Notes under the pieces: generated by a model
Told to the model about the DNA's origin: nothing
The model's database searches: none
What the model saw: the letters and a program-made list of their open reading frames with translations, nothing else
Shown: positions 1 through 41,259 of the stretch, piece after piece
Numbering within the stretch: position 1 is the first letter of the stretch
How the letters are laid out: the number at the start of each line of letters is the position of its first letter
Assembly (NCBI GenBank): GCA_036506195.1
Contig: DASXSD010000110.1
Location: 1-41,259, forward strand
From: Candidatus Dormiibacterota bacterium
GTDB lineage: Bacteria; Chloroflexota; Dormibacteria; Dormibacterales; Dormibacteraceae
Reading direction: 5' to 3'
DNA: 41,259 nt
Made by a program: the position numbers and the translations under genes

Positions 1-743
1 AAGTCGCACGCAAGACGCTCGACGAGCTGGCGCGGGAGTACGACTCGCTGGACATCGTCGCGGTGCTGCTGGCATGGGACGCGGAGACCGCCACCGGCCG
101 GCCGCGCGTGCCCAACGACCTGGTCGCCAACGCGTGTCGCACCTATCCGGAGACCTTTGTCGGGTTCGGCAGCGTCGATCCTTTGAAGGGCGGTCGCGCG
201 GTCGACGAGCTCGACCGGATCGCCGAGCTGGGCCTGAAGGGCGTCAAGCTACATCCCAGCCTGCAGGCGTTCGCTCCCAACGAGGAGCAGCACTGGCCGC
301 TTTATGAGAAGTGCCAGGAACTGGGTCTCATCTGCCTCTTCCACACCGGCACGAGCGGCATCGGCGCCGGCCAGCCAGGAGGGCAGGGCATCCGCATCGA
401 CTTCGCGCGGCCGATCTGGCTGGACGCGCCAGCGGCTGCGTTCCCCGACCTCAAGATCATCGCCGCGCACTTCGGCTACCCATGGCACCTCGAGCTGCTG
501 GCCATGGCGCTGCACAAGACCAACATCTACATCGACATCTCGGGCTGGGCGCCGCGCTACATCCCCACCGAGGTGATGCGCGACATGAAGGGCCGGCTGC
601 AGGACCAGTTCGTGTTCGGCAGCGACTACCCGTTCATCCAGCCGCAACGGTGCCTGGACGAGCTCAAAACCCTCGACATCCCGCCCCCTGTTCTCGACAA
701 GGTTCTGGTCGGAAATGGCAAGCGGCTACTCGGGATTGCCTGA
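1..743 (+). CDS. Amidohydrolase-2 family metal-dependent hydrolase (5' end outside window)
   Basis: The frame of track ORF 63..743 stays open back to the window edge (VARKTLDELAREYDSLDIVAVLLAWD...). Motifs GFGSVDP, KLHP, LFHTG, AAHFGYPW and FGSDYPF are typical of PF04909-type TIM-barrel hydrolases. GC3 is high. Confidence 0.8.
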   Translation, partial: VARKTLDELAREYDSLDIVAVLLAWDAETATGRPRVPNDLVANACRTYPETFVGFGSVDPLKGGRAVDELDRIAELGLKGVKLHPSLQAFAPNEEQHWPLYEKCQELGLICLFHTGTSGIGAGQPGGQGIRIDFARPIWLDAPAAAFPDLKIIAAHFGYPWHLELLAMALHKTNIYIDISGWAPRYIPTEVMRDMKGRLQDQFVFGSDYPFIQPQRCLDELKTLDIPPPVLDKVLVGNGKRLLGIA

Positions 744-758
744 CTTGTAAATCCCCAC

Positions 759-1394
759 TTGACAGCTGGCAACTCGCCCGGCCATTGTGCGGGCGTGTTC
801 GCCCGCACCGCCGAGCAGCGACGGCGCGTCCTGCTGATAGAGTCCGACCTCCTCCTCGACGACGTCGAGACGCTGCGCCTCGAAGACCGGACCGAAGCAC
901 CATTCCGCCTGCGCGAGGCGATCCGCGCCCTGCAGATCCGTCTCGGCCGCAGGAACCCGCCGCTGCCGGCGGCAACGCTCGACGCGGCCCACGACCTCGT
1001 CTTCGCGGTCCAGCAGCGGCTCATGGCGGCGAATCCGCGCAATCCGCGACCGCTTCGCCATCTCGGCCGGCCGTCGGGCCAGCCCATCCTGACCCCCGTT
1101 CGCGAAGACCGGAAATGGAAGGTGCTCACCCTCCCGCCGCCCACGAGCGACGGTGAGGACGGCGCCTGGATGGAGCTCGTCGAGTCGACCGTCGAGCGGG
1201 CCTGGGACAGGTGGTGTTACGCCCAGCAGCAGGCGGTGCGCGCGGCCCGGCTCCGCGCAAATCCGCAGGTCGCCCTGGCGGTCGCGGCGGTGGCGTGGGA
1301 CAACTACTGGGCGCTGCTCCAGGACGCCGAGCGAATCAAAGACGCGATGGGCCCGCGGCATGCTGGAGGAACTCTCGGAGCTCGCCGGCGCTGA
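759..1394 (+). CDS. Hypothetical protein (start uncertain; in-frame GTG at 795 is an alternative)
   Basis: Long ORF with strong G/C third-position bias until its last ~20 codons, where it is antisense to the next gene. No family recognised. The TTG at 759 is part of a TTGACA hexamer that could instead be a -35 box. Confidence 0.45.
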   Translation: MTAGNSPGHCAGVFARTAEQRRRVLLIESDLLLDDVETLRLEDRTEAPFRLREAIRALQIRLGRRNPPLPAATLDAAHDLVFAVQQRLMAANPRNPRPLRHLGRPSGQPILTPVREDRKWKVLTLPPPTSDGEDGAWMELVESTVERAWDRWCYAQQQAVRAARLRANPQVALAVAAVAWDNYWALLQDAERIKDAMGPRHAGGTLGARRR

Positions 1395-1563
1395 CCGGCG
1401 CGTCAGACGTGCGAACCCGGGTCGCGAAGAGCTCCAGGAAGCGACGCAGTCCGACGTCGTCGAGCATCGTCGCCGCCTCGATGATCTCAGCCGCCGCGTC
1501 GTGCTGGTTCGGATCGAGGACCCGGCTCAGGCTGTCGGCGAAGTCGTCCGGAAGCTCGCTCAT
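1336..1563 (-). CDS. Small hypothetical protein (75 aa, MSELPDDFADSLSRVLDPNQ...)
   Basis: ATG at 1563..1561 lies inside the spurious 336-aa track ORF 1336..2346. GC3 bias is very strong along all 75 codons. It is divergent from the acyl-CoA synthetase gene and overlaps the 3' end of 759..1394 convergently by 59 nt. Confidence 0.5.
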   Translation of the reverse strand: MSELPDDFADSLSRVLDPNQHDAAAEIIEAATMLDDVGLRRFLELFATRVRTSDAPVSAGELREFLQHAAGPSRL

Positions 1564-1587
1564 GCCCTTACGGGGACAATTAAACCC

Positions 1588-3543
1588 GTGCAGCCCGTCG
1601 TCATCGGCGATGTGATCTGGGAACCGACTCCCGAGATCGTCGAACGCAGCCGGCTCAAGCGATTCATGGACCTTCATGGGATCGAGACGTTCGCCGAGCT
1701 GCTCGAGCGTGCCGACCACGACATCGAGTGGTTCTGGGACGCGGCGATCAAGGACATCGACATCGCCTTCTATCGCGAGTACGAGAAGGTCGTCGACCTC
1801 TCGCAGGGCAAGCCGTGGGCGAAGTGGTGGGTCGGTGGGCGGATGAACATCGTCCACAGCTGCCTCGACCGCCACCGTCACGGGGAGCTTCGCGACAAGA
1901 CCGCGATCATCTGGGAGGGCGAGCCGGGCGACGTCCGCAAGCTCACTTACGGCGAGCTGGACAGGCAGGTCTCCCGTCTGGCGGGCGCGCTGCGCCGGCT
2001 GGGCGTGCAGAAGGGCGAGCGGGTCGGGATCTTCATGCCCATGTGCCCGGAGGTCGCCATCTCGGTCCTCGCGGTGGCGAAGATCGGCGCGGTCATCATC
2101 CCCCTGTTCTCGGGCTACGGCCCGGAAGCGATCGCGACGCGGCTGCGCGACGGCGAGGCGAAGGTTCTCATCTGCGCGGACGGCTTCTATCGACGCGGCC
2201 AGGTCATCCCCATGAAAGAGACGGCCGACCGCGCGCTCGTCTCGTGCCCAAGCGTCAAGAAGGTCATCGTCCACCGTCGCGTCGTGCGCGAGATCCCGTG
2301 GACGCACGGCCGGGACGAGGTCTGGGAGGTGCTTCTCGAGGATCACCCCGAGAAGGCGGCGACCGAGGAGCTCGACCCCGAGGACCCGATCATGATCATC
2401 TACACGTCAGGGACGACAGGGAAGCCGAAGGGCACGCTCCACGTTCACGGCGGGTTTCCCGTCAAGACCGCCCAGGACATGGCCCACTGCTTCGACATCG
2501 GCGCGAGCGACGTCGTGTTCTGGTACACGGACATCGGCTGGATGATGGGGCCCTGGCTCATCTTCGGCACGCTGCTGTTGGGCGCGACCATGCTGCTGTA
2601 CGAAGGCACGCCGGACCATCCCGCAGCGAATCGGCTGTGGCGGATGGTCGAGCAGCACAAGGTGACCGTGCTCGGCGTGTCTCCCACTCTCGTGCGCGGA
2701 CTGATGACCCACGGTGACGAGGTGCCGGCGCATCACGACCTGTCGAGCCTGCGCATCCTTGGCGGGACCGGCGAGCCGTGGAACCCGGAGCCGTTCCAGT
2801 GGTACTTCAAGCAAATCGGAGGCGGCCGCGCGCCGGTCATCAACTACACCGGCGGCACCGAGGTCGCAGGCGGCATCCTGTGCGGCAACGTCATCACTCA
2901 CCTGCGGGCGTGCTCGTTCGCGGGCCCGGTGCCGGGGATCGCCGCCGACGTCCTCGATGCGGACGGCCGCTCGGTGCGCGGCGAGGTCGGTGAGCTGGTC
3001 ATCCGCAACCCGTGGCCGGGCATGACACGCGGCTTCTGGGGCGACCGGCAGCGTTATCTCGACACGTACTGGAGTCGCTTCGATGACGTCTGGTTGCACG
3101 GCGACTGGGCCTATGTCGATCCGCAGGATTCGCTCTGGTACGTGCTGGGCCGCTCCGACGACACGATCAAGATCGCGGGCAAGCGACTGGGGCCGGCCGA
3201 GGTGGAGTCGATCCTGGTCGGCAACCCGGCCGTGGCGGAAGCGGCCGCGATCGGCGTCCCCGACGAGCTGAAAGGCGAGGCCCTGGTTTGCTTCGTGGTC
3301 CTGCGCCCCAACGAGGAGCCGAGCGACGCCCTTGCGACGCAGCTCCAGGACCTTGTGTCGGGAGCGCTCGGCAAGCCACTGCGGCCGAAGGCGGTTCACT
3401 TCGTGGGCGACCTCCCGCGCACGCGCAACGCGAAGATCCTGCGTCGGGTGGTGAGGTCGGTCTACACGGGCACCGACCCCGGCGACCTGTCCTCCCTCGA
3501 GAACCCGAGCGCGCTGGCCGCGATCGGCGCGACGCGAGACTAG
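1588..3543 (+). CDS. AMP-forming acyl-CoA synthetase (acetate/acetoacetate-CoA ligase family)
   Basis: Family motifs MNIVHSCLDRH, YTSGTTGKPKG, DIGWMMGP, GRSDDTIKIAGKRLGPAEVE and LPRTRNAKILRR are present. The track ORF starts at 1153, but its first ~145 codons are arginine-rich shadow sequence overlapping the two upstream genes. In-frame GTGs at 1588 or 1612 precede the conserved N-terminus. Confidence 0.85.
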   Translation: MQPVVIGDVIWEPTPEIVERSRLKRFMDLHGIETFAELLERADHDIEWFWDAAIKDIDIAFYREYEKVVDLSQGKPWAKWWVGGRMNIVHSCLDRHRHGELRDKTAIIWEGEPGDVRKLTYGELDRQVSRLAGALRRLGVQKGERVGIFMPMCPEVAISVLAVAKIGAVIIPLFSGYGPEAIATRLRDGEAKVLICADGFYRRGQVIPMKETADRALVSCPSVKKVIVHRRVVREIPWTHGRDEVWEVLLEDHPEKAATEELDPEDPIMIIYTSGTTGKPKGTLHVHGGFPVKTAQDMAHCFDIGASDVVFWYTDIGWMMGPWLIFGTLLLGATMLLYEGTPDHPAANRLWRMVEQHKVTVLGVSPTLVRGLMTHGDEVPAHHDLSSLRILGGTGEPWNPEPFQWYFKQIGGGRAPVINYTGGTEVAGGILCGNVITHLRACSFAGPVPGIAADVLDADGRSVRGEVGELVIRNPWPGMTRGFWGDRQRYLDTYWSRFDDVWLHGDWAYVDPQDSLWYVLGRSDDTIKIAGKRLGPAEVESILVGNPAVAEAAAIGVPDELKGEALVCFVVLRPNEEPSDALATQLQDLVSGALGKPLRPKAVHFVGDLPRTRNAKILRRVVRSVYTGTDPGDLSSLENPSALAAIGATRD

Positions 3544-3902
3544 AAGGAGAGGACTTTGTCCGCTTCCATGGTCAGCCGGACGAGGTCAGGCGGCGTGATG
3601 TACTTCGCGTTCGGGGTGAGCATCTCCGGCAAGACCCCACGGGCCTCGGCACACCCTTTTCAAACGTAGACGGGGACCTCCTGGTCCAGGCACTTGTCGA
3701 GCAGGTCGCGCAGCGGAGGCACGCCGATGCCGACGACGTTGGCGATGACGTCCGGCTTGACCAGCTCGGCCGCATCGCCGGCCAACGCGATCGCGACCTC
3801 AGTGCCGCCCGGTCGGGCGCCGTTGACGGCGATGTGGAAGGGGACGCTCGCCCGCGTGGGGTTCTCAGGACCGGCGGCGGTGACGATCAGCAGGCCAGAC
3901 AT
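3540..3902 (-). CDS. DsrE/TusD-family sulfur-relay protein with in-frame UGA (candidate selenocysteine) at 3660..3662
   Basis: Track ORF 3660..3911 ends ...VPVYV at a TGA. The same frame continues KGCAEARGVLPEMLTPNAKYITPPDLVRLTMEADKVLSF to TAG at 3540..3542. The joined sequence VYV-U-KGCAEARG matches the active-site region of DsrE/TusD proteins (Cys-x3-A-x2-RG), and the C-terminal VLSF is family-typical. ATG at 3902 gives MSGLLIVTAAGPENP...; TTG at 3911 and GTG at 3908 are alternatives. Confidence 0.7.
3615..3655 (-). promoter_or_regulatory. Candidate bacterial SECIS hairpin downstream of the UGA
   Basis: On the minus strand the sequence reads GGUGUG-CCGAGGCC-CGUGG-GGUCUUGC-CGGAGAUG-CUCACC. 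The inner stem GCCGAGGCC/GGUCUUGCC has one mismatch and two G-U pairs around a 5-nt G-rich loop, and an outer GGUG.G/C.CACC stem encloses it. It starts about 8-13 nt after the UGA. Folded by eye only. Confidence 0.4.
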
Positions 3903-3948
3903 GGCCACCAAGTATGGTCGATGACCGCTTGAGGACTAAGCGGGGCTC

Positions 3949-5124
3949 TTGAGGCTTACGCGCGCCGACTGGGTGCGGCTCTTGCTCCTGTGGCTGGGCG
4001 GCATCGACACCCGCCTGACGATGCTCGCGGTGCCACCCTTGGTGCCGCTGATCCACCAGGACCTGCACCTGGACGAGAAGGCGGTCGGTGCGCTGGTCTC
4101 CGGCCCGCTGCTGATCCTCGCCATCGCATCCGTCCCCGGGTCGGTGTTGATCGCCAGGCTCGGTGTCCGCGGCGCTCTCGTCGCCGGGCTTGGATCGGTC
4201 GCTGTATTCGGCGCTCTGCGTGGCTACGGGCCGAGCGAGCCGGTGCTGTTCGCGTCCACCTTCCTCATGGGCGTTGGCATCGCCGTGACCCAACCCGCGT
4301 TTCCCTCGATCGTGCGCGAGTGGTTCCCGCGGCGGATTGCCATCGCGACCGCCGTCTACAGCAACGGGATCTTGATCGGCGAGACGGTGCCGACCGCGCT
4401 GACCACACCGATCGGCGTCCTGCCGCTGGTTCACGGCGACTGGCGATGGGCGCTGGCCTCGTGGTCCGTCCTGGTCGTGCTGAGCGCGGGGGCGATCGTT
4501 TTCGCCGCTCCGTCACGTGCGTCGAGCGCGACCGCACCGGCGCGGTGGTGGCCCGACTGGCGGCAGAACCAGACGATCCGGATCGGCATCGTCATGGGGA
4601 TGGCCTCGGCGGCGTACTTCGGCGCCAACGCCTACATCCCAGACTTCCTGGACCAGTCCGGTCGCCACGACCTGATCGCGCCGGCGCTCGCCGTGTTGAA
4701 CGGTTCCCAGCTGTTGACTGCGCCCGCGGTCGCGCTGTGGCCGGCGATCCTGACCGGCCGTGCCGGGTTCATCGGGTCGGCGGTCCTCATGGGCGTGGCC
4801 CAGGTCGGTCTCGTTCTGACGCCCGGAGCAGGTGTGGTGGCGTGGGCGTTCGTGCTCGGGTTTTCCACCGCGCTGGCTTTCGTCGTGGTGCTCAGCCTGC
4901 CGCCGCGACTCGCGCCGCCAGGCGGCGTCGCGCGCATGAGCGCCGCCATCTTCACGATCCAGTACACGACCGCCTTTGTGATCCCGCTCGTCGCCGGCGC
5001 GCTGTGGGACCTGACCGGTCAGGCCGTGTTCGCGTTCGCTCCCGGCATGGCCGCGGCGGTGGCGATGGCGTGGGGCGCGATGTCTCTACAAAACCCCGAG
5101 CGACCGCCACGTGAACCGGGCTAG
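3949..5124 (+). CDS. MFS transporter (CynX/cyanate-permease-like)
   Basis: 391 aa, about 12 hydrophobic segments and an MFS-like loop motif after TM2 (ARLGVRGALV). Divergent from the DsrE-like gene. TTG start as in the track; the exact start is uncertain. Confidence 0.8.
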   Translation: MRLTRADWVRLLLLWLGGIDTRLTMLAVPPLVPLIHQDLHLDEKAVGALVSGPLLILAIASVPGSVLIARLGVRGALVAGLGSVAVFGALRGYGPSEPVLFASTFLMGVGIAVTQPAFPSIVREWFPRRIAIATAVYSNGILIGETVPTALTTPIGVLPLVHGDWRWALASWSVLVVLSAGAIVFAAPSRASSATAPARWWPDWRQNQTIRIGIVMGMASAAYFGANAYIPDFLDQSGRHDLIAPALAVLNGSQLLTAPAVALWPAILTGRAGFIGSAVLMGVAQVGLVLTPGAGVVAWAFVLGFSTALAFVVVLSLPPRLAPPGGVARMSAAIFTIQYTTAFVIPLVAGALWDLTGQAVFAFAPGMAAAVAMAWGAMSLQNPERPPREPG

Positions 5125-6752
5125 GGCAGGATCCCGACCTTGTAGTCGGCGATGATCTCGTTCGCCGCGCGCAGGCCTTCGGACGCGCCGCCCTCCATGT
5201 AGCCCTGGAAGTCCTGCGAGCAATGCTCGCCGGCGAAGTGGCACTTGCCGGTGGTCGGGTCGGGCTGCCGCGCCTTCTCGTACCCCGCGAACTGCGTGTA
5301 CTGGCCGACTTTCCAGTAGGAGTAGGAACCGAGCAGGTAGGGGTTGGCCAGCGGCACATCGAGCGTCGCGCGGCCGTTCCACTGGTGGGCGATGCCGGGG
5401 AACACGGGCTCGAGCTGGCGCAGGAAGGTGCGCGCGAACTTCGCCACCGTGCTGGGATTTGTCGGATCGCCACCGAACGACGCCAGCGGAACGCCGCCGC
5501 CGGTGTAGCCGACCAGGATTCCCGTCGCGCCGTGCTGACCGCGACTGACATCCCAGGTGTTCTGGTAGCCGGTGTCGGAGTTGGTGCTCCCGTTGCCGAG
5601 GCCCCATGGACCCTGCGTGTTCCAGTAGCGGGTGTCGAACTGGAGGTGGAGCTTGGCGTTCTTGCCGTAGCCGAGCTGGGTGATCGCGGTCTGCTTCAGG
5701 GAGTCGAAGCCGGCTGCGCTGTAGTCGAGCGTCCGCAGCACCGAGAACGGAATCGCGAGGATCACCCGGTCGAAGTTGCTGGTCGTGCTCGTGCCGCCGG
5801 TCGCGAGGGTCAGATCGAAGGTGCCGTCCGCCTTGCGCGCGATCCTCGTCAACGCGGTGTTCAGCTGCACGGTGCCCGGCGCGAGGGCGGCGGCGATCGC
5901 CTTCGGGAGGCGCTCGTTGCCGCCGACGATGTGGTAGCGCTCGTCCGATTTGCCGAAGATCAGGAAGTTTCCAGGCTTGGACGAGAAGCCGAGGAGGTAG
6001 ATGAGGTTCAGAGAGCTCTGCTCCTTGGTGATGTTCCCGTACTCGATGTTGTAGGCGACGTCGAGGAGCTGGCCCATCGAGCTCGAATGGCCGCCAGGGA
6101 CTCGGGTCTCGATCCAGTCGTAGATGCTCATGTTGTCGAGCACCCGGCCGGCGTCTGTGAAGTTGTTGTACAGGGTGGGATAGCTGGCGGCGTTGACGTC
6201 CTTCTTGACGTTGTTCCACACCGGGTTGAAGTCGGCCTGGGCCTCGTCGTCGGTGTAGTAGTCACCGAAGAAGTAGTTGGTGTCGGTCGAGTGGACCGGC
6301 TGGGCGGCGATCAGGTCCGTCGTGGCCAGCTTGAAACGGTTCGCCAGGCCGAGGATCGTCTTGTGACCGCTGTCGATCAGCTCGCCGCAGTGCTCGCTGA
6401 CCTGGCCGTTGAGCCAGGACGTGGTGTCGGAGTGCATGCGGCCACCGACCCGGTTGGAGGCCTCGTAGACGGTCGAGGTGATGCCCGCGTCCTGGAGGGT
6501 GAGCGCTGCGTTGAGACCGGCGATGCCGCCGCCGATGATGGCGATCCGGCCCTGCTGGGTCGACGGCGCAGCAAATGCAGGCACCGGCACGTTCAAGGCC
6601 GCCGCGCCCATGGTGGCGCCGGTGACCTTCAGGAAGTCCCGCCGCGTCAGACGCGCCTTGCGGATCTCGGCGATTGTGCGACCTGATCGCTCGGCGTCTT
6701 CGAAATCGCCGAACAGTTCCTGGAGCCGTCTCAGCAGCGTGCTGCGGGCCAT
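5121..6752 (-). CDS. Tat-exported FAD-dependent amine oxidase family protein
   Basis: Twin-arginine signal LTRRDFLKVTGATMGAAAL...AFA, followed by the dinucleotide fold IAIIGGGIAGLNAAL...YEASNRVGGR and a flavin amine-oxidase-like C-terminus (HFAGEH). ATG at 6752 is preceded by AGGAGG 8 nt upstream and is preferred over the track start 6788. Confidence 0.85.
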   Translation of the reverse strand: MARSTLLRRLQELFGDFEDAERSGRTIAEIRKARLTRRDFLKVTGATMGAAALNVPVPAFAAPSTQQGRIAIIGGGIAGLNAALTLQDAGITSTVYEASNRVGGRMHSDTTSWLNGQVSEHCGELIDSGHKTILGLANRFKLATTDLIAAQPVHSTDTNYFFGDYYTDDEAQADFNPVWNNVKKDVNAASYPTLYNNFTDAGRVLDNMSIYDWIETRVPGGHSSSMGQLLDVAYNIEYGNITKEQSSLNLIYLLGFSSKPGNFLIFGKSDERYHIVGGNERLPKAIAAALAPGTVQLNTALTRIARKADGTFDLTLATGGTSTTSNFDRVILAIPFSVLRTLDYSAAGFDSLKQTAITQLGYGKNAKLHLQFDTRYWNTQGPWGLGNGSTNSDTGYQNTWDVSRGQHGATGILVGYTGGGVPLASFGGDPTNPSTVAKFARTFLRQLEPVFPGIAHQWNGRATLDVPLANPYLLGSYSYWKVGQYTQFAGYEKARQPDPTTGKCHFAGEHCSQDFQGYMEGGASEGLRAANEIIADYKVGILP

Positions 6753-6830
6753 GGACACAAACCTCCTGCGCGGGAAAGGGGAGCCCACAGTCTATGGCGC
6801 GCCCGGCGGGACATGGAATGACGTAGGCGG

Positions 6831-7319
6831 CTAGAGGTCGATGCCCTGGAGACCGTGCATGCCCAGGATGAGGGAGATCTCGCCGCCGTGGTGGACGTCG
6901 TGCTCGGCGACGTGCCAGATGATCCACCGGCGGTCGCGCCACGGGCGCTCGCCCTGGGCGTTGGGCTTGGGGCGCTGGAAGGTGGCGGTGAGGTCCTCCT
7001 CCGTCCATCGCTCCAGCGTGGCGCGGAGGTCGTGCCACGACTTGTCGAGGGCATTGCAGATCGTCTGCGAGTCGGGCCTGGTTACGTCGGAGTCGTCGTC
7101 CATGGAGATGAGGCTCTTGAGCTCGGCGTCGCCCTCGCCCATCCACGCGTTCCACCACCACGCGCGTGCGGCGACGATGTGACAGGCGAGCATACGGATC
7201 GACCAGAGCCCTTCGCGCGGCGCCAGAACAAGCTGGTCCTCGTTGAGTGGGGCGACCATCTTCTTGAGGAGCGAGTTGTGGTTCTCCCAGCCCGCGAAAT
7301 AGTCGATGACGTGGCTCAT
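6831..7319 (-). CDS. DinB-family (four-helix-bundle, metal-binding) protein
   Basis: A 162-aa ORF with His-containing helices (ACHIVAAR, WHVAEHDVHHGGEI) typical of the DinB/YfiT-like superfamily. Its ATG overlaps the upstream gene's stop as ATGA. Confidence 0.8.
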   Translation of the reverse strand: MSHVIDYFAGWENHNSLLKKMVAPLNEDQLVLAPREGLWSIRMLACHIVAARAWWWNAWMGEGDAELKSLISMDDDSDVTRPDSQTICNALDKSWHDLRATLERWTEEDLTATFQRPKPNAQGERPWRDRRWIIWHVAEHDVHHGGEISLILGMHGLQGIDL

Positions 7320-7894
7320 CGCCGCTTCAGGTGGTACCAGCGGCCGGGGAAGCGATCAGGCGTCTCGCCGCCCCACGCCCGTACGACGTCCCAGTTCTGC
7401 CCAAACCGTGTCTTCAGCTCCTCGGGTGTGACCTTGGCGTTCGTGAAGAAGTTCAGCCTGGCGTAGAAGCCCCAGACGAGATAGTCGGCGCCGGGGACCG
7501 ATCGCTCGGTGACTCCCTTGACATAAGCGTCCCGGCGCGACTCGGGGATGGCGTGGAAGCAGCCGAGGTCGAAGACGAGGCTGTAGCCGTCTCCGACGTT
7601 CAGCTCGTCGAGCCTGGTCACGTCGCCGACGATGAGGCGAGGGTTGACGTTTGCCGCCTGCGCCTTGGCTTTGGCTGCCTCGATGGCCCGGGGCACGAAG
7701 TCGATCGCCGTCACGTCCCAGCCGTGCTGGGTCATGTAGATCGCGTTCGTGCCGGTGCCGCAGCCGAGGTCAAGCGCCTTGCCAGGGGTTCTTTTCTGTG
7801 GACCCTCGACCAGCTCCTTCAGCTCGGGGGGCGGCACGCCGGAGTCCCAGGGCGTGAAACCGAAGCGGTACATGGCGCGGAAGAAGAAGCTCAT
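7316..7894 (-). CDS. Class I SAM-dependent methyltransferase (TPMT-like)
   Basis: Motif I LDLGCGTGTNAIYM and an acidic post-I residue (VTAIDFV). The 192-aa size fits small-molecule methyltransferases. Confidence 0.85.
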   Translation of the reverse strand: MSFFFRAMYRFGFTPWDSGVPPPELKELVEGPQKRTPGKALDLGCGTGTNAIYMTQHGWDVTAIDFVPRAIEAAKAKAQAANVNPRLIVGDVTRLDELNVGDGYSLVFDLGCFHAIPESRRDAYVKGVTERSVPGADYLVWGFYARLNFFTNAKVTPEELKTRFGQNWDVVRAWGGETPDRFPGRWYHLKRR

Positions 7895-7907
7895 CTGCCG
7901 ATCGAGA

Positions 7908-8816
7908 TTAGCTCGCGAGGGCTCGACGCACCAGGGCGACCAGCGCGATCGGCGTCTTTAGCAAATCGGCGGCCGTAAACCGCAGGACGCTGAAACCGGC
8001 GTCGATCAAACGATTTTGTCTTCGGTTGTCGCCGGCGAGGCTCTGCCTGTGAGTCGCACCGTCGTACTCAATGGCGAGCCGCTTGCCCGGGTAGTACAGA
8101 TCCGGGCGCGCGACAAACGAACCGCTTTCGTCATAGAGCGCCACCTGCACTTTCGGCCGGGGCAGTCCGGCGAAGACAAGCAGAAGACGCAGCCGGGTCT
8201 CCATGGGACTCTCCGTGCCGGGCTCGGAGAGGTCGATGGCTTGTCGCAGGATCCGGACACCGCGACGGTGCGGGTGGGCCGCCGCCCAGGTAAGAAGATC
8301 CCTTTGGTCGACCAATCGGCGATGCGTCGCCATATTAATGACGATGACCGCCTCCAGAAGTGGTGGCCTGCGGGCCAGATCCGTGACCGTCCTGATGGCT
8401 GATGTCGCACGTAATCCTCGGCGAAGCACGACTTCACCGGGGTCAAGTTCACTCCTACGAACTGCAAGTCCGGAAAGGCGCGATGTCGAGCTGGCGACAG
8501 GGAACGTCGCTTCGATTGGAGTGCACGGCGGGGTATCTAGACCATGAAGCCATGCAGCGGTACGTCCGGAGAACACCGCGACGCCTGGGAGGCGACTCAT
8601 CGCGGCCCCTAGCCTTACCAAGGGGTCATCGACGATGTCCCGCCATGCATAAATGCCACGGCTGAGGCGCCCCCAGGATGCACCTCTCAACTGCTCCGCG
8701 GTGAGGCCATACGTCTGGGCGAACTTGTGTGTGAACGCACCCATCGTCAGCTCATGCGGGACAGATGCTTTACGCGCCACGTGGCTCATCGTGGGCGGCA
8801 GCCCGGATGCACACAA
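7908..8816 (-). CDS. DUF559/Vsr-like endonuclease-domain protein
   Basis: The C-terminal RLAIEYDGATHR...NRRQNRLIDAGFSVLRFTAADL is the DUF559 (restriction-endonuclease-like) signature. TTG at 8816 and ATG at 8789 are both possible starts. Confidence 0.75.
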   Translation of the reverse strand: MCASGLPPTMSHVARKASVPHELTMGAFTHKFAQTYGLTAEQLRGASWGRLSRGIYAWRDIVDDPLVRLGAAMSRLPGVAVFSGRTAAWLHGLDTPPCTPIEATFPVASSTSRLSGLAVRRSELDPGEVVLRRGLRATSAIRTVTDLARRPPLLEAVIVINMATHRRLVDQRDLLTWAAAHPHRRGVRILRQAIDLSEPGTESPMETRLRLLLVFAGLPRPKVQVALYDESGSFVARPDLYYPGKRLAIEYDGATHRQSLAGDNRRQNRLIDAGFSVLRFTAADLLKTPIALVALVRRALAS

Positions 8817-8898
8817 CCCAGGTCGTTAACGTGACTGTGCAGTCGGCGTTGTAATTGGCCGCATCGATACCCCGCTAGCGGCACAGTCGGTGAAAAGC

Positions 8899-8974
8899 TG
8901 GAGCGGGAGACGGGACTCGAACCCGCTACCTCAACCTTGGGAAGGTCGCGCTCTGCCAGGTGAGCTACTCCCGC
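8899..8974 (-). tRNA. tRNA-Gly (anticodon CCC), CCA encoded
   Basis: The reverse complement reads GCGGGAG-TA-GCTC-ACCTGGC-AGAGC-G-CGACC-TTCCCAA-GGTTG-AGGTA-GCGGG-TTCGAGT-CCCGT-CTCCCGC-T-CCA. It forms a complete cloverleaf with a 7-bp acceptor stem, a TTCGAGT T-loop and anticodon loop TT-CCC-AA. Confidence 0.93.
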
Positions 8975-8991
8975 TCGGCAGACAACCCAGT

Positions 8992-11514
8992 TTAGGTTTC
9001 TACGACCGCCTCCGCCTGCGGCGCGGCCTCGACCACCACTGACTTCACGAGCGCCGCATACTCCTCGACCAACCTGTCGGCGTGCACGGGGTCCGTGGTC
9101 GACGCGATGACGTAGTACTCCGGTCGGTCGGCGTCCGGCGCCACCAGCACCCACCCATCGTCAACGAACACCTTCACCCCATCCGTCAGATCGACCCGAT
9201 CTCGCAGGTGCCGCTCCATCATCGTCCGCATCACCCGCCCCTTCACCTCCCAGGGGCAGAACTCGACCGCGGTGCGATGCGTGACAACAGGGATTCGGCT
9301 CCGCAAAGCGCCCAAAGACATCCCCGTCTTCGCCAGCATCTCCAGGACGCGCGCGATCGTGAAGATCGCGTCGAACGAGATCGCGAAGTCGGGCCAGCAG
9401 AAGCCCCCACCCCCATCCGACGCCAGCACCGCTTCCGCGTGCTGCGCCGCGCGCAAGACCGCGCCAGGCGTGAGCTTCGTCGGCACGAACCTGCCGTGCA
9501 ACTGGTCGGCGATCATCGAGAACGCCAGAGATGACGACGCCGGCCCCAGCACCATCCCCGACTTGCCCGTCAACGCAAGCTGCGTCAGCACCGCGAATGC
9601 CTGGTCGTGCGACAGCAGCGTTCCCGTCTCGTCGACGATGAAGCATCGCTCGCCAGGCGTGTCGATGAACACGCCCAGCTTCGCGTTCACCGCGGAGGTG
9701 ATCACCCCCATCTCCTGCAGGTGCGCCTGGAACGTCGCGTCGTCCTGCTCCACAACGACCTCGGCCGGCGCCGCGTTCAGTGGAATCACCGCGCAGTTCA
9801 GCTCGCGCAGCACTTGCGGCAGCACCATCGCCGCCGCACCGTTGTTGTAGTCGATGACAACCTTGAACGCGGCGCCGCGCACGACCTCGAGGTCGATCTT
9901 GGCCAGCATGTCCTCCATGTAGCGCTCGGTCTGCTGGTCGCGCCGCGTGATTCGCCCCATCTCGTAGTGAGACACGCGCCGGATGTCCTCGCGGAAGAAA
10001 AGTCCCTCGAGCTTGCGCTCGCTTCGCTTGTCGATGTCGAGACCGTGATCGTCGAAGATCCGGATGTCCGCGGAGCGCGGGTCGACCGGCGAGGTCTGGA
10101 CGTGGACCGCCGACACGTGATTCCGCCGCGACCAGTAACGAGAGACGGGAGCCGGCAGCACCGAAAGGTCGATGACGCCGCTGCCGGCGGAGATGATGCC
10201 GGACATCAGCGCGCGCCCGATCATCCGCGCGGACCGGGTGTAGTCGCGTGAGAACGCGATCTCCGTCCCCTTGGGTGTCAAGGCGCCGATCGCGGCGCCA
10301 AGCCGCGAAGCGAACTCAGGGGTGATCTCGATGTTGATCAACCCGTTCAGGCCGTACGAGGAAAACAGGCCGCGCTTCCACGAGCCCGCCCAGATGATGG
10401 ATTCGTGCACGACCGCACCCGGCTCCACCTCCTTGTTCGGCCAGATGCGTACGTTGGCGTTGACAGTCGAGCCCGCGCCGATCGTCACACCGCTGCCGAT
10501 GACAGTGCCCTCCTCGAGCAAGCACCCGTTCTTCACCGTCACTGAGCGGCATACGACCGACCCACGCAGGCGGGAGTTCGAGCCCACGTAGCAGTGGTCC
10601 CAGACGATCGAGTTCGAGATCTTGACTCCCGAGTCGATCGTCGTATACGCGCCGATCACCGTCGGCCCATTCACCCATGCGCCGCCCCGCACCTTCGCGC
10701 CCGCGCCGATCAGCGCCGGGCCGTCGATCCGCGCACCGGGGAATACCTCCGCGTCCGGATGGATCCACGTCGCGTCGCCGACGCGATCGCCCGGCAGCTG
10801 GACCTTGACTCTGCCTTCGAGGCAGTCGAAATTCGCCTTCATGTAGGCGGTGTGGCTGCCCACGTCCTCCCAGTAACCGTCGGCGATCCATCCGAAGACG
10901 TGCTCGCCCTCCTTCAGCAGCTTGGGAAAGACGTCACCCGACCAGTCGGTGACCTCATTCGGTCGGAAGAAGTCGAAGACGGCAGGGTCGAGGATGTAGA
11001 TGCCCGTGTTCGCGAGGTCCGAGATGACCTCGCCCCAGCTCGGCTTCTCGATGAAGCGCTGCACGGCACCGCCCTCGTCGACGACGACAACGCCGTACTC
11101 CAGCGGATTGGGCACAGGCTTCAAGACGATGGTCGCGATCGCTTTGCGCTCGCGGTGGAAGCGGGCCGCGGCGCCGAGATCGATGTCCGTCAGAGAGTCG
11201 CCCGAGATGACGACGAACGTTTCGTTGAGCTGCTGGCGCGCGAGCATCACCGATCCCGCGGTGCCCAGCGGCGAGTCCTCGACCGAGTAGGTCAGCGCGA
11301 CACCCTGCTCGGAGCCGTCGCCGAAGTAGTTGCGGATCGACGCGCCCATGTACTGCACCGTCGCTACCACGTCGCGCAGCTGATGGCGGCGCAGGTGAAG
11401 AAGGATGTGGTCCATGATCGGCCGGCCCGCCACCGGCACCAGTGGCTTGGGCAAACTGCTCGTCAAGGGCCGCAGCCGAGAGCCCTCACCGCCTGCCATG
11501 ACGACCGCCTTCAT
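8992..11514 (-). CDS. Bifunctional sugar-1-phosphate nucleotidyltransferase / phosphohexomutase (ManC/GlmU-like N-terminus, LbH middle, PGM/PMM C-terminus)
   Basis: N-terminal MAGGEGSRLRPLTSSLPKPLVPV nucleotidyltransferase motif, hexapeptide-repeat middle region, and a C-terminal alpha-D-phosphohexomutase-like half. 840 aa. An SD (GAGGAAGGA) precedes the ATG at 11514. Confidence 0.85.
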   Translation of the reverse strand: MKAVVMAGGEGSRLRPLTSSLPKPLVPVAGRPIMDHILLHLRRHQLRDVVATVQYMGASIRNYFGDGSEQGVALTYSVEDSPLGTAGSVMLARQQLNETFVVISGDSLTDIDLGAAARFHRERKAIATIVLKPVPNPLEYGVVVVDEGGAVQRFIEKPSWGEVISDLANTGIYILDPAVFDFFRPNEVTDWSGDVFPKLLKEGEHVFGWIADGYWEDVGSHTAYMKANFDCLEGRVKVQLPGDRVGDATWIHPDAEVFPGARIDGPALIGAGAKVRGGAWVNGPTVIGAYTTIDSGVKISNSIVWDHCYVGSNSRLRGSVVCRSVTVKNGCLLEEGTVIGSGVTIGAGSTVNANVRIWPNKEVEPGAVVHESIIWAGSWKRGLFSSYGLNGLINIEITPEFASRLGAAIGALTPKGTEIAFSRDYTRSARMIGRALMSGIISAGSGVIDLSVLPAPVSRYWSRRNHVSAVHVQTSPVDPRSADIRIFDDHGLDIDKRSERKLEGLFFREDIRRVSHYEMGRITRRDQQTERYMEDMLAKIDLEVVRGAAFKVVIDYNNGAAAMVLPQVLRELNCAVIPLNAAPAEVVVEQDDATFQAHLQEMGVITSAVNAKLGVFIDTPGERCFIVDETGTLLSHDQAFAVLTQLALTGKSGMVLGPASSSLAFSMIADQLHGRFVPTKLTPGAVLRAAQHAEAVLASDGGGGFCWPDFAISFDAIFTIARVLEMLAKTGMSLGALRSRIPVVTHRTAVEFCPWEVKGRVMRTMMERHLRDRVDLTDGVKVFVDDGWVLVAPDADRPEYYVIASTTDPVHADRLVEEYAALVKSVVVEAAPQAEAVVET

Positions 11515-11542
11515 CCCATCCTTCCTCTCTAACTAGGATCTT

Positions 11543-13606
11543 ATGCGCGTGTTGGACGAACTAAATCAATTCGCTTACGACCTGCTGTGGACCTGGCAGC
11601 CGCGAATCGAGGCTCTGTTTCGCGCGCTCGACCCCGAGCTATGGAAATCGACCCGCGAAAATCCGGTGCTGCTCATCCAGCAGCTCGGCGAGGAAGGAGT
11701 CCAGAAGGCCTGCGAGCGAGAAGAGGTGCGCCAGGCCTTCGACAGCGCCCGGGCGGCTTACCGCGAGTACTACGACCGCAATCCGAGGTTCATGGACGCG
11801 CAGGCGCCGCTGGCCATCGCGTATTTCTCGCTCGAGTTCGGGCTCTCGGAGTGCTTGCCGATCTACTCGGGCGGCCTTGGGGTCCTGGCGGGCGACCACT
11901 TGAAGGCGACCAGCGACCTCGGGCTTCCCCTGGTCGCGGTCGGACTTCTCTACAAGCAGGGTTTCGGCAGGCAGGAGATCGACGCAAGCGGCCGCCAGGT
12001 CGAGGTCTACTTCGAGAACCGAGGCTCGGACCTGCCCGTGCGCAAGCTCGACGGAGTCGAGGTTGAGGCACCGATAGGCGCGCGCAACGTGCGCATTGCC
12101 GTCTGGCGCGCTCAGGTTGGACGGGTGCCCCTTTTCCTCCTCGACACCGACCTCGAGGCGAACCCCAACGACCTGCGCACCATCACCGACCGCCTCTACG
12201 TGCCGGAACCGGACCGACGACTGCGTCAGGAGATCGTGCTTGGGATCGGCGGTGTCCGGATGCTGCGCGCGCTGGGCCTCGACTCCGGCGTGTTCCACCT
12301 CAACGAGGGACACAGCTTCCTGTGTGCGATCGAGCGCATCCGCGAGCTTCGCGCCTCGCGCCAGATGACACTCGAGGAGGCGCGCCTTGTCGCACGCGCG
12401 GGCATCGTCTTCACGACACACACGCCGATCGCGGCGGGCAGCGACTACTTCGACGCCGGCCTGGTGTGGGATCTGCTCGGGCCGTATCTCACGCAGGTCG
12501 GCATCTCATTCGACCGCTTCATGGACCTCGGCCGCCAGCGGCCCGGTGACCCTCGCGAGCGGTTGTGCACGACGTACGCCGCGCTGCGGCTGGCCGACCA
12601 GTCTGTCGGTGTCAGCCGGCTCCACGGCGCTGTCTCGCGCCGGCTCTGGAAGGACGCGTGGAAAGGACTTCCGGACAGCCAGGTCCCGATCGGATCGGTG
12701 ACCAACGGCGTCCACATGCCGACGTGGGTCGCCCAGGACATCGCGGGCCTGCTCAGCCGGTACGTGGGCCCGGACTGGTGGGACCTGGATCCTGCCGACG
12801 GACGGTGGCATGCGGTCTACGAGATTCCCGCGGCCGAGCTGTGGGCGATCCATGGGGAGCTCAAACGGCGCCTGCTGGAGCTCGTCAAGGAGCGCACCGA
12901 GACTCCGCACGAGATCGACGTGAACGCGCTGACCATTGGGTTCGGCCGGCGATTCGCCCCCTACAAGCGCGCCAACCTTCTGCTCAGAGACCGCCCGCGG
13001 CTGACCAAGCTGCTTCGCAACTCGAGGCGGCCGGTGCAGATCCTGTTCGCGGGCAAGTCGCATCCCGCGGACCAGGCGGGCAAGGACATCGTCGCGGGCA
13101 TCGTCGCGCTGGCGCGCGAGGAGCCTCGCGTCATCTTTCTGAAGGACTACGACATCGCGCTGGCGCGCCACCTCGTCCAGGGTGCAGACGTGTGGTTGAA
13201 CAACCCGCGCCGCTTTCTGGAGGCGAGCGGCACGAGCGGGATGAAGGCCGGCGCGAACGGCGCCATCAACGTCAGTGTCCTCGACGGATGGTGGGACGAG
13301 GCGTACCGGCCGGAGTTCGGATGGGCGATCCCGTCGGGGGCCACCCTCGACCGGCAGGACATCGACGACGTCGCCGAGGCGGAGGGTCTGTACCGGCTGC
13401 TCGAGCGAGAGGTCGTGCCGCTCTATTACACGCGCGATGAGTCAGGCATCCCGCGACGCTGGGTCGAGATGATGAAAGCCTCGATGCGAAACGTCGTCAC
13501 ACAGTTCGCGGCGCGACGGATGGTGATCGACTACTTCAACAGCGCGTACGGGCCCGGCGCGCGCCGGGTCGAACAGCTTCGACTACTACCCGACTGGGGC
13601 GGCTAA
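11543..13606 (+). CDS. glgP: Alpha-glucan (glycogen/maltodextrin) phosphorylase, GT35, short bacterial type
   Basis: FSLEFGLSECLPIYSGGLGVLAGDHLKATSDLGLPLVAVGLLYKQGF and the PLP-lysine region EASGTSGMKAGANGA are diagnostic of alpha-glucan phosphorylases. Confidence 0.9.
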   Translation: MRVLDELNQFAYDLLWTWQPRIEALFRALDPELWKSTRENPVLLIQQLGEEGVQKACEREEVRQAFDSARAAYREYYDRNPRFMDAQAPLAIAYFSLEFGLSECLPIYSGGLGVLAGDHLKATSDLGLPLVAVGLLYKQGFGRQEIDASGRQVEVYFENRGSDLPVRKLDGVEVEAPIGARNVRIAVWRAQVGRVPLFLLDTDLEANPNDLRTITDRLYVPEPDRRLRQEIVLGIGGVRMLRALGLDSGVFHLNEGHSFLCAIERIRELRASRQMTLEEARLVARAGIVFTTHTPIAAGSDYFDAGLVWDLLGPYLTQVGISFDRFMDLGRQRPGDPRERLCTTYAALRLADQSVGVSRLHGAVSRRLWKDAWKGLPDSQVPIGSVTNGVHMPTWVAQDIAGLLSRYVGPDWWDLDPADGRWHAVYEIPAAELWAIHGELKRRLLELVKERTETPHEIDVNALTIGFGRRFAPYKRANLLLRDRPRLTKLLRNSRRPVQILFAGKSHPADQAGKDIVAGIVALAREEPRVIFLKDYDIALARHLVQGADVWLNNPRRFLEASGTSGMKAGANGAINVSVLDGWWDEAYRPEFGWAIPSGATLDRQDIDDVAEAEGLYRLLEREVVPLYYTRDESGIPRRWVEMMKASMRNVVTQFAARRMVIDYFNSAYGPGARRVEQLRLLPDWGG
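13583..13606 (+). repeat. 24-nt direct repeat, outer copy (last 7 codons plus stop of glgP)
   Basis: CTACTACCCGACTGGGGCGGCTAA recurs as CTACTGGCCGACTGGGGCGGCTGA at 13787..13810, matching at 21 of 24 positions. Confidence 0.85.
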
Positions 13607-13786
13607 ACCTATGAGAGGAAACCCGGATGGTTTCCTCTCATCGGCCGGGCGCTGGGCGCCGGGCCTGCTCTCCTCCCGGTATAAGGTTCGGTCTTGACCA
13701 AGTAGCCTTCCACCGTCAACGTCTGGCGACCGAAAGGCATAGTTGCGGCCGACGAGACGTCGGCCGCCAAAGCACGGCCTGGGAGC
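13607..13786 (+). repeat. ~180-nt structured non-coding element, copy E1 (candidate ncRNA or miniature mobile element)
   Basis: Alignable over its full length to the reverse complement of 17488..17666. It contains a perfect 13-bp hairpin (13611..13641: ATGAGAGGAAACC-CGGAT-GGTTTCCTCTCAT), a GC-rich middle hairpin, and a 10-bp hairpin GCGGCCGACG-AGA-CGTCGGCCGC. No conserved reading frame is shared with E2. Confidence 0.7.
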
Positions 13787-13810
13787 CTACTGGCCGACTG
13801 GGGCGGCTGA
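13787..13810 (+). repeat. 24-nt direct repeat, inner copy (its antisense encodes the last codons plus stop of GH57-GlgA)
   Basis: See 13583..13606. Read on the minus strand it gives ...SAAPVGQ-stop. Confidence 0.85.
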
Positions 13811-16800
13811 CGGTTTCTGTCCCGGCTCCGGCGCCTCGACGGGTCCCCGACGCTCGCGGTGGGCTCCGATCGCCGCCCTGTACAACTGCACGTACTTCAA
13901 GGCCGACCGCGACCAGGACACGTCCTCCTGCATGTCGTGCTGCACCAGCCACGCCCATACGTTGGGGTGACGGAACGTCTCGGCGGCCCTGACCACCGCA
14001 GCGAAAAACTGCCAGGGGTCGTACGGCCCAAACCGAAACCCGTTCCCCTTCTGCCCCACCGGGTCGTAGTCGCGGATCGTGTCCGCCAGGCCGCCTGTCG
14101 CACGAACAACGGGGATCGTTCCGTAGCGCAGCGCGATCAGCTGCGCGAGCCCGCCGGGCTCGAACCGCGATGGCATCCACAGCATGTCCGCCCCCGCGTA
14201 GATCCGCTGAGCCAGCGCCGCATCGAAACCAATCGCGACCGCTACCTGCCGCGGCAGCTCCGACGCCCAGCGCCGGAACATGTCCTCGTAGCGCCGGTCG
14301 CCGGTGCCGATGACCACGACCTGGAGTCCCAGCTGCAGGAGCTCGGGCATCGCCTGCTCGATCAGGTCGAAACCTTTCACGTCGTAGAACCGCGACACGA
14401 TTGCGCACAGCGGCTTGTTGGAGTCCTCGAGGCCGAGCTCGACCCGCAAAGCGGCGCGACACAAGGCCTTCGCCTGCGGCGCGTCGGCGGAGTAGTGATG
14501 CGGGATGTTGGGGTCGCGCGCGGGATCGAAGATCTCGTAGTCGATGCCGTTCAGGATCCCGTGCAGCTTGTGCGTGTTTTGCCGTAGCAGCTCGTCCAGG
14601 CCCTCCCCGTACTCCGGCGTCTGGATCTCCGACGCATACCGCTCGCTGACGGTGTTGATCACGTCGGCGAAGTGAATCCCGCGGCCGAGCACGTTGACCA
14701 CGTTGTCGAGGCCGGGGATGCCGAGCCGGATCAGTCCCCACTCCTGCAGACCGGCGAGCATCAGCGCTCCGAACCCGAAGACGCCCTGCGCGGAGAGGTT
14801 GTGGATCGTCAGCGTGGACGCGATGTCCGCGTACGCCTCTCCCTCGTAGACCTGCTCGAGCAGGTTCGGGATCAGTGCGCCGTACCAGTCATGGATGTGC
14901 ATCACGTCGGGGAAGAACTCCAGCGCGGGCAGCATCTCGAGCACGGCGCGGCAGAAATACACCGAGCGTGCATCGTCATCGCCAAAGCCGAACATGCCGT
15001 CGCGGTCGTACAGCTGCGGGCAGTCGACGAAGTAGACAGGGATCTCGCCGAGGCGGCCCTCGAAGATCGTGGCCGGCATCTTCTCCGCTCCGAGGGGGAC
15101 CGCCAGGTGGGTGACCACGGGATGCAGCTCGTAGCGTCCGATGTCGACCTGGCGGTACCTGGGGAGCACGACGCGCACGTCATGCCCCAGGTGCCGGAGC
15201 TCCTTGGAAAGCGCTGCCGCCACGTCGGAGACGCCTCCGAGCTTCGCGAATGGCGCCAGCTCGGCCGTGGCGACGAGAACCTTGAGAGGTGGCGCGTGCT
15301 CGACGTCGATCGCAGGTGCCTGCCCAGGGACGCGGAGGCCGAGCGCACCCGACGGTGGCACCACCTCGATGTCCTTCCCTTCCCTGCTGACGACCAGAGC
15401 AACCTCGAACGCGTCGCCGGGGTGTTTCCCCAGCTCACGGAATGGAATCGCGACCGCGAACGGATCGTCGACGTCCCATCGGCTTTCGGCGATGGCTCTG
15501 GACTGCGACTCGATGACACGGGCGACGGATACCGTCCCGCCCTGAGCGCGTGGCGTGATGCGAACCACATAAGCGGGCTCGAAGCCGAGCTCCGCCAGCG
15601 CGCTCTGAGGCAGCGGCAGATCGACGTCACCGTCGCCGTCGGTGGCGGGCGGTCCCCCGCAGTAGAGCCAGAACTCCATGTTCTGCGCCTCGAGGTCGGA
15701 CCCGGGCCGTGGTGAGTCGATGCGGAAGTAGACGTTCTGTTCGTCGTTGCCGTAGAAGACTCGCTCGACCACCCCGGCAGGTCGGTGCAGGGCGCCAAAC
15801 CCCGACCCCACGAGGTAGTAGCCGGCCTGTGCCCACGCCGGGTCGTGCCGTGACTGCGGACTGATCGAGGCCGCGGGAACCCCGCGCTCGGGCGTCGGTG
15901 CGCGTTTGATGATCGGCTGGTACAGACGGGCAGGCGCGCGAGCGCCCATCAGCTTGTAGACGTTGCGCAGATGCAGCCGGAACTGGTTGTCCCAGATGGG
16001 ATCCATGCCTGAGTCGTGCTTGCGACTGAACCACCAAAACCAGTCGCTGCCCTCGGTGATGAGGATCTCCCGCCATGCAAGCGCCGCCTGCTGCGAATCC
16101 TTGGGGCGCTGCTGCAACTGGGAGTCGAGCCAGTCGCGCGTCTCGGCGAGCAGGTCCCAGGCGACGTTGTGCTCCGGGTCGCCGATCCAGGTGTCGAGGC
16201 TCGCCCCGATCCAGCTTCCGGTGTGCAGGTGGTGGAGCTGCTGCTGCGGCGGGTGCTCGGCGAGAAAGTCCGAAACCGTCGTGGTCACCATGTCCGAGCT
16301 CGCTTCGAGCTCGGTGTAGACGGCGTTGAGGAAGTCGTGGCCATCGCGCGGATAGAACTCCCATGCGTTCTCGCCGTCGAGCGCGATCACGACCAGGAAA
16401 TCGCCATCGCCCTGCGCGTCACCGATGCGGCGCAGCCTTCCCATCAGGTCGCGGGCGGCGTCAACAGAAGACAGCCGCTGGTAGTCGAAGCCGATCACGT
16501 TCGAGAGCTGTGAGTCCCGGAAGACCATCGCCACCGAGCTGCCCTCACGTGCTATCCGCTTGGGCTGGTAGAGATGCTCGTCGCGATTGAAGTGGCCCTC
16601 CAGGGAGCGGGCCAGGACCTCCTCGTCGCTGATCATCCAGTCGAGCTTTGCCTTCTCGGCCAGTCCGATCACGGCCTCGCCGACCGCCATCTCCGACGGC
16701 CACATGCCCTTCGGCCGCCGGCCAAGCATCCGCTCGAACAGCCCCATGCCGAGCTCGATCTGGCGCTCGGCGTCCTCGCGGTGTGAGAAGTGGCGTTCGG

Positions 16801-17482
16801 GCAGCTGAATCTGGGGGTTGGCGCTGCGCGCGGAGTCGACGTGGCAGATCAGCGGAAGGATCGGATGGTAGTAGGGCGAGAAGGTGAGCTCGGCCTGCCC
16901 CCGGTCGGCAACCTCCCGATATTTGGGGATGACGCTGCGTATGCGTTCGAGCTGCGCGGCGAACAGGATCGACTTGTCCTCTTCGCTGAAATCGCGGTCC
17001 TTGCGCTTCAGCTCAGCCAGCCGTGGGTCGGATTCGACCCACACCGGGTCGCACCACGCGAGGTTGAACCACACCTGCACGTCGCGCATGTCCTCGTTGG
17101 TGAACTGCGCGTCCGCGGCGCGCGAGGCAAGCTCCAGATAGCGCGACGACTGCTGGACCCGGAGCGCCCGCGGCGACTCTCGCATCCAGCGCAGCACGAA
17201 CTCCCGCTCTTCCGCCGAGAGGTCGCCGGCCGCCCGCTTGCTCAAGTTCAGGAAGAGATCGACCGACTCCTCCTTGCCGTAGTCCTCGATCTGAGCGAGC
17301 AGCGAAGGCACGAGGTTGAAGGTGGCCCGGATCTTCGGGTAGCCGTCGAGCAGGGCGGGCATCTTGTAGTAGTCCTTGGCCGACCGCAGACGGACCCAGG
17401 GCAGCAGGTACGTGCTGGTGAGATCGTCCTTGTAGTAGGGCTGATGCATGTGCCAGATGAAGGCGATCTGCAGAGGTTTCAT
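13787..17482 (-). CDS. glgA: Fusion protein: N-terminal GH57 alpha-glucan-active domain plus C-terminal GT5 glycogen/starch synthase (GlgA)
   Basis: The N-terminus MKPLQIAFIWHMHQPYY, GMWPSEMAV and IALDGENAWE are GH57 signature regions. From about residue 745, KVLVATAELAPFAKLGGVSDVAAALSKELRHLGHDVRVVLPRY and the rest match GlgA. It is one uninterrupted 1231-codon frame. Confidence 0.85.
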   Translation of the reverse strand: MKPLQIAFIWHMHQPYYKDDLTSTYLLPWVRLRSAKDYYKMPALLDGYPKIRATFNLVPSLLAQIEDYGKEESVDLFLNLSKRAAGDLSAEEREFVLRWMRESPRALRVQQSSRYLELASRAADAQFTNEDMRDVQVWFNLAWCDPVWVESDPRLAELKRKDRDFSEEDKSILFAAQLERIRSVIPKYREVADRGQAELTFSPYYHPILPLICHVDSARSANPQIQLPERHFSHREDAERQIELGMGLFERMLGRRPKGMWPSEMAVGEAVIGLAEKAKLDWMISDEEVLARSLEGHFNRDEHLYQPKRIAREGSSVAMVFRDSQLSNVIGFDYQRLSSVDAARDLMGRLRRIGDAQGDGDFLVVIALDGENAWEFYPRDGHDFLNAVYTELEASSDMVTTTVSDFLAEHPPQQQLHHLHTGSWIGASLDTWIGDPEHNVAWDLLAETRDWLDSQLQQRPKDSQQAALAWREILITEGSDWFWWFSRKHDSGMDPIWDNQFRLHLRNVYKLMGARAPARLYQPIIKRAPTPERGVPAASISPQSRHDPAWAQAGYYLVGSGFGALHRPAGVVERVFYGNDEQNVYFRIDSPRPGSDLEAQNMEFWLYCGGPPATDGDGDVDLPLPQSALAELGFEPAYVVRITPRAQGGTVSVARVIESQSRAIAESRWDVDDPFAVAIPFRELGKHPGDAFEVALVVSREGKDIEVVPPSGALGLRVPGQAPAIDVEHAPPLKVLVATAELAPFAKLGGVSDVAAALSKELRHLGHDVRVVLPRYRQVDIGRYELHPVVTHLAVPLGAEKMPATIFEGRLGEIPVYFVDCPQLYDRDGMFGFGDDDARSVYFCRAVLEMLPALEFFPDVMHIHDWYGALIPNLLEQVYEGEAYADIASTLTIHNLSAQGVFGFGALMLAGLQEWGLIRLGIPGLDNVVNVLGRGIHFADVINTVSERYASEIQTPEYGEGLDELLRQNTHKLHGILNGIDYEIFDPARDPNIPHHYSADAPQAKALCRAALRVELGLEDSNKPLCAIVSRFYDVKGFDLIEQAMPELLQLGLQVVVIGTGDRRYEDMFRRWASELPRQVAVAIGFDAALAQRIYAGADMLWMPSRFEPGGLAQLIALRYGTIPVVRATGGLADTIRDYDPVGQKGNGFRFGPYDPWQFFAAVVRAAETFRHPNVWAWLVQHDMQEDVSWSRSALKYVQLYRAAIGAHRERRGPVEAPEPGQKPSAAPVGQ

Positions 17483-17487
17483 GTGGC
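17440..17487 (-). repeat. 48-nt direct repeat, gene-proximal copy (5 nt upstream plus first 43 nt of GH57-glgA)
   Basis: The sense strand reads GCCACATGAAACCTCTGCAGATCGCCTTCATCTGGCACATGCATCAGC. It is identical to 17667..17714 except for one synonymous position (17471 C versus 17698 A on the plus strand). Confidence 0.9.
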
Positions 17488-17709
17488 GAAGCTGATCTCG
17501 TGGCTATGGCGGCCGAGTTCACCTCGGCCGCAACCCGCATCCCAATTGCGTCGCCCAGCGCCGCATGGGGACACTAATTCGTTAATCCCAACCCCGGGAA
17601 GGTGAGCAGGGCCGCGAGCCGGGCGAGCGGCCCGATGAGCGGAAACCGGAGGTTTCCGCTCATTTAGCTGATGCATGTGCCAGATGAAGGCGATCTGAAG
17701 AGGTTTCAT
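17479..17709 (-). CDS. 76-codon relay/leader ORF created by the duplicated GH57 start and read through element E2
   Basis: It starts at the duplicated ATG (17709), 5 nt after the stop of the upstream glycosyltransferase gene. It has no in-frame stop across E2, and its TGA overlaps the ATG of GH57-glgA as ATGA (17479..17482). Beyond the first 14 codons the sequence is arginine/glycine-rich and not protein-like. Confidence 0.3.
   Translation of the reverse strand: MKPLQIAFIWHMHQLNERKPPVSAHRAARPARGPAHLPGVGINELVSPCGAGRRNWDAGCGRGELGRHSHEISFAT
17488..17666 (-). repeat. ~180-nt structured non-coding element, copy E2 (inverted relative to E1)
   Basis: The reverse complement aligns with E1 block by block: ATGAG.GGAAACC / GGTTTCC.CTCATCGG, CTGCTC.CCT.CCCGG, CTGG.CGAC, GTTGCGGCCGA....TCGGCCGCCA.AGC.AC. 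Its hairpins are 17635..17663 (13 bp) and GCGGCCGAG-GTGAA-CTCGGCCGC. Confidence 0.7.
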
Positions 17710-17714
17710 GTGGC
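17667..17714 (-). repeat. 48-nt direct repeat, distal copy (immediately follows the stop codon of the upstream glycosyltransferase gene)
   Basis: See 17440..17487. Confidence 0.9.
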
Positions 17715-19052
17715 TCAGCTCAATGATCGCAGTGTCCGTATCCGGCTCACCCGTTTGGGCGGCGGAGGGGTCGGCAGCTTCACAGCCTGGCGCTCGGCGG
17801 CGTATTCCACCCTCTGCAGCAGCTGCTCGATCACCTTCTCCCAGACGTAGTCCCGGGCGGTGATCCGACCACGCCTGCGGAGATGTGCGGCGATGCGCGG
17901 CCTCTCCTTCAAGATCGAGAGCTCCGTCACGATCTCGAGCGGGTCGTCAGTCTCCAGGACCAGGGCGTTGCGATACGGCTCGGCGTAGTCCTCGCCGGTC
18001 GAGCCGGTGACGGCGATTCCACCGGCGGCCATGACCTCGAGGCCGACCAGTCCGAACGGCTCGTGGCCGGAGTTCGCGAGCACGGCGTCGGACGCCGCGT
18101 AGAGGACACGGACGAGCGACTCGTCGATGAAGCTGGTCACATTTACCAGGTCGACCCCATTGGCATCGCGCAGCACCGCAGCCAGGCTGGGCGCGTCGGC
18201 GGGTGCCTTCACGCTGCCCACCGCGAGTCCCAGGTGTTCGGCGACGCCCATCACCTCGGCGCCGTGCGGCTCGCGCCCTCCGCGGACGACGAGCTTCACC
18301 TGGCCGCCCCGACGTTTGAGCTCGGCGGCGGCAGTGACCGCCATGAGCCAGCGCTTGTCGGGATCGAAGCGACCGATCTTGAACCAGAGATGGCCGGCGC
18401 CGGCGGCCGCCCTGACTTCACCAACCGCCTGGTGATCCGGCTCGGCGAGCGAGTCGGCTGGAATTCCGTTCGGGATCACGATCGGGTTCTGGGCCCACTC
18501 CCACATGCGGAACTTCATGTAGCGGCTGACGGTCGTCACTGTGCTCGCGAGGTTCAGCGGGGCCCAATCGATGCGGTTGAAGCCATACGTGTTGTTGGCG
18601 TTCCACAGCATGACGACACGGTTGCGCAGGCCTCGGTAATACAGCGTGTCCGAGATGAGCCGCATCGACCATGACGTGTGCCACTCCTCGCCGAGCACGA
18701 CCACGTGCTTGCCCGCTTCGACCGCCGGCGCGATCACCTTGTCGATGAGGCTCGAGGGGAGGCTGTAGTTCCAGTCTCGGATCTTTCCTTCCTCGTCGTC
18801 GTAGACGCCACCGCGGTGCTGGGCGGAGATCCACTGACACCAGCGCCTGAGCTGCAGCCGGCCTCCCTCGAGCGCCTCCTCACCCGGGAGGTCGGGGTCG
18901 CCACAGAAATAGAGGTATGTCGGATAGCCCAGCCGCGCCAGCGAGCGCGACAGCCCCTTGACCCTGACGCCGAGCCCACCGGCCTGGCTGAAGACGTCCG
19001 GCCCTTCGAAGCTGAGAATGACGAAGACAGTCCGGGCCGGGTCCAGATTCAA
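17715..19052 (-). CDS. GT-B fold retaining glycosyltransferase (GT4/GT5-like, glycogen-synthase-like N-terminus)
   Basis: VFVILSFEGPDVFSQAGGLGVRVKGLSRSLARLGY resembles the N-terminal G-rich loop of archaeal-type glycogen synthases and GT4 enzymes, and the C-terminal half has the E-x7-E-like region (HEPFGLVGLEVMAAG). The track ORF extends to 19469 but there overlaps the IMPase gene in another frame. TTG at 19052 overlaps the IMPase stop as TTGA. Confidence 0.75.
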   Translation of the reverse strand: MNLDPARTVFVILSFEGPDVFSQAGGLGVRVKGLSRSLARLGYPTYLYFCGDPDLPGEEALEGGRLQLRRWCQWISAQHRGGVYDDEEGKIRDWNYSLPSSLIDKVIAPAVEAGKHVVVLGEEWHTSWSMRLISDTLYYRGLRNRVVMLWNANNTYGFNRIDWAPLNLASTVTTVSRYMKFRMWEWAQNPIVIPNGIPADSLAEPDHQAVGEVRAAAGAGHLWFKIGRFDPDKRWLMAVTAAAELKRRGGQVKLVVRGGREPHGAEVMGVAEHLGLAVGSVKAPADAPSLAAVLRDANGVDLVNVTSFIDESLVRVLYAASDAVLANSGHEPFGLVGLEVMAAGGIAVTGSTGEDYAEPYRNALVLETDDPLEIVTELSILKERPRIAAHLRRRGRITARDYVWEKVIEQLLQRVEYAAERQAVKLPTPPPPKRVSRIRTLRSLS

Positions 19053-19810
19053 CGCGATGCCTTGAGGATCTGCATCGCCTCTCGATGGAGCTCCGGGCTC
19101 GAGGCACACAGGAGCGTCGAGCTGGTTTCGAGGTTGCAACGCTGCCTGGCGATCGGGTCGCCTTCGACTGTCGTCGCCACGCCGCCGGTTTCGGAGAGGA
19201 TGAGCAAGCTCGCCGCCATGTCGAAGACACGCACCGGCGCCGGCGCGCAGAACACGTCGAAAGCGCCGGCGCTCGTGAGCGCGATCGAGATCGCCATCGA
19301 GCCCAGTATGCGGACCTTCGCCGCTCGCTCGACCAGCGGCCGCGCGAGCTGCAGATTGCGCGGATTGCTCTCTAGACCGAGAAGCTGGATCCGACTGGCG
19401 AGACCGCGCCTCGCGGCGACGAGCGGCTCTCCCGCATGCCACGCGCCCTGTTCTCGCACCGCGGTCCATGTCTCGCCGGTGTTCAGGCTGAGCACGAAGC
19501 CGGCGTACACATCCGAGACGAGTGGCCCGTCGAGGACGGCGAGCATAAGGCCGAAAAGCGGCACGCCCTGCTTGGCGTTGAGGCTGCCGTCGACGGGGTC
19601 GACGAGAATCAGCGGATAGTCGGCGCCGAAGTTCCGGTAGCCGGCCTCTTCGGAGAGGACCGAGAACGTCTCTCCCCGCTCACCAAGCCCGGCCAGCTCG
19701 CTGAAGACGACCGCCTCCGCGGCGCGGTCGAGCTCCATCGTCGTGTCGCCACCCGCGCCAACGCTCAGCTGCACGCGGCCTGCCTCGGTGCCCGACAGCG
19801 GCAGCACCAC
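19049..19810 (-). CDS. Inositol monophosphatase / fructose-1,6-bisphosphatase family phosphatase
   Basis: LILVDPVDGSLNA (the DPxDG metal-binding motif) and VFDMAASLLIL (WD-like motif) are present. 253 aa. Confidence 0.85.
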   Translation of the reverse strand: MVLPLSGTEAGRVQLSVGAGGDTTMELDRAAEAVVFSELAGLGERGETFSVLSEEAGYRNFGADYPLILVDPVDGSLNAKQGVPLFGLMLAVLDGPLVSDVYAGFVLSLNTGETWTAVREQGAWHAGEPLVAARRGLASRIQLLGLESNPRNLQLARPLVERAAKVRILGSMAISIALTSAGAFDVFCAPAPVRVFDMAASLLILSETGGVATTVEGDPIARQRCNLETSSTLLCASSPELHREAMQILKASR

Positions 19811-19863
19811 ACGGCGAACGCCGTCGCCGATATGCGCAAAGACGTCGAGCCACTCGCTGGCTT

Positions 19864-20151
19864 TCAGTGCGTTTCGGTGGCGCTGGCTTCGGTCGAGACC
19901 TTGCGCCGGCGGCGGCGCCTACGCTCGACGACGATCGTGATCAGGTAGGGCTGTTGCATCGCCCACACGCGTTCGATCAGTTGCGGGATGGGTATCGAGT
20001 GTGGCTGCTCGATGCCCAACAGGACGAGCGCCTCCGCGACGTGGTCGGGCAGCTCCGTCTTATCGTGCAGGTTCAACTGTTCCAGGCTTTCCAGGATGTC
20101 GTCGAGACGGCGCAGCCCGGACCGCCGCTCCGAGTCTCCGCGGTGGAGCAT
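19864..20151 (-). CDS. Hypothetical protein (95 aa) with an Arg-rich tail
   Basis: ATG start and high GC3 throughout. It lies immediately upstream of, and co-directional with, the IMPase gene. No family recognised. Confidence 0.5.
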   Translation of the reverse strand: MLHRGDSERRSGLRRLDDILESLEQLNLHDKTELPDHVAEALVLLGIEQPHSIPIPQLIERVWAMQQPYLITIVVERRRRRRRKVSTEASATETH

Positions 20152-20161
20152 CGGTGAAAGC

Positions 20162-21016
20162 TTACTTGGACAGCACCCGGACCAGCGAACGCGCTACTTC
20201 GTCCGGGCGTTCGAACTGCAGCCAGTGACCGGCGCCCTCCAGGACCTCGAGCCGAAACTCACCACTCATATGTTTTGCGGTGTCTTCAGCCTGCAAACGA
20301 CCGAGCGCCGGGTCCTGGTCGCCCCAGAGCAAAACGGTCGGCGCGGTGATCGCGAGGTCGGTGTGAAGACCCGCCCACCAGTCGGCGGGCGAGAGGTTGG
20401 CGCGGTAGTAGTTGAGACCGGCTGTGAGCCGGCCCGGTCTCGCCAGGGATCGCACGTAGCGATCGACGACCGACCGCGGCAGGACGTCCCGGAACATCGC
20501 ACGCAGGCGGCGAAAGTCATCCTCGGAGAGCACTGACTCCGCCTTGCCTTCCATCAGGAAGAGCCGGATGTACTCCGAGCGCTTCTTCTGGTCGTCATCC
20601 GCGACGACCGCCCCGCCGAGCGCGGCCGGATGCCCGACGGAGAGCACGGTCAGCGTCTTCGTCATCTCCGGATGGGCCCCCGCGAAGTACCACGCGACCA
20701 TGGCGCCCCAATCGTGTCCAGCGATGTGCGCGCTATCGCGGCCGAAGGCCTTGATGATTCCGGCCACGTCCTCGACGAGCTCGGCCAGGCGGTAGCTCTC
20801 GACACCGGCCGGTGCATCGGTCGCGCCGTATCCGCGCATGTCAGGCGCGACGGCGAGGGCGCCGGCCCCGGCCAGGGCATCGACCTGTCGCGTCCACGAC
20901 TCGGCGCCTTCCGGAAAACCGTGGAGGAGGACGAACAGGTCGCCGGTTGCAGGGCCGTCGGCCAGCGTCCGAAACCGGAGGCCGTTGGCATCGACCATGT
21001 GCTGGCTGGCCGTCAT
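20162..21016 (-). CDS. Alpha/beta hydrolase (epoxide hydrolase / haloalkane dehalogenase-like)
   Basis: HGFPEGAESW oxyanion region and the nucleophile elbow GHDWGAMVAW are present. 284 aa. Confidence 0.85.
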   Translation of the reverse strand: MTASQHMVDANGLRFRTLADGPATGDLFVLLHGFPEGAESWTRQVDALAGAGALAVAPDMRGYGATDAPAGVESYRLAELVEDVAGIIKAFGRDSAHIAGHDWGAMVAWYFAGAHPEMTKTLTVLSVGHPAALGGAVVADDDQKKRSEYIRLFLMEGKAESVLSEDDFRRLRAMFRDVLPRSVVDRYVRSLARPGRLTAGLNYYRANLSPADWWAGLHTDLAITAPTVLLWGDQDPALGRLQAEDTAKHMSGEFRLEVLEGAGHWLQFERPDEVARSLVRVLSK

Positions 21017-21543
21017 TTGATGTTTTTATCGATGAAGGCCGCGGCGACGTCGAGGGCCTGGTCGAGAACCTGGAGCAGCCCGTGGCCCTGGCCCTTGAAG
21101 ACCTCGAGCCTCGCTCCCGGAATGAGCTTGATCTTCTGTTTCAGCAGGTCGAGGTTGGCAAATGGGTCGCGGTCACCGCTGAGAAAGAGAGTCGGGCAAC
21201 GGATCTGGGGCCAGTGGTCGGTTCGCAGCTGGTCCGGGAAGCCCGGCCGGTGCAGCGGATAGGAAAAAAGCACCAATCCGCCGAAGTCCGCCTCGATGGA
21301 AGCCATGCTCGCGACCCTGCCACCGAAAGATTGGCCACCTCCGACGACGTCATGACCTCGACCCGAGGTCTTGATGAAGACGGGAACCGCTTTCTCCGCG
21401 TTGCCGCGTGGAAGATCGACCGCGATGGCTTCGATGCCTCGCCGTTTGAAACCCACCACGTAGGGTTTCATCGACGCCGCGTTGCCTGAGGCGCCATGAC
21501 CGAGGACCACTCGCATGATGTCTATCGTCGCAGTCTTCGACAA
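21013..21543 (-). CDS. Alpha/beta hydrolase, short dienelactone-hydrolase/KANL3-like type
   Basis: LGHGASG, the GGQSFGGRVAS nucleophile elbow and the GDRDPF acid motif are present. Its stop overlaps the downstream start. Start at 21543 or the internal ATG giving MRVVLGHG. Confidence 0.75.
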   Translation of the reverse strand: MSKTATIDIMRVVLGHGASGNAASMKPYVVGFKRRGIEAIAVDLPRGNAEKAVPVFIKTSGRGHDVVGGGQSFGGRVASMASIEADFGGLVLFSYPLHRPGFPDQLRTDHWPQIRCPTLFLSGDRDPFANLDLLKQKIKLIPGARLEVFKGQGHGLLQVLDQALDVAAAFIDKNIK

Positions 21544-21905
21544 CGTCGATGCTCGTCGTGGTCATCATCGCGACGACTTCCACAGAAAATTTCCACAACC
21601 TTCGCCGAAAAAAATCTGCACGAAGGATTGACGTGCGCGGGGTTCATCAAGTATCACAACACCCCGTATGGCGAAGCGACTCGTGGTTGCCTCCACAGAG
21701 GCAATGGACCCGACGCGAGGAAGCGGACCATTTCGTCAAACCGCCAACGTCTCGGAGTCCTTATCAATGAGGGTCCGCGGCGAAACCCGTGGGGTTGCAG
21801 AGGAGGTGCGTGTAGGAGAGATCCTGACCACGTCTAACCACCACATGGAACCCGCCGAACCGATGGAACCGATCGGGTCCATATCCCCAGGAGAAGGAGG
21901 TACGA

Positions 21906-21980
21906 ATGATGGCTGCTAAGAAGAAGGCCGCGAAGAAGCCGGCGAAGAAGGCCGCCAAGAAGACCTCGAAGAAGAAGTAA
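21906..21980 (+). CDS. 24-aa lysine/alanine-rich micro-protein (MMAAKKKAAKKPAKKAAKKTSKKK)
   Basis: Too short to appear in the provided ORF track. A strong SD (GGAGAAGGAGG) lies 6 nt upstream of the ATG, every codon ends in G/C, and an intrinsic-terminator-like hairpin follows. Confidence 0.5.
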   Translation: MMAAKKKAAKKPAKKAAKKTSKKK

Positions 21981-22017
21981 GGCACTTCTCTTCAGTCGTT
22001 TCGTAAGTCCGTCACGC

Positions 22018-22049
22018 GCCGGGGTTCTGTGGAGCCCCGGCCTTTTCTT
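22018..22049 (+). terminator. Rho-independent terminator candidate
   Basis: GCCGGGGTTC-TGTG-GAGCCCCGGC forms a 10-bp stem including one G-U pair, followed by CTTTTCTT. It lies between the micro-ORF and the convergent thiO-like gene. Confidence 0.55.
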
Positions 22050-22051
22050 GT

Positions 22052-23056
22052 CTATCGGGAGCTGTTGATGAGTTCCGCGATCCTCGCCGCCGCGAGGGGC
22101 GCGAGCAGGATGCCCTTGCGATGATGACCTGTCGCGACGATCAGGTTGCTGACCTCGCTCACGGCGACGATCGGCTTGCCGTCGCGAGTCACCGGCCGCA
22201 GTCCCGCCCACACGCGCTGGAGACTCGCGCCCGCGAGACTCGGCACCAGCTTTCGCGCCAGCTCCAGCAGAGTCGCGATGCCCGCGACTGTCGGCCGGTC
22301 GTCGAAGCCGCTGTCTTCTTCGGTGCCGCCCGCGATGATGGTGCCGTCTCCTTTCGGGACCAGGTAGCCGTTTGACCAGAAGACGCTGCGCCTGAGCATC
22401 GTCGAGCCAGGGTCGAGGGCGGCGAGCTGTCCACGCTGCGGTCGGACGTCAACGCCGATACCCGCCGTCGAGGCAACCTCGCGCGTCCACGGCCCCGCCG
22501 CGATCACGACCCAGTCGGCCTTGATCTCCCCGCCCGGAGTCTTCACCGCGCGGAGTCGCTGCCTTGCGATGTCGAAACCCATCGCCGGCGTGCCTTCACA
22601 TATCTCGGCGCCACGGGCCGACGCAGCTCGCGCCAGCGCACGGACGAACCGGGGCGGCGTGATGTGCGCGTGCTCCAGGAGCACGGCGCCCACAACATCG
22701 GGGCTCAGCGCAGGCTCTGTCTGGCGACACTCCGCTGCATCGAGCCAGCGACCTTCGCTCTCCTTGATGGCTGAGGCTTCGTCATCAGTGAAGGCCGGCC
22801 TCAAGCCTTGCTGGATCCGGTACTCGACGTTCATGGCGCTGTCTTTCTCGATCCTGGCCACGACTTCGGGAAACATGGCCAGGGCTTCCTTGTCCGATGG
22901 CAGATGCGAGGGGCTCAGCTCGCCGGCCGCGGCGCCCGACGCGCGGCTCGCAAGCTGGTCTCGCTCCAGGAGGGTGACCTGGTGGCGGTCGAGACTCAGC
23001 CGCTCGGCGACGGCGCAGCCGATGACCCCGCCCCCGATCACGACCACCCGCGACAT
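22052..23056 (-). CDS. FAD-dependent glycine/D-amino-acid oxidase (ThiO/DAO family)
   Basis: VVVIGGGVIGCAVAERL...LLER dinucleotide fold and a DAO-family C-terminus (ATGHHRKGILLAP). Start at ATG 23056 (MSRVVVIGGG) is preferred because the upstream ATG at 23083 lies inside a repeat element. Confidence 0.8.
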   Translation of the reverse strand: MSRVVVIGGGVIGCAVAERLSLDRHQVTLLERDQLASRASGAAAGELSPSHLPSDKEALAMFPEVVARIEKDSAMNVEYRIQQGLRPAFTDDEASAIKESEGRWLDAAECRQTEPALSPDVVGAVLLEHAHITPPRFVRALARAASARGAEICEGTPAMGFDIARQRLRAVKTPGGEIKADWVVIAAGPWTREVASTAGIGVDVRPQRGQLAALDPGSTMLRRSVFWSNGYLVPKGDGTIIAGGTEEDSGFDDRPTVAGIATLLELARKLVPSLAGASLQRVWAGLRPVTRDGKPIVAVSEVSNLIVATGHHRKGILLAPLAAARIAELINSSR

Positions 23057-23071
23057 GTAAGGAATATCGTC

Positions 23072-23120
23072 CTCCCCATTCATGGGCAGGTGCCGCGGTG
23101 CGGCGGAGGGGCGCCGGGGC
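23072..23120 (+). repeat. REP-like two-hairpin repeat, copy A
   Basis: CTCCCCATTCATGGGCAGGTGCCGCGGTGCGGCGGAGGGGCGCCGGGGC. It shares CTCCCCATTCAYGGG.AGGTG...GGAGGGGC with the copies at 25023..25078 and 39022..39075. The second hairpin is kept by different sequences: GCCGC/GCGGC here, GGCGCC/GGCGCC and GGCGC/GCGCC in the others. Confidence 0.75.
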
Positions 23121-23129
23121 TTTAGGGCC

Positions 23130-23158
23130 TTGACTCACGAACATTCGTTCGATATCGT
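23130..23158 (+). promoter_or_regulatory. SOS promoter of the imuA-imuB-dnaE2 cassette, with an embedded LexA (Cheo-type) box
   Basis: TTGACT (23130..23135), a 17-nt spacer, then TATCGT (23153..23158). The spacer contains the perfect palindrome CGAACATTCGTTCG (23138..23151), matching the CGAAC-N4-GTTCG LexA consensus of Gram-positive-type SOS boxes. Confidence 0.75.
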
Positions 23159-23206
23159 GGTACTGCCTCCACCTCTCCCCTGCGTCTTCTTCCGAGGCCC
23201 CATGAG

Positions 23207-23956
23207 ATGCAGGAACAGACACTTCAGCTTGCGATCGATTCGATTCGAGTTCGCTTCGGCAGCCACGCGCTGACGCGGGCGGCGGAGCTGCCGCCGCCTC
23301 AGCCCTGGTCGACCAAAACGCCGATCGACAAGCTGACCGGGATCGGCGGAATGCCCCGAGGCCGTCTCTCGCTGTTCACAGGAACTGGCACCTGCGGCAA
23401 GCTCACGGTCGCCCTCGCCCTGCTTGCGAACGCCACCCACGAGTTCGCGCACGCGGTGGTGATCGACAGCGGCGGCTTCGATCCCAGGATGCTCACCTCC
23501 TTCTCTCCTGAGCTTGGCGCGCTGACCGTGGTCCGCGCGCCGGCTCTTGAGGTCGCCGGCGAGGCGGCGGCGACACTGGCCCGAGCAGGCGCGGGCTTCC
23601 TTCTATTGATGGGCCCCATCCCGGAGCACTGGCTGGGACCGCTCGAATCCGGCGCCAACCGTTCCGGAACCGTCGTGGTCGGTGTGGTCGAGGCGCCGGA
23701 ACGCGCCCTTGCCCACGCGTCGAGCCTCAGCCTCGGGTTCTCGCGCACCGAGTGGGCATGGGAACGCGGCCAGCTGGTCGGCCTCCGGGTGTCGGTGCGA
23801 TGCGTGAAAAACCGCGTCGCGCCTCCACTGGGCGAGACACAGCTGGAGATTCGCTATTCGCTCGGCACCCAAAAGCTGACCGACTTCGTGCCTGGCATCA
23901 CAGAGGCACCGTTTCATTTCGAGGAGGCCAAGCCACGCCAGTCTGCTGCGGGCTAA
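23207..23956 (+). CDS. imuA: ImuA/ImuA'-like RecA-fold protein of the mutagenesis cassette
   Basis: RecA/SulA-like core (LTGIGGMPRGRLSLFTGTGTCGKLTVAL, a degenerate Walker A). It is the first gene downstream of the LexA box and directly upstream of imuB and dnaE2. Confidence 0.75.
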   Translation: MQEQTLQLAIDSIRVRFGSHALTRAAELPPPQPWSTKTPIDKLTGIGGMPRGRLSLFTGTGTCGKLTVALALLANATHEFAHAVVIDSGGFDPRMLTSFSPELGALTVVRAPALEVAGEAAATLARAGAGFLLLMGPIPEHWLGPLESGANRSGTVVVGVVEAPERALAHASSLSLGFSRTEWAWERGQLVGLRVSVRCVKNRVAPPLGETQLEIRYSLGTQKLTDFVPGITEAPFHFEEAKPRQSAAG

Positions 23957-25325
23957 CTGGTCACCTCGAGCTCGCCCGGCGGCCGGACCTGTATGGGACG
24001 CCGGTCATCATCGGCCGCTGGGACGAGCACGTGCTCGCCGCGTCGGAGGAGTCGCTGCCGTTCGGCGTCGTGCCCGGGATGGCGCTGCGCCAGGCCGAGC
24101 ACCTCTGTCCACAGGCGACTTTCGTGCTGCCTGATGAAGAGGCGACCGCTCGCATTCGCGAGCTGATCTCCGCTGCGCTCTACGACCTCGCCCCGGTCGT
24201 CGAGGTTCGCGACGGAGGTATCGCCTGGCTCGACCTGGGTGGCGTCGCGCACCCCGGAGAATCGATCCGCGAGGCGCGCCGGCGATTGTTGAAGGCGATC
24301 GGCCGGGAACCGCGACTGGGTCTTGCACCAGGTCCGTTCTCGGCACGACTCGCCGCCGCCCGCGCACGCCCCGGGCGCCTGCTCCAGGTCGATGACGCGC
24401 GGACCTTTCTCGCGCCTCTTCCCTCTCGCGAGCTCCCCCTTGACGCCGAGCACCTCGAACGGCTCGACCTCCTTGGTCTACGCACACTCGCAGCTGTTGG
24501 GGCAATCGGCCCTCGCGAGCTGGAAAGCCAGCTGGGTCGGGTAGGGCGTCATGCGGTGCTGCTCGCCCGAGGTCTCGAGCCTGATCAGCTCGAGCCGTGG
24601 CGGCCACCTCTTTTCACGAGCGCTCATCGGCAGTTCGGGGCCCCAGTCGAGGATCGCGAAGCGTTGCTCTTCGTTGCGCGGGCGTTGTGCGGTGACCTTG
24701 CCGATGAGCTCGGGCTTCGCGGAGCAGGCGCCAAGCAGGTGCGAGTGCGACTCGCCGCCGAGTCGGGTGAGGACGAACAGAGGGAGTCAATAGTCCGCCA
24801 TCCGTTGAGCAGCAGCGCCGAGCTTTTCGGGCTCGTCGGGGCGTGGATCAAGGAATGGCGGCCACGCGCGCCGATCACCGAGCTTTGGATCGAGCTGCCG
24901 GTGCTCGAAGGCGCCGGTCGCCGGCAGCTGAGGTTGTGGGCGGGCGGCGACGGAAGCAGTGAAGAGGTCGCCGCCGCGATGGAGCGTTTGCAGGAGCGCT
25001 TCGGCGACGACGTGATCTGGAAGCTAACTCCTCCCCATTCATGGGGAGGTGGCGCCGCAGGCGCCGGAGGGGCTTGGTGACTCGCTTGCTCTCGCCGCCC
25101 GCGGCAATCGACGTCACGCTCGGACCCGGCGGTGCTCCCGAATCGATCATCGGGGCCTTCACGGGCTCGATTGACCCCATCGCGCGCTGGAAAGTCGAGA
25201 CGACGTGGTGGACCAGGCCGGTCGTCCGCGAGTACTGGAAGGTGGTGCTCAACAGCAACCTGCTGTGCGAGCTCTATCACGACATGTCGAGCAACGGCTG
25301 GTTCATCGAGCGCGTTTATGACTGA
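23935..25325 (+). pseudogene. imuB: imuB (Y-family polymerase-like), with its reading frame broken by repeat copy B and no canonical start codon
   Basis: The N-terminal and middle parts are in the frame of track ORF 23752..25080 (...LELARRPDLYGTPVIIG...MALRQAEHLCPQ...), which ends at a TGA at the 3' edge of the repeat. The conserved C-terminal domain (RLLSPPAAIDV...RWKVETTWW...WFIERVYD) is in a different frame (track ORF 25041..25325), and its stop overlaps the dnaE2 ATG by 8 nt. Confidence 0.6.
25023..25078 (+). repeat. REP-like two-hairpin repeat, copy B (inside imuB)
   Basis: GCTAACTCCTCCCCATTCATGGGGAGGTGGCGCCGCAGGCGCCGGAGGGGCTTGGT. The hairpins are CTCCCC-ATTCAT-GGGGAG and GGCGCC-GCA-GGCGCC. 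It is nearly identical to copy C, including the leading GCTAACT. Confidence 0.8.
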
Positions 25326-28300
25326 GGCGCCGTACGTCGAGCTGCACAGCCACTCCAACTTTTCTTTCCTGGACGGCGGCTCACATCCATACGAGATGGC
25401 GCTGCGAGCCGCGGAGCTCGAGATGCCGGCGCTCGCGATCACCGACCGCGGTGGCGTCTACGGAGCCGTCCGCCACCTCCAGGCCTGCCGCAAGCTCGGC
25501 GTCAAGCCGATCATCGGGAGCGCGTTGGAGGTCGATGGCGAGGAGCTGATCCTCATCGCGCGCAACCTCAAGGGGTACTCCAACCTCTGCCGTCTGCTCA
25601 GCGTCGCCCACGCCGACCAACCCAAAGGCGAAGCGCGCACGACTCTCGCGACGGTCGCCGAGCATCGCGGTGATCTCTTCTATCTCAGCCCGACCGACCA
25701 CGAAGAGCGCCTTCGCAACCTCCAGGACGCCCTGGGCCGCGAGAACGTATTCAGCGAGCTCCACCACCACCTGCGACCGGAGGACCAGTGGGTGCTCGAG
25801 GGTCGCGCCGCCATGGCGGGCAGCTGTGGAGCGGCGGTTGTGGCCACCAACCAGGTCCACTACCACGTCGCTGCGCGGCGAAGGCTGCACGACGTGATGG
25901 TGGCCATCCGCCATCGGGCAACGCTCGAAGAGGCGCAACCCCACCTCCTCTCCAACTCGGAGCATCACCTCAAAGGCGGCGCCGAGCTGCGCCGGCTCTT
26001 CAAAGGACACGAAGAGGCGCTGGCGACGCCGTGGGAGATCGCGCAACAGTGCGACGTCGACCTCGACTTCCGGAAAGTCCGCTTCCCGGGCTACCCGGTG
26101 CCCGCTGGCGAAACGCCCTTCTCGTTCCTCTACAAGCTCTGCTTCGAGGGTCTGCGCGAGCGCTACCACCCCATCACCTCGGCCGTCACCCGCCGCCTGC
26201 AGCACGAGCTCGAGGTGATCGAGAAGACCGGACTCGCCGAGTTCTTCCTCATCAACTGGGACCTGATGCGCTTCGCGCGAGACCACGGCGTGCCGGGTCA
26301 GGGCCGCGGCTCGGCGGCCGACTCGATCGTCGCCTACGTGCTGGGCATCACTCGCGTCGACCCCATCGAGCACAACCTTCTCTTCGAGCGCTTTCTGCAC
26401 GAAGAGATGACCAGCACGCCCGACATCGACATCGATTTCTCGACCGAGCACCGCGAGCAGGTCATCCAGTACATCTACGAGAAGTACGGCTGGGAGCGGA
26501 CCGGCATGGTCTGCAACGTGGTCACCTTCCAGCCGCGGATGGCGATCCGGCAAGTCGGCAAAGCCCTCGGCTTCTCAGCAGAGCTTCTGGACCGCCTGGC
26601 CAAAGGCGTGGACCGGTGGTTCACGGAAGACGTCGAGGACTCGATGACGGGCGCCGTCCCGCCTCCCGACATGAGACCGCAGAGCTGGCAGCAGTTCCTC
26701 GAACTGTGCCGGGAGGTGATCGAGTTTCCTCGACACCTTTCGATCCACAACGGCGGCATGCTGGTCACGGGCGAGCCGCTGGTCGACATCGCCCCGGTCG
26801 AGCCCGCGACGATGGAAGGACGGCGCGTCGTCCAGTTCAACAAGGACGACGTCGAAGACCTGGGCCTGATCAAGATGGACATGCTCGGCCTGCGCACGCT
26901 TTCGGTGGTCGCCGAGGCGCTTGACCTGATCAAGGACACGACAGGCACCAGGCCTGACCTCGACCGGCTTGCCCTGAACGACCCCGCTGTCTACGAGATG
27001 TGCGGCGAGGCCGATACCATCGGCGTGTTCCAGATCGAGTCCCGCGCGCAGATGCAGACGCTGCCTCGAACAAGGCCCCAGACCTTCAACGACCTGGTGG
27101 TCGAGGTTGCGATCATCCGGCCCGGGCCCATCCAGGGCAACGCGGTACATCCGTACATCCGCCGCAAGCAGGGCCGCGAGCCGGTCACCTACGCGCATCC
27201 CCTGCTAGAGCCGATCCTCGAGGACACGCTGGGCGTGATCCTCTACCAGGAGCAGATCATCGAGATCGCGATGCATGTCGCCGGCATGAAGCCTGGCCGT
27301 GCAGACGGCTTTCGCCGAGCCATGACACGCCATCTCAATCGCGTCGAGATGTCATCACTCGAAGACGAGTTCATCAGCGGCTGCCTCGCCAATGATGTGC
27401 CACGCGCGGTCGCCGACCAGCTCTTCGCCGCGGTGCAGGGTTTTGCGGTCTATGGCTTTTGCCGCTCGCACGCCGCCGCGTTCGCGCGAACCTCCTACGA
27501 GACGGCGTGGATGAAGCTGCACCACCCGGTGGAGTTCGGCTGCGGCCTCCTGAACAACCAACCCATGGGCTTCTACCACCCGAGTGTGCTGGTCGAAGAC
27601 TTGAAGCGTCACGGACTGCAAGCGCTGCCGGTCGACATCAATCGCTCCGACGTCCGCTGCCTGCCGGAGCGCTTTGACGCCGGGCTCGCGATGCGGATCG
27701 GTCTCAACTACGTGCGCGACCTTGGCGAGGAAGGACGCAAGGCCATCGTCGAGGAGCGCGGCCGAGGCGGGATCTATCGCTCCTTCGACAACTTCCTCAG
27801 CCGGCTGCGCGGCGGGCCCATCGGTCCGCGCGCTGTCCGCAACCTGGTCATGGTCGGCGCTTTCGATGCTCTCGGCCGGCCCAGACGTGAGCTCGTATGG
27901 GGATGGCAGGAACGGTGGCATGGCAAAGGCTTGCGCCGCGGGATCGACAAGCAAACAGAGCTCAGTCTTGGCGCCACGGCGCCTGAACTGCCAGGCGTGG
28001 ACGCCTTCGACGCAAACCAGCTCGAGTACAGGATCTCCGACCTCTCGACCGGGCATCACCTCATCCACTTCTGCCGCGACCGGCTGCGCGAGATGGGAGC
28101 GCTCGAAACCAACAAGCTGCCCAAGATCCGCAACAACCAGGCGGTCCGGGTGGCGGGCCTGGTCATCACGCGCCAGGCGCCGGCCACGGCGAACCGGATC
28201 CGCTTTTTCACCCTGGAGGATGAGTTCGGGCAGGTCAACGTGACCATCAAACCCGAGGTCTACGAGCGCTATCGCCAGGTCGCCAACAGGCAACCGATCC

Positions 28301-28416
28301 TGATCATCGAAGGAGTGATGCAGCGGCAGGATGGCGTTCACTCTGTCCTCGCGAGGCACATCGAGGCGCTCCAGGGCGTCCCCCGACCTGCGCAGCGCTC
28401 GCACGACTACCGCTGA
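25318..28416 (+). CDS. dnaE2: Error-prone DNA polymerase III alpha-like subunit DnaE2
   Basis: PHP domain start MTEAPYVELHSHSNFSFLDGG plus polymerase core motifs (GRGSAADSIVAYVLGIT, DIDIDF, IRPGP, YQEQ). 1032 aa, matching the short DnaE2 architecture, and located downstream of imuA/imuB. The track ORF start 25132 includes non-homologous leader sequence. Confidence 0.92.
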   Translation: MTEAPYVELHSHSNFSFLDGGSHPYEMALRAAELEMPALAITDRGGVYGAVRHLQACRKLGVKPIIGSALEVDGEELILIARNLKGYSNLCRLLSVAHADQPKGEARTTLATVAEHRGDLFYLSPTDHEERLRNLQDALGRENVFSELHHHLRPEDQWVLEGRAAMAGSCGAAVVATNQVHYHVAARRRLHDVMVAIRHRATLEEAQPHLLSNSEHHLKGGAELRRLFKGHEEALATPWEIAQQCDVDLDFRKVRFPGYPVPAGETPFSFLYKLCFEGLRERYHPITSAVTRRLQHELEVIEKTGLAEFFLINWDLMRFARDHGVPGQGRGSAADSIVAYVLGITRVDPIEHNLLFERFLHEEMTSTPDIDIDFSTEHREQVIQYIYEKYGWERTGMVCNVVTFQPRMAIRQVGKALGFSAELLDRLAKGVDRWFTEDVEDSMTGAVPPPDMRPQSWQQFLELCREVIEFPRHLSIHNGGMLVTGEPLVDIAPVEPATMEGRRVVQFNKDDVEDLGLIKMDMLGLRTLSVVAEALDLIKDTTGTRPDLDRLALNDPAVYEMCGEADTIGVFQIESRAQMQTLPRTRPQTFNDLVVEVAIIRPGPIQGNAVHPYIRRKQGREPVTYAHPLLEPILEDTLGVILYQEQIIEIAMHVAGMKPGRADGFRRAMTRHLNRVEMSSLEDEFISGCLANDVPRAVADQLFAAVQGFAVYGFCRSHAAAFARTSYETAWMKLHHPVEFGCGLLNNQPMGFYHPSVLVEDLKRHGLQALPVDINRSDVRCLPERFDAGLAMRIGLNYVRDLGEEGRKAIVEERGRGGIYRSFDNFLSRLRGGPIGPRAVRNLVMVGAFDALGRPRRELVWGWQERWHGKGLRRGIDKQTELSLGATAPELPGVDAFDANQLEYRISDLSTGHHLIHFCRDRLREMGALETNKLPKIRNNQAVRVAGLVITRQAPATANRIRFFTLEDEFGQVNVTIKPEVYERYRQVANRQPILIIEGVMQRQDGVHSVLARHIEALQGVPRPAQRSHDYR

Positions 28417-28526
28417 CCAGGGTCGGCGATTCCTTACTTTCTGTAGCCGAACGCGGTGCTTTTGCGCCAAGCTATTCAGCTAAAGCCGCATTCATCGCAG
28501 CAACCCCAGAGGACAAAGCACCACCA

Positions 28527-29099
28527 ATGTCGATCGCCCGAGAAATCGAAGACATCGCCCGAGACCTGATCAAGCATCAGCACGACCACCCTCCAGTCCG
28601 TGACCTCAACCGCGAAGTGGAGCGCCGCCAGACCTTCGCCGACCGTGTCGCCGACGACTTCTCCCGCCTCGTCGGCAGCTGGGTCTTCGTGCTCGTCCAG
28701 GTCGGGATCATGGTCATCTGGGTCGGGCTGAACGCGCTGAACCTGATCCGGCCCTGGGACAGATACCCGTTCCTGTTCCTGAATTTCATCCTCAGCCTCG
28801 AGGCCGCGATCTGGGTCTCAGTCGTCCTGATGGCGCTGAATCGAATCGCAGACCGGGACCGACTTCGCGCGCAACAGGATTACGAGCTGAACGTCAAGGC
28901 TGAGGAAGAGCTGAAGGCGCTGATGAATCACCTCATGCACCAGGACGAGATCCTGCTTCAGATCGTCAACCGTCTGGACCGCGGCGACCGCGAGATGAAG
29001 CGCCTGGCGCGGCGTCTCGAGGAGGCGATCGAATCGAACGCGCAACAGCCTGCGCCTGCGCACGTCGAGCGGCCCCCGATCAGCCTCCCCGCGCCCTAG
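28527..29099 (+). CDS. DUF1003 membrane protein
   Basis: FADRVADDFSRLVGSWVFVLV...WDRYPFLFLNFILSLEAAIWVSVVLMALNR and the coiled C-terminal region are characteristic of DUF1003. Confidence 0.8.
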   Translation: MSIAREIEDIARDLIKHQHDHPPVRDLNREVERRQTFADRVADDFSRLVGSWVFVLVQVGIMVIWVGLNALNLIRPWDRYPFLFLNFILSLEAAIWVSVVLMALNRIADRDRLRAQQDYELNVKAEEELKALMNHLMHQDEILLQIVNRLDRGDREMKRLARRLEEAIESNAQQPAPAHVERPPISLPAP

Positions 29100-30520
29100 G
29101 GGGCCACGGCGAGTAGCTTCGCGCCCAGCTCGCGCACGACCTCCACGATCATGTCGACGTCCTTTTCGGTCGTCCGCCAGTTCACGATCGCGGGGCGGAA
29201 GGCGACCTTGCCCGCGTACTCGGTCGTCCCGAAATAGACGCGCCCGTCCTCGAGCACCATCGCTCCGAGCTTCCGGTTGAGCTCGTCCAGCTCGGACTCG
29301 GGAATCTCCGGCGGATGAAACCTGAAACAGACGATGTTCAGCGGCACGTCCGCAAGCCGCTCCAGGTCCGGAGCCGAATCGACCTGCGCCGCGACCCGCC
29401 GAGCCAGGGCAAGGTGGCGTTCGAGCATCGCCTCATACCCCTTTCGGCCGTAAGCCCGAAGCGTGGCCCAGACCGGAAGCGCTCGCGCGCGCCGCGACAT
29501 CTCGGAGGCGAGGTTGCCGAAGACCGGCCGCTCGAGCGCCTCCTTTCCGAGGTAGGCGGCGCTCGCTGAGAAACCGCCTGCGTGAAGGCTTGGGTCGCGC
29601 ACGAACGCAAATCCTGTGTCGTAGGGGGCGTTCAACCACTTGTGCCCGTCGACCGCGATCGAATCAGCCGCCTCGATGCCGTCGGTGAGGTGACGCGTCG
29701 AAGGAGCGACGGCCGCGTACAACCCGAACGCTCCGTCGATGTGAAGCCACGCGCGGTGCCTGTGCGCCAGCGAGGCCATCTCTCGAATCGGATCGAAGTC
29801 GCCCGTATTGACGTCACCAGCAGTGGCGAGCACGATCGCGGGCTTACCGTCAAGAGCGCGCAGTGCGTCTTCCAGCGCCGCAAGGTCGACGCGACCGGCT
29901 GGGTCGCGGGCCAGGATCGTTGGTTGCTTTCGGCCCAGGCCGAGCATCCCGGCTGCCTTGACCGCGCTCGCGTGCAGGTAGCCGCCGGCAAACATCGGAA
30001 CCGCGGGCAGACCGGAGAACCCGCTCTCGTCGATGTCGACTCCCTGCTCGAGTCCCCACCAGCGCCTCGCCGACGCCAACCCGACGAGATTGGCGGTGGT
30101 CGCTGCGGATGTCATCACGGCGCTCCACTCGGCCGGAATCCCGAAAAGCTCCTTCATCCATCCGAGGGTGACCTGCTCGATCCGCGACGCCAGCGGCGAG
30201 CTGACCCAGTTGTAGGCGCTCTGGTTGAGGGTCGAGGTGAGCCAGTCGGCGCCCAGAGCCGCGGGCGTGACGCCGCCCATCACGAAGTGGAAGAAACGCG
30301 GTCCCGTGGACCGGGTGGCTCCTCCTTTCGCTGCCGCGACCAGCTCGGTCAGCGATTGCATGGAGCCGATTCCATCTGAAGGAAGACCACCGCCGAACGC
30401 CGGCTGGGCCGGCGGCCGGACCGGCGAGTCATCGACCGTCGCGAGATAAGCCTCGGCTTCTCGCTCGATCAACCGCAAAGCTTCGGCGAGCTGGACCCGG
30501 TCGTGGAGCGGATCAGGCAT
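29096..30520 (-). CDS. PLP-dependent group II amino-acid decarboxylase
   Basis: SIAVDGHKWLNAPYDTGFAF contains the PLP-lysine motif HKW. The fold-type I N-terminal region and the 474-aa size also fit. Confidence 0.85.
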   Translation of the reverse strand: MPDPLHDRVQLAEALRLIEREAEAYLATVDDSPVRPPAQPAFGGGLPSDGIGSMQSLTELVAAAKGGATRSTGPRFFHFVMGGVTPAALGADWLTSTLNQSAYNWVSSPLASRIEQVTLGWMKELFGIPAEWSAVMTSAATTANLVGLASARRWWGLEQGVDIDESGFSGLPAVPMFAGGYLHASAVKAAGMLGLGRKQPTILARDPAGRVDLAALEDALRALDGKPAIVLATAGDVNTGDFDPIREMASLAHRHRAWLHIDGAFGLYAAVAPSTRHLTDGIEAADSIAVDGHKWLNAPYDTGFAFVRDPSLHAGGFSASAAYLGKEALERPVFGNLASEMSRRARALPVWATLRAYGRKGYEAMLERHLALARRVAAQVDSAPDLERLADVPLNIVCFRFHPPEIPESELDELNRKLGAMVLEDGRVYFGTTEYAGKVAFRPAIVNWRTTEKDVDMIVEVVRELGAKLLAVAP

Positions 30521-32471
30521 CGCCCAAATTTATCCTGTACACGGCGTACCCGCCATCGTCGTAGACCTTGGTCGCGTGCTCGTCCCAGTAGGCGCGACTG
30601 CCACCGCGCGGCACCTCCTGCGGTCCGATCACCACGTAGTCGATGCCGTACTTGCGCGCAAGCGTCAGTGCGGACTCATCCCCGCTCAAGATGAGCTTGT
30701 CGTCCTCCCCCTTCTGCACGTAGTCGGCGAGGCCATATGTCCACAGCCAGCCCGGGTATCCGATCAGCTCGCGCCGCCCCGCCAGCGTCGGGATCGGGCT
30801 GTTGTGCTCGTCGGCCACGGCAAACATGGCGTCCGGACTTGTGTTGTGGCGCACCCAGTCCGCGACTTTGAGCCCGCCCGAATCCGTGAACTGGTAAGCG
30901 CTCACGCTGAAGTCCGAAGCCCGCGCAAGGTCGAGCGCTCCCGACAGACCGAGCAGCACCATCGACACGACGGCGACGACCGCGGTCAGCGGGCCGCGCC
31001 GGAGCATCGTGGCGAGCAGCGCGCCCACAAGCATGCTGCCCAGCAGGAGCCAGAAGACGAAGAACTTCGTGTTGTCCCAGATCCACGGCTGTAGGACGAC
31101 CAAGTTCGGGACCGCAAACCAGAGCCACATCGGGGCAAACCAGGTCGGAAACGCGGTGGGAAAGGAGCGCAGGGCAACGTGCGCAGTGAGCAGGAGCGGA
31201 AGTAGCAGCGACGTGTTCCAGATCCAGAACAGCAGCCACTCCAGCTCAAACATCACAGGGCCGTCGCGCAGCAAGTCACCGGGCGACAGCCAACCCACCT
31301 GGAGGCAGAATCCACCGATCGATGTCCCGACGCCACAGACCGCAGTGTTGTCGGGAGGCCACATCCAGACGAGGATCGGCACGCCGACCACAAGCGCCGG
31401 CACAAAGTAGGCGAGCCACTCCACGCGGCGGTTGAAGAGCGCCCAGAAGGCCGCGAGCGCGACGACTGTCCCGTACGCATGGACGTGGAACAACGGCATC
31501 ACCGCAGCGACGAGCCCGGCGAATAGAAACGGACGCCACGCCAGTCGCCGGCGGACGGCGAGCCAAAGCACGATCAGCACGATCAGCGTCAGGCTGAAGC
31601 CGAACAGCGTCGAACGCTGCGGCACCAGGTAGGCGAGCACCGGGTTCAGCCACTGCAGGTTGACCGCGCGATTCAGCGTGTACTCGCTGGGGAGGTGCAC
31701 CAACACGCTCAGACCAAACCGCTGAACGTCACCCAGCAGGTAGACAAAACCAAGCCCGCCGCTGAGGAGAAAGACGAAGACGGCAATCGCCGATGCCACC
31801 CGGCTGGCGGTGAACCTCAAGGCTGTGAGGTAGAGAACGGCCGGAAACGCGACGCCGAGCATTGCGCTCGTCGCCGTCAGTGCCTCGGTCAGCCGAGCTC
31901 CCAACGGGACGAGGTCCGCGGCGAGGAAGTCGATCATGAAGGGATAGCCCAGGTGGTGACCCGGGTCGATCGGGAACTCGGGTGGAAAGTTGTGCCCGTA
32001 GGCGAATGAGCCGGCAAAGCTCAGGTGCGCCGCCCAGTCGCCCCAGATGTTGATGTAGCCGGCGTAGAGACCGTTCGGCGTGTACACGTAGGCCTGGTGC
32101 AGGAGATGGACGGTCCATGCTGCGCAGGCCGCGAAAACCAGGACCAGCGGCCAGGGATGCGTCCCGCCGCGAGGCGATGCTGACCACCGCCCGCGGGCAT
32201 CTGCCCAATCGGCAACGAGCTGCGCCCGACCGAAAAAGATGCCCATCACGCCCGCCGTCACAGTGACCGCCAGGCCGACCAGCACTGTCAGCAAGGTGAC
32301 GTCGCGGACGAGCAGTGCCGGCACAAACGTGGCGACTGAAACCGCCATCGCGCCCATCACGGCACCGAACACGACTCGCTCCTCGAACGCGAAAGCGATG
32401 CCGGAGAGGTACGTGATTCCAAAACCCGCGGCGGCGCTCGCGGCCAGGAATCCAGTTAGAGCTAGTTCCAA
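30513..32471 (-). CDS. Polytopic membrane protein, putative GT-C-type glycosyltransferase with a C-terminal extracytoplasmic domain
   Basis: More than 12 predicted TM segments followed by a soluble ~130-aa tail. The function is assigned only from topology and the neighbouring GT39 gene. The ATG at 32537 would overlap the upstream gene by 76 nt; an in-frame TTG at 32471 overlaps it by only 10 nt. Confidence 0.55.
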   Translation of the reverse strand: MELALTGFLAASAAAGFGITYLSGIAFAFEERVVFGAVMGAMAVSVATFVPALLVRDVTLLTVLVGLAVTVTAGVMGIFFGRAQLVADWADARGRWSASPRGGTHPWPLVLVFAACAAWTVHLLHQAYVYTPNGLYAGYINIWGDWAAHLSFAGSFAYGHNFPPEFPIDPGHHLGYPFMIDFLAADLVPLGARLTEALTATSAMLGVAFPAVLYLTALRFTASRVASAIAVFVFLLSGGLGFVYLLGDVQRFGLSVLVHLPSEYTLNRAVNLQWLNPVLAYLVPQRSTLFGFSLTLIVLIVLWLAVRRRLAWRPFLFAGLVAAVMPLFHVHAYGTVVALAAFWALFNRRVEWLAYFVPALVVGVPILVWMWPPDNTAVCGVGTSIGGFCLQVGWLSPGDLLRDGPVMFELEWLLFWIWNTSLLLPLLLTAHVALRSFPTAFPTWFAPMWLWFAVPNLVVLQPWIWDNTKFFVFWLLLGSMLVGALLATMLRRGPLTAVVAVVSMVLLGLSGALDLARASDFSVSAYQFTDSGGLKVADWVRHNTSPDAMFAVADEHNSPIPTLAGRRELIGYPGWLWTYGLADYVQKGEDDKLILSGDESALTLARKYGIDYVVIGPQEVPRGGSRAYWDEHATKVYDDGGYAVYRINLGDA

Positions 32472-34132
32472 CAGAAGATCTGCGGCTGCGACGGCGGCAG
32501 GTCGCGGCAGTTGACAAGCCAGATCTTCGGTCCCCACGGCGGCGTCCCTGAGCTCTCAAACCAGGCCGGGCGAGAGATGGGCACGGCCGTCCAGACCGGG
32601 TAGAAGTAGCCAAAGAAAAGTATGGCGGTCGCGAGGTGCAAGGCCACGAGCGCTTCCCGGTTTGGCGAGCGCAACTTCCCCGCGAGATACACGAGCACGA
32701 AGGCGAGCGCCAGGATCATGAAAATCAGCCCGCCGAACATGTGGTACATGAACAGCACGCGCGTGATCGGAAACCAGGGCGCGTACTGGCTGACGAACCC
32801 GATAAGGATCAACGCTGCTGGAAAACTTCGATGGCGGACGATGAAGTAAGGAAGGGCGGCGACGCAAGGCAGGCTTGTCCACCAGATCCACGGATTGCCG
32901 AGGTTTGACATGCGAGCCCAGATCGGCTGTCCGGTAAATACATCGGTGCCCAGCCCGTCGTACTGGGCGTAGTAGAGGACCGGTCGAGCGAGAAACGGCC
33001 ACGACCACGCGGGTGAGCCGTAGGGATGCGTAGCGGTCAGAAGGCGGTGATAGACGATCGTCTGGAGGTGGTAGTGGATGAGGTCGTCCAGGTGGTGGAA
33101 CTGACCGCGCGCGAAGAACGGGTACCACGATGCCACGTAGATGCCGAGCGGGATCACCATCAATGCGAGCACGCCGATTGATAGATAGCGAGGCCAGAAC
33201 AAGGCCGACACGCTGAATACCGGCGTGCCCCATTCGATCTTGAACGCGTGCAGCGCGGCCCTGACCGCCAAAAAGAAGACGATCGTCGCCCAGGCAGCAA
33301 GCACGATCCATTTCGCGGCGATGCCGATGCCGAGAACGGTGCCGAGTGCGACCAGCGAGAGCATCGAGCTGTTGAACGTTCGGCTCTGGATGTGGACCAG
33401 GAACAGGAAGTACGCGGCCAGGATGAAGAAGATCGGGAAGATGTCGATCATCCCGATGCGCGACTGGACGAAGAACATCCCGTCGAAGCACGCGAGCGTC
33501 GCCGCGGCGATCGCGAACAACCGATTGGGCCAGAGGCGCCGGGCGAAGAGAAACATCATCGGGATGCACAGCGTTCCGAAGATGCAGGCGGCGATGCGCC
33601 AGCCGAACGTGTTGAATCCCAGGTCGATGTAATCGCCGGAAGCCCCCTGGAAGTGCGCCCGGAACCATCCATATCCCCACATGCCCGCCGCGATGAGCTC
33701 TTTCGCCAGCGGCGGTTCGGGGTCGAAGTAGTTGTACTGGCAGAGCGCCGTGGTCGTCCGGCACTTCTCAATGCCCTTGACATCGTCATAGGCATCGACC
33801 GGGAAATAGATCTCGTCGAACACCTGCCCGTGCGGGGGCTGCAGCACACCATTGGCGTCCTCGTACCCGCGGTTGAACGGGTAGGCGAGTCCGCAGATGG
33901 TGCCGAGGTCGCCGGCAGGATTGACCGGCGTGCTCGAAACGCAGTTGGTGATCCATGGGGCCTGAAACGGATGGACGAAGAAATCGGGAAGGATCGGACT
34001 GAAGAAGCGAATCGCAAATGCGACCACGGTCAGGACGAGGATCGCGATCAGATCGATTCGGTCGAAATAGTTCCTCGCGGCCGTCGGAGTCAGTGGCGCG
34101 TCCTGGATTCCGACACCGCGAGGCCGGATCAC
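32462..34132 (-). CDS. GT39 family protein O-mannosyltransferase-like (PMT/ArnT-type) glycosyltransferase
   Basis: The first-loop motif HGQVFDEIYFPVDAYD (acidic DE motif of PMTs), a multi-TM core and the conserved C-terminal YHM..G region are present. GTG at 34132 overlaps the upstream stop as GTGA. The track N-terminal extension to 34573 is shadow sequence overlapping the previous gene. Confidence 0.8.
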   Translation of the reverse strand: MIRPRGVGIQDAPLTPTAARNYFDRIDLIAILVLTVVAFAIRFFSPILPDFFVHPFQAPWITNCVSSTPVNPAGDLGTICGLAYPFNRGYEDANGVLQPPHGQVFDEIYFPVDAYDDVKGIEKCRTTTALCQYNYFDPEPPLAKELIAAGMWGYGWFRAHFQGASGDYIDLGFNTFGWRIAACIFGTLCIPMMFLFARRLWPNRLFAIAAATLACFDGMFFVQSRIGMIDIFPIFFILAAYFLFLVHIQSRTFNSSMLSLVALGTVLGIGIAAKWIVLAAWATIVFFLAVRAALHAFKIEWGTPVFSVSALFWPRYLSIGVLALMVIPLGIYVASWYPFFARGQFHHLDDLIHYHLQTIVYHRLLTATHPYGSPAWSWPFLARPVLYYAQYDGLGTDVFTGQPIWARMSNLGNPWIWWTSLPCVAALPYFIVRHRSFPAALILIGFVSQYAPWFPITRVLFMYHMFGGLIFMILALAFVLVYLAGKLRSPNREALVALHLATAILFFGYFYPVWTAVPISRPAWFESSGTPPWGPKIWLVNCRDLPPSQPQIFCWN

Positions 34133-34737
34133 CGTCGTCGTTTGCGTCGCCTGGCTCCACCCTGGTTCTGCCCGAGACGCTCGGGCAGGTGGGCGCTGAT
34201 CTCCCACACGACTGTGTCTGCATCCGGAACCGGGACGGCGATCGTGTCCTCGTACATGAGTCGGGACCGAAAAATTCCGAGGCGCTTTTTGATCGACGCA
34301 AGCTCGGATTCGTCGCCGCGAACCTTGACGAAAACGGCAGGCTTGTCGATGTGCTGTTTCATGATCGGCGCGATCATCCGGCTGCGCCGATCCTGGAAGT
34401 GCTGACGGAGCGGCAGCGCCTTGACCCACCGGATCGAGTCGTAGTCGATAACCACATTCGAGAACATGCTCGAGATCCGGACTCCCTCCTCGAGCACCTG
34501 CAGGTTGCTGCGCCATCGGTACAGGAGAATCGCGCCGCCCAGGAGCAGTCCCGTCGGGATGTAGACCAGCCACACGGCAAACGCCGGCGAGAAGAGCTGG
34601 CCCTGGTAGATGGCGATCCCGGTGGCGACCACGCCCGCCAGCAGGAGCAATCCTGCGAAGAAGCGCTGCTGCAGCCAGAGGTGGTGGGCATACAGGATCT
34701 GATGTCGCGAAGGGCGCGAGGCGGCTTCGGTGCTCAA
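34129..34737 (-). CDS. Small membrane protein: two TM helices plus a cytoplasmic domain (bPH-like topology, by inference)
   Basis: FFAGLLLLAGVVATGIAIY and AFAVWLVYIPTGLLLGGAILLY are followed by a ~120-aa soluble part and a basic tail. TTG at 34737 is the first start after the glpK stop. The track start 34977 overlaps glpK. Confidence 0.5.
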   Translation of the reverse strand: MSTEAASRPSRHQILYAHHLWLQQRFFAGLLLLAGVVATGIAIYQGQLFSPAFAVWLVYIPTGLLLGGAILLYRWRSNLQVLEEGVRISSMFSNVVIDYDSIRWVKALPLRQHFQDRRSRMIAPIMKQHIDKPAVFVKVRGDESELASIKKRLGIFRSRLMYEDTIAVPVPDADTVVWEISAHLPERLGQNQGGARRRKRRR

Positions 34738-34747
34738 GGAGTACTGA

Positions 34748-36235
34748 TTATCCGGTAGGGTCCTGCGCCCAGTCGCGGCTCCTTTCCACGGCGCGGCGCC
34801 ATCCCGATTGCAGCTCATCGGCCTCGTCGCGCGACATCCTGGGTTCGAACTCGCGGTCCAGCTTCCACAGGCGCGCCAGGTCGGCCTCTTTCCACACGCC
34901 GGCGCCGAGCCCGGCCAGGAACGCCGCGCCCAGGGCGGTCGTCTCCGTCTGCCGCGGGCGCCGGACCGGGATGCCAAGCAGGTCCGCCTGCAGCTGGCAC
35001 AGCACGTCCATCACCGCGGCGCCCCCGTCGATGCGCAGCTCGGTCAGATTGCGCCCGGTGTCGCGCTCCATCGCCTCGACGACATCTCGGGTCTGGTACG
35101 CCATCGCCTCCACGGCCGCGCGGACGATGTGGGCACGGTTCGTGCCGCGGGTGAGGCCGACGATGGTGCCGCGGGCATAGGGATCCCAGTGCGGCGCACC
35201 GAGACCGACAAACGCAGGGACAAGAAAAACTCCACCCGTGTCGGGCACAGACGAAGCGAGGGGACCCGCCTCGCTCGCGCTGGCGATGATGCCCAGTCCA
35301 TCGCGCAGCCACTGCAGGGCAGCACCGGTGATGAAGATCGCGCCCTCCAGCGCGTAGCTGAGCTTTCCCCCGCGGCGCCACGCGACCGTTGTCAGCATCC
35401 CAGTTCTCGATTCGACGCGGCGCTCCCCTGTCTGCATGAGCACGAACGACCCGGTCCCGTAGGTGTTCTTGGCCATGCCGTCGGCTGTGCACGCCTGGCC
35501 GAAGAGCGCAGCCTGCTGATCCCCGGCAATCCCCGCGATGGGCGCCACGATCTCGCCCGTTGATTTCGAGATGATCCCGCTGGAGTCGACGACCTCGGGC
35601 AGATTCCCGAGCGAGACGCCGAAGAGCTCGGCCATCTCCTCGCTCCACGCGCCTCGTCCGATGTCGAACAACAGCGTGCGGGATGCGTTAGATGCGTCGG
35701 TCACGTGATCGCGACCGGCGGACAGGCGCGCGATCAGCCAGGAATCCACCGTGCCGGCGGCCGCTTCCGCTGCACCATCGACGTTCCGGAGCGCCCAGGC
35801 CAGCTTCGTTGCGGTGAAGTACGGATCGAGCACCAGTCCGGTGACCTCGCGGACACGCTCCTCATGGCCTGCTTCCCGAAGTCGCCGGCAGTCGTCGGCT
35901 GTGCGCCGGTCCTGCCAGACGATCGCCCGCGCGATGGGCTCCAGGGTCTTGCGGTGCCACAGCACCAGGGTCTCGCGCTGGTTGGTGATCCCAATTGCGG
36001 CGACGTCTCGCGCGCTGGCGCTCGCGGCTTCCAGCGCGCGCCGCGCGCTGAGCTGGACAGCCGACCAGATCTCGTTCGGGTCGTGCTCGACCCATCCGGG
36101 CCGCGGATAGTGCTGAGTGATCTCGGTGTAGCCCTTGCCGCGAAGCTCACCGTCCAGACCGACCGCAATTGCGGTCGCCCCGGTCGTCCCTTCGTCGAGA
36201 CTCAGGACGACTTCGGCGATTTCTCTGGCTTCCAG
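34748..36235 (-). CDS. glpK: Glycerol kinase
   Basis: The track ORF (from 35965) lacks the N-terminal ~90 residues. The same frame is open upstream and encodes VVLSLDEGTTGATAIAV...YPRPGWVEHDPNEIW...IGITNQRETLVLW, which are canonical GlpK motifs. There is no in-frame ATG/GTG/TTG upstream of 35965; CTG at 36235 or ATC at 36220 are the only candidates. Confidence 0.85.
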   Translation of the reverse strand: MEAREIAEVVLSLDEGTTGATAIAVGLDGELRGKGYTEITQHYPRPGWVEHDPNEIWSAVQLSARRALEAASASARDVAAIGITNQRETLVLWHRKTLEPIARAIVWQDRRTADDCRRLREAGHEERVREVTGLVLDPYFTATKLAWALRNVDGAAEAAAGTVDSWLIARLSAGRDHVTDASNASRTLLFDIGRGAWSEEMAELFGVSLGNLPEVVDSSGIISKSTGEIVAPIAGIAGDQQAALFGQACTADGMAKNTYGTGSFVLMQTGERRVESRTGMLTTVAWRRGGKLSYALEGAIFITGAALQWLRDGLGIIASASEAGPLASSVPDTGGVFLVPAFVGLGAPHWDPYARGTIVGLTRGTNRAHIVRAAVEAMAYQTRDVVEAMERDTGRNLTELRIDGGAAVMDVLCQLQADLLGIPVRRPRQTETTALGAAFLAGLGAGVWKEADLARLWKLDREFEPRMSRDEADELQSGWRRAVERSRDWAQDPTG

Positions 36236-37041
36236 GTGCGGTTCAGGCTGCCGGACGAATAGCCCTCGAGGTCGGCGCTGGCGAACTTGTAACCCGCGCC
36301 GCGCACCGCGTCCGCCACCTGCGCTCGCTGGGCGATCAGCCTCGGGATGTCCGATTCGTCGACCTCGATGCGGGCAACATCGCCGTGATGGCGCACCCGC
36401 ACCTGCCTGAAGCCGAGCGTCTTCAGGGCGGCCTCCGCCGCCTCGATCTGGCGCAGCGCGGCGACCGTGACCGGAGTGCCATGCGGGATGCGCGACGAGA
36501 GGCAGGCGAAGGATGGCTTGTTCCAGTTCGGAAGTCCCAGCGAGCGCGCCGCGGCCCGGATCTCGGACTTGGGCATGCCTGCCTCGAGAAGCGGGAATCG
36601 CACACCGCGGCGAACGGCGGACGCGTGACCGGGCCGGTGGTCACCGGCGTCGTCGGCCGTCGCCCCATACGCGAGGTTCGCAAGGCCGAGCTCGCGCTGC
36701 ACCGGCTCGAGCGTGTCGAACAGCTCTTCCTTGCAGTGAAAGCAGCGATCAGGGTTGTTGCGCGCGTACGCATCGAGCTCGACCTCGTTCGTCGAGACCT
36801 CGACCAGCCGCGCGCCCATCAACCGCGCAAGGTCCCGAGCCTCCTGCTGCTCCGACTCCGGATACGCAGGGGAGCTTGCGAGCACCGCGACCGCTCCATC
36901 CTGCAGCTCCTCCATCGCGACCTTGAGGAGCAGTGTCGAATCCACGCCACCTGAGTAGGCGACCAGCACCGAGCCCAGGTCACGCACGATGTCACGCGCG
37001 TTTTTCAAGCGAGCGGGGTCGTAACGATCGAGCTGGATCAC
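36202..37041 (-). CDS. LarE-like PP-loop ATP pyrophosphatase (TIGR00268-type sulfur-transfer ATPase)
   Basis: PP-loop VAYSGGVDSTLL, the conserved CFHCK and the C-terminal DLEGYSSGSLN are present. 279 aa. GTG start. Confidence 0.8.
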   Translation of the reverse strand: MIQLDRYDPARLKNARDIVRDLGSVLVAYSGGVDSTLLLKVAMEELQDGAVAVLASSPAYPESEQQEARDLARLMGARLVEVSTNEVELDAYARNNPDRCFHCKEELFDTLEPVQRELGLANLAYGATADDAGDHRPGHASAVRRGVRFPLLEAGMPKSEIRAAARSLGLPNWNKPSFACLSSRIPHGTPVTVAALRQIEAAEAALKTLGFRQVRVRHHGDVARIEVDESDIPRLIAQRAQVADAVRGAGYKFASADLEGYSSGSLNRTWKPEKSPKSS

Positions 37042-37054
37042 TCCAGCTCAGAGG

Positions 37055-37900
37055 TTAGCTCGCCTGTGCTTCCGAGGGCTCCATCGCGGGTGTGCCACAC
37101 CACGCCTCGTAGTCGATCAGCCCATCGACGGTCGGATTCTCGCCGCACAGAGGGCAGGCCTTGTTCTGGCGGAGCCGCAGCTCGCGGAACGTCATGTCCT
37201 CGCCCTCGAACAAGAGGTAGCGGCCGATCATCGGGCGGCCGATGTCGAGGAGGTACTTGATCGTCTCGAAGGCCATCATGCTGCCGATGATCCCGGGCAG
37301 GACGCCGAAGACGCCGGCCTCGGCGCAGCTCTGCACGCTGCCCGGAGGCGGCGGCTCCGGGAACAAGCATCGGTAGCAGCCGGTGCCTTTGGCCGAGTCA
37401 AAAAGCGCTATCCGCCCTTCGAACCGGAAGATGCTGCCGTGCACCAGGGGCTTGGCCAGGAAGTGCGCCGCGTCGTTGGCCAGGTAGCGGGTGGGAAAGT
37501 TGTCCGTGCCGTCGACGATCATGTCGTACGGCGCGAAGGTCCGCATCGCCGTCTCCGAGTTGAGGTGCTCGTTGATGGCCACCACCTCGACGTCCGGATT
37601 GAGGTTGCGAAGGGTCTCGGCCGCGGACTCGACCTTGGGGCGGCCGATGTCGTCATGCCCGTGAAGGAGCTGACGCTGGAGGTTTGACGCGTCGACGACG
37701 TCGAAGTCGACGATGCCGATCTTGCCGACGCCAGCCGCGGCCAGGTACATGGCGGCGGGTGAGCCGAGGCCGCCGGCGCCCAGCAGGAGCACGCTCGAGT
37801 TGAGGAGCTTGCGCTGGCCGGCGCCGCCGACCTCGGGCAGGATCAGGTGGCGGGCGTAGCGCGCGACCTGGTCGGGGGTGAAGCTGCGGGTCTGGGACAT
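37055..37900 (-). CDS. moeB: ThiF/MoeB-family adenylyltransferase (E1-like)
   Basis: RYARHLILPEVGGAGQRKL, the GAGGLGSP nucleotide loop, and the CYRCLFPEPP and CPLCG zinc motifs are present. ATG at 37900 gives MSQTRSFTPDQVARY. The track extension to 38173 is non-homologous. Confidence 0.88.
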   Translation of the reverse strand: MSQTRSFTPDQVARYARHLILPEVGGAGQRKLLNSSVLLLGAGGLGSPAAMYLAAAGVGKIGIVDFDVVDASNLQRQLLHGHDDIGRPKVESAAETLRNLNPDVEVVAINEHLNSETAMRTFAPYDMIVDGTDNFPTRYLANDAAHFLAKPLVHGSIFRFEGRIALFDSAKGTGCYRCLFPEPPPPGSVQSCAEAGVFGVLPGIIGSMMAFETIKYLLDIGRPMIGRYLLFEGEDMTFRELRLRQNKACPLCGENPTVDGLIDYEAWCGTPAMEPSEAQAS

Positions 37901-37941
37901 CTCTACAGGGACTATACCCAGGGTGCTTTCGGGCTTATTCC

Positions 37942-38123
37942 TATGAGACGCGCTGGAGGCCTCGGCGAGCGAATCGGCGCGAGGTGCCCCAGATGCAAGG
38001 CGCAGGCGAGCACCGGAGCGAGCGCATCCGTTGATGCGTGAGCGAGGAGCGGAGCCTGCAACGGCGCAGATGGGGCGCATTCGGCGCCGAGGCGCCGTCG
38101 AGGGTCTCTCAGCGCGTCTCATA
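37942..38123. repeat. ~180-nt long imperfect palindrome (MITE-like) in the moeB / hypothetical-gene divergent intergenic region
   Basis: The perfect 14-bp termini TATGAGACGCGCTG (37942..37955) and CAGCGCGTCTCATA (38110..38123) pair. Internal arms share the blocks CCTCGGCG, CGAAT, GCGC and CCCC in inverted order. The centre is CGCATC-CGTT-GATGCG near 38030. Confidence 0.6.
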
Positions 38124-38138
38124 TAGTTGGAGACCACC

Positions 38139-39026
38139 ATGGAAACTGAATACCTGGACGAAGAGCAGGTCATCTCCCTCTACAACAAGGTGCGGACGGG
38201 CAAGAAGACCTGGCCCACCGGGATCTGGAGCTCCCCTGCCGCGCTGCAGTACGCGGTCACTGTGTTCGACTACTGGATCCACAACGTCATGGGCTGGAAA
38301 GGATGGCCCGACGCGCGGGGCAAGGTCACCCCGGCCTTGCTCGAGGAGCACCGGCTGGCCGACCTGGTGGACGCAGTGTTCGTGCCCGAGTTCGGCGATG
38401 ACTGGCTCGACTTCGAGGTCGTGCTCAACGAAAGCATGCGGCTGTCCGAGGACGAGGCCTGGGCGCCCGACGTTTCCGACCGCCAGGAGCGTGTCGAAGC
38501 GGCGTTCGAGCACGCATTCGAGAAGCTGATGGGGTCGCCCAAGCAGCAGCCCAAGCTGCTCCCGACCTATCACCGGTTTCGCAACCACCTGCTGCGTATG
38601 TGGAGCGCCTTCCAGGAGGCGCAGGCGGAGCACGACAAGGCTGAGCGCGAGTCGGCCGAGCGGTTCTGGGCACAGCTTCGGCTGGTGCGCAGCAGCCGGG
38701 GACAGGCCGCCGAGGCGTGGTCGATCGTCAACACCGACGACGAGCGCCGAGGTGAGGTGGTGATGGTCTGGGGCGAACCTCATCCCTACTGCGTCGTCGT
38801 ACTGGATGAGGACATCGAGGCCGGCGGCTGGGAGCAGGTCATCTACCGGCTGGAGCAGGAGATCCTCGTCGAGGAGCCCGGCATCGTCAGCTACGCGGTG
38901 TGGCACAAAGGTTTCGTCGGCGAGTACTACCGCTGCGCCGACTGCGGCGAGCTGCACAGCCAGTTCGACGAAGACACGAGCAACGGCCTGCGCCTGGACG
39001 GGCTGGAACCGCCCGAAGAGCGCTAA
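38139..39026 (+). CDS. Hypothetical protein (acidic, Trp-rich; CxxC near the C-terminus)
   Basis: ATG at 38139 with GGAG 6 nt upstream; the track TTG at 38127 is an alternative. Codon bias is good. No family recognised. Its stop codon TAA lies within the GCTAACT leader of repeat copy C. Confidence 0.6.
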   Translation: METEYLDEEQVISLYNKVRTGKKTWPTGIWSSPAALQYAVTVFDYWIHNVMGWKGWPDARGKVTPALLEEHRLADLVDAVFVPEFGDDWLDFEVVLNESMRLSEDEAWAPDVSDRQERVEAAFEHAFEKLMGSPKQQPKLLPTYHRFRNHLLRMWSAFQEAQAEHDKAERESAERFWAQLRLVRSSRGQAAEAWSIVNTDDERRGEVVMVWGEPHPYCVVVLDEDIEAGGWEQVIYRLEQEILVEEPGIVSYAVWHKGFVGEYYRCADCGELHSQFDEDTSNGLRLDGLEPPEER

Positions 39027-39075
39027 CTACTCCCCATTCACGGGGAGGTGGCGCGCGGCGCCGGAGGGGCTGGGC
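39022..39075 (+). repeat. REP-like two-hairpin repeat, copy C (between convergent genes)
   Basis: GCTAACTACTCCCCATTCACGGGGAGGTGGCGCGCGGCGCCGGAGGGGCTGGGC. It fills almost the whole 52-nt gap between the stop codons at 39026 and 39079. Confidence 0.8.
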
Positions 39076-39078
39076 CTC

Positions 39079-41259
39079 TCAGTCGACCGTCAGGGAGAAG
39101 TTCCTCCCCTCCCACCCTGTCATGTAGTGCGCCGTCCAGGAGAACTCCGTGCCGCTCGGCAGGCGGTCGCTAGGAACTTCTGCGACCCACACTCCCAGCG
39201 TCGTGTCGATGGCGTCGACCTCGACGAAGGACTGCCAGTTGTCGAACGTGTAGTGCACCGCGCCAGGCCTTGGCAGCTGGACGCGGAGTCGCCGGCCGAC
39301 CGAGATCCGGGTGATCTGGTGCCTGTGCGACCAGACGAACGGCGGCTCCTGCTGAGGGCCCTCGGTGTAGCGCCGGCGCGCGGGCATCACGATGTCCGGG
39401 AACCCTGCGAGGGCGATCGTCACCAGCAGCTCCAGGTATTCGGCGTGGGCCCAACCCAGGGGACATGCCGAACCGTTCGGTTTTCCGAACTGAAGACCGC
39501 GATTTGGCATGTCTGGTCCGTCCCAGAGCTGCTCTGGAAGGGCAAGACCCTGGCCCGCGAATCCCTCGAGCGTGCGCACCAGCTCCGCCGCCGGCAGGCC
39601 CATGGAGAAGAAGTGACGCGCGCGCTCGCCCGTCAGGACCGGCCAGGCCCGACCCCTGCCGCTCCCATCCCACGGCGCACCGTCTTCGTGCTCGCCGTAC
39701 TGATCGCCGACGTACCGGCGCCAGCTGGGTCCCGCGGGCAGGCTGACCTTGAGCGACGAATCGACGCCCTGCAGGCTGCGCAGCACGCGCTCGTCTTTCG
39801 GCCGTCGGAGCCCGTAGCGAACCAGCTCCAGGAATTCGGGGGCGATCGCGCCCTCGGTCGGGCGGCGATCGGGATCCGAGCCGAGCCGCACGAATTGCCC
39901 GGACGGTAGCGAGCACCAGGGCTCGACGCGGTCGTTCCAGTAGTCGGCGACAGCTCGCAGGTGGCTGGCCGCGATGTGCTCACCCGCGTCGCTCGCAAAC
40001 TCGGCCGCGACGATCAGGGACGCGATGCAGGCGCCGAGTGTTGAGGGCGAGAGGCCGCCACTGTCTTCCCATCGGTCGACCACCGTGAGCGGTCCCTCGC
40101 GGATGATGAACTGCGCTGCCGGCCGCACCATCGTCGGATAGGGGTCGTGGTCGAGACAGCCTGCGACGCCCAAACGCCATGCGAGCAGGATGGGCAGCGC
40201 CACCTGGTCGAGCTCTGTCGACTGCCAGTGCGGCGTTCCGTCGAGCGACCAGTTCTGATGCCACCCACCATCTGACCGCTGCCGCGCCTGCAGGTGGCGG
40301 AACGCGCGCAAGGCAGCATCGCTGTCCCCCGCATCGAGGAGCGCCGTGGCGATGCGACAGAGGTCGCGCGGCCAGACGAGCTGATAGAGATGGTCGCCGT
40401 CGTGATTGGTCTCGCCCCACGGCGCGGCCGGGGCCGCGATGAAAGCGCCGGCGTGGGATTTGTCTTCGAGACAGTGCAGAACCGCGAAAGAAGCGCGAGC
40501 GAGCATCCCGTCGTCGCCACTCACCTTGCCGAGGGCCTGCGGAATCTCGGGTTGAGCCTGCCACGCGCGTTCGAAGGCCTGGCGCACATTTCCGGCACCC
40601 TTCTGCAGGGCGGTCCGAGCGACCTCTTCGGCATCGGCCCTCGAGTGCGCAAAGCCGATCGCCAGCTGAAATGAGCCTGCCCGGACGCCGATCTCGCAGC
40701 CGACCGAGACGTTGCCCGGCCCTGCACGGTCGTACAAGTAGGTCAGATAGCCGTCCGCATCGCTGAGGTCGATGTGGACATCGGAACTCCGGTAGTAGCC
40801 GGCCGTGGCGCGGCTGAATGGGCCGACGAGGCAGATCCAGACGTCCTGCTGCTGCAGGAGCAAGGCAGGTGGATGGGTGTCGATCACCCAGCCGTAGTTG
40901 CCCTCGGCGCCGGGCTCCCAGTGCGCGGAGGCCTGCATGTAGAGCCGCAGGTCCGGCAGCTCGGGCGTGAAGGTGGTCGCGATGAGCATCGCGTTCTCCT
41001 CGGGGTCGGAGAAGTACTCCTTGGTCAGCCGATATTCGTGGTGCGTCGAGTCGACGCGAAAGGCCGGAACGCCCGGGCTCAGCCAGCTGACGGCATGCTG
41101 GGCGTCGGTGGCATCGTCAACTGGCGGCGCGCCGCCGGCCGAGACAAAAAAGCGCAGCTCATGCAGCGCGACGCGGTCGAGGTAGGGAAAGAAAACCTCG
41201 CTGAGGTTGCCGTCGGCGAGCGAGTACCAGACCTTGCTCCTGGAACCGGGCGCCGCTCC
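39079..41259 (-). CDS. GH15 glucoamylase/glucodextranase-like enzyme (5' end outside window), with an extra C-terminal beta-rich domain
   Basis: The catalytic (alpha/alpha)6 region includes YQLVWPRDLCRIATALL and WHQNWSLDG...ELDQVALPILLAWRL. The frame stays open upstream of the track start (40989) to the window edge and encodes the N-terminal beta-sandwich domain (KVWYSLADGNLSEVFFPYLDRVALHELRFFVS). Confidence 0.85.
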   Translation of the reverse strand, partial: GAAPGSRSKVWYSLADGNLSEVFFPYLDRVALHELRFFVSAGGAPPVDDATDAQHAVSWLSPGVPAFRVDSTHHEYRLTKEYFSDPEENAMLIATTFTPELPDLRLYMQASAHWEPGAEGNYGWVIDTHPPALLLQQQDVWICLVGPFSRATAGYYRSSDVHIDLSDADGYLTYLYDRAGPGNVSVGCEIGVRAGSFQLAIGFAHSRADAEEVARTALQKGAGNVRQAFERAWQAQPEIPQALGKVSGDDGMLARASFAVLHCLEDKSHAGAFIAAPAAPWGETNHDGDHLYQLVWPRDLCRIATALLDAGDSDAALRAFRHLQARQRSDGGWHQNWSLDGTPHWQSTELDQVALPILLAWRLGVAGCLDHDPYPTMVRPAAQFIIREGPLTVVDRWEDSGGLSPSTLGACIASLIVAAEFASDAGEHIAASHLRAVADYWNDRVEPWCSLPSGQFVRLGSDPDRRPTEGAIAPEFLELVRYGLRRPKDERVLRSLQGVDSSLKVSLPAGPSWRRYVGDQYGEHEDGAPWDGSGRGRAWPVLTGERARHFFSMGLPAAELVRTLEGFAGQGLALPEQLWDGPDMPNRGLQFGKPNGSACPLGWAHAEYLELLVTIALAGFPDIVMPARRRYTEGPQQEPPFVWSHRHQITRISVGRRLRVQLPRPGAVHYTFDNWQSFVEVDAIDTTLGVWVAEVPSDRLPSGTEFSWTAHYMTGWEGRNFSLTVD

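Follow-up and report, generated by a model that had tools for sequence, protein, structure and literature searches.

The window analyzed here, a 41,259-nt stretch of a Candidatus Dormibacterota contig (DASXSD010000110.1), carries a GlgP-like gene (positions 11543 to 13606), a GH57-GlgA gene (13787 to 17482), and a GT4 gene whose stop codon lies at 17715 to 17717. One copy of a structured element, E1, lies between the first two genes and a second, E2, lies between the last two. Candidatus Dormibacterota is an uncultured soil phylum known from metagenomes only, and to our knowledge nothing has been reported on its repeat content. The original prediction placed two diverged, inverted copies of ~180 nt here, and pairwise alignment confirms them at 73% column identity over ~180 nt. 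All of the shared sequence blocks that it named are found in both copies, and it read the compensatory changes correctly: GAGAGG/CCTCTC (E1) versus GAGCGG/CCGCTC (E2) in hairpin H1 and GCCGAC..GTCGGC (E1) versus GCCGAG..CTCGGC (E2) in hairpin H3. The locations stand, but the exact ends do not and were trimmed to those given below, for E2 because positions 17488 to 17493 are part of a duplicated GH57 gene start. The units and their parts are as follows.

13605 to 13786, plus strand: E1, complete unit (covariance-model score, 158 bits; RNA fold z = -4.1)
13611 to 13641, plus strand: E1 hairpin H1, 13 bp, ATGAGAGGAAACC-CGGAT-GGTTTCCTCTCAT
13643 to 13665, plus strand: E1 hairpin H2, GGCCGGGCGC-TGG-GCGCCGGGCC
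13668 to 13677, plus strand: E1 pyrimidine strand CTCTCCTCCC (evidence: three-way covariation table, mutual-information scan, register control)
13745 to 13767, plus strand: E1 hairpin H3, GCGGCCGACG-AGA-CGTCGGCCGC
17494 to 17666, minus strand: E2, complete unit (covariance-model score, 126 bits; RNA fold z = -4.0)
17635 to 17663, minus strand: E2 hairpin H1, ATGAGCGGAAACC-TCC-GGTTTCCGCTCAT
17609 to 17633, minus strand: E2 hairpin H2, GGGCCGC...GCGGCCC
17597 to 17606, minus strand: E2 pyrimidine strand CTCACCTTCC, the A of which matches the C-G pair at H1 layer 6
17509 to 17531, minus strand: E2 hairpin H3, GCGGCCGAG-GTGAA-CTCGGCCGC

Both units fold better than 200 of 200 shuffles, and H1 and H3 of E1 and E2 are the only perfect hairpins of ≥10 bp in the whole window. 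As had been anticipated, no known RNA family fits the element. Only a tRNA passes the Rfam (release 15) gathering thresholds across the window, and at E values up to 10 the best match between 13500 and 17800 is sX13, which scores 20.6 bits where 50 are required. In line with the absence of a transposase, integrase, or reverse transcriptase noted in the original prediction, no domain of these kinds was detected in the 12 window proteins scanned against Pfam. An exact-sequence look-up of the GH57-GlgA protein returned no record. Neither strand of E1 or E2 carries a U-tract terminator; a terminator role is therefore rejected for both, and an explanation of the orientation bias by antisense H3 plus TTTGT is unsupported for these copies.

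A dispersed repeat family with a fixed architecture

E1 and E2 belong to a large and hitherto undescribed family of repeats, rich in hairpins, that is found in the soil bacteria of Candidatus Dormibacterota. E1 matches unrelated loci with blastn E values as low as 1e-38, nhmmer recovered 74 near-full copies, and a sequence-pattern scan found at least 118 loci, overwhelmingly in Dormibacterota MAGs. A covariance model, the check envisaged in the original prediction, identified ~105 copies in 730 kb of Candidatus Dormibacterota DNA. Copies were sampled at one to three per genome; their median pairwise identity is ~50%, with stems nonetheless intact, and there is no sign of a recent burst, since no pair from different loci exceeds 89% identity. 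Most members are solitary or in tandem rather than paired around genes, head-to-tail arrays occur, and truncated copies have lost 5', 3', or internal parts with no 5'-truncation bias. Four matches in viral contigs comprise the bare hairpin only, not the whole element, and we found no description of the family in the literature on Dormibacterota repeats, stop-codon repeats, or triplexes.

The unit is 150 to 220 nt long and ordered 5'-H1-H2-pyrimidine strand-variable middle-H3-short tail-3', where H1 is a 13-bp palindrome (ATGAGNGGAAACC/GGTTTCCNCTCAT), H2 a hypervariable GC hairpin, and H3 a GC hairpin. Its 5' end, (T)ATGAG..., and 3' end, ...CCACGCTGG(TT), are unrelated to each other, form no terminal inverted repeats, and are ragged (5' linker of 0 to 6 nt, variable 3' tail). 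Ends of this kind are expected neither from a classical transposase nor from an HUH enzyme of the RAYT type, and neither makes long duplications. Copies that share an insertion site can carry entirely different H2 hairpins, as though modules had been swapped. At the H2 apex, 44 of ~64 copies have T-N-C, which gives a GNA triloop on the opposite strand; this apex is the reverse complement of that of type-2 H3, a form seen in many relatives, centered on GCGAAGC and ending GGCCTAC (TAC follows the H3 stem in 16 copies). E1 and E2 have type-1 H3, followed by CAAAG and CATAG, respectively, with no GTAG. On the sense strand, H3 loops are purine-rich and GNRA-like.

Covariation of the stems and a triple-helix code

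Selection on a folded nucleic acid rather than a peptide had been proposed from the two window copies, and the family agrees: loop indels break the reading frame while the stems covary. Among 34 full-length relatives, 97.5% of stem cells are paired, with changes on both sides in 16 of 29 pairs, and the covariation score of 0.25 compares with 0.03 to 0.05 in slid controls and is reached by 0 of 500 shuffles. H2 is the most strongly covarying helix in the family. A protein-coding reading of the unit is rejected, as indels in the loops put different copies out of frame with one another and locus L058 does not conserve the frame that runs through E2. Wobble tolerance, by which RNA-level selection was assessed, was not seen; G·U (13) is no commoner than A·C (17) among 2,616 stem cells, which argues against constraint on RNA alone. 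This lack of wobble pairs favors single-stranded DNA, which the original prediction had offered as one possible folded molecule.

The pyrimidine strand mirrors H1 and covaries with it in a triple-helix code; in E1, it is the mirror of the 3' arm of H1, in parallel orientation to the purine arm. Conformity to the code is 82% in the proposed register versus at most 53% in other parallel and 60% in antiparallel registers. At layer 6, the counts are 62 A-T/T, 22 C-G/A, and 2 G-C/C (Fisher p = 7e-16), and in a mutual-information scan the signal between pyrimidine strand and H1 lies within the top 17 of ~15,000 column pairs. The sequences thus carry the pyrimidine-motif signature of a third strand parallel to the purine strand, on the U·A-U/C+·G-C code, that covaries with the duplex. 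This three-way covariation fits a nine-layer triplex, of which we propose the E1 pyrimidine strand as the putative third strand. Two other partners for this strand were considered and rejected. Watson-Crick pairing with the H1 purine arm has no consistent register (antiparallel conformity of ≤60%), and the minimum-free-energy pairing with the 3' tail of E1 is not general across the family because most tails are not purine-rich.

Placement at stop codons

Of 77 copies, 58 have their H1 end (ATGAG) at -4 to +6 nt relative to a stop codon on the same strand, and in 9 of those 58 the TGA within ATGAG is itself the stop codon. Upstream coding, judged by a local test on GC3 and stop-free frames, is in the sense of the unit for 64 copies and antisense for 12 (p = 1e-9). 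The rule is also true between convergent genes, where spacers are long, and several genomes retain a unit at corresponding gene ends (frr-like ...EVMEV*, ...MWGH*, and ...HIL*). In the window, E1 begins 4 nt past the TAA stop (13604 to 13606) of the GlgP-like gene, and each unit directly follows the gene on its own 5' side and has the same orientation as that gene. Around a gene with one convergent and one codirectional neighbor, this placement rule alone yields the inverted layout of E1 and E2.

Sense orientation, stop adjacency, and retention at the same gene ends are also compatible with a working RNA element, and a DNA enzyme would have no obvious means of finding stop codons in a given reading frame.

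Duplicated flanks and turnover at orthologous loci

A separate pair of direct repeats, made up of local gene sequence, brackets each window copy, a feature that the original prediction missed.

13583 to 13606, plus strand: E1 left duplicate, 24 nt, CTACTACCCGACTGGGGCGGCTAA, encoding the C-terminus and stop of the GlgP-like gene (11543 to 13606)
13787 to 13810, plus strand: E1 right duplicate, CTACTGGCCGACTGGGGCGGCTGA, whose reverse complement encodes the GH57-GlgA C-terminus and its TAG stop (gene at 13787 to 17482)
17667 to 17720, minus strand: E2 upstream duplicate, 54 nt, comprising the GT4 gene stop (TGA, 17715 to 17717), 5 nt, and ATG plus 14 codons MKPLQIAFIWHMHQ
17440 to 17493, minus strand: E2 downstream duplicate, with the working ATG (17480 to 17482) and first 14 codons of the GH57-GlgA gene

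The insertion point of E2 is past codon 14 of the GH57-GlgA gene. The spare start upstream of E2 opens a 76-codon frame through the unit that ends at TGA 17479 to 17481, overlapping the real start; no conservation of this frame was seen in L058 or at the epimerase locus. At E1, the two-copy arrangement is kept in all syntenic relatives, whatever insert lies between, so the duplicate may predate the element there, and its origin by insertion of this element is correspondingly weakened.

Across the family, duplications of target DNA span about 12 to 75 nt and regenerate gene ends or starts. Strong flank-to-flank matches occur at 17 of 94 copies (4 of these being merely neighboring copies in tandem arrays) versus 0.3% of controls, and perfect or near-perfect duplications are present in L048 (27 nt), L038 (36 nt), and L108 (33 nt). 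Spare and working gene starts differ mostly synonymously (e.g., 8 of 9 differences in L040), and for the spare copies that precede E2-type insertions it is apparently the peptide that is conserved. One possibility is that the unit is “translationally transparent,” with ribosomes at spare starts contributing to the product by coupling, shunting, or bypass.

Orthologous loci record presence/absence polymorphism and repeated independent insertion, some sites being empty or scarred and others showing a different insertion point or the opposite orientation. A comparison of orthologous glgP-glgA-GT loci, also envisaged in the original prediction, showed that the E2 junction is empty in many close relatives; L122, L123, and L130 have a pristine ATGA stop/start overlap, and L125 can be set against L146 and L073 as empty versus occupied. 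Insertions at this junction occupy three other positions (L128/L133, L144, and L146), with a reversed unit in L147, an H1 deletion in L119, and scars only in L121, L145, L150, and L153. In relatives, the E1 spacer contains either the element, in one orientation or the other, or different small repeats. L119 has a copy at the E2 site and REP-like palindromes at the E1 site, L123 has a copy at the E1 site and an empty E2 site, and L082 and L147 are reversed, while the gene order glgP, GH57-glgA is kept with or without units.

Origin and possible function of the units

On balance, we consider the family to be probably a nonautonomous mobile DNA repeat of the REP/BIME or MITE kind. E1 and E2 are separate acquisitions, each of which would have been copied in trans by an enzyme whose gene is absent from the window and that may recognize the folded single strand, hairpins plus intramolecular triplex. 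We infer that units enter at widely staggered breaks. Their H1 end adjoins the stop codon of a same-strand gene or provides that stop. The long duplication would rebuild the gene end, ribosome-binding site, or start codon otherwise lost to insertion, which would explain how copies survive where genes overlap or are tightly coupled. Units would be cotranscribed with the upstream gene, and effects on the mRNA may arise as a side effect. No autonomous partner or candidate enzyme was found by the Pfam scan of the 12 window proteins or by tblastn of the fetched loci with RayT. A more far-reaching version, which we regard as possible but rather unlikely, is a new kind of mobile element in which the insertion machinery or selection is keyed to stop codons or stop-start junctions, long staggered duplications are made, and a triplex-clasped hairpin is recognized.

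The unit might be mainly a working cis-acting RNA module in 3' untranslated regions or between cistrons, with dispersal secondary; a hairpin-triplex at the stop codon could block 3' exonucleases, modulate termination or ribosome rescue, or preserve translational coupling across the insert. We hold this tentatively as a minority reading. The stop-codon rule with its 64:12 sense orientation and the recurrence at the same gene ends in several genomes speak for it, yet ~12 copies are antisense to their neighbors and the element is dispensable at the window's own locus, where close relatives show empty sites, H1 deletion, and scars. Strong fold z-scores (-4.1 and -4.0) and GNRA-like, purine-rich H3 loops on the sense strand are likewise set against stems with no wobble tolerance (G·U 13 versus A·C 17), the missing U-tract terminator on either strand of E1 and E2, and the weakness at neutral pH of a pyrimidine-motif RNA triplex with five C+ layers. 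The spare-start frame that crosses E2 to end on the ATGA of the true start, and the mostly synonymous spare starts (8 of 9 in L040), are also in its favor, but the through-frame is not conserved in L058 or at the epimerase locus.

It is improbable that the units are SINE-like retroposed copies of a stable RNA, made by a reverse transcriptase encoded elsewhere. Target-primed synthesis would give variable target duplications and ragged ends, as seen in the 12- to 75-nt range and the variable 5' linkers and 3' tails, and the sense orientation relative to transcription and head-to-tail arrays would also be in keeping. However, the 12 window proteins contain no reverse-transcriptase domain (Pfam) and none was noticed near copies, there is no A-rich or other simple tail, truncations are 5', 3', and internal without 5' bias, and wobble pairs are absent though an RNA template would tolerate them. 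We know of no bacterial precedent for such retroposition.

The composite-transposon or invertible-segment geometry of the original prediction, with E1 and E2 as joint ends carrying the GH57-GlgA gene, fails and is highly improbable. The two are indeed mutually inverted and bracket one gene, but their flanking duplications are separate, not the one shared duplication expected if they formed a single unit; their sites are occupied, empty, or reversed independently in relatives (L119, L123, L082, and L147), around a constant glgP, GH57-glgA order; and both are independent members of a dispersed family of ~105 copies, mostly solitary or tandem. Chance similarity or an assembly artifact is practically inconceivable, given that independent assemblies, produced in many studies, contain ~105 homologous copies that show covariation and a conserved architecture.

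The covariance model is ready for annotating tens of copies per Dormibacterota genome, where gene calling is otherwise misled by the spare starts, false upstream open reading frames (ORFs), and altered C-termini that the repeats create. A mechanistic basis for the placement would imply a so far unknown insertion pathway; under a selective one, the family would serve as a natural experiment in what is tolerated at bacterial gene junctions.

Comparison with known systems

Among the closest known systems are the REP/BIME/REPIN repeats, which comprise GTAG- and CGTC-tagged families (PMC3733652) and are associated with RAYTs (PMC2817692). Tagged REPs are palindromes of 20 to 40 bp that carry an unpaired GTAG or CGTC at one end. 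Shared with these are high-copy GC-rich hairpins downstream of coding regions, between codirectional and convergent genes, frequent tandem or mosaic arrays, cotranscription, and perfect Watson-Crick stems; the placement of tagged REPs (downstream of ORFs, unidirectional or convergent, often in inverted dimers or arrays) is also that found here. Read on its opposite strand, one H3 type (GGCCTGGCGAAGCCAGGCC-TAC) resembles the GTAG-tagged REPs in having GTAG plus a palindrome (PMC3733652), and H2 and H3 together resemble an inverted pair of such hairpins. Unlike REPs (20 to 40 nt), the 150- to 220-nt unit has a fixed polar order of five modules, a mirror-repeat triplex-type strand, and a 5' end within 6 nt of a stop codon, and E1 and E2 carry the untagged H3 type. 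Furthermore, REP/RAYT (HUH) and IS200/IS605-type insertion makes no target duplication, whereas many copies of the element have one of 12 to 75 nt. A tblastn search of 1.39 Mb of loci with an approximate E. coli RayT query gave a sole match, in the non-Dormibacterota locus L170. In E. coli, stop-proximal REPs have reportedly been studied in connection with ribosome stalling.

MITEs (ERIC, Correia/NEMIS, RUP, and BOX) are likewise nonautonomous, structured, interspersed repeats of 100 to 200 nt, transcribed with neighboring genes and with orientation-dependent effects. The unit has neither of the classical MITE hallmarks, terminal inverted repeats and a fixed short duplication (2 to 10 bp in MITEs, long and variable at 12 to 75 nt here), and differs in its ragged ends and strong polarity to the upstream gene's stop codon.

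In ENE-type RNA triplexes (MALAT1/PAN), an A-rich 3' tail is clamped in a U-rich internal loop. The covariation pattern has in common with these and with H-DNA at mirror repeats a homopurine-homopyrimidine helix, a third strand on the U·A-U/C+·G-C code, ~9 layers, and a third strand that is a mirror repeat of the pyrimidine arm. Unlike in ENEs, the element's candidate third strand is internal, after the second hairpin, and C-rich. The putative triplex may form in RNA, in DNA, or, with a purine motif, on the complementary strand. Three features are not known together elsewhere: stop-codon-precise polar placement, long variable duplications that spare overlapping or coupled genes, and three-way covariation resembling a nine-layer triplex.

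Inserts flanked by long, variable direct repeats of the target are also known from restriction-modification units, which insert with no transposase (Nobusato 2000/Furuta 2010, PMC2853133), and from IS1549/IS1634, with direct repeats of 8 to 514 bp (PMC2266710). In those cases the insert is a gene cassette of kilobase size or a full insertion sequence with transposase and inverted ends, whereas the element is a 180-nt noncoding, structured, multicopy unit. The restriction-modification repeats frequently overlap gene 3' ends (PMC2853133), and neither precedent has a known mechanism. Their defining pattern (repeats of >30 bp, single at the empty site, no mobility gene in the insert) recurs here, with E2 (54 nt), L038 (36 nt), and L108 (33 nt) above the 30-bp cutoff and E1 (24 nt) and L048 (27 nt) below it. 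[quoted passage not shown]

Two diverged copies of one element

Pairwise alignment of E1 with reverse-complemented E2 confirmed the two as genuine diverged copies of one element, and the compensatory changes that the original prediction had quoted for hairpins 1 and 3 (H1 and H3) were correct on re-checking. H1 and H3 of E1 and E2 are the only perfect hairpins of ≥10 bp in the 41-kb window, and each copy folded better than 200/200 shuffled sequences (z = −4.1 for E1 and −4.0 for E2); neither strand of either copy scored as a terminator. The flanking genes are as first named, and no transposase, integrase, or reverse-transcriptase domain was found among the 12 window proteins scanned against Pfam. 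Overlooked earlier was a direct repeat of local gene sequence around each copy, separate for E1 and E2.

Features of the E1-E2 region
11543..13606, plus strand, GlgP-like phosphorylase
13605-13786, plus strand, E1
13583-13606 and 13787-13810, direct repeat flanking E1
13787..17482, minus strand, GH57+GlgA fusion
17494-17666, minus strand, E2
17667-17720 and 17440-17493, direct repeat flanking E2
17715..19469, minus strand, GT4 glycosyltransferase

Elsewhere in the window, an 840-aa fusion of an NTP-transferase/hexapeptide domain to phosphoglucomutase (8992-11514, minus strand) lies directly upstream of a tRNA gene (8902-8974, minus strand). The plus strand has a strong A-over-T skew (0.28 to 0.39) at 31001-33000 and at 30513-32537, the latter occupied on the minus strand by a 674-aa open reading frame that lacks a Pfam match and adjoins a PMT-family mannosyltransferase gene (32462..34573).

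A repeat family with covarying stems

A scan with H1 plus its 3′ flank, taking one genome per species, returned at least 118 loci; among the matches listed, nearly all were Candidatus Dormibacterota metagenome-assembled genomes (MAGs) or older “Chloroflexi CF_” soil MAGs. Near-full copies found by nhmmer numbered 74, and a covariance model trained on 34 copies recovered about 105 in 730 kb, its other, weak matches being the palindromic H1 read on the reverse strand. In agreement with the first reading, which could match the element to no RNA family, Rfam gave no match, and literature searches turned up no published description. Copies share a median pairwise identity of about 50%, with a maximum of 89% between different loci. 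The shared architecture of the unit, 5′ to 3′, is as follows.

Architecture of the repeat unit
H1, 13 bp, ATGAGNGGAAACC / GGTTTCCNCTCAT
H2, 7-11 bp, hypervariable, paired in every case
Pyrimidine strand, CTGCTC[T/A]CC[T/C]TCC, after H2
Variable middle, between the pyrimidine strand and H3, including a small hairpin whose loop is of GCNACGC type
H3, 9-11 GC-rich pairs, then a 10-20-nt tail

In the 34-sequence alignment, 97.5% of stem cells are paired and 16 of 29 pairs have changed on both sides. The covariation score, 0.25 compared with 0.03 to 0.05 for slid partners, was reached by 0/500 shuffles.

Subfamilies include one without H2, one whose H1 is an AAGG version, and one of 217-220 nt with an extended H2. 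In the last (loci L048, L082, L123, L128/L133, and L147 among those fetched from other genomes and metagenomes), the extension is a branched module of about 40 nt, TCAACGGCCG...CGGCCGGATTC. Several otherwise different units carry a nested insert of about 37-40 nt (GCGCGCCAGGCGCGGTCAGG..CCTATTGATCG) at the same point in the H1 3′ arm (L054 at about 6330-6370, both units of L059, L056, L015, L016, L069, L087 at 6609-6793, and L111), which could represent a sub-element or mark a subfamily.

A few contigs with full units carry non-Dormibacterota phylum labels: Eisenbacteria (L009/L062/L114), Acidoferrum (L037/L063), Verrucomicrobiia (L013/L109/L113), and the archaeon Nitrosotalea (L089/L105). These contigs are presumed to be mis-binned; several have orthologs among the Dormibacterota loci, so the units might help to flag mis-binning.

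Placement and target duplications

On the H1 side, the adjoining upstream sequence is coding in the sense of the unit in 64 copies and in the antisense direction in 12 (p = 1e-9). A sense reading-frame end could be called for 77 copies, and in 58 of them the ATGAG at the H1 end of the unit starts between −4 and +6 nt relative to the last base of the stop codon; the stop is the TGA inside ATGAG in 9 of these 58, and a TAA completed by the A of ATGAG in 4. The same rule holds between convergent genes with spacers of tens of bases, so it is not due to lack of room. Most exceptions, at 22 to 80 nt from the stop, carry long flanking duplications. Units form head-to-tail arrays in L054, L098, L040, and L003.

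When both flanks of each copy were compared (n = 94), strong matches were found for 17 copies, versus 0.3% of mismatched flank pairs used as a control. Four of the 17 are merely neighboring units in arrays; the other 13 are duplicated unique target DNA.

Target duplications
L038, 36 nt, perfect
L108, 33 nt, 32/33 identical
L048, 27 nt, perfect, covering upstream stop, spacer, and downstream TTG start
L056, 54 nt
L073, 74 nt
E2, 54 nt
E1, 24 nt

Either the 3′ end of the upstream gene is duplicated, up to and including its stop, or, at coupled genes, the unit lies a few codons into the downstream gene, with the duplication extending back as far as the stop of the upstream gene. Unit ends are ragged. 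At old orthologous insertions the duplications have decayed but are still present (for example, ACATACTGAA versus ATAAACTGAA).

Occupancy of the two sites in relatives

Scanning metagenomes with the GH57-GlgA protein returned about 37 orthologous loci. Comparison at the E2 junction revealed empty sites in several relatives, including L122, L123, and L130, in which the upstream stop overlaps the GH57 start as ATGA. Insertion after codon 14 is common to the window, L058, L119, and L192, the unit in L119 having lost H1. L119, the locus most closely related to the window (91% protein identity), has a clean H1 deletion between short TCA repeats (about 2380-2490) and keeps both duplicated gene starts, each TTG. 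The unit of L144 lies two bases further along. A stretch of L144 just before the working GH57 start (about 2470-2500) is similar to the 3′ end of the GT4-type neighbor, yet the gene upstream is actually a second GH57-like gene, which hints at past rearrangement of the junction. In L146 and L073, where the upstream gene is a different one, the unit lies within its 3′ end and has a duplication of 27 to 74 nt; L125 is the empty comparator. Units lie immediately 3′ of the stop in L128 and L133, the unit is reversed in L147, and only a fragment of the spare start is left in L121/L150, L145, and L153.

At the E1 site, all syntenic relatives have two copies of a segment of about 22 nt that encodes the two convergent gene ends, and the insert between them varies: the window and L123 have this element there, L082 has it reversed, and L133 has other inverted repeats. 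Thus, this element alone cannot account for the E1 duplication, and the spacer serves as a landing site for small repeats. REP-like palindromes, GGGATAGTCCGGACTATCCC, occupy the site in L119 (6188-6290) and L134; a tandem unit of roughly 48 nt, GGATAGTCGCGACTAACGCGGGTCTTGG, is present in 3.5 copies in L121/L150 (about 6203-6400); and inverted repeats containing CGTGCGGAAT lie downstream of the GH57-GlgA stop in L120 and L126. All three families are absent from the window.

The original reading of E1 and E2 as a composite-transposon-like or invertible-segment-like pair is rejected, since occupancy of both sites in relatives rules out their acting together.

Spare gene starts

Insertions of the E2 type leave a spare copy of the gene start upstream, and the differences between spare and working copies are mostly synonymous.

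Spare starts
L013, 6560-7000
L062, 4140-4580
L040, 3880-4520
L059, 250-900
Window, 17667-17709

At an epimerase locus orthologous in four genomes, the spare copy retains MKVLVTGAAG-L, including the conserved Leu at codon 11, despite many third-position differences. Over 17 codons in L040, 8 of 9 differences are synonymous; the two adjacent units there are nearly identical over the first ~100 aligned positions and 88% identical overall. Three amino-acid changes that distinguish the species are present in both copies in the window and in L058. The trend is opposite in L192 (2 nonsynonymous versus 1 synonymous difference). The pattern suggests peptide-level constraint on a segment expected to be useless. 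Gene conversion together with large population size could explain it; a more exotic reading is that the spare start is used in translation. In the window, the spare ATG opens a 76-codon frame across the whole of E2 (17479-17709, minus strand), and its terminal TGA shares bases with the genuine GH57-GlgA start (ATGA). Such stop/start overlap is a classic coupling arrangement. The through-frame is not conserved in L058 or elsewhere.

The selected fold

Across 2,616 stem cells, G·U pairs number 13 and A·C mismatches 17. That G·U is not favored over A·C argues against an RNA-only constraint, which would be expected to tolerate G·U far better. The H2 apex loop is T-N-C in 44 of about 64 copies, equivalent to G-N-A on the opposite strand, and is the reverse complement of the apex of one H3 type, which has a GCGAAGC center and a GGCCTAC end. 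Read on the opposite strand, that H3 type is GTAG plus a palindrome, like GTAG-tagged REPs (PMC3733652). The pair counts and apex features point to DNA hairpins or to constraint on both strands.

The pyrimidine strand, a putative third strand, mirrors the 3′ arm of H1 and runs alongside the purine arm in parallel orientation. Duplex and third base vary jointly at layer 6 (A-T/T, n = 62; C-G/A, n = 22; G-C/C, n = 2), and at layer 7 the A-T variants have T as third base in 3/3. Of about 15,000 column pairs in an all-against-all mutual-information scan, these H1-third-strand pairs were among the 17 highest-ranking, together with other non-helix pairs (e.g., 18-72 and 22-72) that follow subfamily and obey no pairing rule. 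Conformity to a T·A-T / C·G-C / A·C-G code is 82% in the proposed register, compared with ≤53% in any other parallel and ≤60% in any antiparallel register. Covarying mirror repeats are what a putative intramolecular triple helix predicts; a purine-motif triplex on the complementary strand would fit the same covariation equally well.

A probable mobile repeat or a possible working RNA

The best-supported account is that the units are mobile repeats, non-autonomous and akin to REP/BIME or MITE elements. A live rival, compatible with mobility, is that the unit is a working RNA that may, for example, protect mRNA or affect termination or coupling. In E. coli, REPs located up to about 15 nt from a stop codon reportedly cause ribosome stalling. 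Under the mobile-repeat account, the folded single strand of the unit would be the form recognized, and insertion would duplicate target DNA over a long and variable length. Long, variable duplications without a known mechanism have been described for restriction-modification units (PMC2853133) and for IS1549/IS1634 (PMC2266710).

Follow-up and report, generated by a model that had tools for sequence, protein, structure and literature searches.

A 24-nt duplication of gene ends around a mobile repeat between convergent glycogen genes in Candidatus Dormibacterota

Small mobile repeats and the E family

REP/BIME and IS200/IS605-derived elements are not known to duplicate their target on insertion. 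MIRU-type mycobacterial intergenic repeats, which Supply et al. reportedly described in 1997, are tandem units of 40–100 nt that occupy the gene boundaries of compact, high-GC genomes, where they can carry short ORFs that bridge the stop and start of their neighbours. To our knowledge, duplications of flanking gene ends have never been described for them. Long direct repeats of variable length (8–514 bp) are formed on insertion of IS1549/IS1634, the only bacterial elements described with such repeats, and no mechanistic model accounts for them; the usual duplication in the IS1634 family is 5–6 bp and AT-rich (PMC2266710).

The repeat family analyzed here, hereafter named E, was searched for in genomes with a covariance model built from the alignment of its copies. 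It was found in 30 of the 31 genomes of one Candidatus Dormibacterota genus, with 4 to 31 copies in each and about 20 in the genome under study (G000). E is non-coding, structured and about 170 nt long (170–210 nt over the family). In its consensus fold, 10 of the 34 pairs stay paired through changes on both sides. Its 5' end (ATGAG...) is a terminal hairpin and its 3' end (...CGCTGGT) a tail unrelated to it, and no terminal inverted repeats were found among 11 aligned copies and 64 junctions. Copies are placed immediately behind stop codons and in the gaps of convergent gene pairs, at times as tandem arrays, and several sites are empty in sister genomes, so that presence or absence is polymorphic between relatives. 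The claim of the first-pass annotation that E is mobile and multi-copy is therefore borne out.

In the window (the whole stretch of 41,259 nt that was analyzed), a search of Rfam 15 at gathering thresholds returned a single tRNA, and a permissive search of the E1 region (E ≤ 10) gave only chance-level matches. No terminator-like site was seen on either strand between 13300 and 14100, where the hairpins lack T tails, and a promoter scan around E1 found nothing. We found nothing relevant in the literature on repeats in Dormibacterota; E is apparently a repeat family not described before, from an uncultured soil phylum.

E resembles the IS1634 family in having a 5-nt duplication, and occasionally one of 15–132 nt, but differs from IS1549/IS1634 in being 170–210 nt long, non-coding and devoid of terminal inverted repeats. 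With MITEs it has in common its small size, non-coding sequence, multiple copies, secondary structure, polymorphism among close relatives and association with target duplications; unlike them, it lacks terminal inverted repeats, has no identified parent IS, and its duplication length is not fixed. With REP/BIME elements it shares a hairpin-based structure, its position with respect to stop codons and convergent genes, and the occasional arrays. However, the Y1 (HUH) transposase on which REP/BIME–RAYT and IS200/IS605-derived PATE depend (PF01797) was found in none of the 31 E genomes, against 6 of 14 control genomes by the same search, and both origins were rejected. A SINE-like, target-primed retro-mobilised element was rejected as well, since reverse transcriptase (RVT_1), present in 6 of the 31 genomes and absent from both G000 and its closest relative G022, does not co-occur with E. 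The IS1634-family transposase (NF033559) was detected in 3 of the 31 genomes (2 over the cut-off) and not in G000, bearing in mind that MAGs often lose IS copies, and no E-like sequence was found inside IS1634-family loci. The terminal inverted repeat of one such IS (locus L180, CTAGACCGAAGTTCCCCCTTGT) has only a 9–10-mer in common with the hairpin arm of E-long, which was dropped as evidence of parentage, being too weak. Given the rarity of the transposase and this failed comparison of ends, the IS1634 family was rejected as parent of E.

The duplicated gene ends at the glgP/GH57-glgA junction

In the window, glgP and GH57-glgA are convergent glycogen genes separated by a 180-base non-coding mobile repeat (13607–13786). 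The first (11543–13606, + strand) encodes a glgP-type alpha-glucan phosphorylase of 687 aa, with the Pfam domains Phosphorylase and DUF3417 and the terminus RLLPDWGG followed by TAA. The second (13787–17482, − strand) was recognized from the ORF list and Pfam as a fusion of GH57 and glycogen synthase (GT5/GT1) of 1231 aa, with the terminus PSAAPVGQ-stop; full-length relatives are present in Dormibacterota MAGs.

Copy 1 of the repeat (CTACTACCCGACTGGGGCGGCTAA, 13583–13606, + strand) holds the last 7 codons of glgP and its stop, i.e. LLPDWGG-TAA, and now serves glgP only. Copy 2 (CTACTGGCCGACTGGGGCGGCTGA, 13787–13810, − strand) encodes in antisense SAAPVGQ and the stop TAG (CTA, 13787–13789), and now serves GH57-glgA only. 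Read in antisense, copy 1 gives LAAPVG and then two stops. Both gene ends and the double stop are thus as the first-pass annotation had described them, and the 24-nt duplication it reported is real: the copies are identical at 21 of 24 positions, and in an ungapped flank-versus-flank scan of 64 E copies E1 scored 16, above all 600 controls in which the left flank of one locus was set against the right flank of another (99th percentile 11, maximum 13).

The core of E1 (ATGAG...CCTGGG, 13611–13783, + strand) was delimited by alignment with E2 and other copies, its ends being taken from a clean empty-site case, and contains three covarying hairpins, H1 (13611–13641), H2 (about 13644–13667) and H3 (13745–13767), with fold z-scores of −4.05 and −4.53. 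Four nt (ACCT, 13607–13610, + strand) separate it from the glgP stop and three (AGC, 13784–13786, + strand) from copy 2. Together with the preceding A, the left junction gives AACCT, facing AGCCT on the opposite side; seen beside another locus (L126), where AGCTA is cleanly duplicated, this may be a 5-nt target duplication. The succession of glgP end, E element and second copy is also present in 7 further species genomes and 12 independent metagenome contigs, making an assembly artefact very unlikely. The exact left junction of G000 had no match among public metagenome contigs.

Deleting E1 and one repeat had been predicted to recreate two overlapping genes, with overlapping stops to be expected in E-free relatives where glgP and glgA are adjacent. 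Such an arrangement exists. In G022, whose GlgP is 97% identical, the glgP stop and the antisense GH57-glgA stop bound an overlap of 24 nt, and tail-to-tail overlaps of 21–24 nt (21 nt in G015), with neither repeat nor insert, are found in G022, G024, G010 and G015, all of the same genus. The predicted ancestral state, overlapping gene tails, is therefore found in relatives. Once separated, each repeat copy evolves under the constraint of one gene: in 24 genomes or contigs, LLPDWGG-stop is kept in copy 1 in 23 cases, where only third codon positions and the stop codon vary, and the antisense ..PVG[EQK]-stop is kept in copy 2 in all 24, its sense reading being scrambled.

Near-perfect repeats occupy this site in G016 (23/24 plus 3 nt), G041 (25/26), L032 (24/24 plus 4–5 nt) and also G019, indicating that the duplication recurs. 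These pairs rule out a single ancient duplication, even though a permutation test gave, overall, no sign that a copy 2 resembles the copy 1 of its own genome more than those of other genomes (p = 0.49). In several genomes, copy 1 sequences are alike across genomes, and copy 2 sequences likewise. It had been suggested that the duplication was longer at first and that selection kept just a part of it recognisable; we rejected this because the young repeats measure only 24–29 nt and because no similarity is left in the bases that adjoin the 24-mer in G000, although the 24-mer itself is only 12% diverged.

Insertions at the site are also multiple. In the E tree, the nearest relatives of E1 are copies at other loci, not the site copies of G002, G009, G011, G041 and G045; E copies at the junction are polyphyletic, which implies at least five independent E insertions and a site struck repeatedly. 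They belong to different E subfamilies, with different junction bases, and the states of the junction are spread across the glgP tree. The repeat, which brackets inserts at this junction in more than 25 independent assemblies, proved not to be specific to E, as palindrome arrays, a 100-nt hairpin element, a toxin-antitoxin cassette and a 28-nt remnant, all unrelated, lie between the same 24 nt.

E2 and the lengths of target duplications

A second, inverted copy, E2 (17494–17666, − strand), lies inside the duplicated 5' end of GH57-glgA. Its repeat measures 48–54 nt with 94% identity, in agreement with the 48 nt noted earlier. The downstream, functional copy (17440–17493, − strand) carries the real GH57-glgA start, and the upstream one (17667–17720, − strand) carries the stop of a GT4 gene and a duplicated ATG opening a 76-codon ORF (17479–17709). 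This ORF ends in ATGA and, by analogy with MIRU, may be seen as bridging the neighbouring stop and start. The E2 site is empty in G022 (locus L040), where the E2 repeat is single-copy; so is a 29–34-nt repeat found around an E-long copy, which links duplication to insertion in the E family.

Clean comparisons with empty sites gave duplications of 0–5, about 30 and 54 nt for E. Among them, the recent insertion at L126 made the 5-nt duplication AGCTA, and another recent one made 0–4 nt. Repeats of 74 and 132 nt were judged from the repeats alone. At C226b, C226c, C70, C40, L113, L154, L119 and L163, other repeats or diverged spacers blurred the comparison, and no clean duplication length emerged; no motif common to all repeat boundaries was found. 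The proposal that E makes long, variable duplications thus holds for part of the family: lengths of about 30, 54, 74 and 132 nt do occur, but only about 7 of the 64 full copies have a long repeat. In every long-repeat case seen (E1, E2, C226a, L047 and L041), the element stands at the joint between the repeat copies, within a few to about 15 nt. Such a position is automatic for a target duplication, and improbable if a tandem repeat formed first and the element landed at random.

Origin of the 24-nt repeat

On balance, the 24-nt repeat is probably a target duplication linked to insertion and kept by selection. E1 belongs to a mobile repeat of about 170 nt that is non-coding, rich in hairpins and non-autonomous. 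In the ancestral arrangement, glgP and GH57-glgA each had their last 8 codons, counting the stop, on opposite strands of the same 24 nt, and insertion of E1 into this overlap, with an unusually long stagger, would have duplicated the 24 nt on either side, so that the glgP end was kept on the left copy and the GH57-glgA end on the right one. By a survivorship argument, only duplications spanning the whole overlap would spare both proteins, and selection would thereby set a minimum length. Longer repeats may be lost faster, through repeat-to-repeat deletion across the hairpins, which would explain why the observed ones barely exceed 24 nt. After the split, each copy has answered to the constraint of its own gene only. 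The repeat-free overlap in four relatives, the independent E insertions, the recurrent near-perfect repeats, the E2 and E-long repeats that are single-copy in G022, the elements placed at repeat joints and the separate conservation of the two gene ends all argue for this reading, and IS1549/IS1634 provide a precedent (PMC2266710).

Several observations fit it less well. Since unrelated inserts share the repeat, either a duplication of 24 nt or more accompanies every one of them, or it arises regardless of what is inserted. A long repeat is missing from most E copies, and the clean recent insertions made duplications of 5 or 0–4 nt. The enzymes sought (transposase, reverse transcriptase, Y1) show no co-occurrence with E. 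Finally, the divergence of the G000 copies from the single copy of G022 is about that between the two genomes overall; the duplication could therefore predate the split, G022 having reverted or received another allele.

The main alternative, possible although we consider it rather unlikely, involves two steps. Replication slippage would first create a tandem duplication of 24–29 nt, parting the two gene ends and leaving a tiny spacer. Nowhere else in the region could an insertion be harmless, and E1 or, in other genomes, other small elements would land there later with ordinary short duplications and replace each other over time; an empty site would be either the ancestral state or a reversion, through deletion between the repeats or exchange of alleles. 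The presence of at least four unrelated insert types between the same repeat, and the exactly 5-nt duplication of the insertion at L126, support this model. The position of E1, 4 and 3 nt off the repeats, also favours two steps over a single one: AACCT and AGCCT match at 4 of 5 positions, and removing E1 with one of them leaves copy 1, AC and copy 2, a 26-nt tandem repeat that could have pre-existed. The same is true of G041, where an E copy sits inside an older 28-nt spacer although the repeats are 25/26 identical. E remnants in the junction spacer (66 nt in G021, 28 nt in G001) point to turnover, copy 2 is no nearer its own copy 1 than others, and G003 and G024, though 98% identical, have unlike junctions around which their identity drops locally, as expected from allele exchange. 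However, two copies in tandem without insert were seen in none of more than 35 genomes or contigs, the smallest spacer being 28 nt. At other loci, E lies exactly at the joint of long repeats and the sister genome is single-copy, with no tandem intermediate. Two rare events would moreover be needed at the same few bases, many times.

It is improbable that the E1-bearing junction reached the G000 lineage ready-made, as an allele with glgP end, E and glgA end acquired through homologous recombination with another species of the genus, while the duplication had arisen once or a few times elsewhere. The scattering of junction states over the glgP tree would fit, and so would the loss of identity around the junction, seen between G003 and G024 and, between G000 and G022, just inside glgA, where identity falls to 72–76%. 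Import nevertheless accounts for the distribution and not for the origin of the repeat: the different subfamilies and junction bases of the site E copies still require several origins, and C18 and C21 in both G000 copies, where G022 has T18 and G21, fit a duplication within a G000-like sequence. Chance similarity or a MAG assembly artefact is extremely improbable: the MAG is fragmented (269 contigs), but the E1 score exceeds every flank-swapped control, the same repeat recurs at the junction in the many independent assemblies, and both copies show gene-specific substitutions.

With more than 30 genomes, the locus forms a natural series for the separation of an opposite-strand overlap, from overlap, through duplication with insert, to independent drift. 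The E family allows target duplications that differ widely in length to be checked against empty sites. Long variable duplications have been without a mechanistic model since IS1549/IS1634, and E, which is small, abundant and alignable, gives many more events. E-type elements also break MAG assemblies and give rise to duplicated gene starts and ends, which are mis-annotated by gene callers. More speculatively, and with considerable doubt, the structured elements of Dormibacterota that lack terminal inverted repeats (E, perhaps the palindrome and big-hairpin families) may integrate by an undescribed route that duplicates the target over lengths of 5 to more than 130 nt, through an unknown enzyme or through template switching of host replication primed by the element hairpins. 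If true, this route combined with selection would be a general way to separate overlapping gene ends, and to place a hairpin module directly after stop codons.

A duplicated gene overlap around E1

In the window, the α-glucan phosphorylase gene glgP (687 aa, 11543..13606, + strand) converges on a gene coding for a GH57 plus glycogen-synthase fusion (GH57-glgA, 1231 aa, 13787..17482, − strand), and E1, a copy of the structured non-coding repeat E, lies between them. Two 24-mers identical at 21 of 24 positions flank it: CTACTACCCGACTGGGGCGGCTAA at the end of glgP (copy 1, 13583-13606) and CTACTGGCCGACTGGGGCGGCTGA at the end of GH57-glgA (copy 2, 13787-13810). The 180 nt separating them consist of ACCT (4 nt), the 173-nt E1 core (ATGAG...CCTGGG, 13611-13783) and AGC (3 nt). 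Upon translation, copy 1 reads LLPDWGG-stop, the antisense of copy 2 SAAPVGQ-stop, and the antisense of copy 1 LAAPVG-stop-stop. The flank-to-flank repeat score at E1 was 16, against a maximum of 13 among 600 controls in which flanks of different loci were paired. The match is not due to chance, and the duplication described in the first-pass annotation is correct.

Removal of E1 and one repeat had been predicted to recreate two overlapping genes, and this arrangement does exist. All genomes compared are MAGs, and glgP was found in 33 of the 41 related ones. In the closest relative, G022, whose GlgP is 97% identical to that of the window's own genome (G000), the stops of glgP (6173-6175) and GH57-glgA (6194-6196) at locus L040 delimit an overlap of exactly 24 nt, with neither repeat nor insert. 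The same overlap is present in G024, G010 and G015 (21 nt in the last), and the two genes overlap in a more distant species as well (L059), so the reconstructed overlapping ancestor is real. In more distant genera, glgP and glgA are convergent without overlap and the GlgA end differs (..ALAD-stop). The C-terminal tail of GH57-GlgA, ..PVG[EQ]-stop, is the antisense reading of glgP LLPDWGG (window 13790-13810, homologous tails in 24 genomes), and is still conserved once the genes are separated.

It had also been proposed that the duplication was originally longer, only its selected part remaining recognisable. This is not supported: the youngest repeats at the junction span only 24-29 nt, and the 14 nt adjoining the 24-mer on either side are unrelated in G000, so that the repeat was never much longer.

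The E family and its target duplications

Over its full length, E1 can be aligned to the second copy, E2 (17494-17666), in reverse complement. The G000 MAG (2.42 Mb, 269 contigs, 67% G+C) contains ~20 E copies, among them a longer variant of ~210 nt (E-long), and of 31 genomes of the genus searched with a covariance model, 30 contain E, each with 4-31 copies. The fold of 11 copies comprises three hairpins, 10 of its 34 pairs staying paired despite changes on both sides, and E1 folds far better than shuffled sequences on both strands. E matches no Rfam family, and has neither a U-tract terminator nor terminal inverted repeats. The majority of 64 copies have their 5' hairpin starting 2-10 nt past the stop codon of the upstream gene, which reads into it, and the 3' tail is often followed by the stop of a convergent gene. 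The 5' spacing is kept even with 15-50 nt, native terminator hairpin included, between the E 3' end and the next gene (loci L111-L170). Among L118, L139, L168, L169, L160 and positions 11442-11716 of G000 contig C218 are found head-to-tail tandem E pairs, with a few flank bases repeated per unit, and 5' or 3' E fragments joined to native hairpins through short G/C-rich homologies. A 76-codon ORF (17479-17709, − strand) runs from a duplicated ATG through E2 and ends at a TGA that overlaps, as ATGA, the genuine ATG of GH57-glgA; translational coupling may thereby persist despite the insert.

The long, variable duplications that the first-pass annotation had envisaged as an alternative occur at some E copies but are missing from most of the 64. 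Flanking repeats beyond chance were detected for ~7 of these 64 full copies (25 genomes), with lengths of 48-54 nt at E2, 19-26 nt for three copies at the glgP/glgA site, 15 nt at L153, ~13 nt at L118, and a perfect 132 nt at L158, in one short-read assembly. This last repeat (G008:C121, 458-589 / 796-927) covers the terminator half together with a convergent gene's 3' end, and a second, truncated E copy is joined to its first unit via a GCCGCC microhomology. Comparison with empty sites in sister genomes gave target duplications of exactly 5 nt (AGCTA) for L126 (empty in G024), 0-4 nt for L114 (empty in G000), and 29-34 nt for the E-long copy on contig C226 and 48-54 nt for E2 (both empty in G022); more distant species added 18 and 74 nt. 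The rest of the comparisons were complicated by fillers, an 8-mer triplication or other repeats. On G000 contig C226 (~8900-8925), the target 8-mer GGGGTCAG occurs thrice in tandem in the 3' junction of E-long (GGGTCAGT GGGGTCGT GGGGTCAG), and once in G022. A long duplication is not the normal product of E. E therefore behaves like an element combining a short canonical duplication with an occasional very long one, as reported for IS1549 and IS1634 (PMC2266710).

Recurrent occupation of the junction

The 24-mer repeat is not specific to E. In some 17 more genomes of the genus, an insert is likewise framed by two copies of this 24-mer, and the kinds of insert are unrelated: E (G002, G009, G011, G041, G045, L034), E remnants (G021, G001), the longer E variant in both orientations (G008, G016), arrays of the palindrome GATAGTCCGGACTATC (G007, G012, G013, G020, G023, L032), a ~100-nt hairpin element (G003, G017, G019), and a 1.16-kb cassette with Phd-like and PIN-like ORFs, as judged from ORF translations alone (G014). 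The order glgP end, E, second copy was also found in 12 independent metagenome contigs. The G014 cassette (L008, G014:C8, 3559-4716) takes the place of E, the flanking repeat being extended by ~4 nt. Three ORFs lie on its opposite strand: one of 127 aa, and two of 91 aa (Phd/YefM-like) and 133 aa (PIN-like) that resemble a type II toxin-antitoxin pair. G000 has a second repeat family based on the palindrome (GATAGTCCGGACTATC or GATAGTCGCGACTATC; 46 + 19 hits at ≤2 mismatches). It is often arrayed, and one instance lies beside an E-long copy on contig C40. It is also at the junction in L012, L015, L016, L018, L019 and L032, and in some genomes the stop codon of glgP comes from its GATAG.

The junction copies are scattered across a tree of 74 E sequences, built on ~170 nt, in which E1 clusters with copies from other loci; E therefore entered the junction at least 5 separate times. 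Genomes with an empty and with an occupied junction intermingle in the glgP tree. Overall, copy 2 does not resemble copy 1 of its own genome more closely than that of other genomes (p = 0.49), and the pairs are heterogeneous, some near-identical (G016, 23/24; G041, 25/26; G019, 22/24; L032, 24/24, around the palindrome element), others diverged to 12-16/24 (G003, G017, G023, G001). Because this spread is incompatible with one ancient event, the duplication recurs. Junction alleles also seem to be exchanged between genomes: G003 and G024, 98% identical overall, differ at the junction with a local dip in identity.

Origin and fate of the two copies

We lean towards a single event, namely an insertion whose target duplication, long and staggered, was retained by selection, mainly because E sits at or within ~15 nt of the copy joint in the long-repeat cases seen, and sister genomes are single-copy without intermediate. 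The main rival, which we consider possible though clearly less probable, is that a short tandem duplication came first, after which elements inserted into the spacer so created and replaced one another. The diversity of inserts speaks for it, as do the G041 E copy, which sits in an older spacer, and a 4/5 match (AACCT / AGCCT) directly on both sides of E1: with E1 and one of these 5-mers taken out, a tandem repeat of 26 nt would remain. However, the insert-free tandem state was seen in none of >35 sequences. Import of the E1-bearing junction as an allele is unlikely, and accounts for the distribution, not the origin. Chance or artefact can practically be set aside.

Searches of the 31 genomes for IS1634-family transposase (3 genomes, not G000), RVT_1 (6, not G000) and Y1 transposase (none, G000 included) found no enzyme for E, MAG incompleteness being a caveat for all three counts. 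G045, which has the most E copies (31), gave 8 hits for reverse transcriptase and 3 full-length ones for IS1634-family transposase. Its locus L180 (G045:C161) holds an IS1634-family element with 22-nt terminal inverted repeats (CTAGACCGAAGTTCCCCCTTGT; 270-291 and 2235-2256), the inner part of which has (CA)GGGGGAAC in common with the hairpin arm of E-long.

At other loci, one long-repeat boundary likewise lies within ~0-14 nt of a gene boundary. In our view, random stagger alone does not account for this "just enough" repeat length. Survivorship may be the reason: a repeat would have to span whatever bases are shared or essential, and a longer one around a hairpin-rich insert would be deleted faster.

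C18 and C21 are found in both G000 copies, T18 and G21 in G022. Three further, private changes distinguish the two G000 copies, and every one is silent in the gene now served by its copy. LLPDWGG-stop is retained by copy 1 in 23/24 sequences, variation being nearly all at third codon positions and the stop codon, and copy 2 retains the antisense ..PVG[EQK]-stop in 24/24, its sense reading being scrambled into 18 variants. Many first copies have TAA or TAG in place of the ancestral TGA stop, which was formerly locked by an antisense serine codon. Each repeat copy now belongs to one gene.

Follow-up and report, generated by a model that had tools for sequence, protein, structure and literature searches.

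In a 41,259-nt stretch of Dormibacterota DNA (the window), the gene GH57-glgA begins twice, and the two near-identical copies of its start enclose a non-coding element, E2. How did the element come to lie among the first codons of a gene without inactivating it, and why have the copies of the start remained almost the same? The explanation that we favor, with a probability of about 0.75 for it as a whole, is that E2 is a Dormibacterota-specific, non-autonomous repeat that duplicates its target, that its insertion is old, and that the copies have been homogenized by gene conversion.

The large open reading frame behind the doubled start encodes a fusion of GH57 and GT5/GT1 (GlgA-type) domains. 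The fusion has more than 100 homologues at 79 to 94% identity, which their sources name Dormibacteraeota glycogen/starch synthase. The glycosyltransferase gene upstream has a TTG start that overlaps the stop of an inositol-monophosphatase gene (TTGA), and native ATGA/TTGA coupling is found in this operon. The coordinates of all features are given in Table 1.

Table 1. Features of the GH57-glgA locus, in plus-strand coordinates of the window
Feature	Position	Strand	Description
Alpha-glucan phosphorylase-like gene	11543..13606	+	687 aa; Pfam Phosphorylase and DUF3417; convergent with GH57-glgA
E1 left flanking copy	13583..13606	+	CTACTACCCGACTGGGGCGGCTAA; carries the phosphorylase gene end and stop
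Element E1	13607..13786	+	Profile match 13611-13774; between the convergent phosphorylase and GH57-glgA genes
E1 right flanking copy	13787..13810	+	CTACTGGCCGACTGGGGCGGCTGA; minus-strand GH57-glgA end, stop 13787-13789
GH57-GlgA fusion gene	13787..17482	-	1231 aa; Pfam PF03065, PF08323, PF00534
Proximal 48-nt copy	17440..17487	-	Holds the functional GH57-glgA start, ATG at 17480-17482
Bridging ORF	17479..17709	-	76 codons; distal ATG through all of E2; TGA overlaps the true ATG (ACATGAAA, 4-nt overlap)
Element E2	17488..17666	-	179 nt between the repeat copies; profile match 17498-17663
E2 hairpin 3	17509..17531	-	GCGGCCGAG-GTGAA-CTCGGCCGC, then tail CCATAGCCACG; compensatory changes
Box 2	17597..17611	-	Conserved, single-stranded; CCTGCTCACCTTCCC (sense); invariant or nearly invariant columns in a 32-sequence alignment
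E2 hairpin 2	17609..17633	-	GGGCCGCTCGCC-CGG-CTCGCGGCCC; covarying pairs
E2 hairpin 1	17635..17663	-	ATGAGCGGAAACC-TCC-GGTTTCCGCTCAT; perfect 13-bp stem, signature of the E family
Distal 48-nt copy	17667..17714	-	Spacer, ATG and 13 codons, 1 nt; orphan start, now opens the bridging ORF
GT4-family glycosyltransferase gene	17715..19052	-	445 aa; Pfam Glycos_transf_1/Glyco_transf_4; TGA 17715-17717

The two copies of the 48-nt repeat agree at 47 of 48 positions, and their identity ends sharply at both sides. Each consists of the 5-nt spacer GCCAC, the ATG with 13 further codons (MKPLQIAFIWHMHQ), and the first base of codon 15. The sole mismatch (C at 17471, A at 17698) reads CTG versus CTT on the sense (minus) strand, both encoding Leu-4. 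Judged from the sequence, a near-perfect 48-nt repeat inside 227 nt cannot have arisen by chance. Coordinates and alignment bear out the original prediction of two copies with a single synonymous difference on either side of E2, and the ORF ends agree that the distal copy begins at the base directly after the glycosyltransferase TGA. E2 splits codon 15, in line with the predicted insertion after codon 14, and the gene is whole only by way of its second start copy, which is how its survival had been explained.

E2 is a real feature and a small non-autonomous bacterial repeat. It belongs to a multi-copy, hairpin-rich, non-coding, GC-rich family of about 165 to 215 nt (E), which is apparently undescribed. 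At least 70 copies occur in 65 loci, almost all in Candidatus Dormibacterota MAGs and often several per MAG. Copies share a conserved three-hairpin architecture, and each hairpin shows compensatory changes; in hairpin 1, the column 9/29 pair covaries (C-G in 19 and A-T in 13 sequences). Stem changes are nearly all from one Watson-Crick pair to another, and wobble pairs are too few for a strand signal. A covariation between position 9 of hairpin 1 and position 7 of box 2 proved to be a subfamily correlation, with the implied pairings in different registers. The orientation of E is strongly constrained: in 49 of the 53 informative cases, hairpin 1 lies 2 to 7 nt past the stop of a gene in the same orientation, and its side of the element borders 4 divergent gene starts versus 49 co-oriented gene ends. 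E lacks terminal inverted repeats; the hairpins, all internal, account for its inverted repeats, and its termini are not complementary. The ends are imprecise (variable sequence of 0 to 7 nt at the 5′ junction and 0 to 25 nt at the 3′ junction), copies often lack the hairpin-3 half (e.g., L019, L025, and L044), and tandem arrays are exceptional (L030, L031, L034, and L050). Open frames in E are no more frequent than in shuffles (22.7% versus 22.1%).

Searches for relatives and partners of E found no autonomous relative and no mobilizing enzyme. At the gathering threshold, the whole window matched only tRNA-Gly in Rfam, and at E ≤ 10 the best match of E2 was sX13, with 20.6 bits versus a gathering score of 50. 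Pfam annotation revealed no transposase, reverse transcriptase (RT), or recombinase in the window. ORF clustering of the 65 loci returned syntenic housekeeping groups only, with no autonomous protein-coding relative and no recurrent neighbor enzyme, and 0.9 Mb of loci held no larger inserts (long E-bounded elements) bracketed by long direct repeats. The one match in a scan of viral contigs was an unrelated hairpin in a contig of 37% GC, and a full-text literature search with the hairpin sequence returned nothing relevant.

The window contains a second copy, E1, at the opposite end of GH57-glgA and inverted with respect to E2. A candidate third copy, a box-2 match near 5336, was rejected, as the profile search yields two copies only. 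E1 and E2 are 75% identical. The original prediction had set their divergence against the 47/48 identity of the repeat as a measure of age; this contrast tells little about their age because the two elements come from different subfamilies. Promoter activity of E2 toward the gene, which had been proposed for testing, gained no support from sequence scans: a sigma-70 scan for an outward promoter at the E 3′ end found nothing, and enrichment of a TANNNT box at +3 to +10 is only weak, with no fixed position.

Relatives show the site empty, filled, and with deletion footprints. L066 is an empty site, in which the glycosyltransferase stop and the GH57 start are joined without an element (...ATTGAGC TGA TCGG ATG AAA..CAT CAG CCG); its GH57-GlgA is 94% identical to that of the window, and its glycosyltransferase is 92% identical over 445 aa. 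At least 8 further relatives are also empty. The predicted ancestral order of glycosyltransferase stop, a few nucleotides, and GH57 ATG is therefore seen directly (TGA-TCGG-ATG in L066), and the proposed search for the uninterrupted arrangement succeeded. The spacer in empty sites is TCGG or ACCG, whereas the distal spacer in the window, GCCAC, matches instead the end of the window's own proximal spacer. The start-E-start architecture, each time with lineage-specific sequence, is found in L033, L059, L060, L067 to L069, L071, L085, L091, and L110, which come from different projects. Deletion footprints are found in L070, L074, L076, and L088: the first three keep pieces of the E tail, and L088 has two start copies almost adjacent, with no E between them.

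To which of these sites E2 is most closely related bears on its age. Among about 70 E copies, the six nearest neighbors of E2 all lie at the same GH57 site in other genomes. The E2 variant of hairpin 2 is private to the window, L067, L068/L071, and L069, and the window and L067 have the same 5′ junction (..CAGC followed, across the junction, by TAAATGAG). In the same-site genomes, E bodies are 86 to 88% identical and the adjacent GH57 coding DNA is 85 to 88% identical. E2 is orthologous to the same-site copies. Its insertion is evidently old and common to related lineages, because orthologous copies sit in genomes with GH57 DNA only 85 to 88% identical. An old insertion requires that L066, the closest relative by protein, has lost the element or acquired an empty site by recombination. 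The long-form elements of L033 and L059 may represent independent re-insertion at the same spot.

Within the window genome, a single position of 43 distinguishes the two repeat copies, versus 5 to 8 between genomes of the clade, and the distal copy of each genome bears that genome's own substitutions. Five filled loci show 4 to 6 differences between copies. The original prediction had left three readings of the 47/48 identity: a recent event, conversion, or selection on both copies. Given an old insertion, the pattern favors concerted evolution through gene conversion rather than recency; orthology and the genome-specific substitutions support the second reading and count against the first.

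We regard it as unlikely that E2 newly entered a preferred spot at the GH57 start and that the 47/48 identity is that of a young target-site duplication. The family seems recently active, with near-identical E copies within one MAG (L030/L031) and perfect or near-perfect duplications elsewhere (L039, L059, and L017; see below). In this intergenic region, L059 carries a tandem of two distinct E copies, and the elements around the same gene start in L106, L087, L084, and L042 have insertion points or orientations that are plainly separate. The left edge of the duplication also varies, from −5 in the window to −12 to −14 in L068, −16 in L067, and about 0 in L069. A newcomer, however, would not be expected to have its closest kin at the same site, to share with them a private hairpin-2 variant and with L067 a 5′ junction, or to have a body diverged as far as the host genes; and the distal spacer of the window looks copied from its own proximal spacer.

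[quoted passage not shown] It runs from the orphan ATG to a TGA within the ATGA of the true start, and through it the translational coupling of GH57-glgA to the upstream gene may be preserved. Of the 11 filled loci, 4 (window, L033, L091, and L110) have a bridging ORF that stops on ATGA, and in 6 the frame leading to ATGA is uninterrupted across E, compared with a chance open-frame rate of 0.22 (nominal P of about 0.01, for loci that are phylogenetically related). Such coupling ORFs are limited to some E copies, at the GH57 site only. A TAA at the 5′ edge of E2, considered as an in-frame stop supplied by the element, is out of frame, and the ORF bridges E2; in E1, the TAA does act as an in-frame stop supplied by the element. 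Selection instead of conversion could then have kept the copies alike, with the distal one serving as a functional leader for translating E2 and re-initiating at the true start. The open frames would fit such a leader, and MIRU provide a precedent for ORF-mediated coupling at −4 spacing (PMC12548453). A selected leader, though, would conserve a start codon and a frame, not synonymous and spacer nucleotides, whereas the window copies are identical at all synonymous positions but one and also in the 5-nt spacer. Moreover, 4 to 6 differences are tolerated in the five filled loci noted above, and six or seven filled loci have no bridging ORF. We consider selection of this kind even less likely than a recent insertion.

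The preferred reading, in which the duplication is a product of insertion, is also supported by the rest of the family. Direct duplications of host sequence, 11 to 98 nt long, bracket at least 12 E copies at at least 8 different loci and abut the element. The identities are 11/11 in L006 and in L034, 27/27 in L017, 28/29 in L033b, 32/33 in L029, 33/33 in L060, 43/44 in L013, 53/53 in L059 and 55/56 in L033a (both long-form E), and 98/98 in L039; mismatched-pair controls mostly score 6 to 10. Exact close-range direct repeats of at least 20 nt in 0.9 Mb of loci nearly all bracket E. The duplications span gene ends in all cases examined and regenerate the ends of the genes hit. E1 is flanked in the same manner: its duplication is 15/15 in the core and 21/24 over its full extent, and these 24 nt equal the 24-nt gene overlap in the empty locus L066. 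Neither duplication boundary shows a target-site motif, and the sequence just inside the duplications differs from copy to copy. Several boundaries fall on stop codons, and part of the apparent insertion geometry could be a later product of selection and conversion. A duplication of at least 11 nt is absent in about 40 of 55 testable E copies; those with documented duplications are a minority, presumably younger or selectively retained.

Flanking duplication is thus a family-wide property of E, and the predicted link between the 48-nt repeat and the element holds. It is quite improbable that the duplication arose independently of E, either as a slippage tandem in which E settled later or with E as a regulatory module recruited by recombination. 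The almost adjacent start copies of L088 would suit an independent origin, but they are more simply read as a deletion footprint like those of L070, L074, and L076; long close-range direct repeats without E are almost absent in the loci examined, and in twelve E copies, at eight or more unrelated loci, the duplications sit exactly against the element. An assembly artefact, in which a metagenome contig has a repeat collapsed or wrongly joined, can be set aside: although the exact window protein has no record in any other assembly, which leaves the contig without an independent replicate, the same architecture with lineage-specific sequence in more than 10 independent assemblies from different projects dispels this worry, reads are longer than the repeat, and one base distinguishes its two copies.

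We propose the following sequence of events for an old, target-duplicating insertion. Insertion of E would leave on both sides a stretch of target DNA whose length varies greatly (11 to about 100 nt), most likely through a staggered cut that opens the target strands far apart, followed by filling of the gaps; the mobilizing enzyme would act in trans. The variable junctions of E are a poor fit to a classical cut-and-paste transposase. With so long a duplicated stretch, a complete gene end would stay joined to the gene body, and a gene would survive insertion into its first or last codons. At this locus, the element would have entered codon 15 of GH57-glgA in an ancestor with the glycosyltransferase stop, 4 to 5 nt, and the ATG, and the duplicated segment, which extends back to the pre-ATG spacer or farther, would have recreated the start on the proximal side. 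Conversion, probably from proximal to distal, would then keep the start copies near-identical, with its tract bounded on the left by selection on the glycosyltransferase stop codon, while other lineages would have lost E precisely or with footprints. In the window, ribosomes may restart at the orphan ATG, read across E2 along the 76-codon ORF, and stop at the true start, on its ATGA, and GH57-glgA expression would thereby probably still be coupled to the upstream gene.

The locus provides a clear natural case of a mobile element in conserved coding sequence without inactivation, in which a long duplication rebuilds the gene end. At the other end of GH57-glgA, the E1 duplication splits two overlapping convergent genes into independent copies. 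The locus also exemplifies concerted evolution in nature on a compact scale, between 48-nt repeats separated by just 179 nt. E is abundant in a soil phylum that is widespread yet uncultured. On the practical side, gene callers and start-site prediction in Dormibacterota MAGs will be misled by duplicated starts and orphan ORFs, and E copies fragment assemblies, with several copies located at contig ends.

Several known systems share individual features with E. IS1549 and IS1634 (IS1634 family, formerly in IS4) generate direct repeats of 8 to 514 bp (PMC2266710). Long insertion repeats of variable length are thus common to this family and E, and the 11 to 98 nt of E fall inside its range. IS1634-family elements, however, are 1.5 to 2 kb long and have a DDE transposase gene and terminal inverted repeats, whereas E is 165 to 215 nt, non-coding, and imprecise at its junctions, lacks all three of these traits, and has no related IS found adjoining it. 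Bacterial MITEs (Correia/NEMIS, ERIC, RUP, RPE, and YPAL) are small, multi-copy, non-autonomous, and strongly folded (PMC2229807; PMC3184786). Like E, they are mostly intergenic and sometimes inside genes, show filled and empty sites between relatives, and may be co-transcribed and co-translated with neighbor genes. E resembles classical MITEs in size, copy number, and the lack of a transposase gene. It does not have their terminal inverted repeats, frequent TA termini, A+T-richness, or short fixed-length duplications; E is GC-rich, has a fixed polarity relative to the upstream gene, and leaves long duplications that vary in length.

Like E, MIRU are GC-rich repeats between operon genes, with which they are co-transcribed, and a MIRU ORF overlaps the flanking genes and couples the downstream gene at −4 spacing (PMC12548453; PMC3184786). 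This geometry is that of the window's 76-codon ORF, but MIRU are 40 to 100 bp, have 4-nt direct repeats, usually form tandem minisatellites, and belong to Mycobacterium, in contrast to the 165- to 215-nt E of Dormibacterota. Group IIC introns lie in one orientation just past gene ends, after terminator stem-loops (PMC1702495). They are, like E, mobile and placed in a single orientation downstream of gene ends; unlike E, which has no ORF and no group II or other Rfam match, they are RT-encoding ribozymes that insert without duplicating the target. REP/BIME (REPIN) sequences are palindromes of 21 to 65 nt, often in inverted pairs, and are associated with the RAYT (Y1) transposase; the size and three-hairpin architecture of E do not fit them.

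Eukaryotic SINEs are non-autonomous, lack terminal inverted repeats, and have imprecise ends with extra junction bases and target duplications of variable length. E shares with them the non-autonomous state, the lack of terminal inverted repeats, variable target duplications, and imprecise, sometimes truncated ends; it differs in having no A-rich tail, no identified RT partner, and no RT in the window. It is conceivable, if doubtful, that E spreads by a route new for short bacterial elements, either RNA-templated and target-primed (SINE-like) or by copy-choice (template switching), which would fit because E lacks terminal inverted repeats and has filler-base junctions and duplications of 11 to 98 nt. 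Target-primed reverse transcription is not known for a bacterial short element. If this were true, the polarity behind stops would reflect insertion or retention coupled to transcription or translation of the upstream gene, and the long duplications would let E settle in the coding ends of essential genes while leaving them alive. By its lack of terminal inverted repeats, its long variable duplications, and its strict polarity behind stops, E combines features outside any described class, and it is a good lead to an unknown insertion mechanism as well as to the unexplained long repeats of IS1549 and IS1634.

Two 48-nt direct repeats bracket E2, a copy of the small, hairpin-rich, non-coding repeat family E, within the first codons of GH57-glgA, and this insertion with its duplicated gene start is a real feature of the locus. 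The proximal repeat carries the functional GH57-glgA start and the distal one lies beside the stop codon of the upstream glycosyltransferase (GT) gene; they are identical at 47 of 48 positions, and their similarity stops sharply at both edges. Each consists of the spacer GCCAC, the ATG, 13 more codons, and one base, and the sole mismatch (CTG versus CTT) is synonymous, both codons specifying Leu. Coordinates and alignment confirm this arrangement as originally predicted, including the claim that the distal copy starts right after the GT stop codon. The GT ORF listed first (584 aa, 17715-19469) was over-extended and is replaced by the shorter gene in the table. The TTG start of the GT gene and the stop of the inositol-monophosphatase gene before it overlap (TTGA, 19049-19052), so 4-nt overlaps are native to the glycogen operon. 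The window contains exactly two E copies, E2 and E1.

Features of the GH57-glgA locus (forward-strand coordinates) and segments of E
Feature	Coordinates	Strand	Description
GH57 and starch-synthase (GT5/GT1) fusion	13787-17482	minus	1231 aa
GT4 glycosyltransferase, upstream ORF	17715-19052	minus	445 aa, 92% identical to homologue
GT4 stop codon	17715-17717	minus	TGA
Proximal 48-mer	17440-17487
Distal 48-mer	17667-17714
E2	17488-17666	minus	179 nt separating the 48-mers
E1	13607-13786	plus	inverted versus E2, 75% identical to it; 3′ end of GH57-glgA
Bridging ORF	17709-17479	minus	76 codons; opened by distal ATG, crosses E2, TGA overlaps true ATG
E hairpin 1		sense	ATGAG(C/A)GGAAACC-loop-GGTTTCC(G/T)CTCAT
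E segment after hairpin 1		sense	CGG
E hairpin 2		sense	variable; long form has about 45 extra nt here
E invariant box (box 2)		sense	CCTGCTC(A/T)CCTTCC
E stretch after box		sense	semi-conserved, richer in A+T
E segment before hairpin 3		sense	about 45 variable nt
E hairpin 3		sense	GCGGCCGRG-loop-CYCGGCCGC
E tail		sense	CC..GC.ACGC

A search of a species-representative genome set with the conserved first hairpin as the query recovered 65 E loci. Almost all of them come from Candidatus Dormibacterota MAGs, some of which bear outdated or questionable names, and single MAGs often hold several. Compensatory Watson-Crick changes occur in all three hairpins, with 9 pairs altered on both sides among 32 sequences, and E2 folds well either way (z-scores of −4.0 and −5.5 for the two strands). 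Copies without the hairpin-3 half are frequent. E matched no Rfam family, has no terminal inverted repeats and no assignable promoter, and contains open reading frames no more commonly than shuffled sequence; no transposase, reverse transcriptase, or recombinase is encoded in the window. Viral contigs gave one match, a hairpin unrelated to E. Within E2, box 2 together with the neighbouring arm of hairpin 2 (GCGGCCCTGCTCACCT) shows 81% complementarity, across 16 nt, to hairpin 3 (AGGTGAACTCGGCCGC; 17600-17615 and 17509-17524); judged by eye, this pairing is not conserved in the other E subfamily; the hairpin-3 loop holds a Shine-Dalgarno-like GAGGTGA, and box 2 is similar to the 16S anti-SD. 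The window's only Rfam/ARAGORN match is tRNA-Gly(CCC) (8899-8974, minus strand), unrelated to E. A gene for a small ImuA-like RecA-fold protein (23207-23956) precedes one for a DnaE2-type polymerase III alpha subunit (25132-28416), and the region 23207-28416, with an unannotated middle gene, looks like an imuA-imuB-dnaE2 SOS mutagenesis cassette.

We compared the 80 to 250 nt upstream of each E copy with the downstream sequence, using mismatched flank pairs as a control. Direct repeats abut 12 copies at no fewer than 8 unrelated loci (11/11, 11/11, 15/15, 27/27, 28/29, 32/33, 33/33, 43/44, 47/48, 53/53, 55/56, and 98/98); control scores were mostly 6 to 10. Across roughly 0.9 Mb of loci, practically all exact direct repeats of at least 20 nt within 5 kb bracket an E, the exceptions being coding repeats at two loci. 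The duplication is thus a trait of the E family. Hairpin 1 is separated from the upstream repeat by 0 to 7 variable bases and the tail from the downstream repeat by 0 to 25, with no motif shared at either duplication boundary. Every duplicated stretch examined includes a gene end: E separates convergent genes with ends that once overlapped (L039, L013, and L029, loci from other genomes, and E1), the duplication takes in a stop codon together with the start that follows it (L017, L006, and L034), or it spans the first codons (GH57 site). The flanks of E1 (13583-13606 and 13787-13810) are 24-nt copies, 21/24 identical with a 15/15 core, and coincide exactly with the 24 nt in which the phosphorylase gene and GH57-glgA overlap in the relative L066 (6173-6196), where the 3′ end of GH57-glgA is uninterrupted. 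Since the E1 insertion, each gene has had its own copy of what was once common sequence.

The phosphorylase stop at the E1 junction has changed from TGA to TAA. At the position of E1, L067 (6190-6290, two copies), L068 (6160-6235), and L069 (6165-6195) carry another short palindromic repeat (..CCGGAGAGTCCGGACTATCC..), which may be a second small element family at the same inter-gene spot. E itself also forms tandem head-to-tail arrays of 2-5 copies with a period of about 168-177 nt (L030 1-300, L031 1-440, L034 6000-6310, and L050 5257-6000). The 11-nt flank GCGCTAAGAAT recurs at the second copy in L034, suggesting that E inserted more than once at that junction. Because several arrays lie at contig ends, E probably breaks assemblies.

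We scanned metagenomes with the first 300 residues of GH57-GlgA and sorted the close relatives by allele. L066, whose GH57-GlgA is 94% identical to the window's, lacks E and reads ...ATTGAGC-TGA-TCGG-ATG-AAA...CATCAGCCG; with at least eight further relatives that have empty starts, it provides the uninterrupted arrangement that the original prediction had proposed to look for. At least ten relatives are filled, with a sense E after ..CA(C/T)CAG(C).. and a duplicated start (L033, L059, L060, L067, L068/L071, L069, L085, L091, and L110); L059 has two different E copies in tandem. E is inserted after codon 8 in L106 and in the 3′ end of the upstream gene in L087, and inverted copies abut the ATG in L084 and L042. 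Deletion footprints occur in L070, L074/75, L076, and L088, either as two almost adjacent GH57 start copies (L088 225-330, ..TGGCAC-TC-ATGACC..) or as a truncated orphan start followed by an E-tail remnant (L070, L074, and L076, about 1440-1500). Because the upstream gene varies among these filled, empty, and footprint loci, E is associated with the GH57 start itself.

The six nearest of about 70 E copies to E2 are all same-site copies in other genomes (78-85%). Only the window, L067, L068/L071, and L069 have the hairpin-2 variant GGGCCGCTCGC...GCTCGCGGCCC, and the junction of ..CAGC with TAAATGAG is common to the window and L067. Within this clade, E bodies (86-88% identical) are as diverged as the adjacent GH57 coding DNA (85-88%), and the insertion therefore took place before these lineages separated. 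In the 43 nt that begin at the start codon, the distal and proximal copies differ at one position in the window, L068, and L033, at none in L059, and at three in L067, and genomes of the clade differ from each other at 5-8. The 4-6 differences in L069, L091, L060, L110, and L085 are what an old duplication would show if it had not been homogenised. In the window, the distal spacer, GCCAC, is identical to the last bases of the proximal spacer (..CTTCGCCAC, with the homologous ..GCACACC in L069) and is unlike the empty-site spacers TCGG/ACCG. The simplest reading of these sequences is that gene conversion, with the proximal copy as donor and the distal copy as recipient, underlies the sameness of the window's repeats. 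The conversion tract would end on the right where homology stops at E, and on the left selection on the GT stop codon would limit it, which would explain why the repeat starts exactly after the TGA. In L033 and L059, re-insertion of E is a possible alternative. For the window, we favor gene conversion: the original prediction, which had offered a recent event, conversion, or selection, is supported overall, but the same-site relatives and the divergence of their E bodies indicate an old duplication, probably kept uniform by conversion, rather than a recent one.

The hairpin-1 side of E abuts a co-oriented gene end, usually with the stop codon 2-7 nt before ATGAG, in 49 of 53 informative copies and faces a divergent start in 4. 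On the far side, a co-oriented start lies 9-25 nt away in 38 copies and a convergent gene end in 15; between convergent genes, E occurs both ways round (E1 versus L033b, one of the copies in L033). This polarity could result from insertion preference and could equally result from selection, if the hairpins of an inverted E block read-through into the downstream gene.

The bridging ORF across E2 is also present in L033, L091, and L110, and 6 of 11 filled loci have no stop across E in the frame that ends on the proximal ATGA, versus a chance rate of 0.22 (nominal P of about 0.007-0.015, the loci being related). The GT-GH57 gap of empty alleles is 4-5 nt. The same overlap arrangement has been described for MIRUs (PMC12548453). 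Judging from the reading frames, the bridging ORF may, at somewhat less than even odds, keep GH57-glgA expression coupled to the upstream gene.

Duplications of 11-98 nt imply that the two target strands would be opened that far apart and the gaps repaired by synthesis. We consider a transposase or integrase that acts in trans and makes widely staggered cuts the leading candidate for moving E (probability of about 0.4). Given the lack of terminal inverted repeats, the imprecise junctions, and the frequent hairpin-3-less copies, a copy-based route, which could be target-primed or template-switching, fits at least as well. Taken singly, an RNA- or cDNA-mediated route is unlikely in our estimate, replication template switching slightly less probable still, and some other route the least probable. 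For wide duplications, IS1549/IS1634 are a known precedent (8-514 bp, with no model proposed; PMC2266710), but these elements carry transposases and terminal inverted repeats, and E has neither, which separates it from the IS1634 family. E functions like a MITE or MIRU, yet it lacks the terminal inverted repeats and short fixed duplication of classical MITEs and falls outside every Rfam family. Having found no description of E in the literature searched, we classify it among the small non-autonomous bacterial repeats, as an apparently undescribed type.
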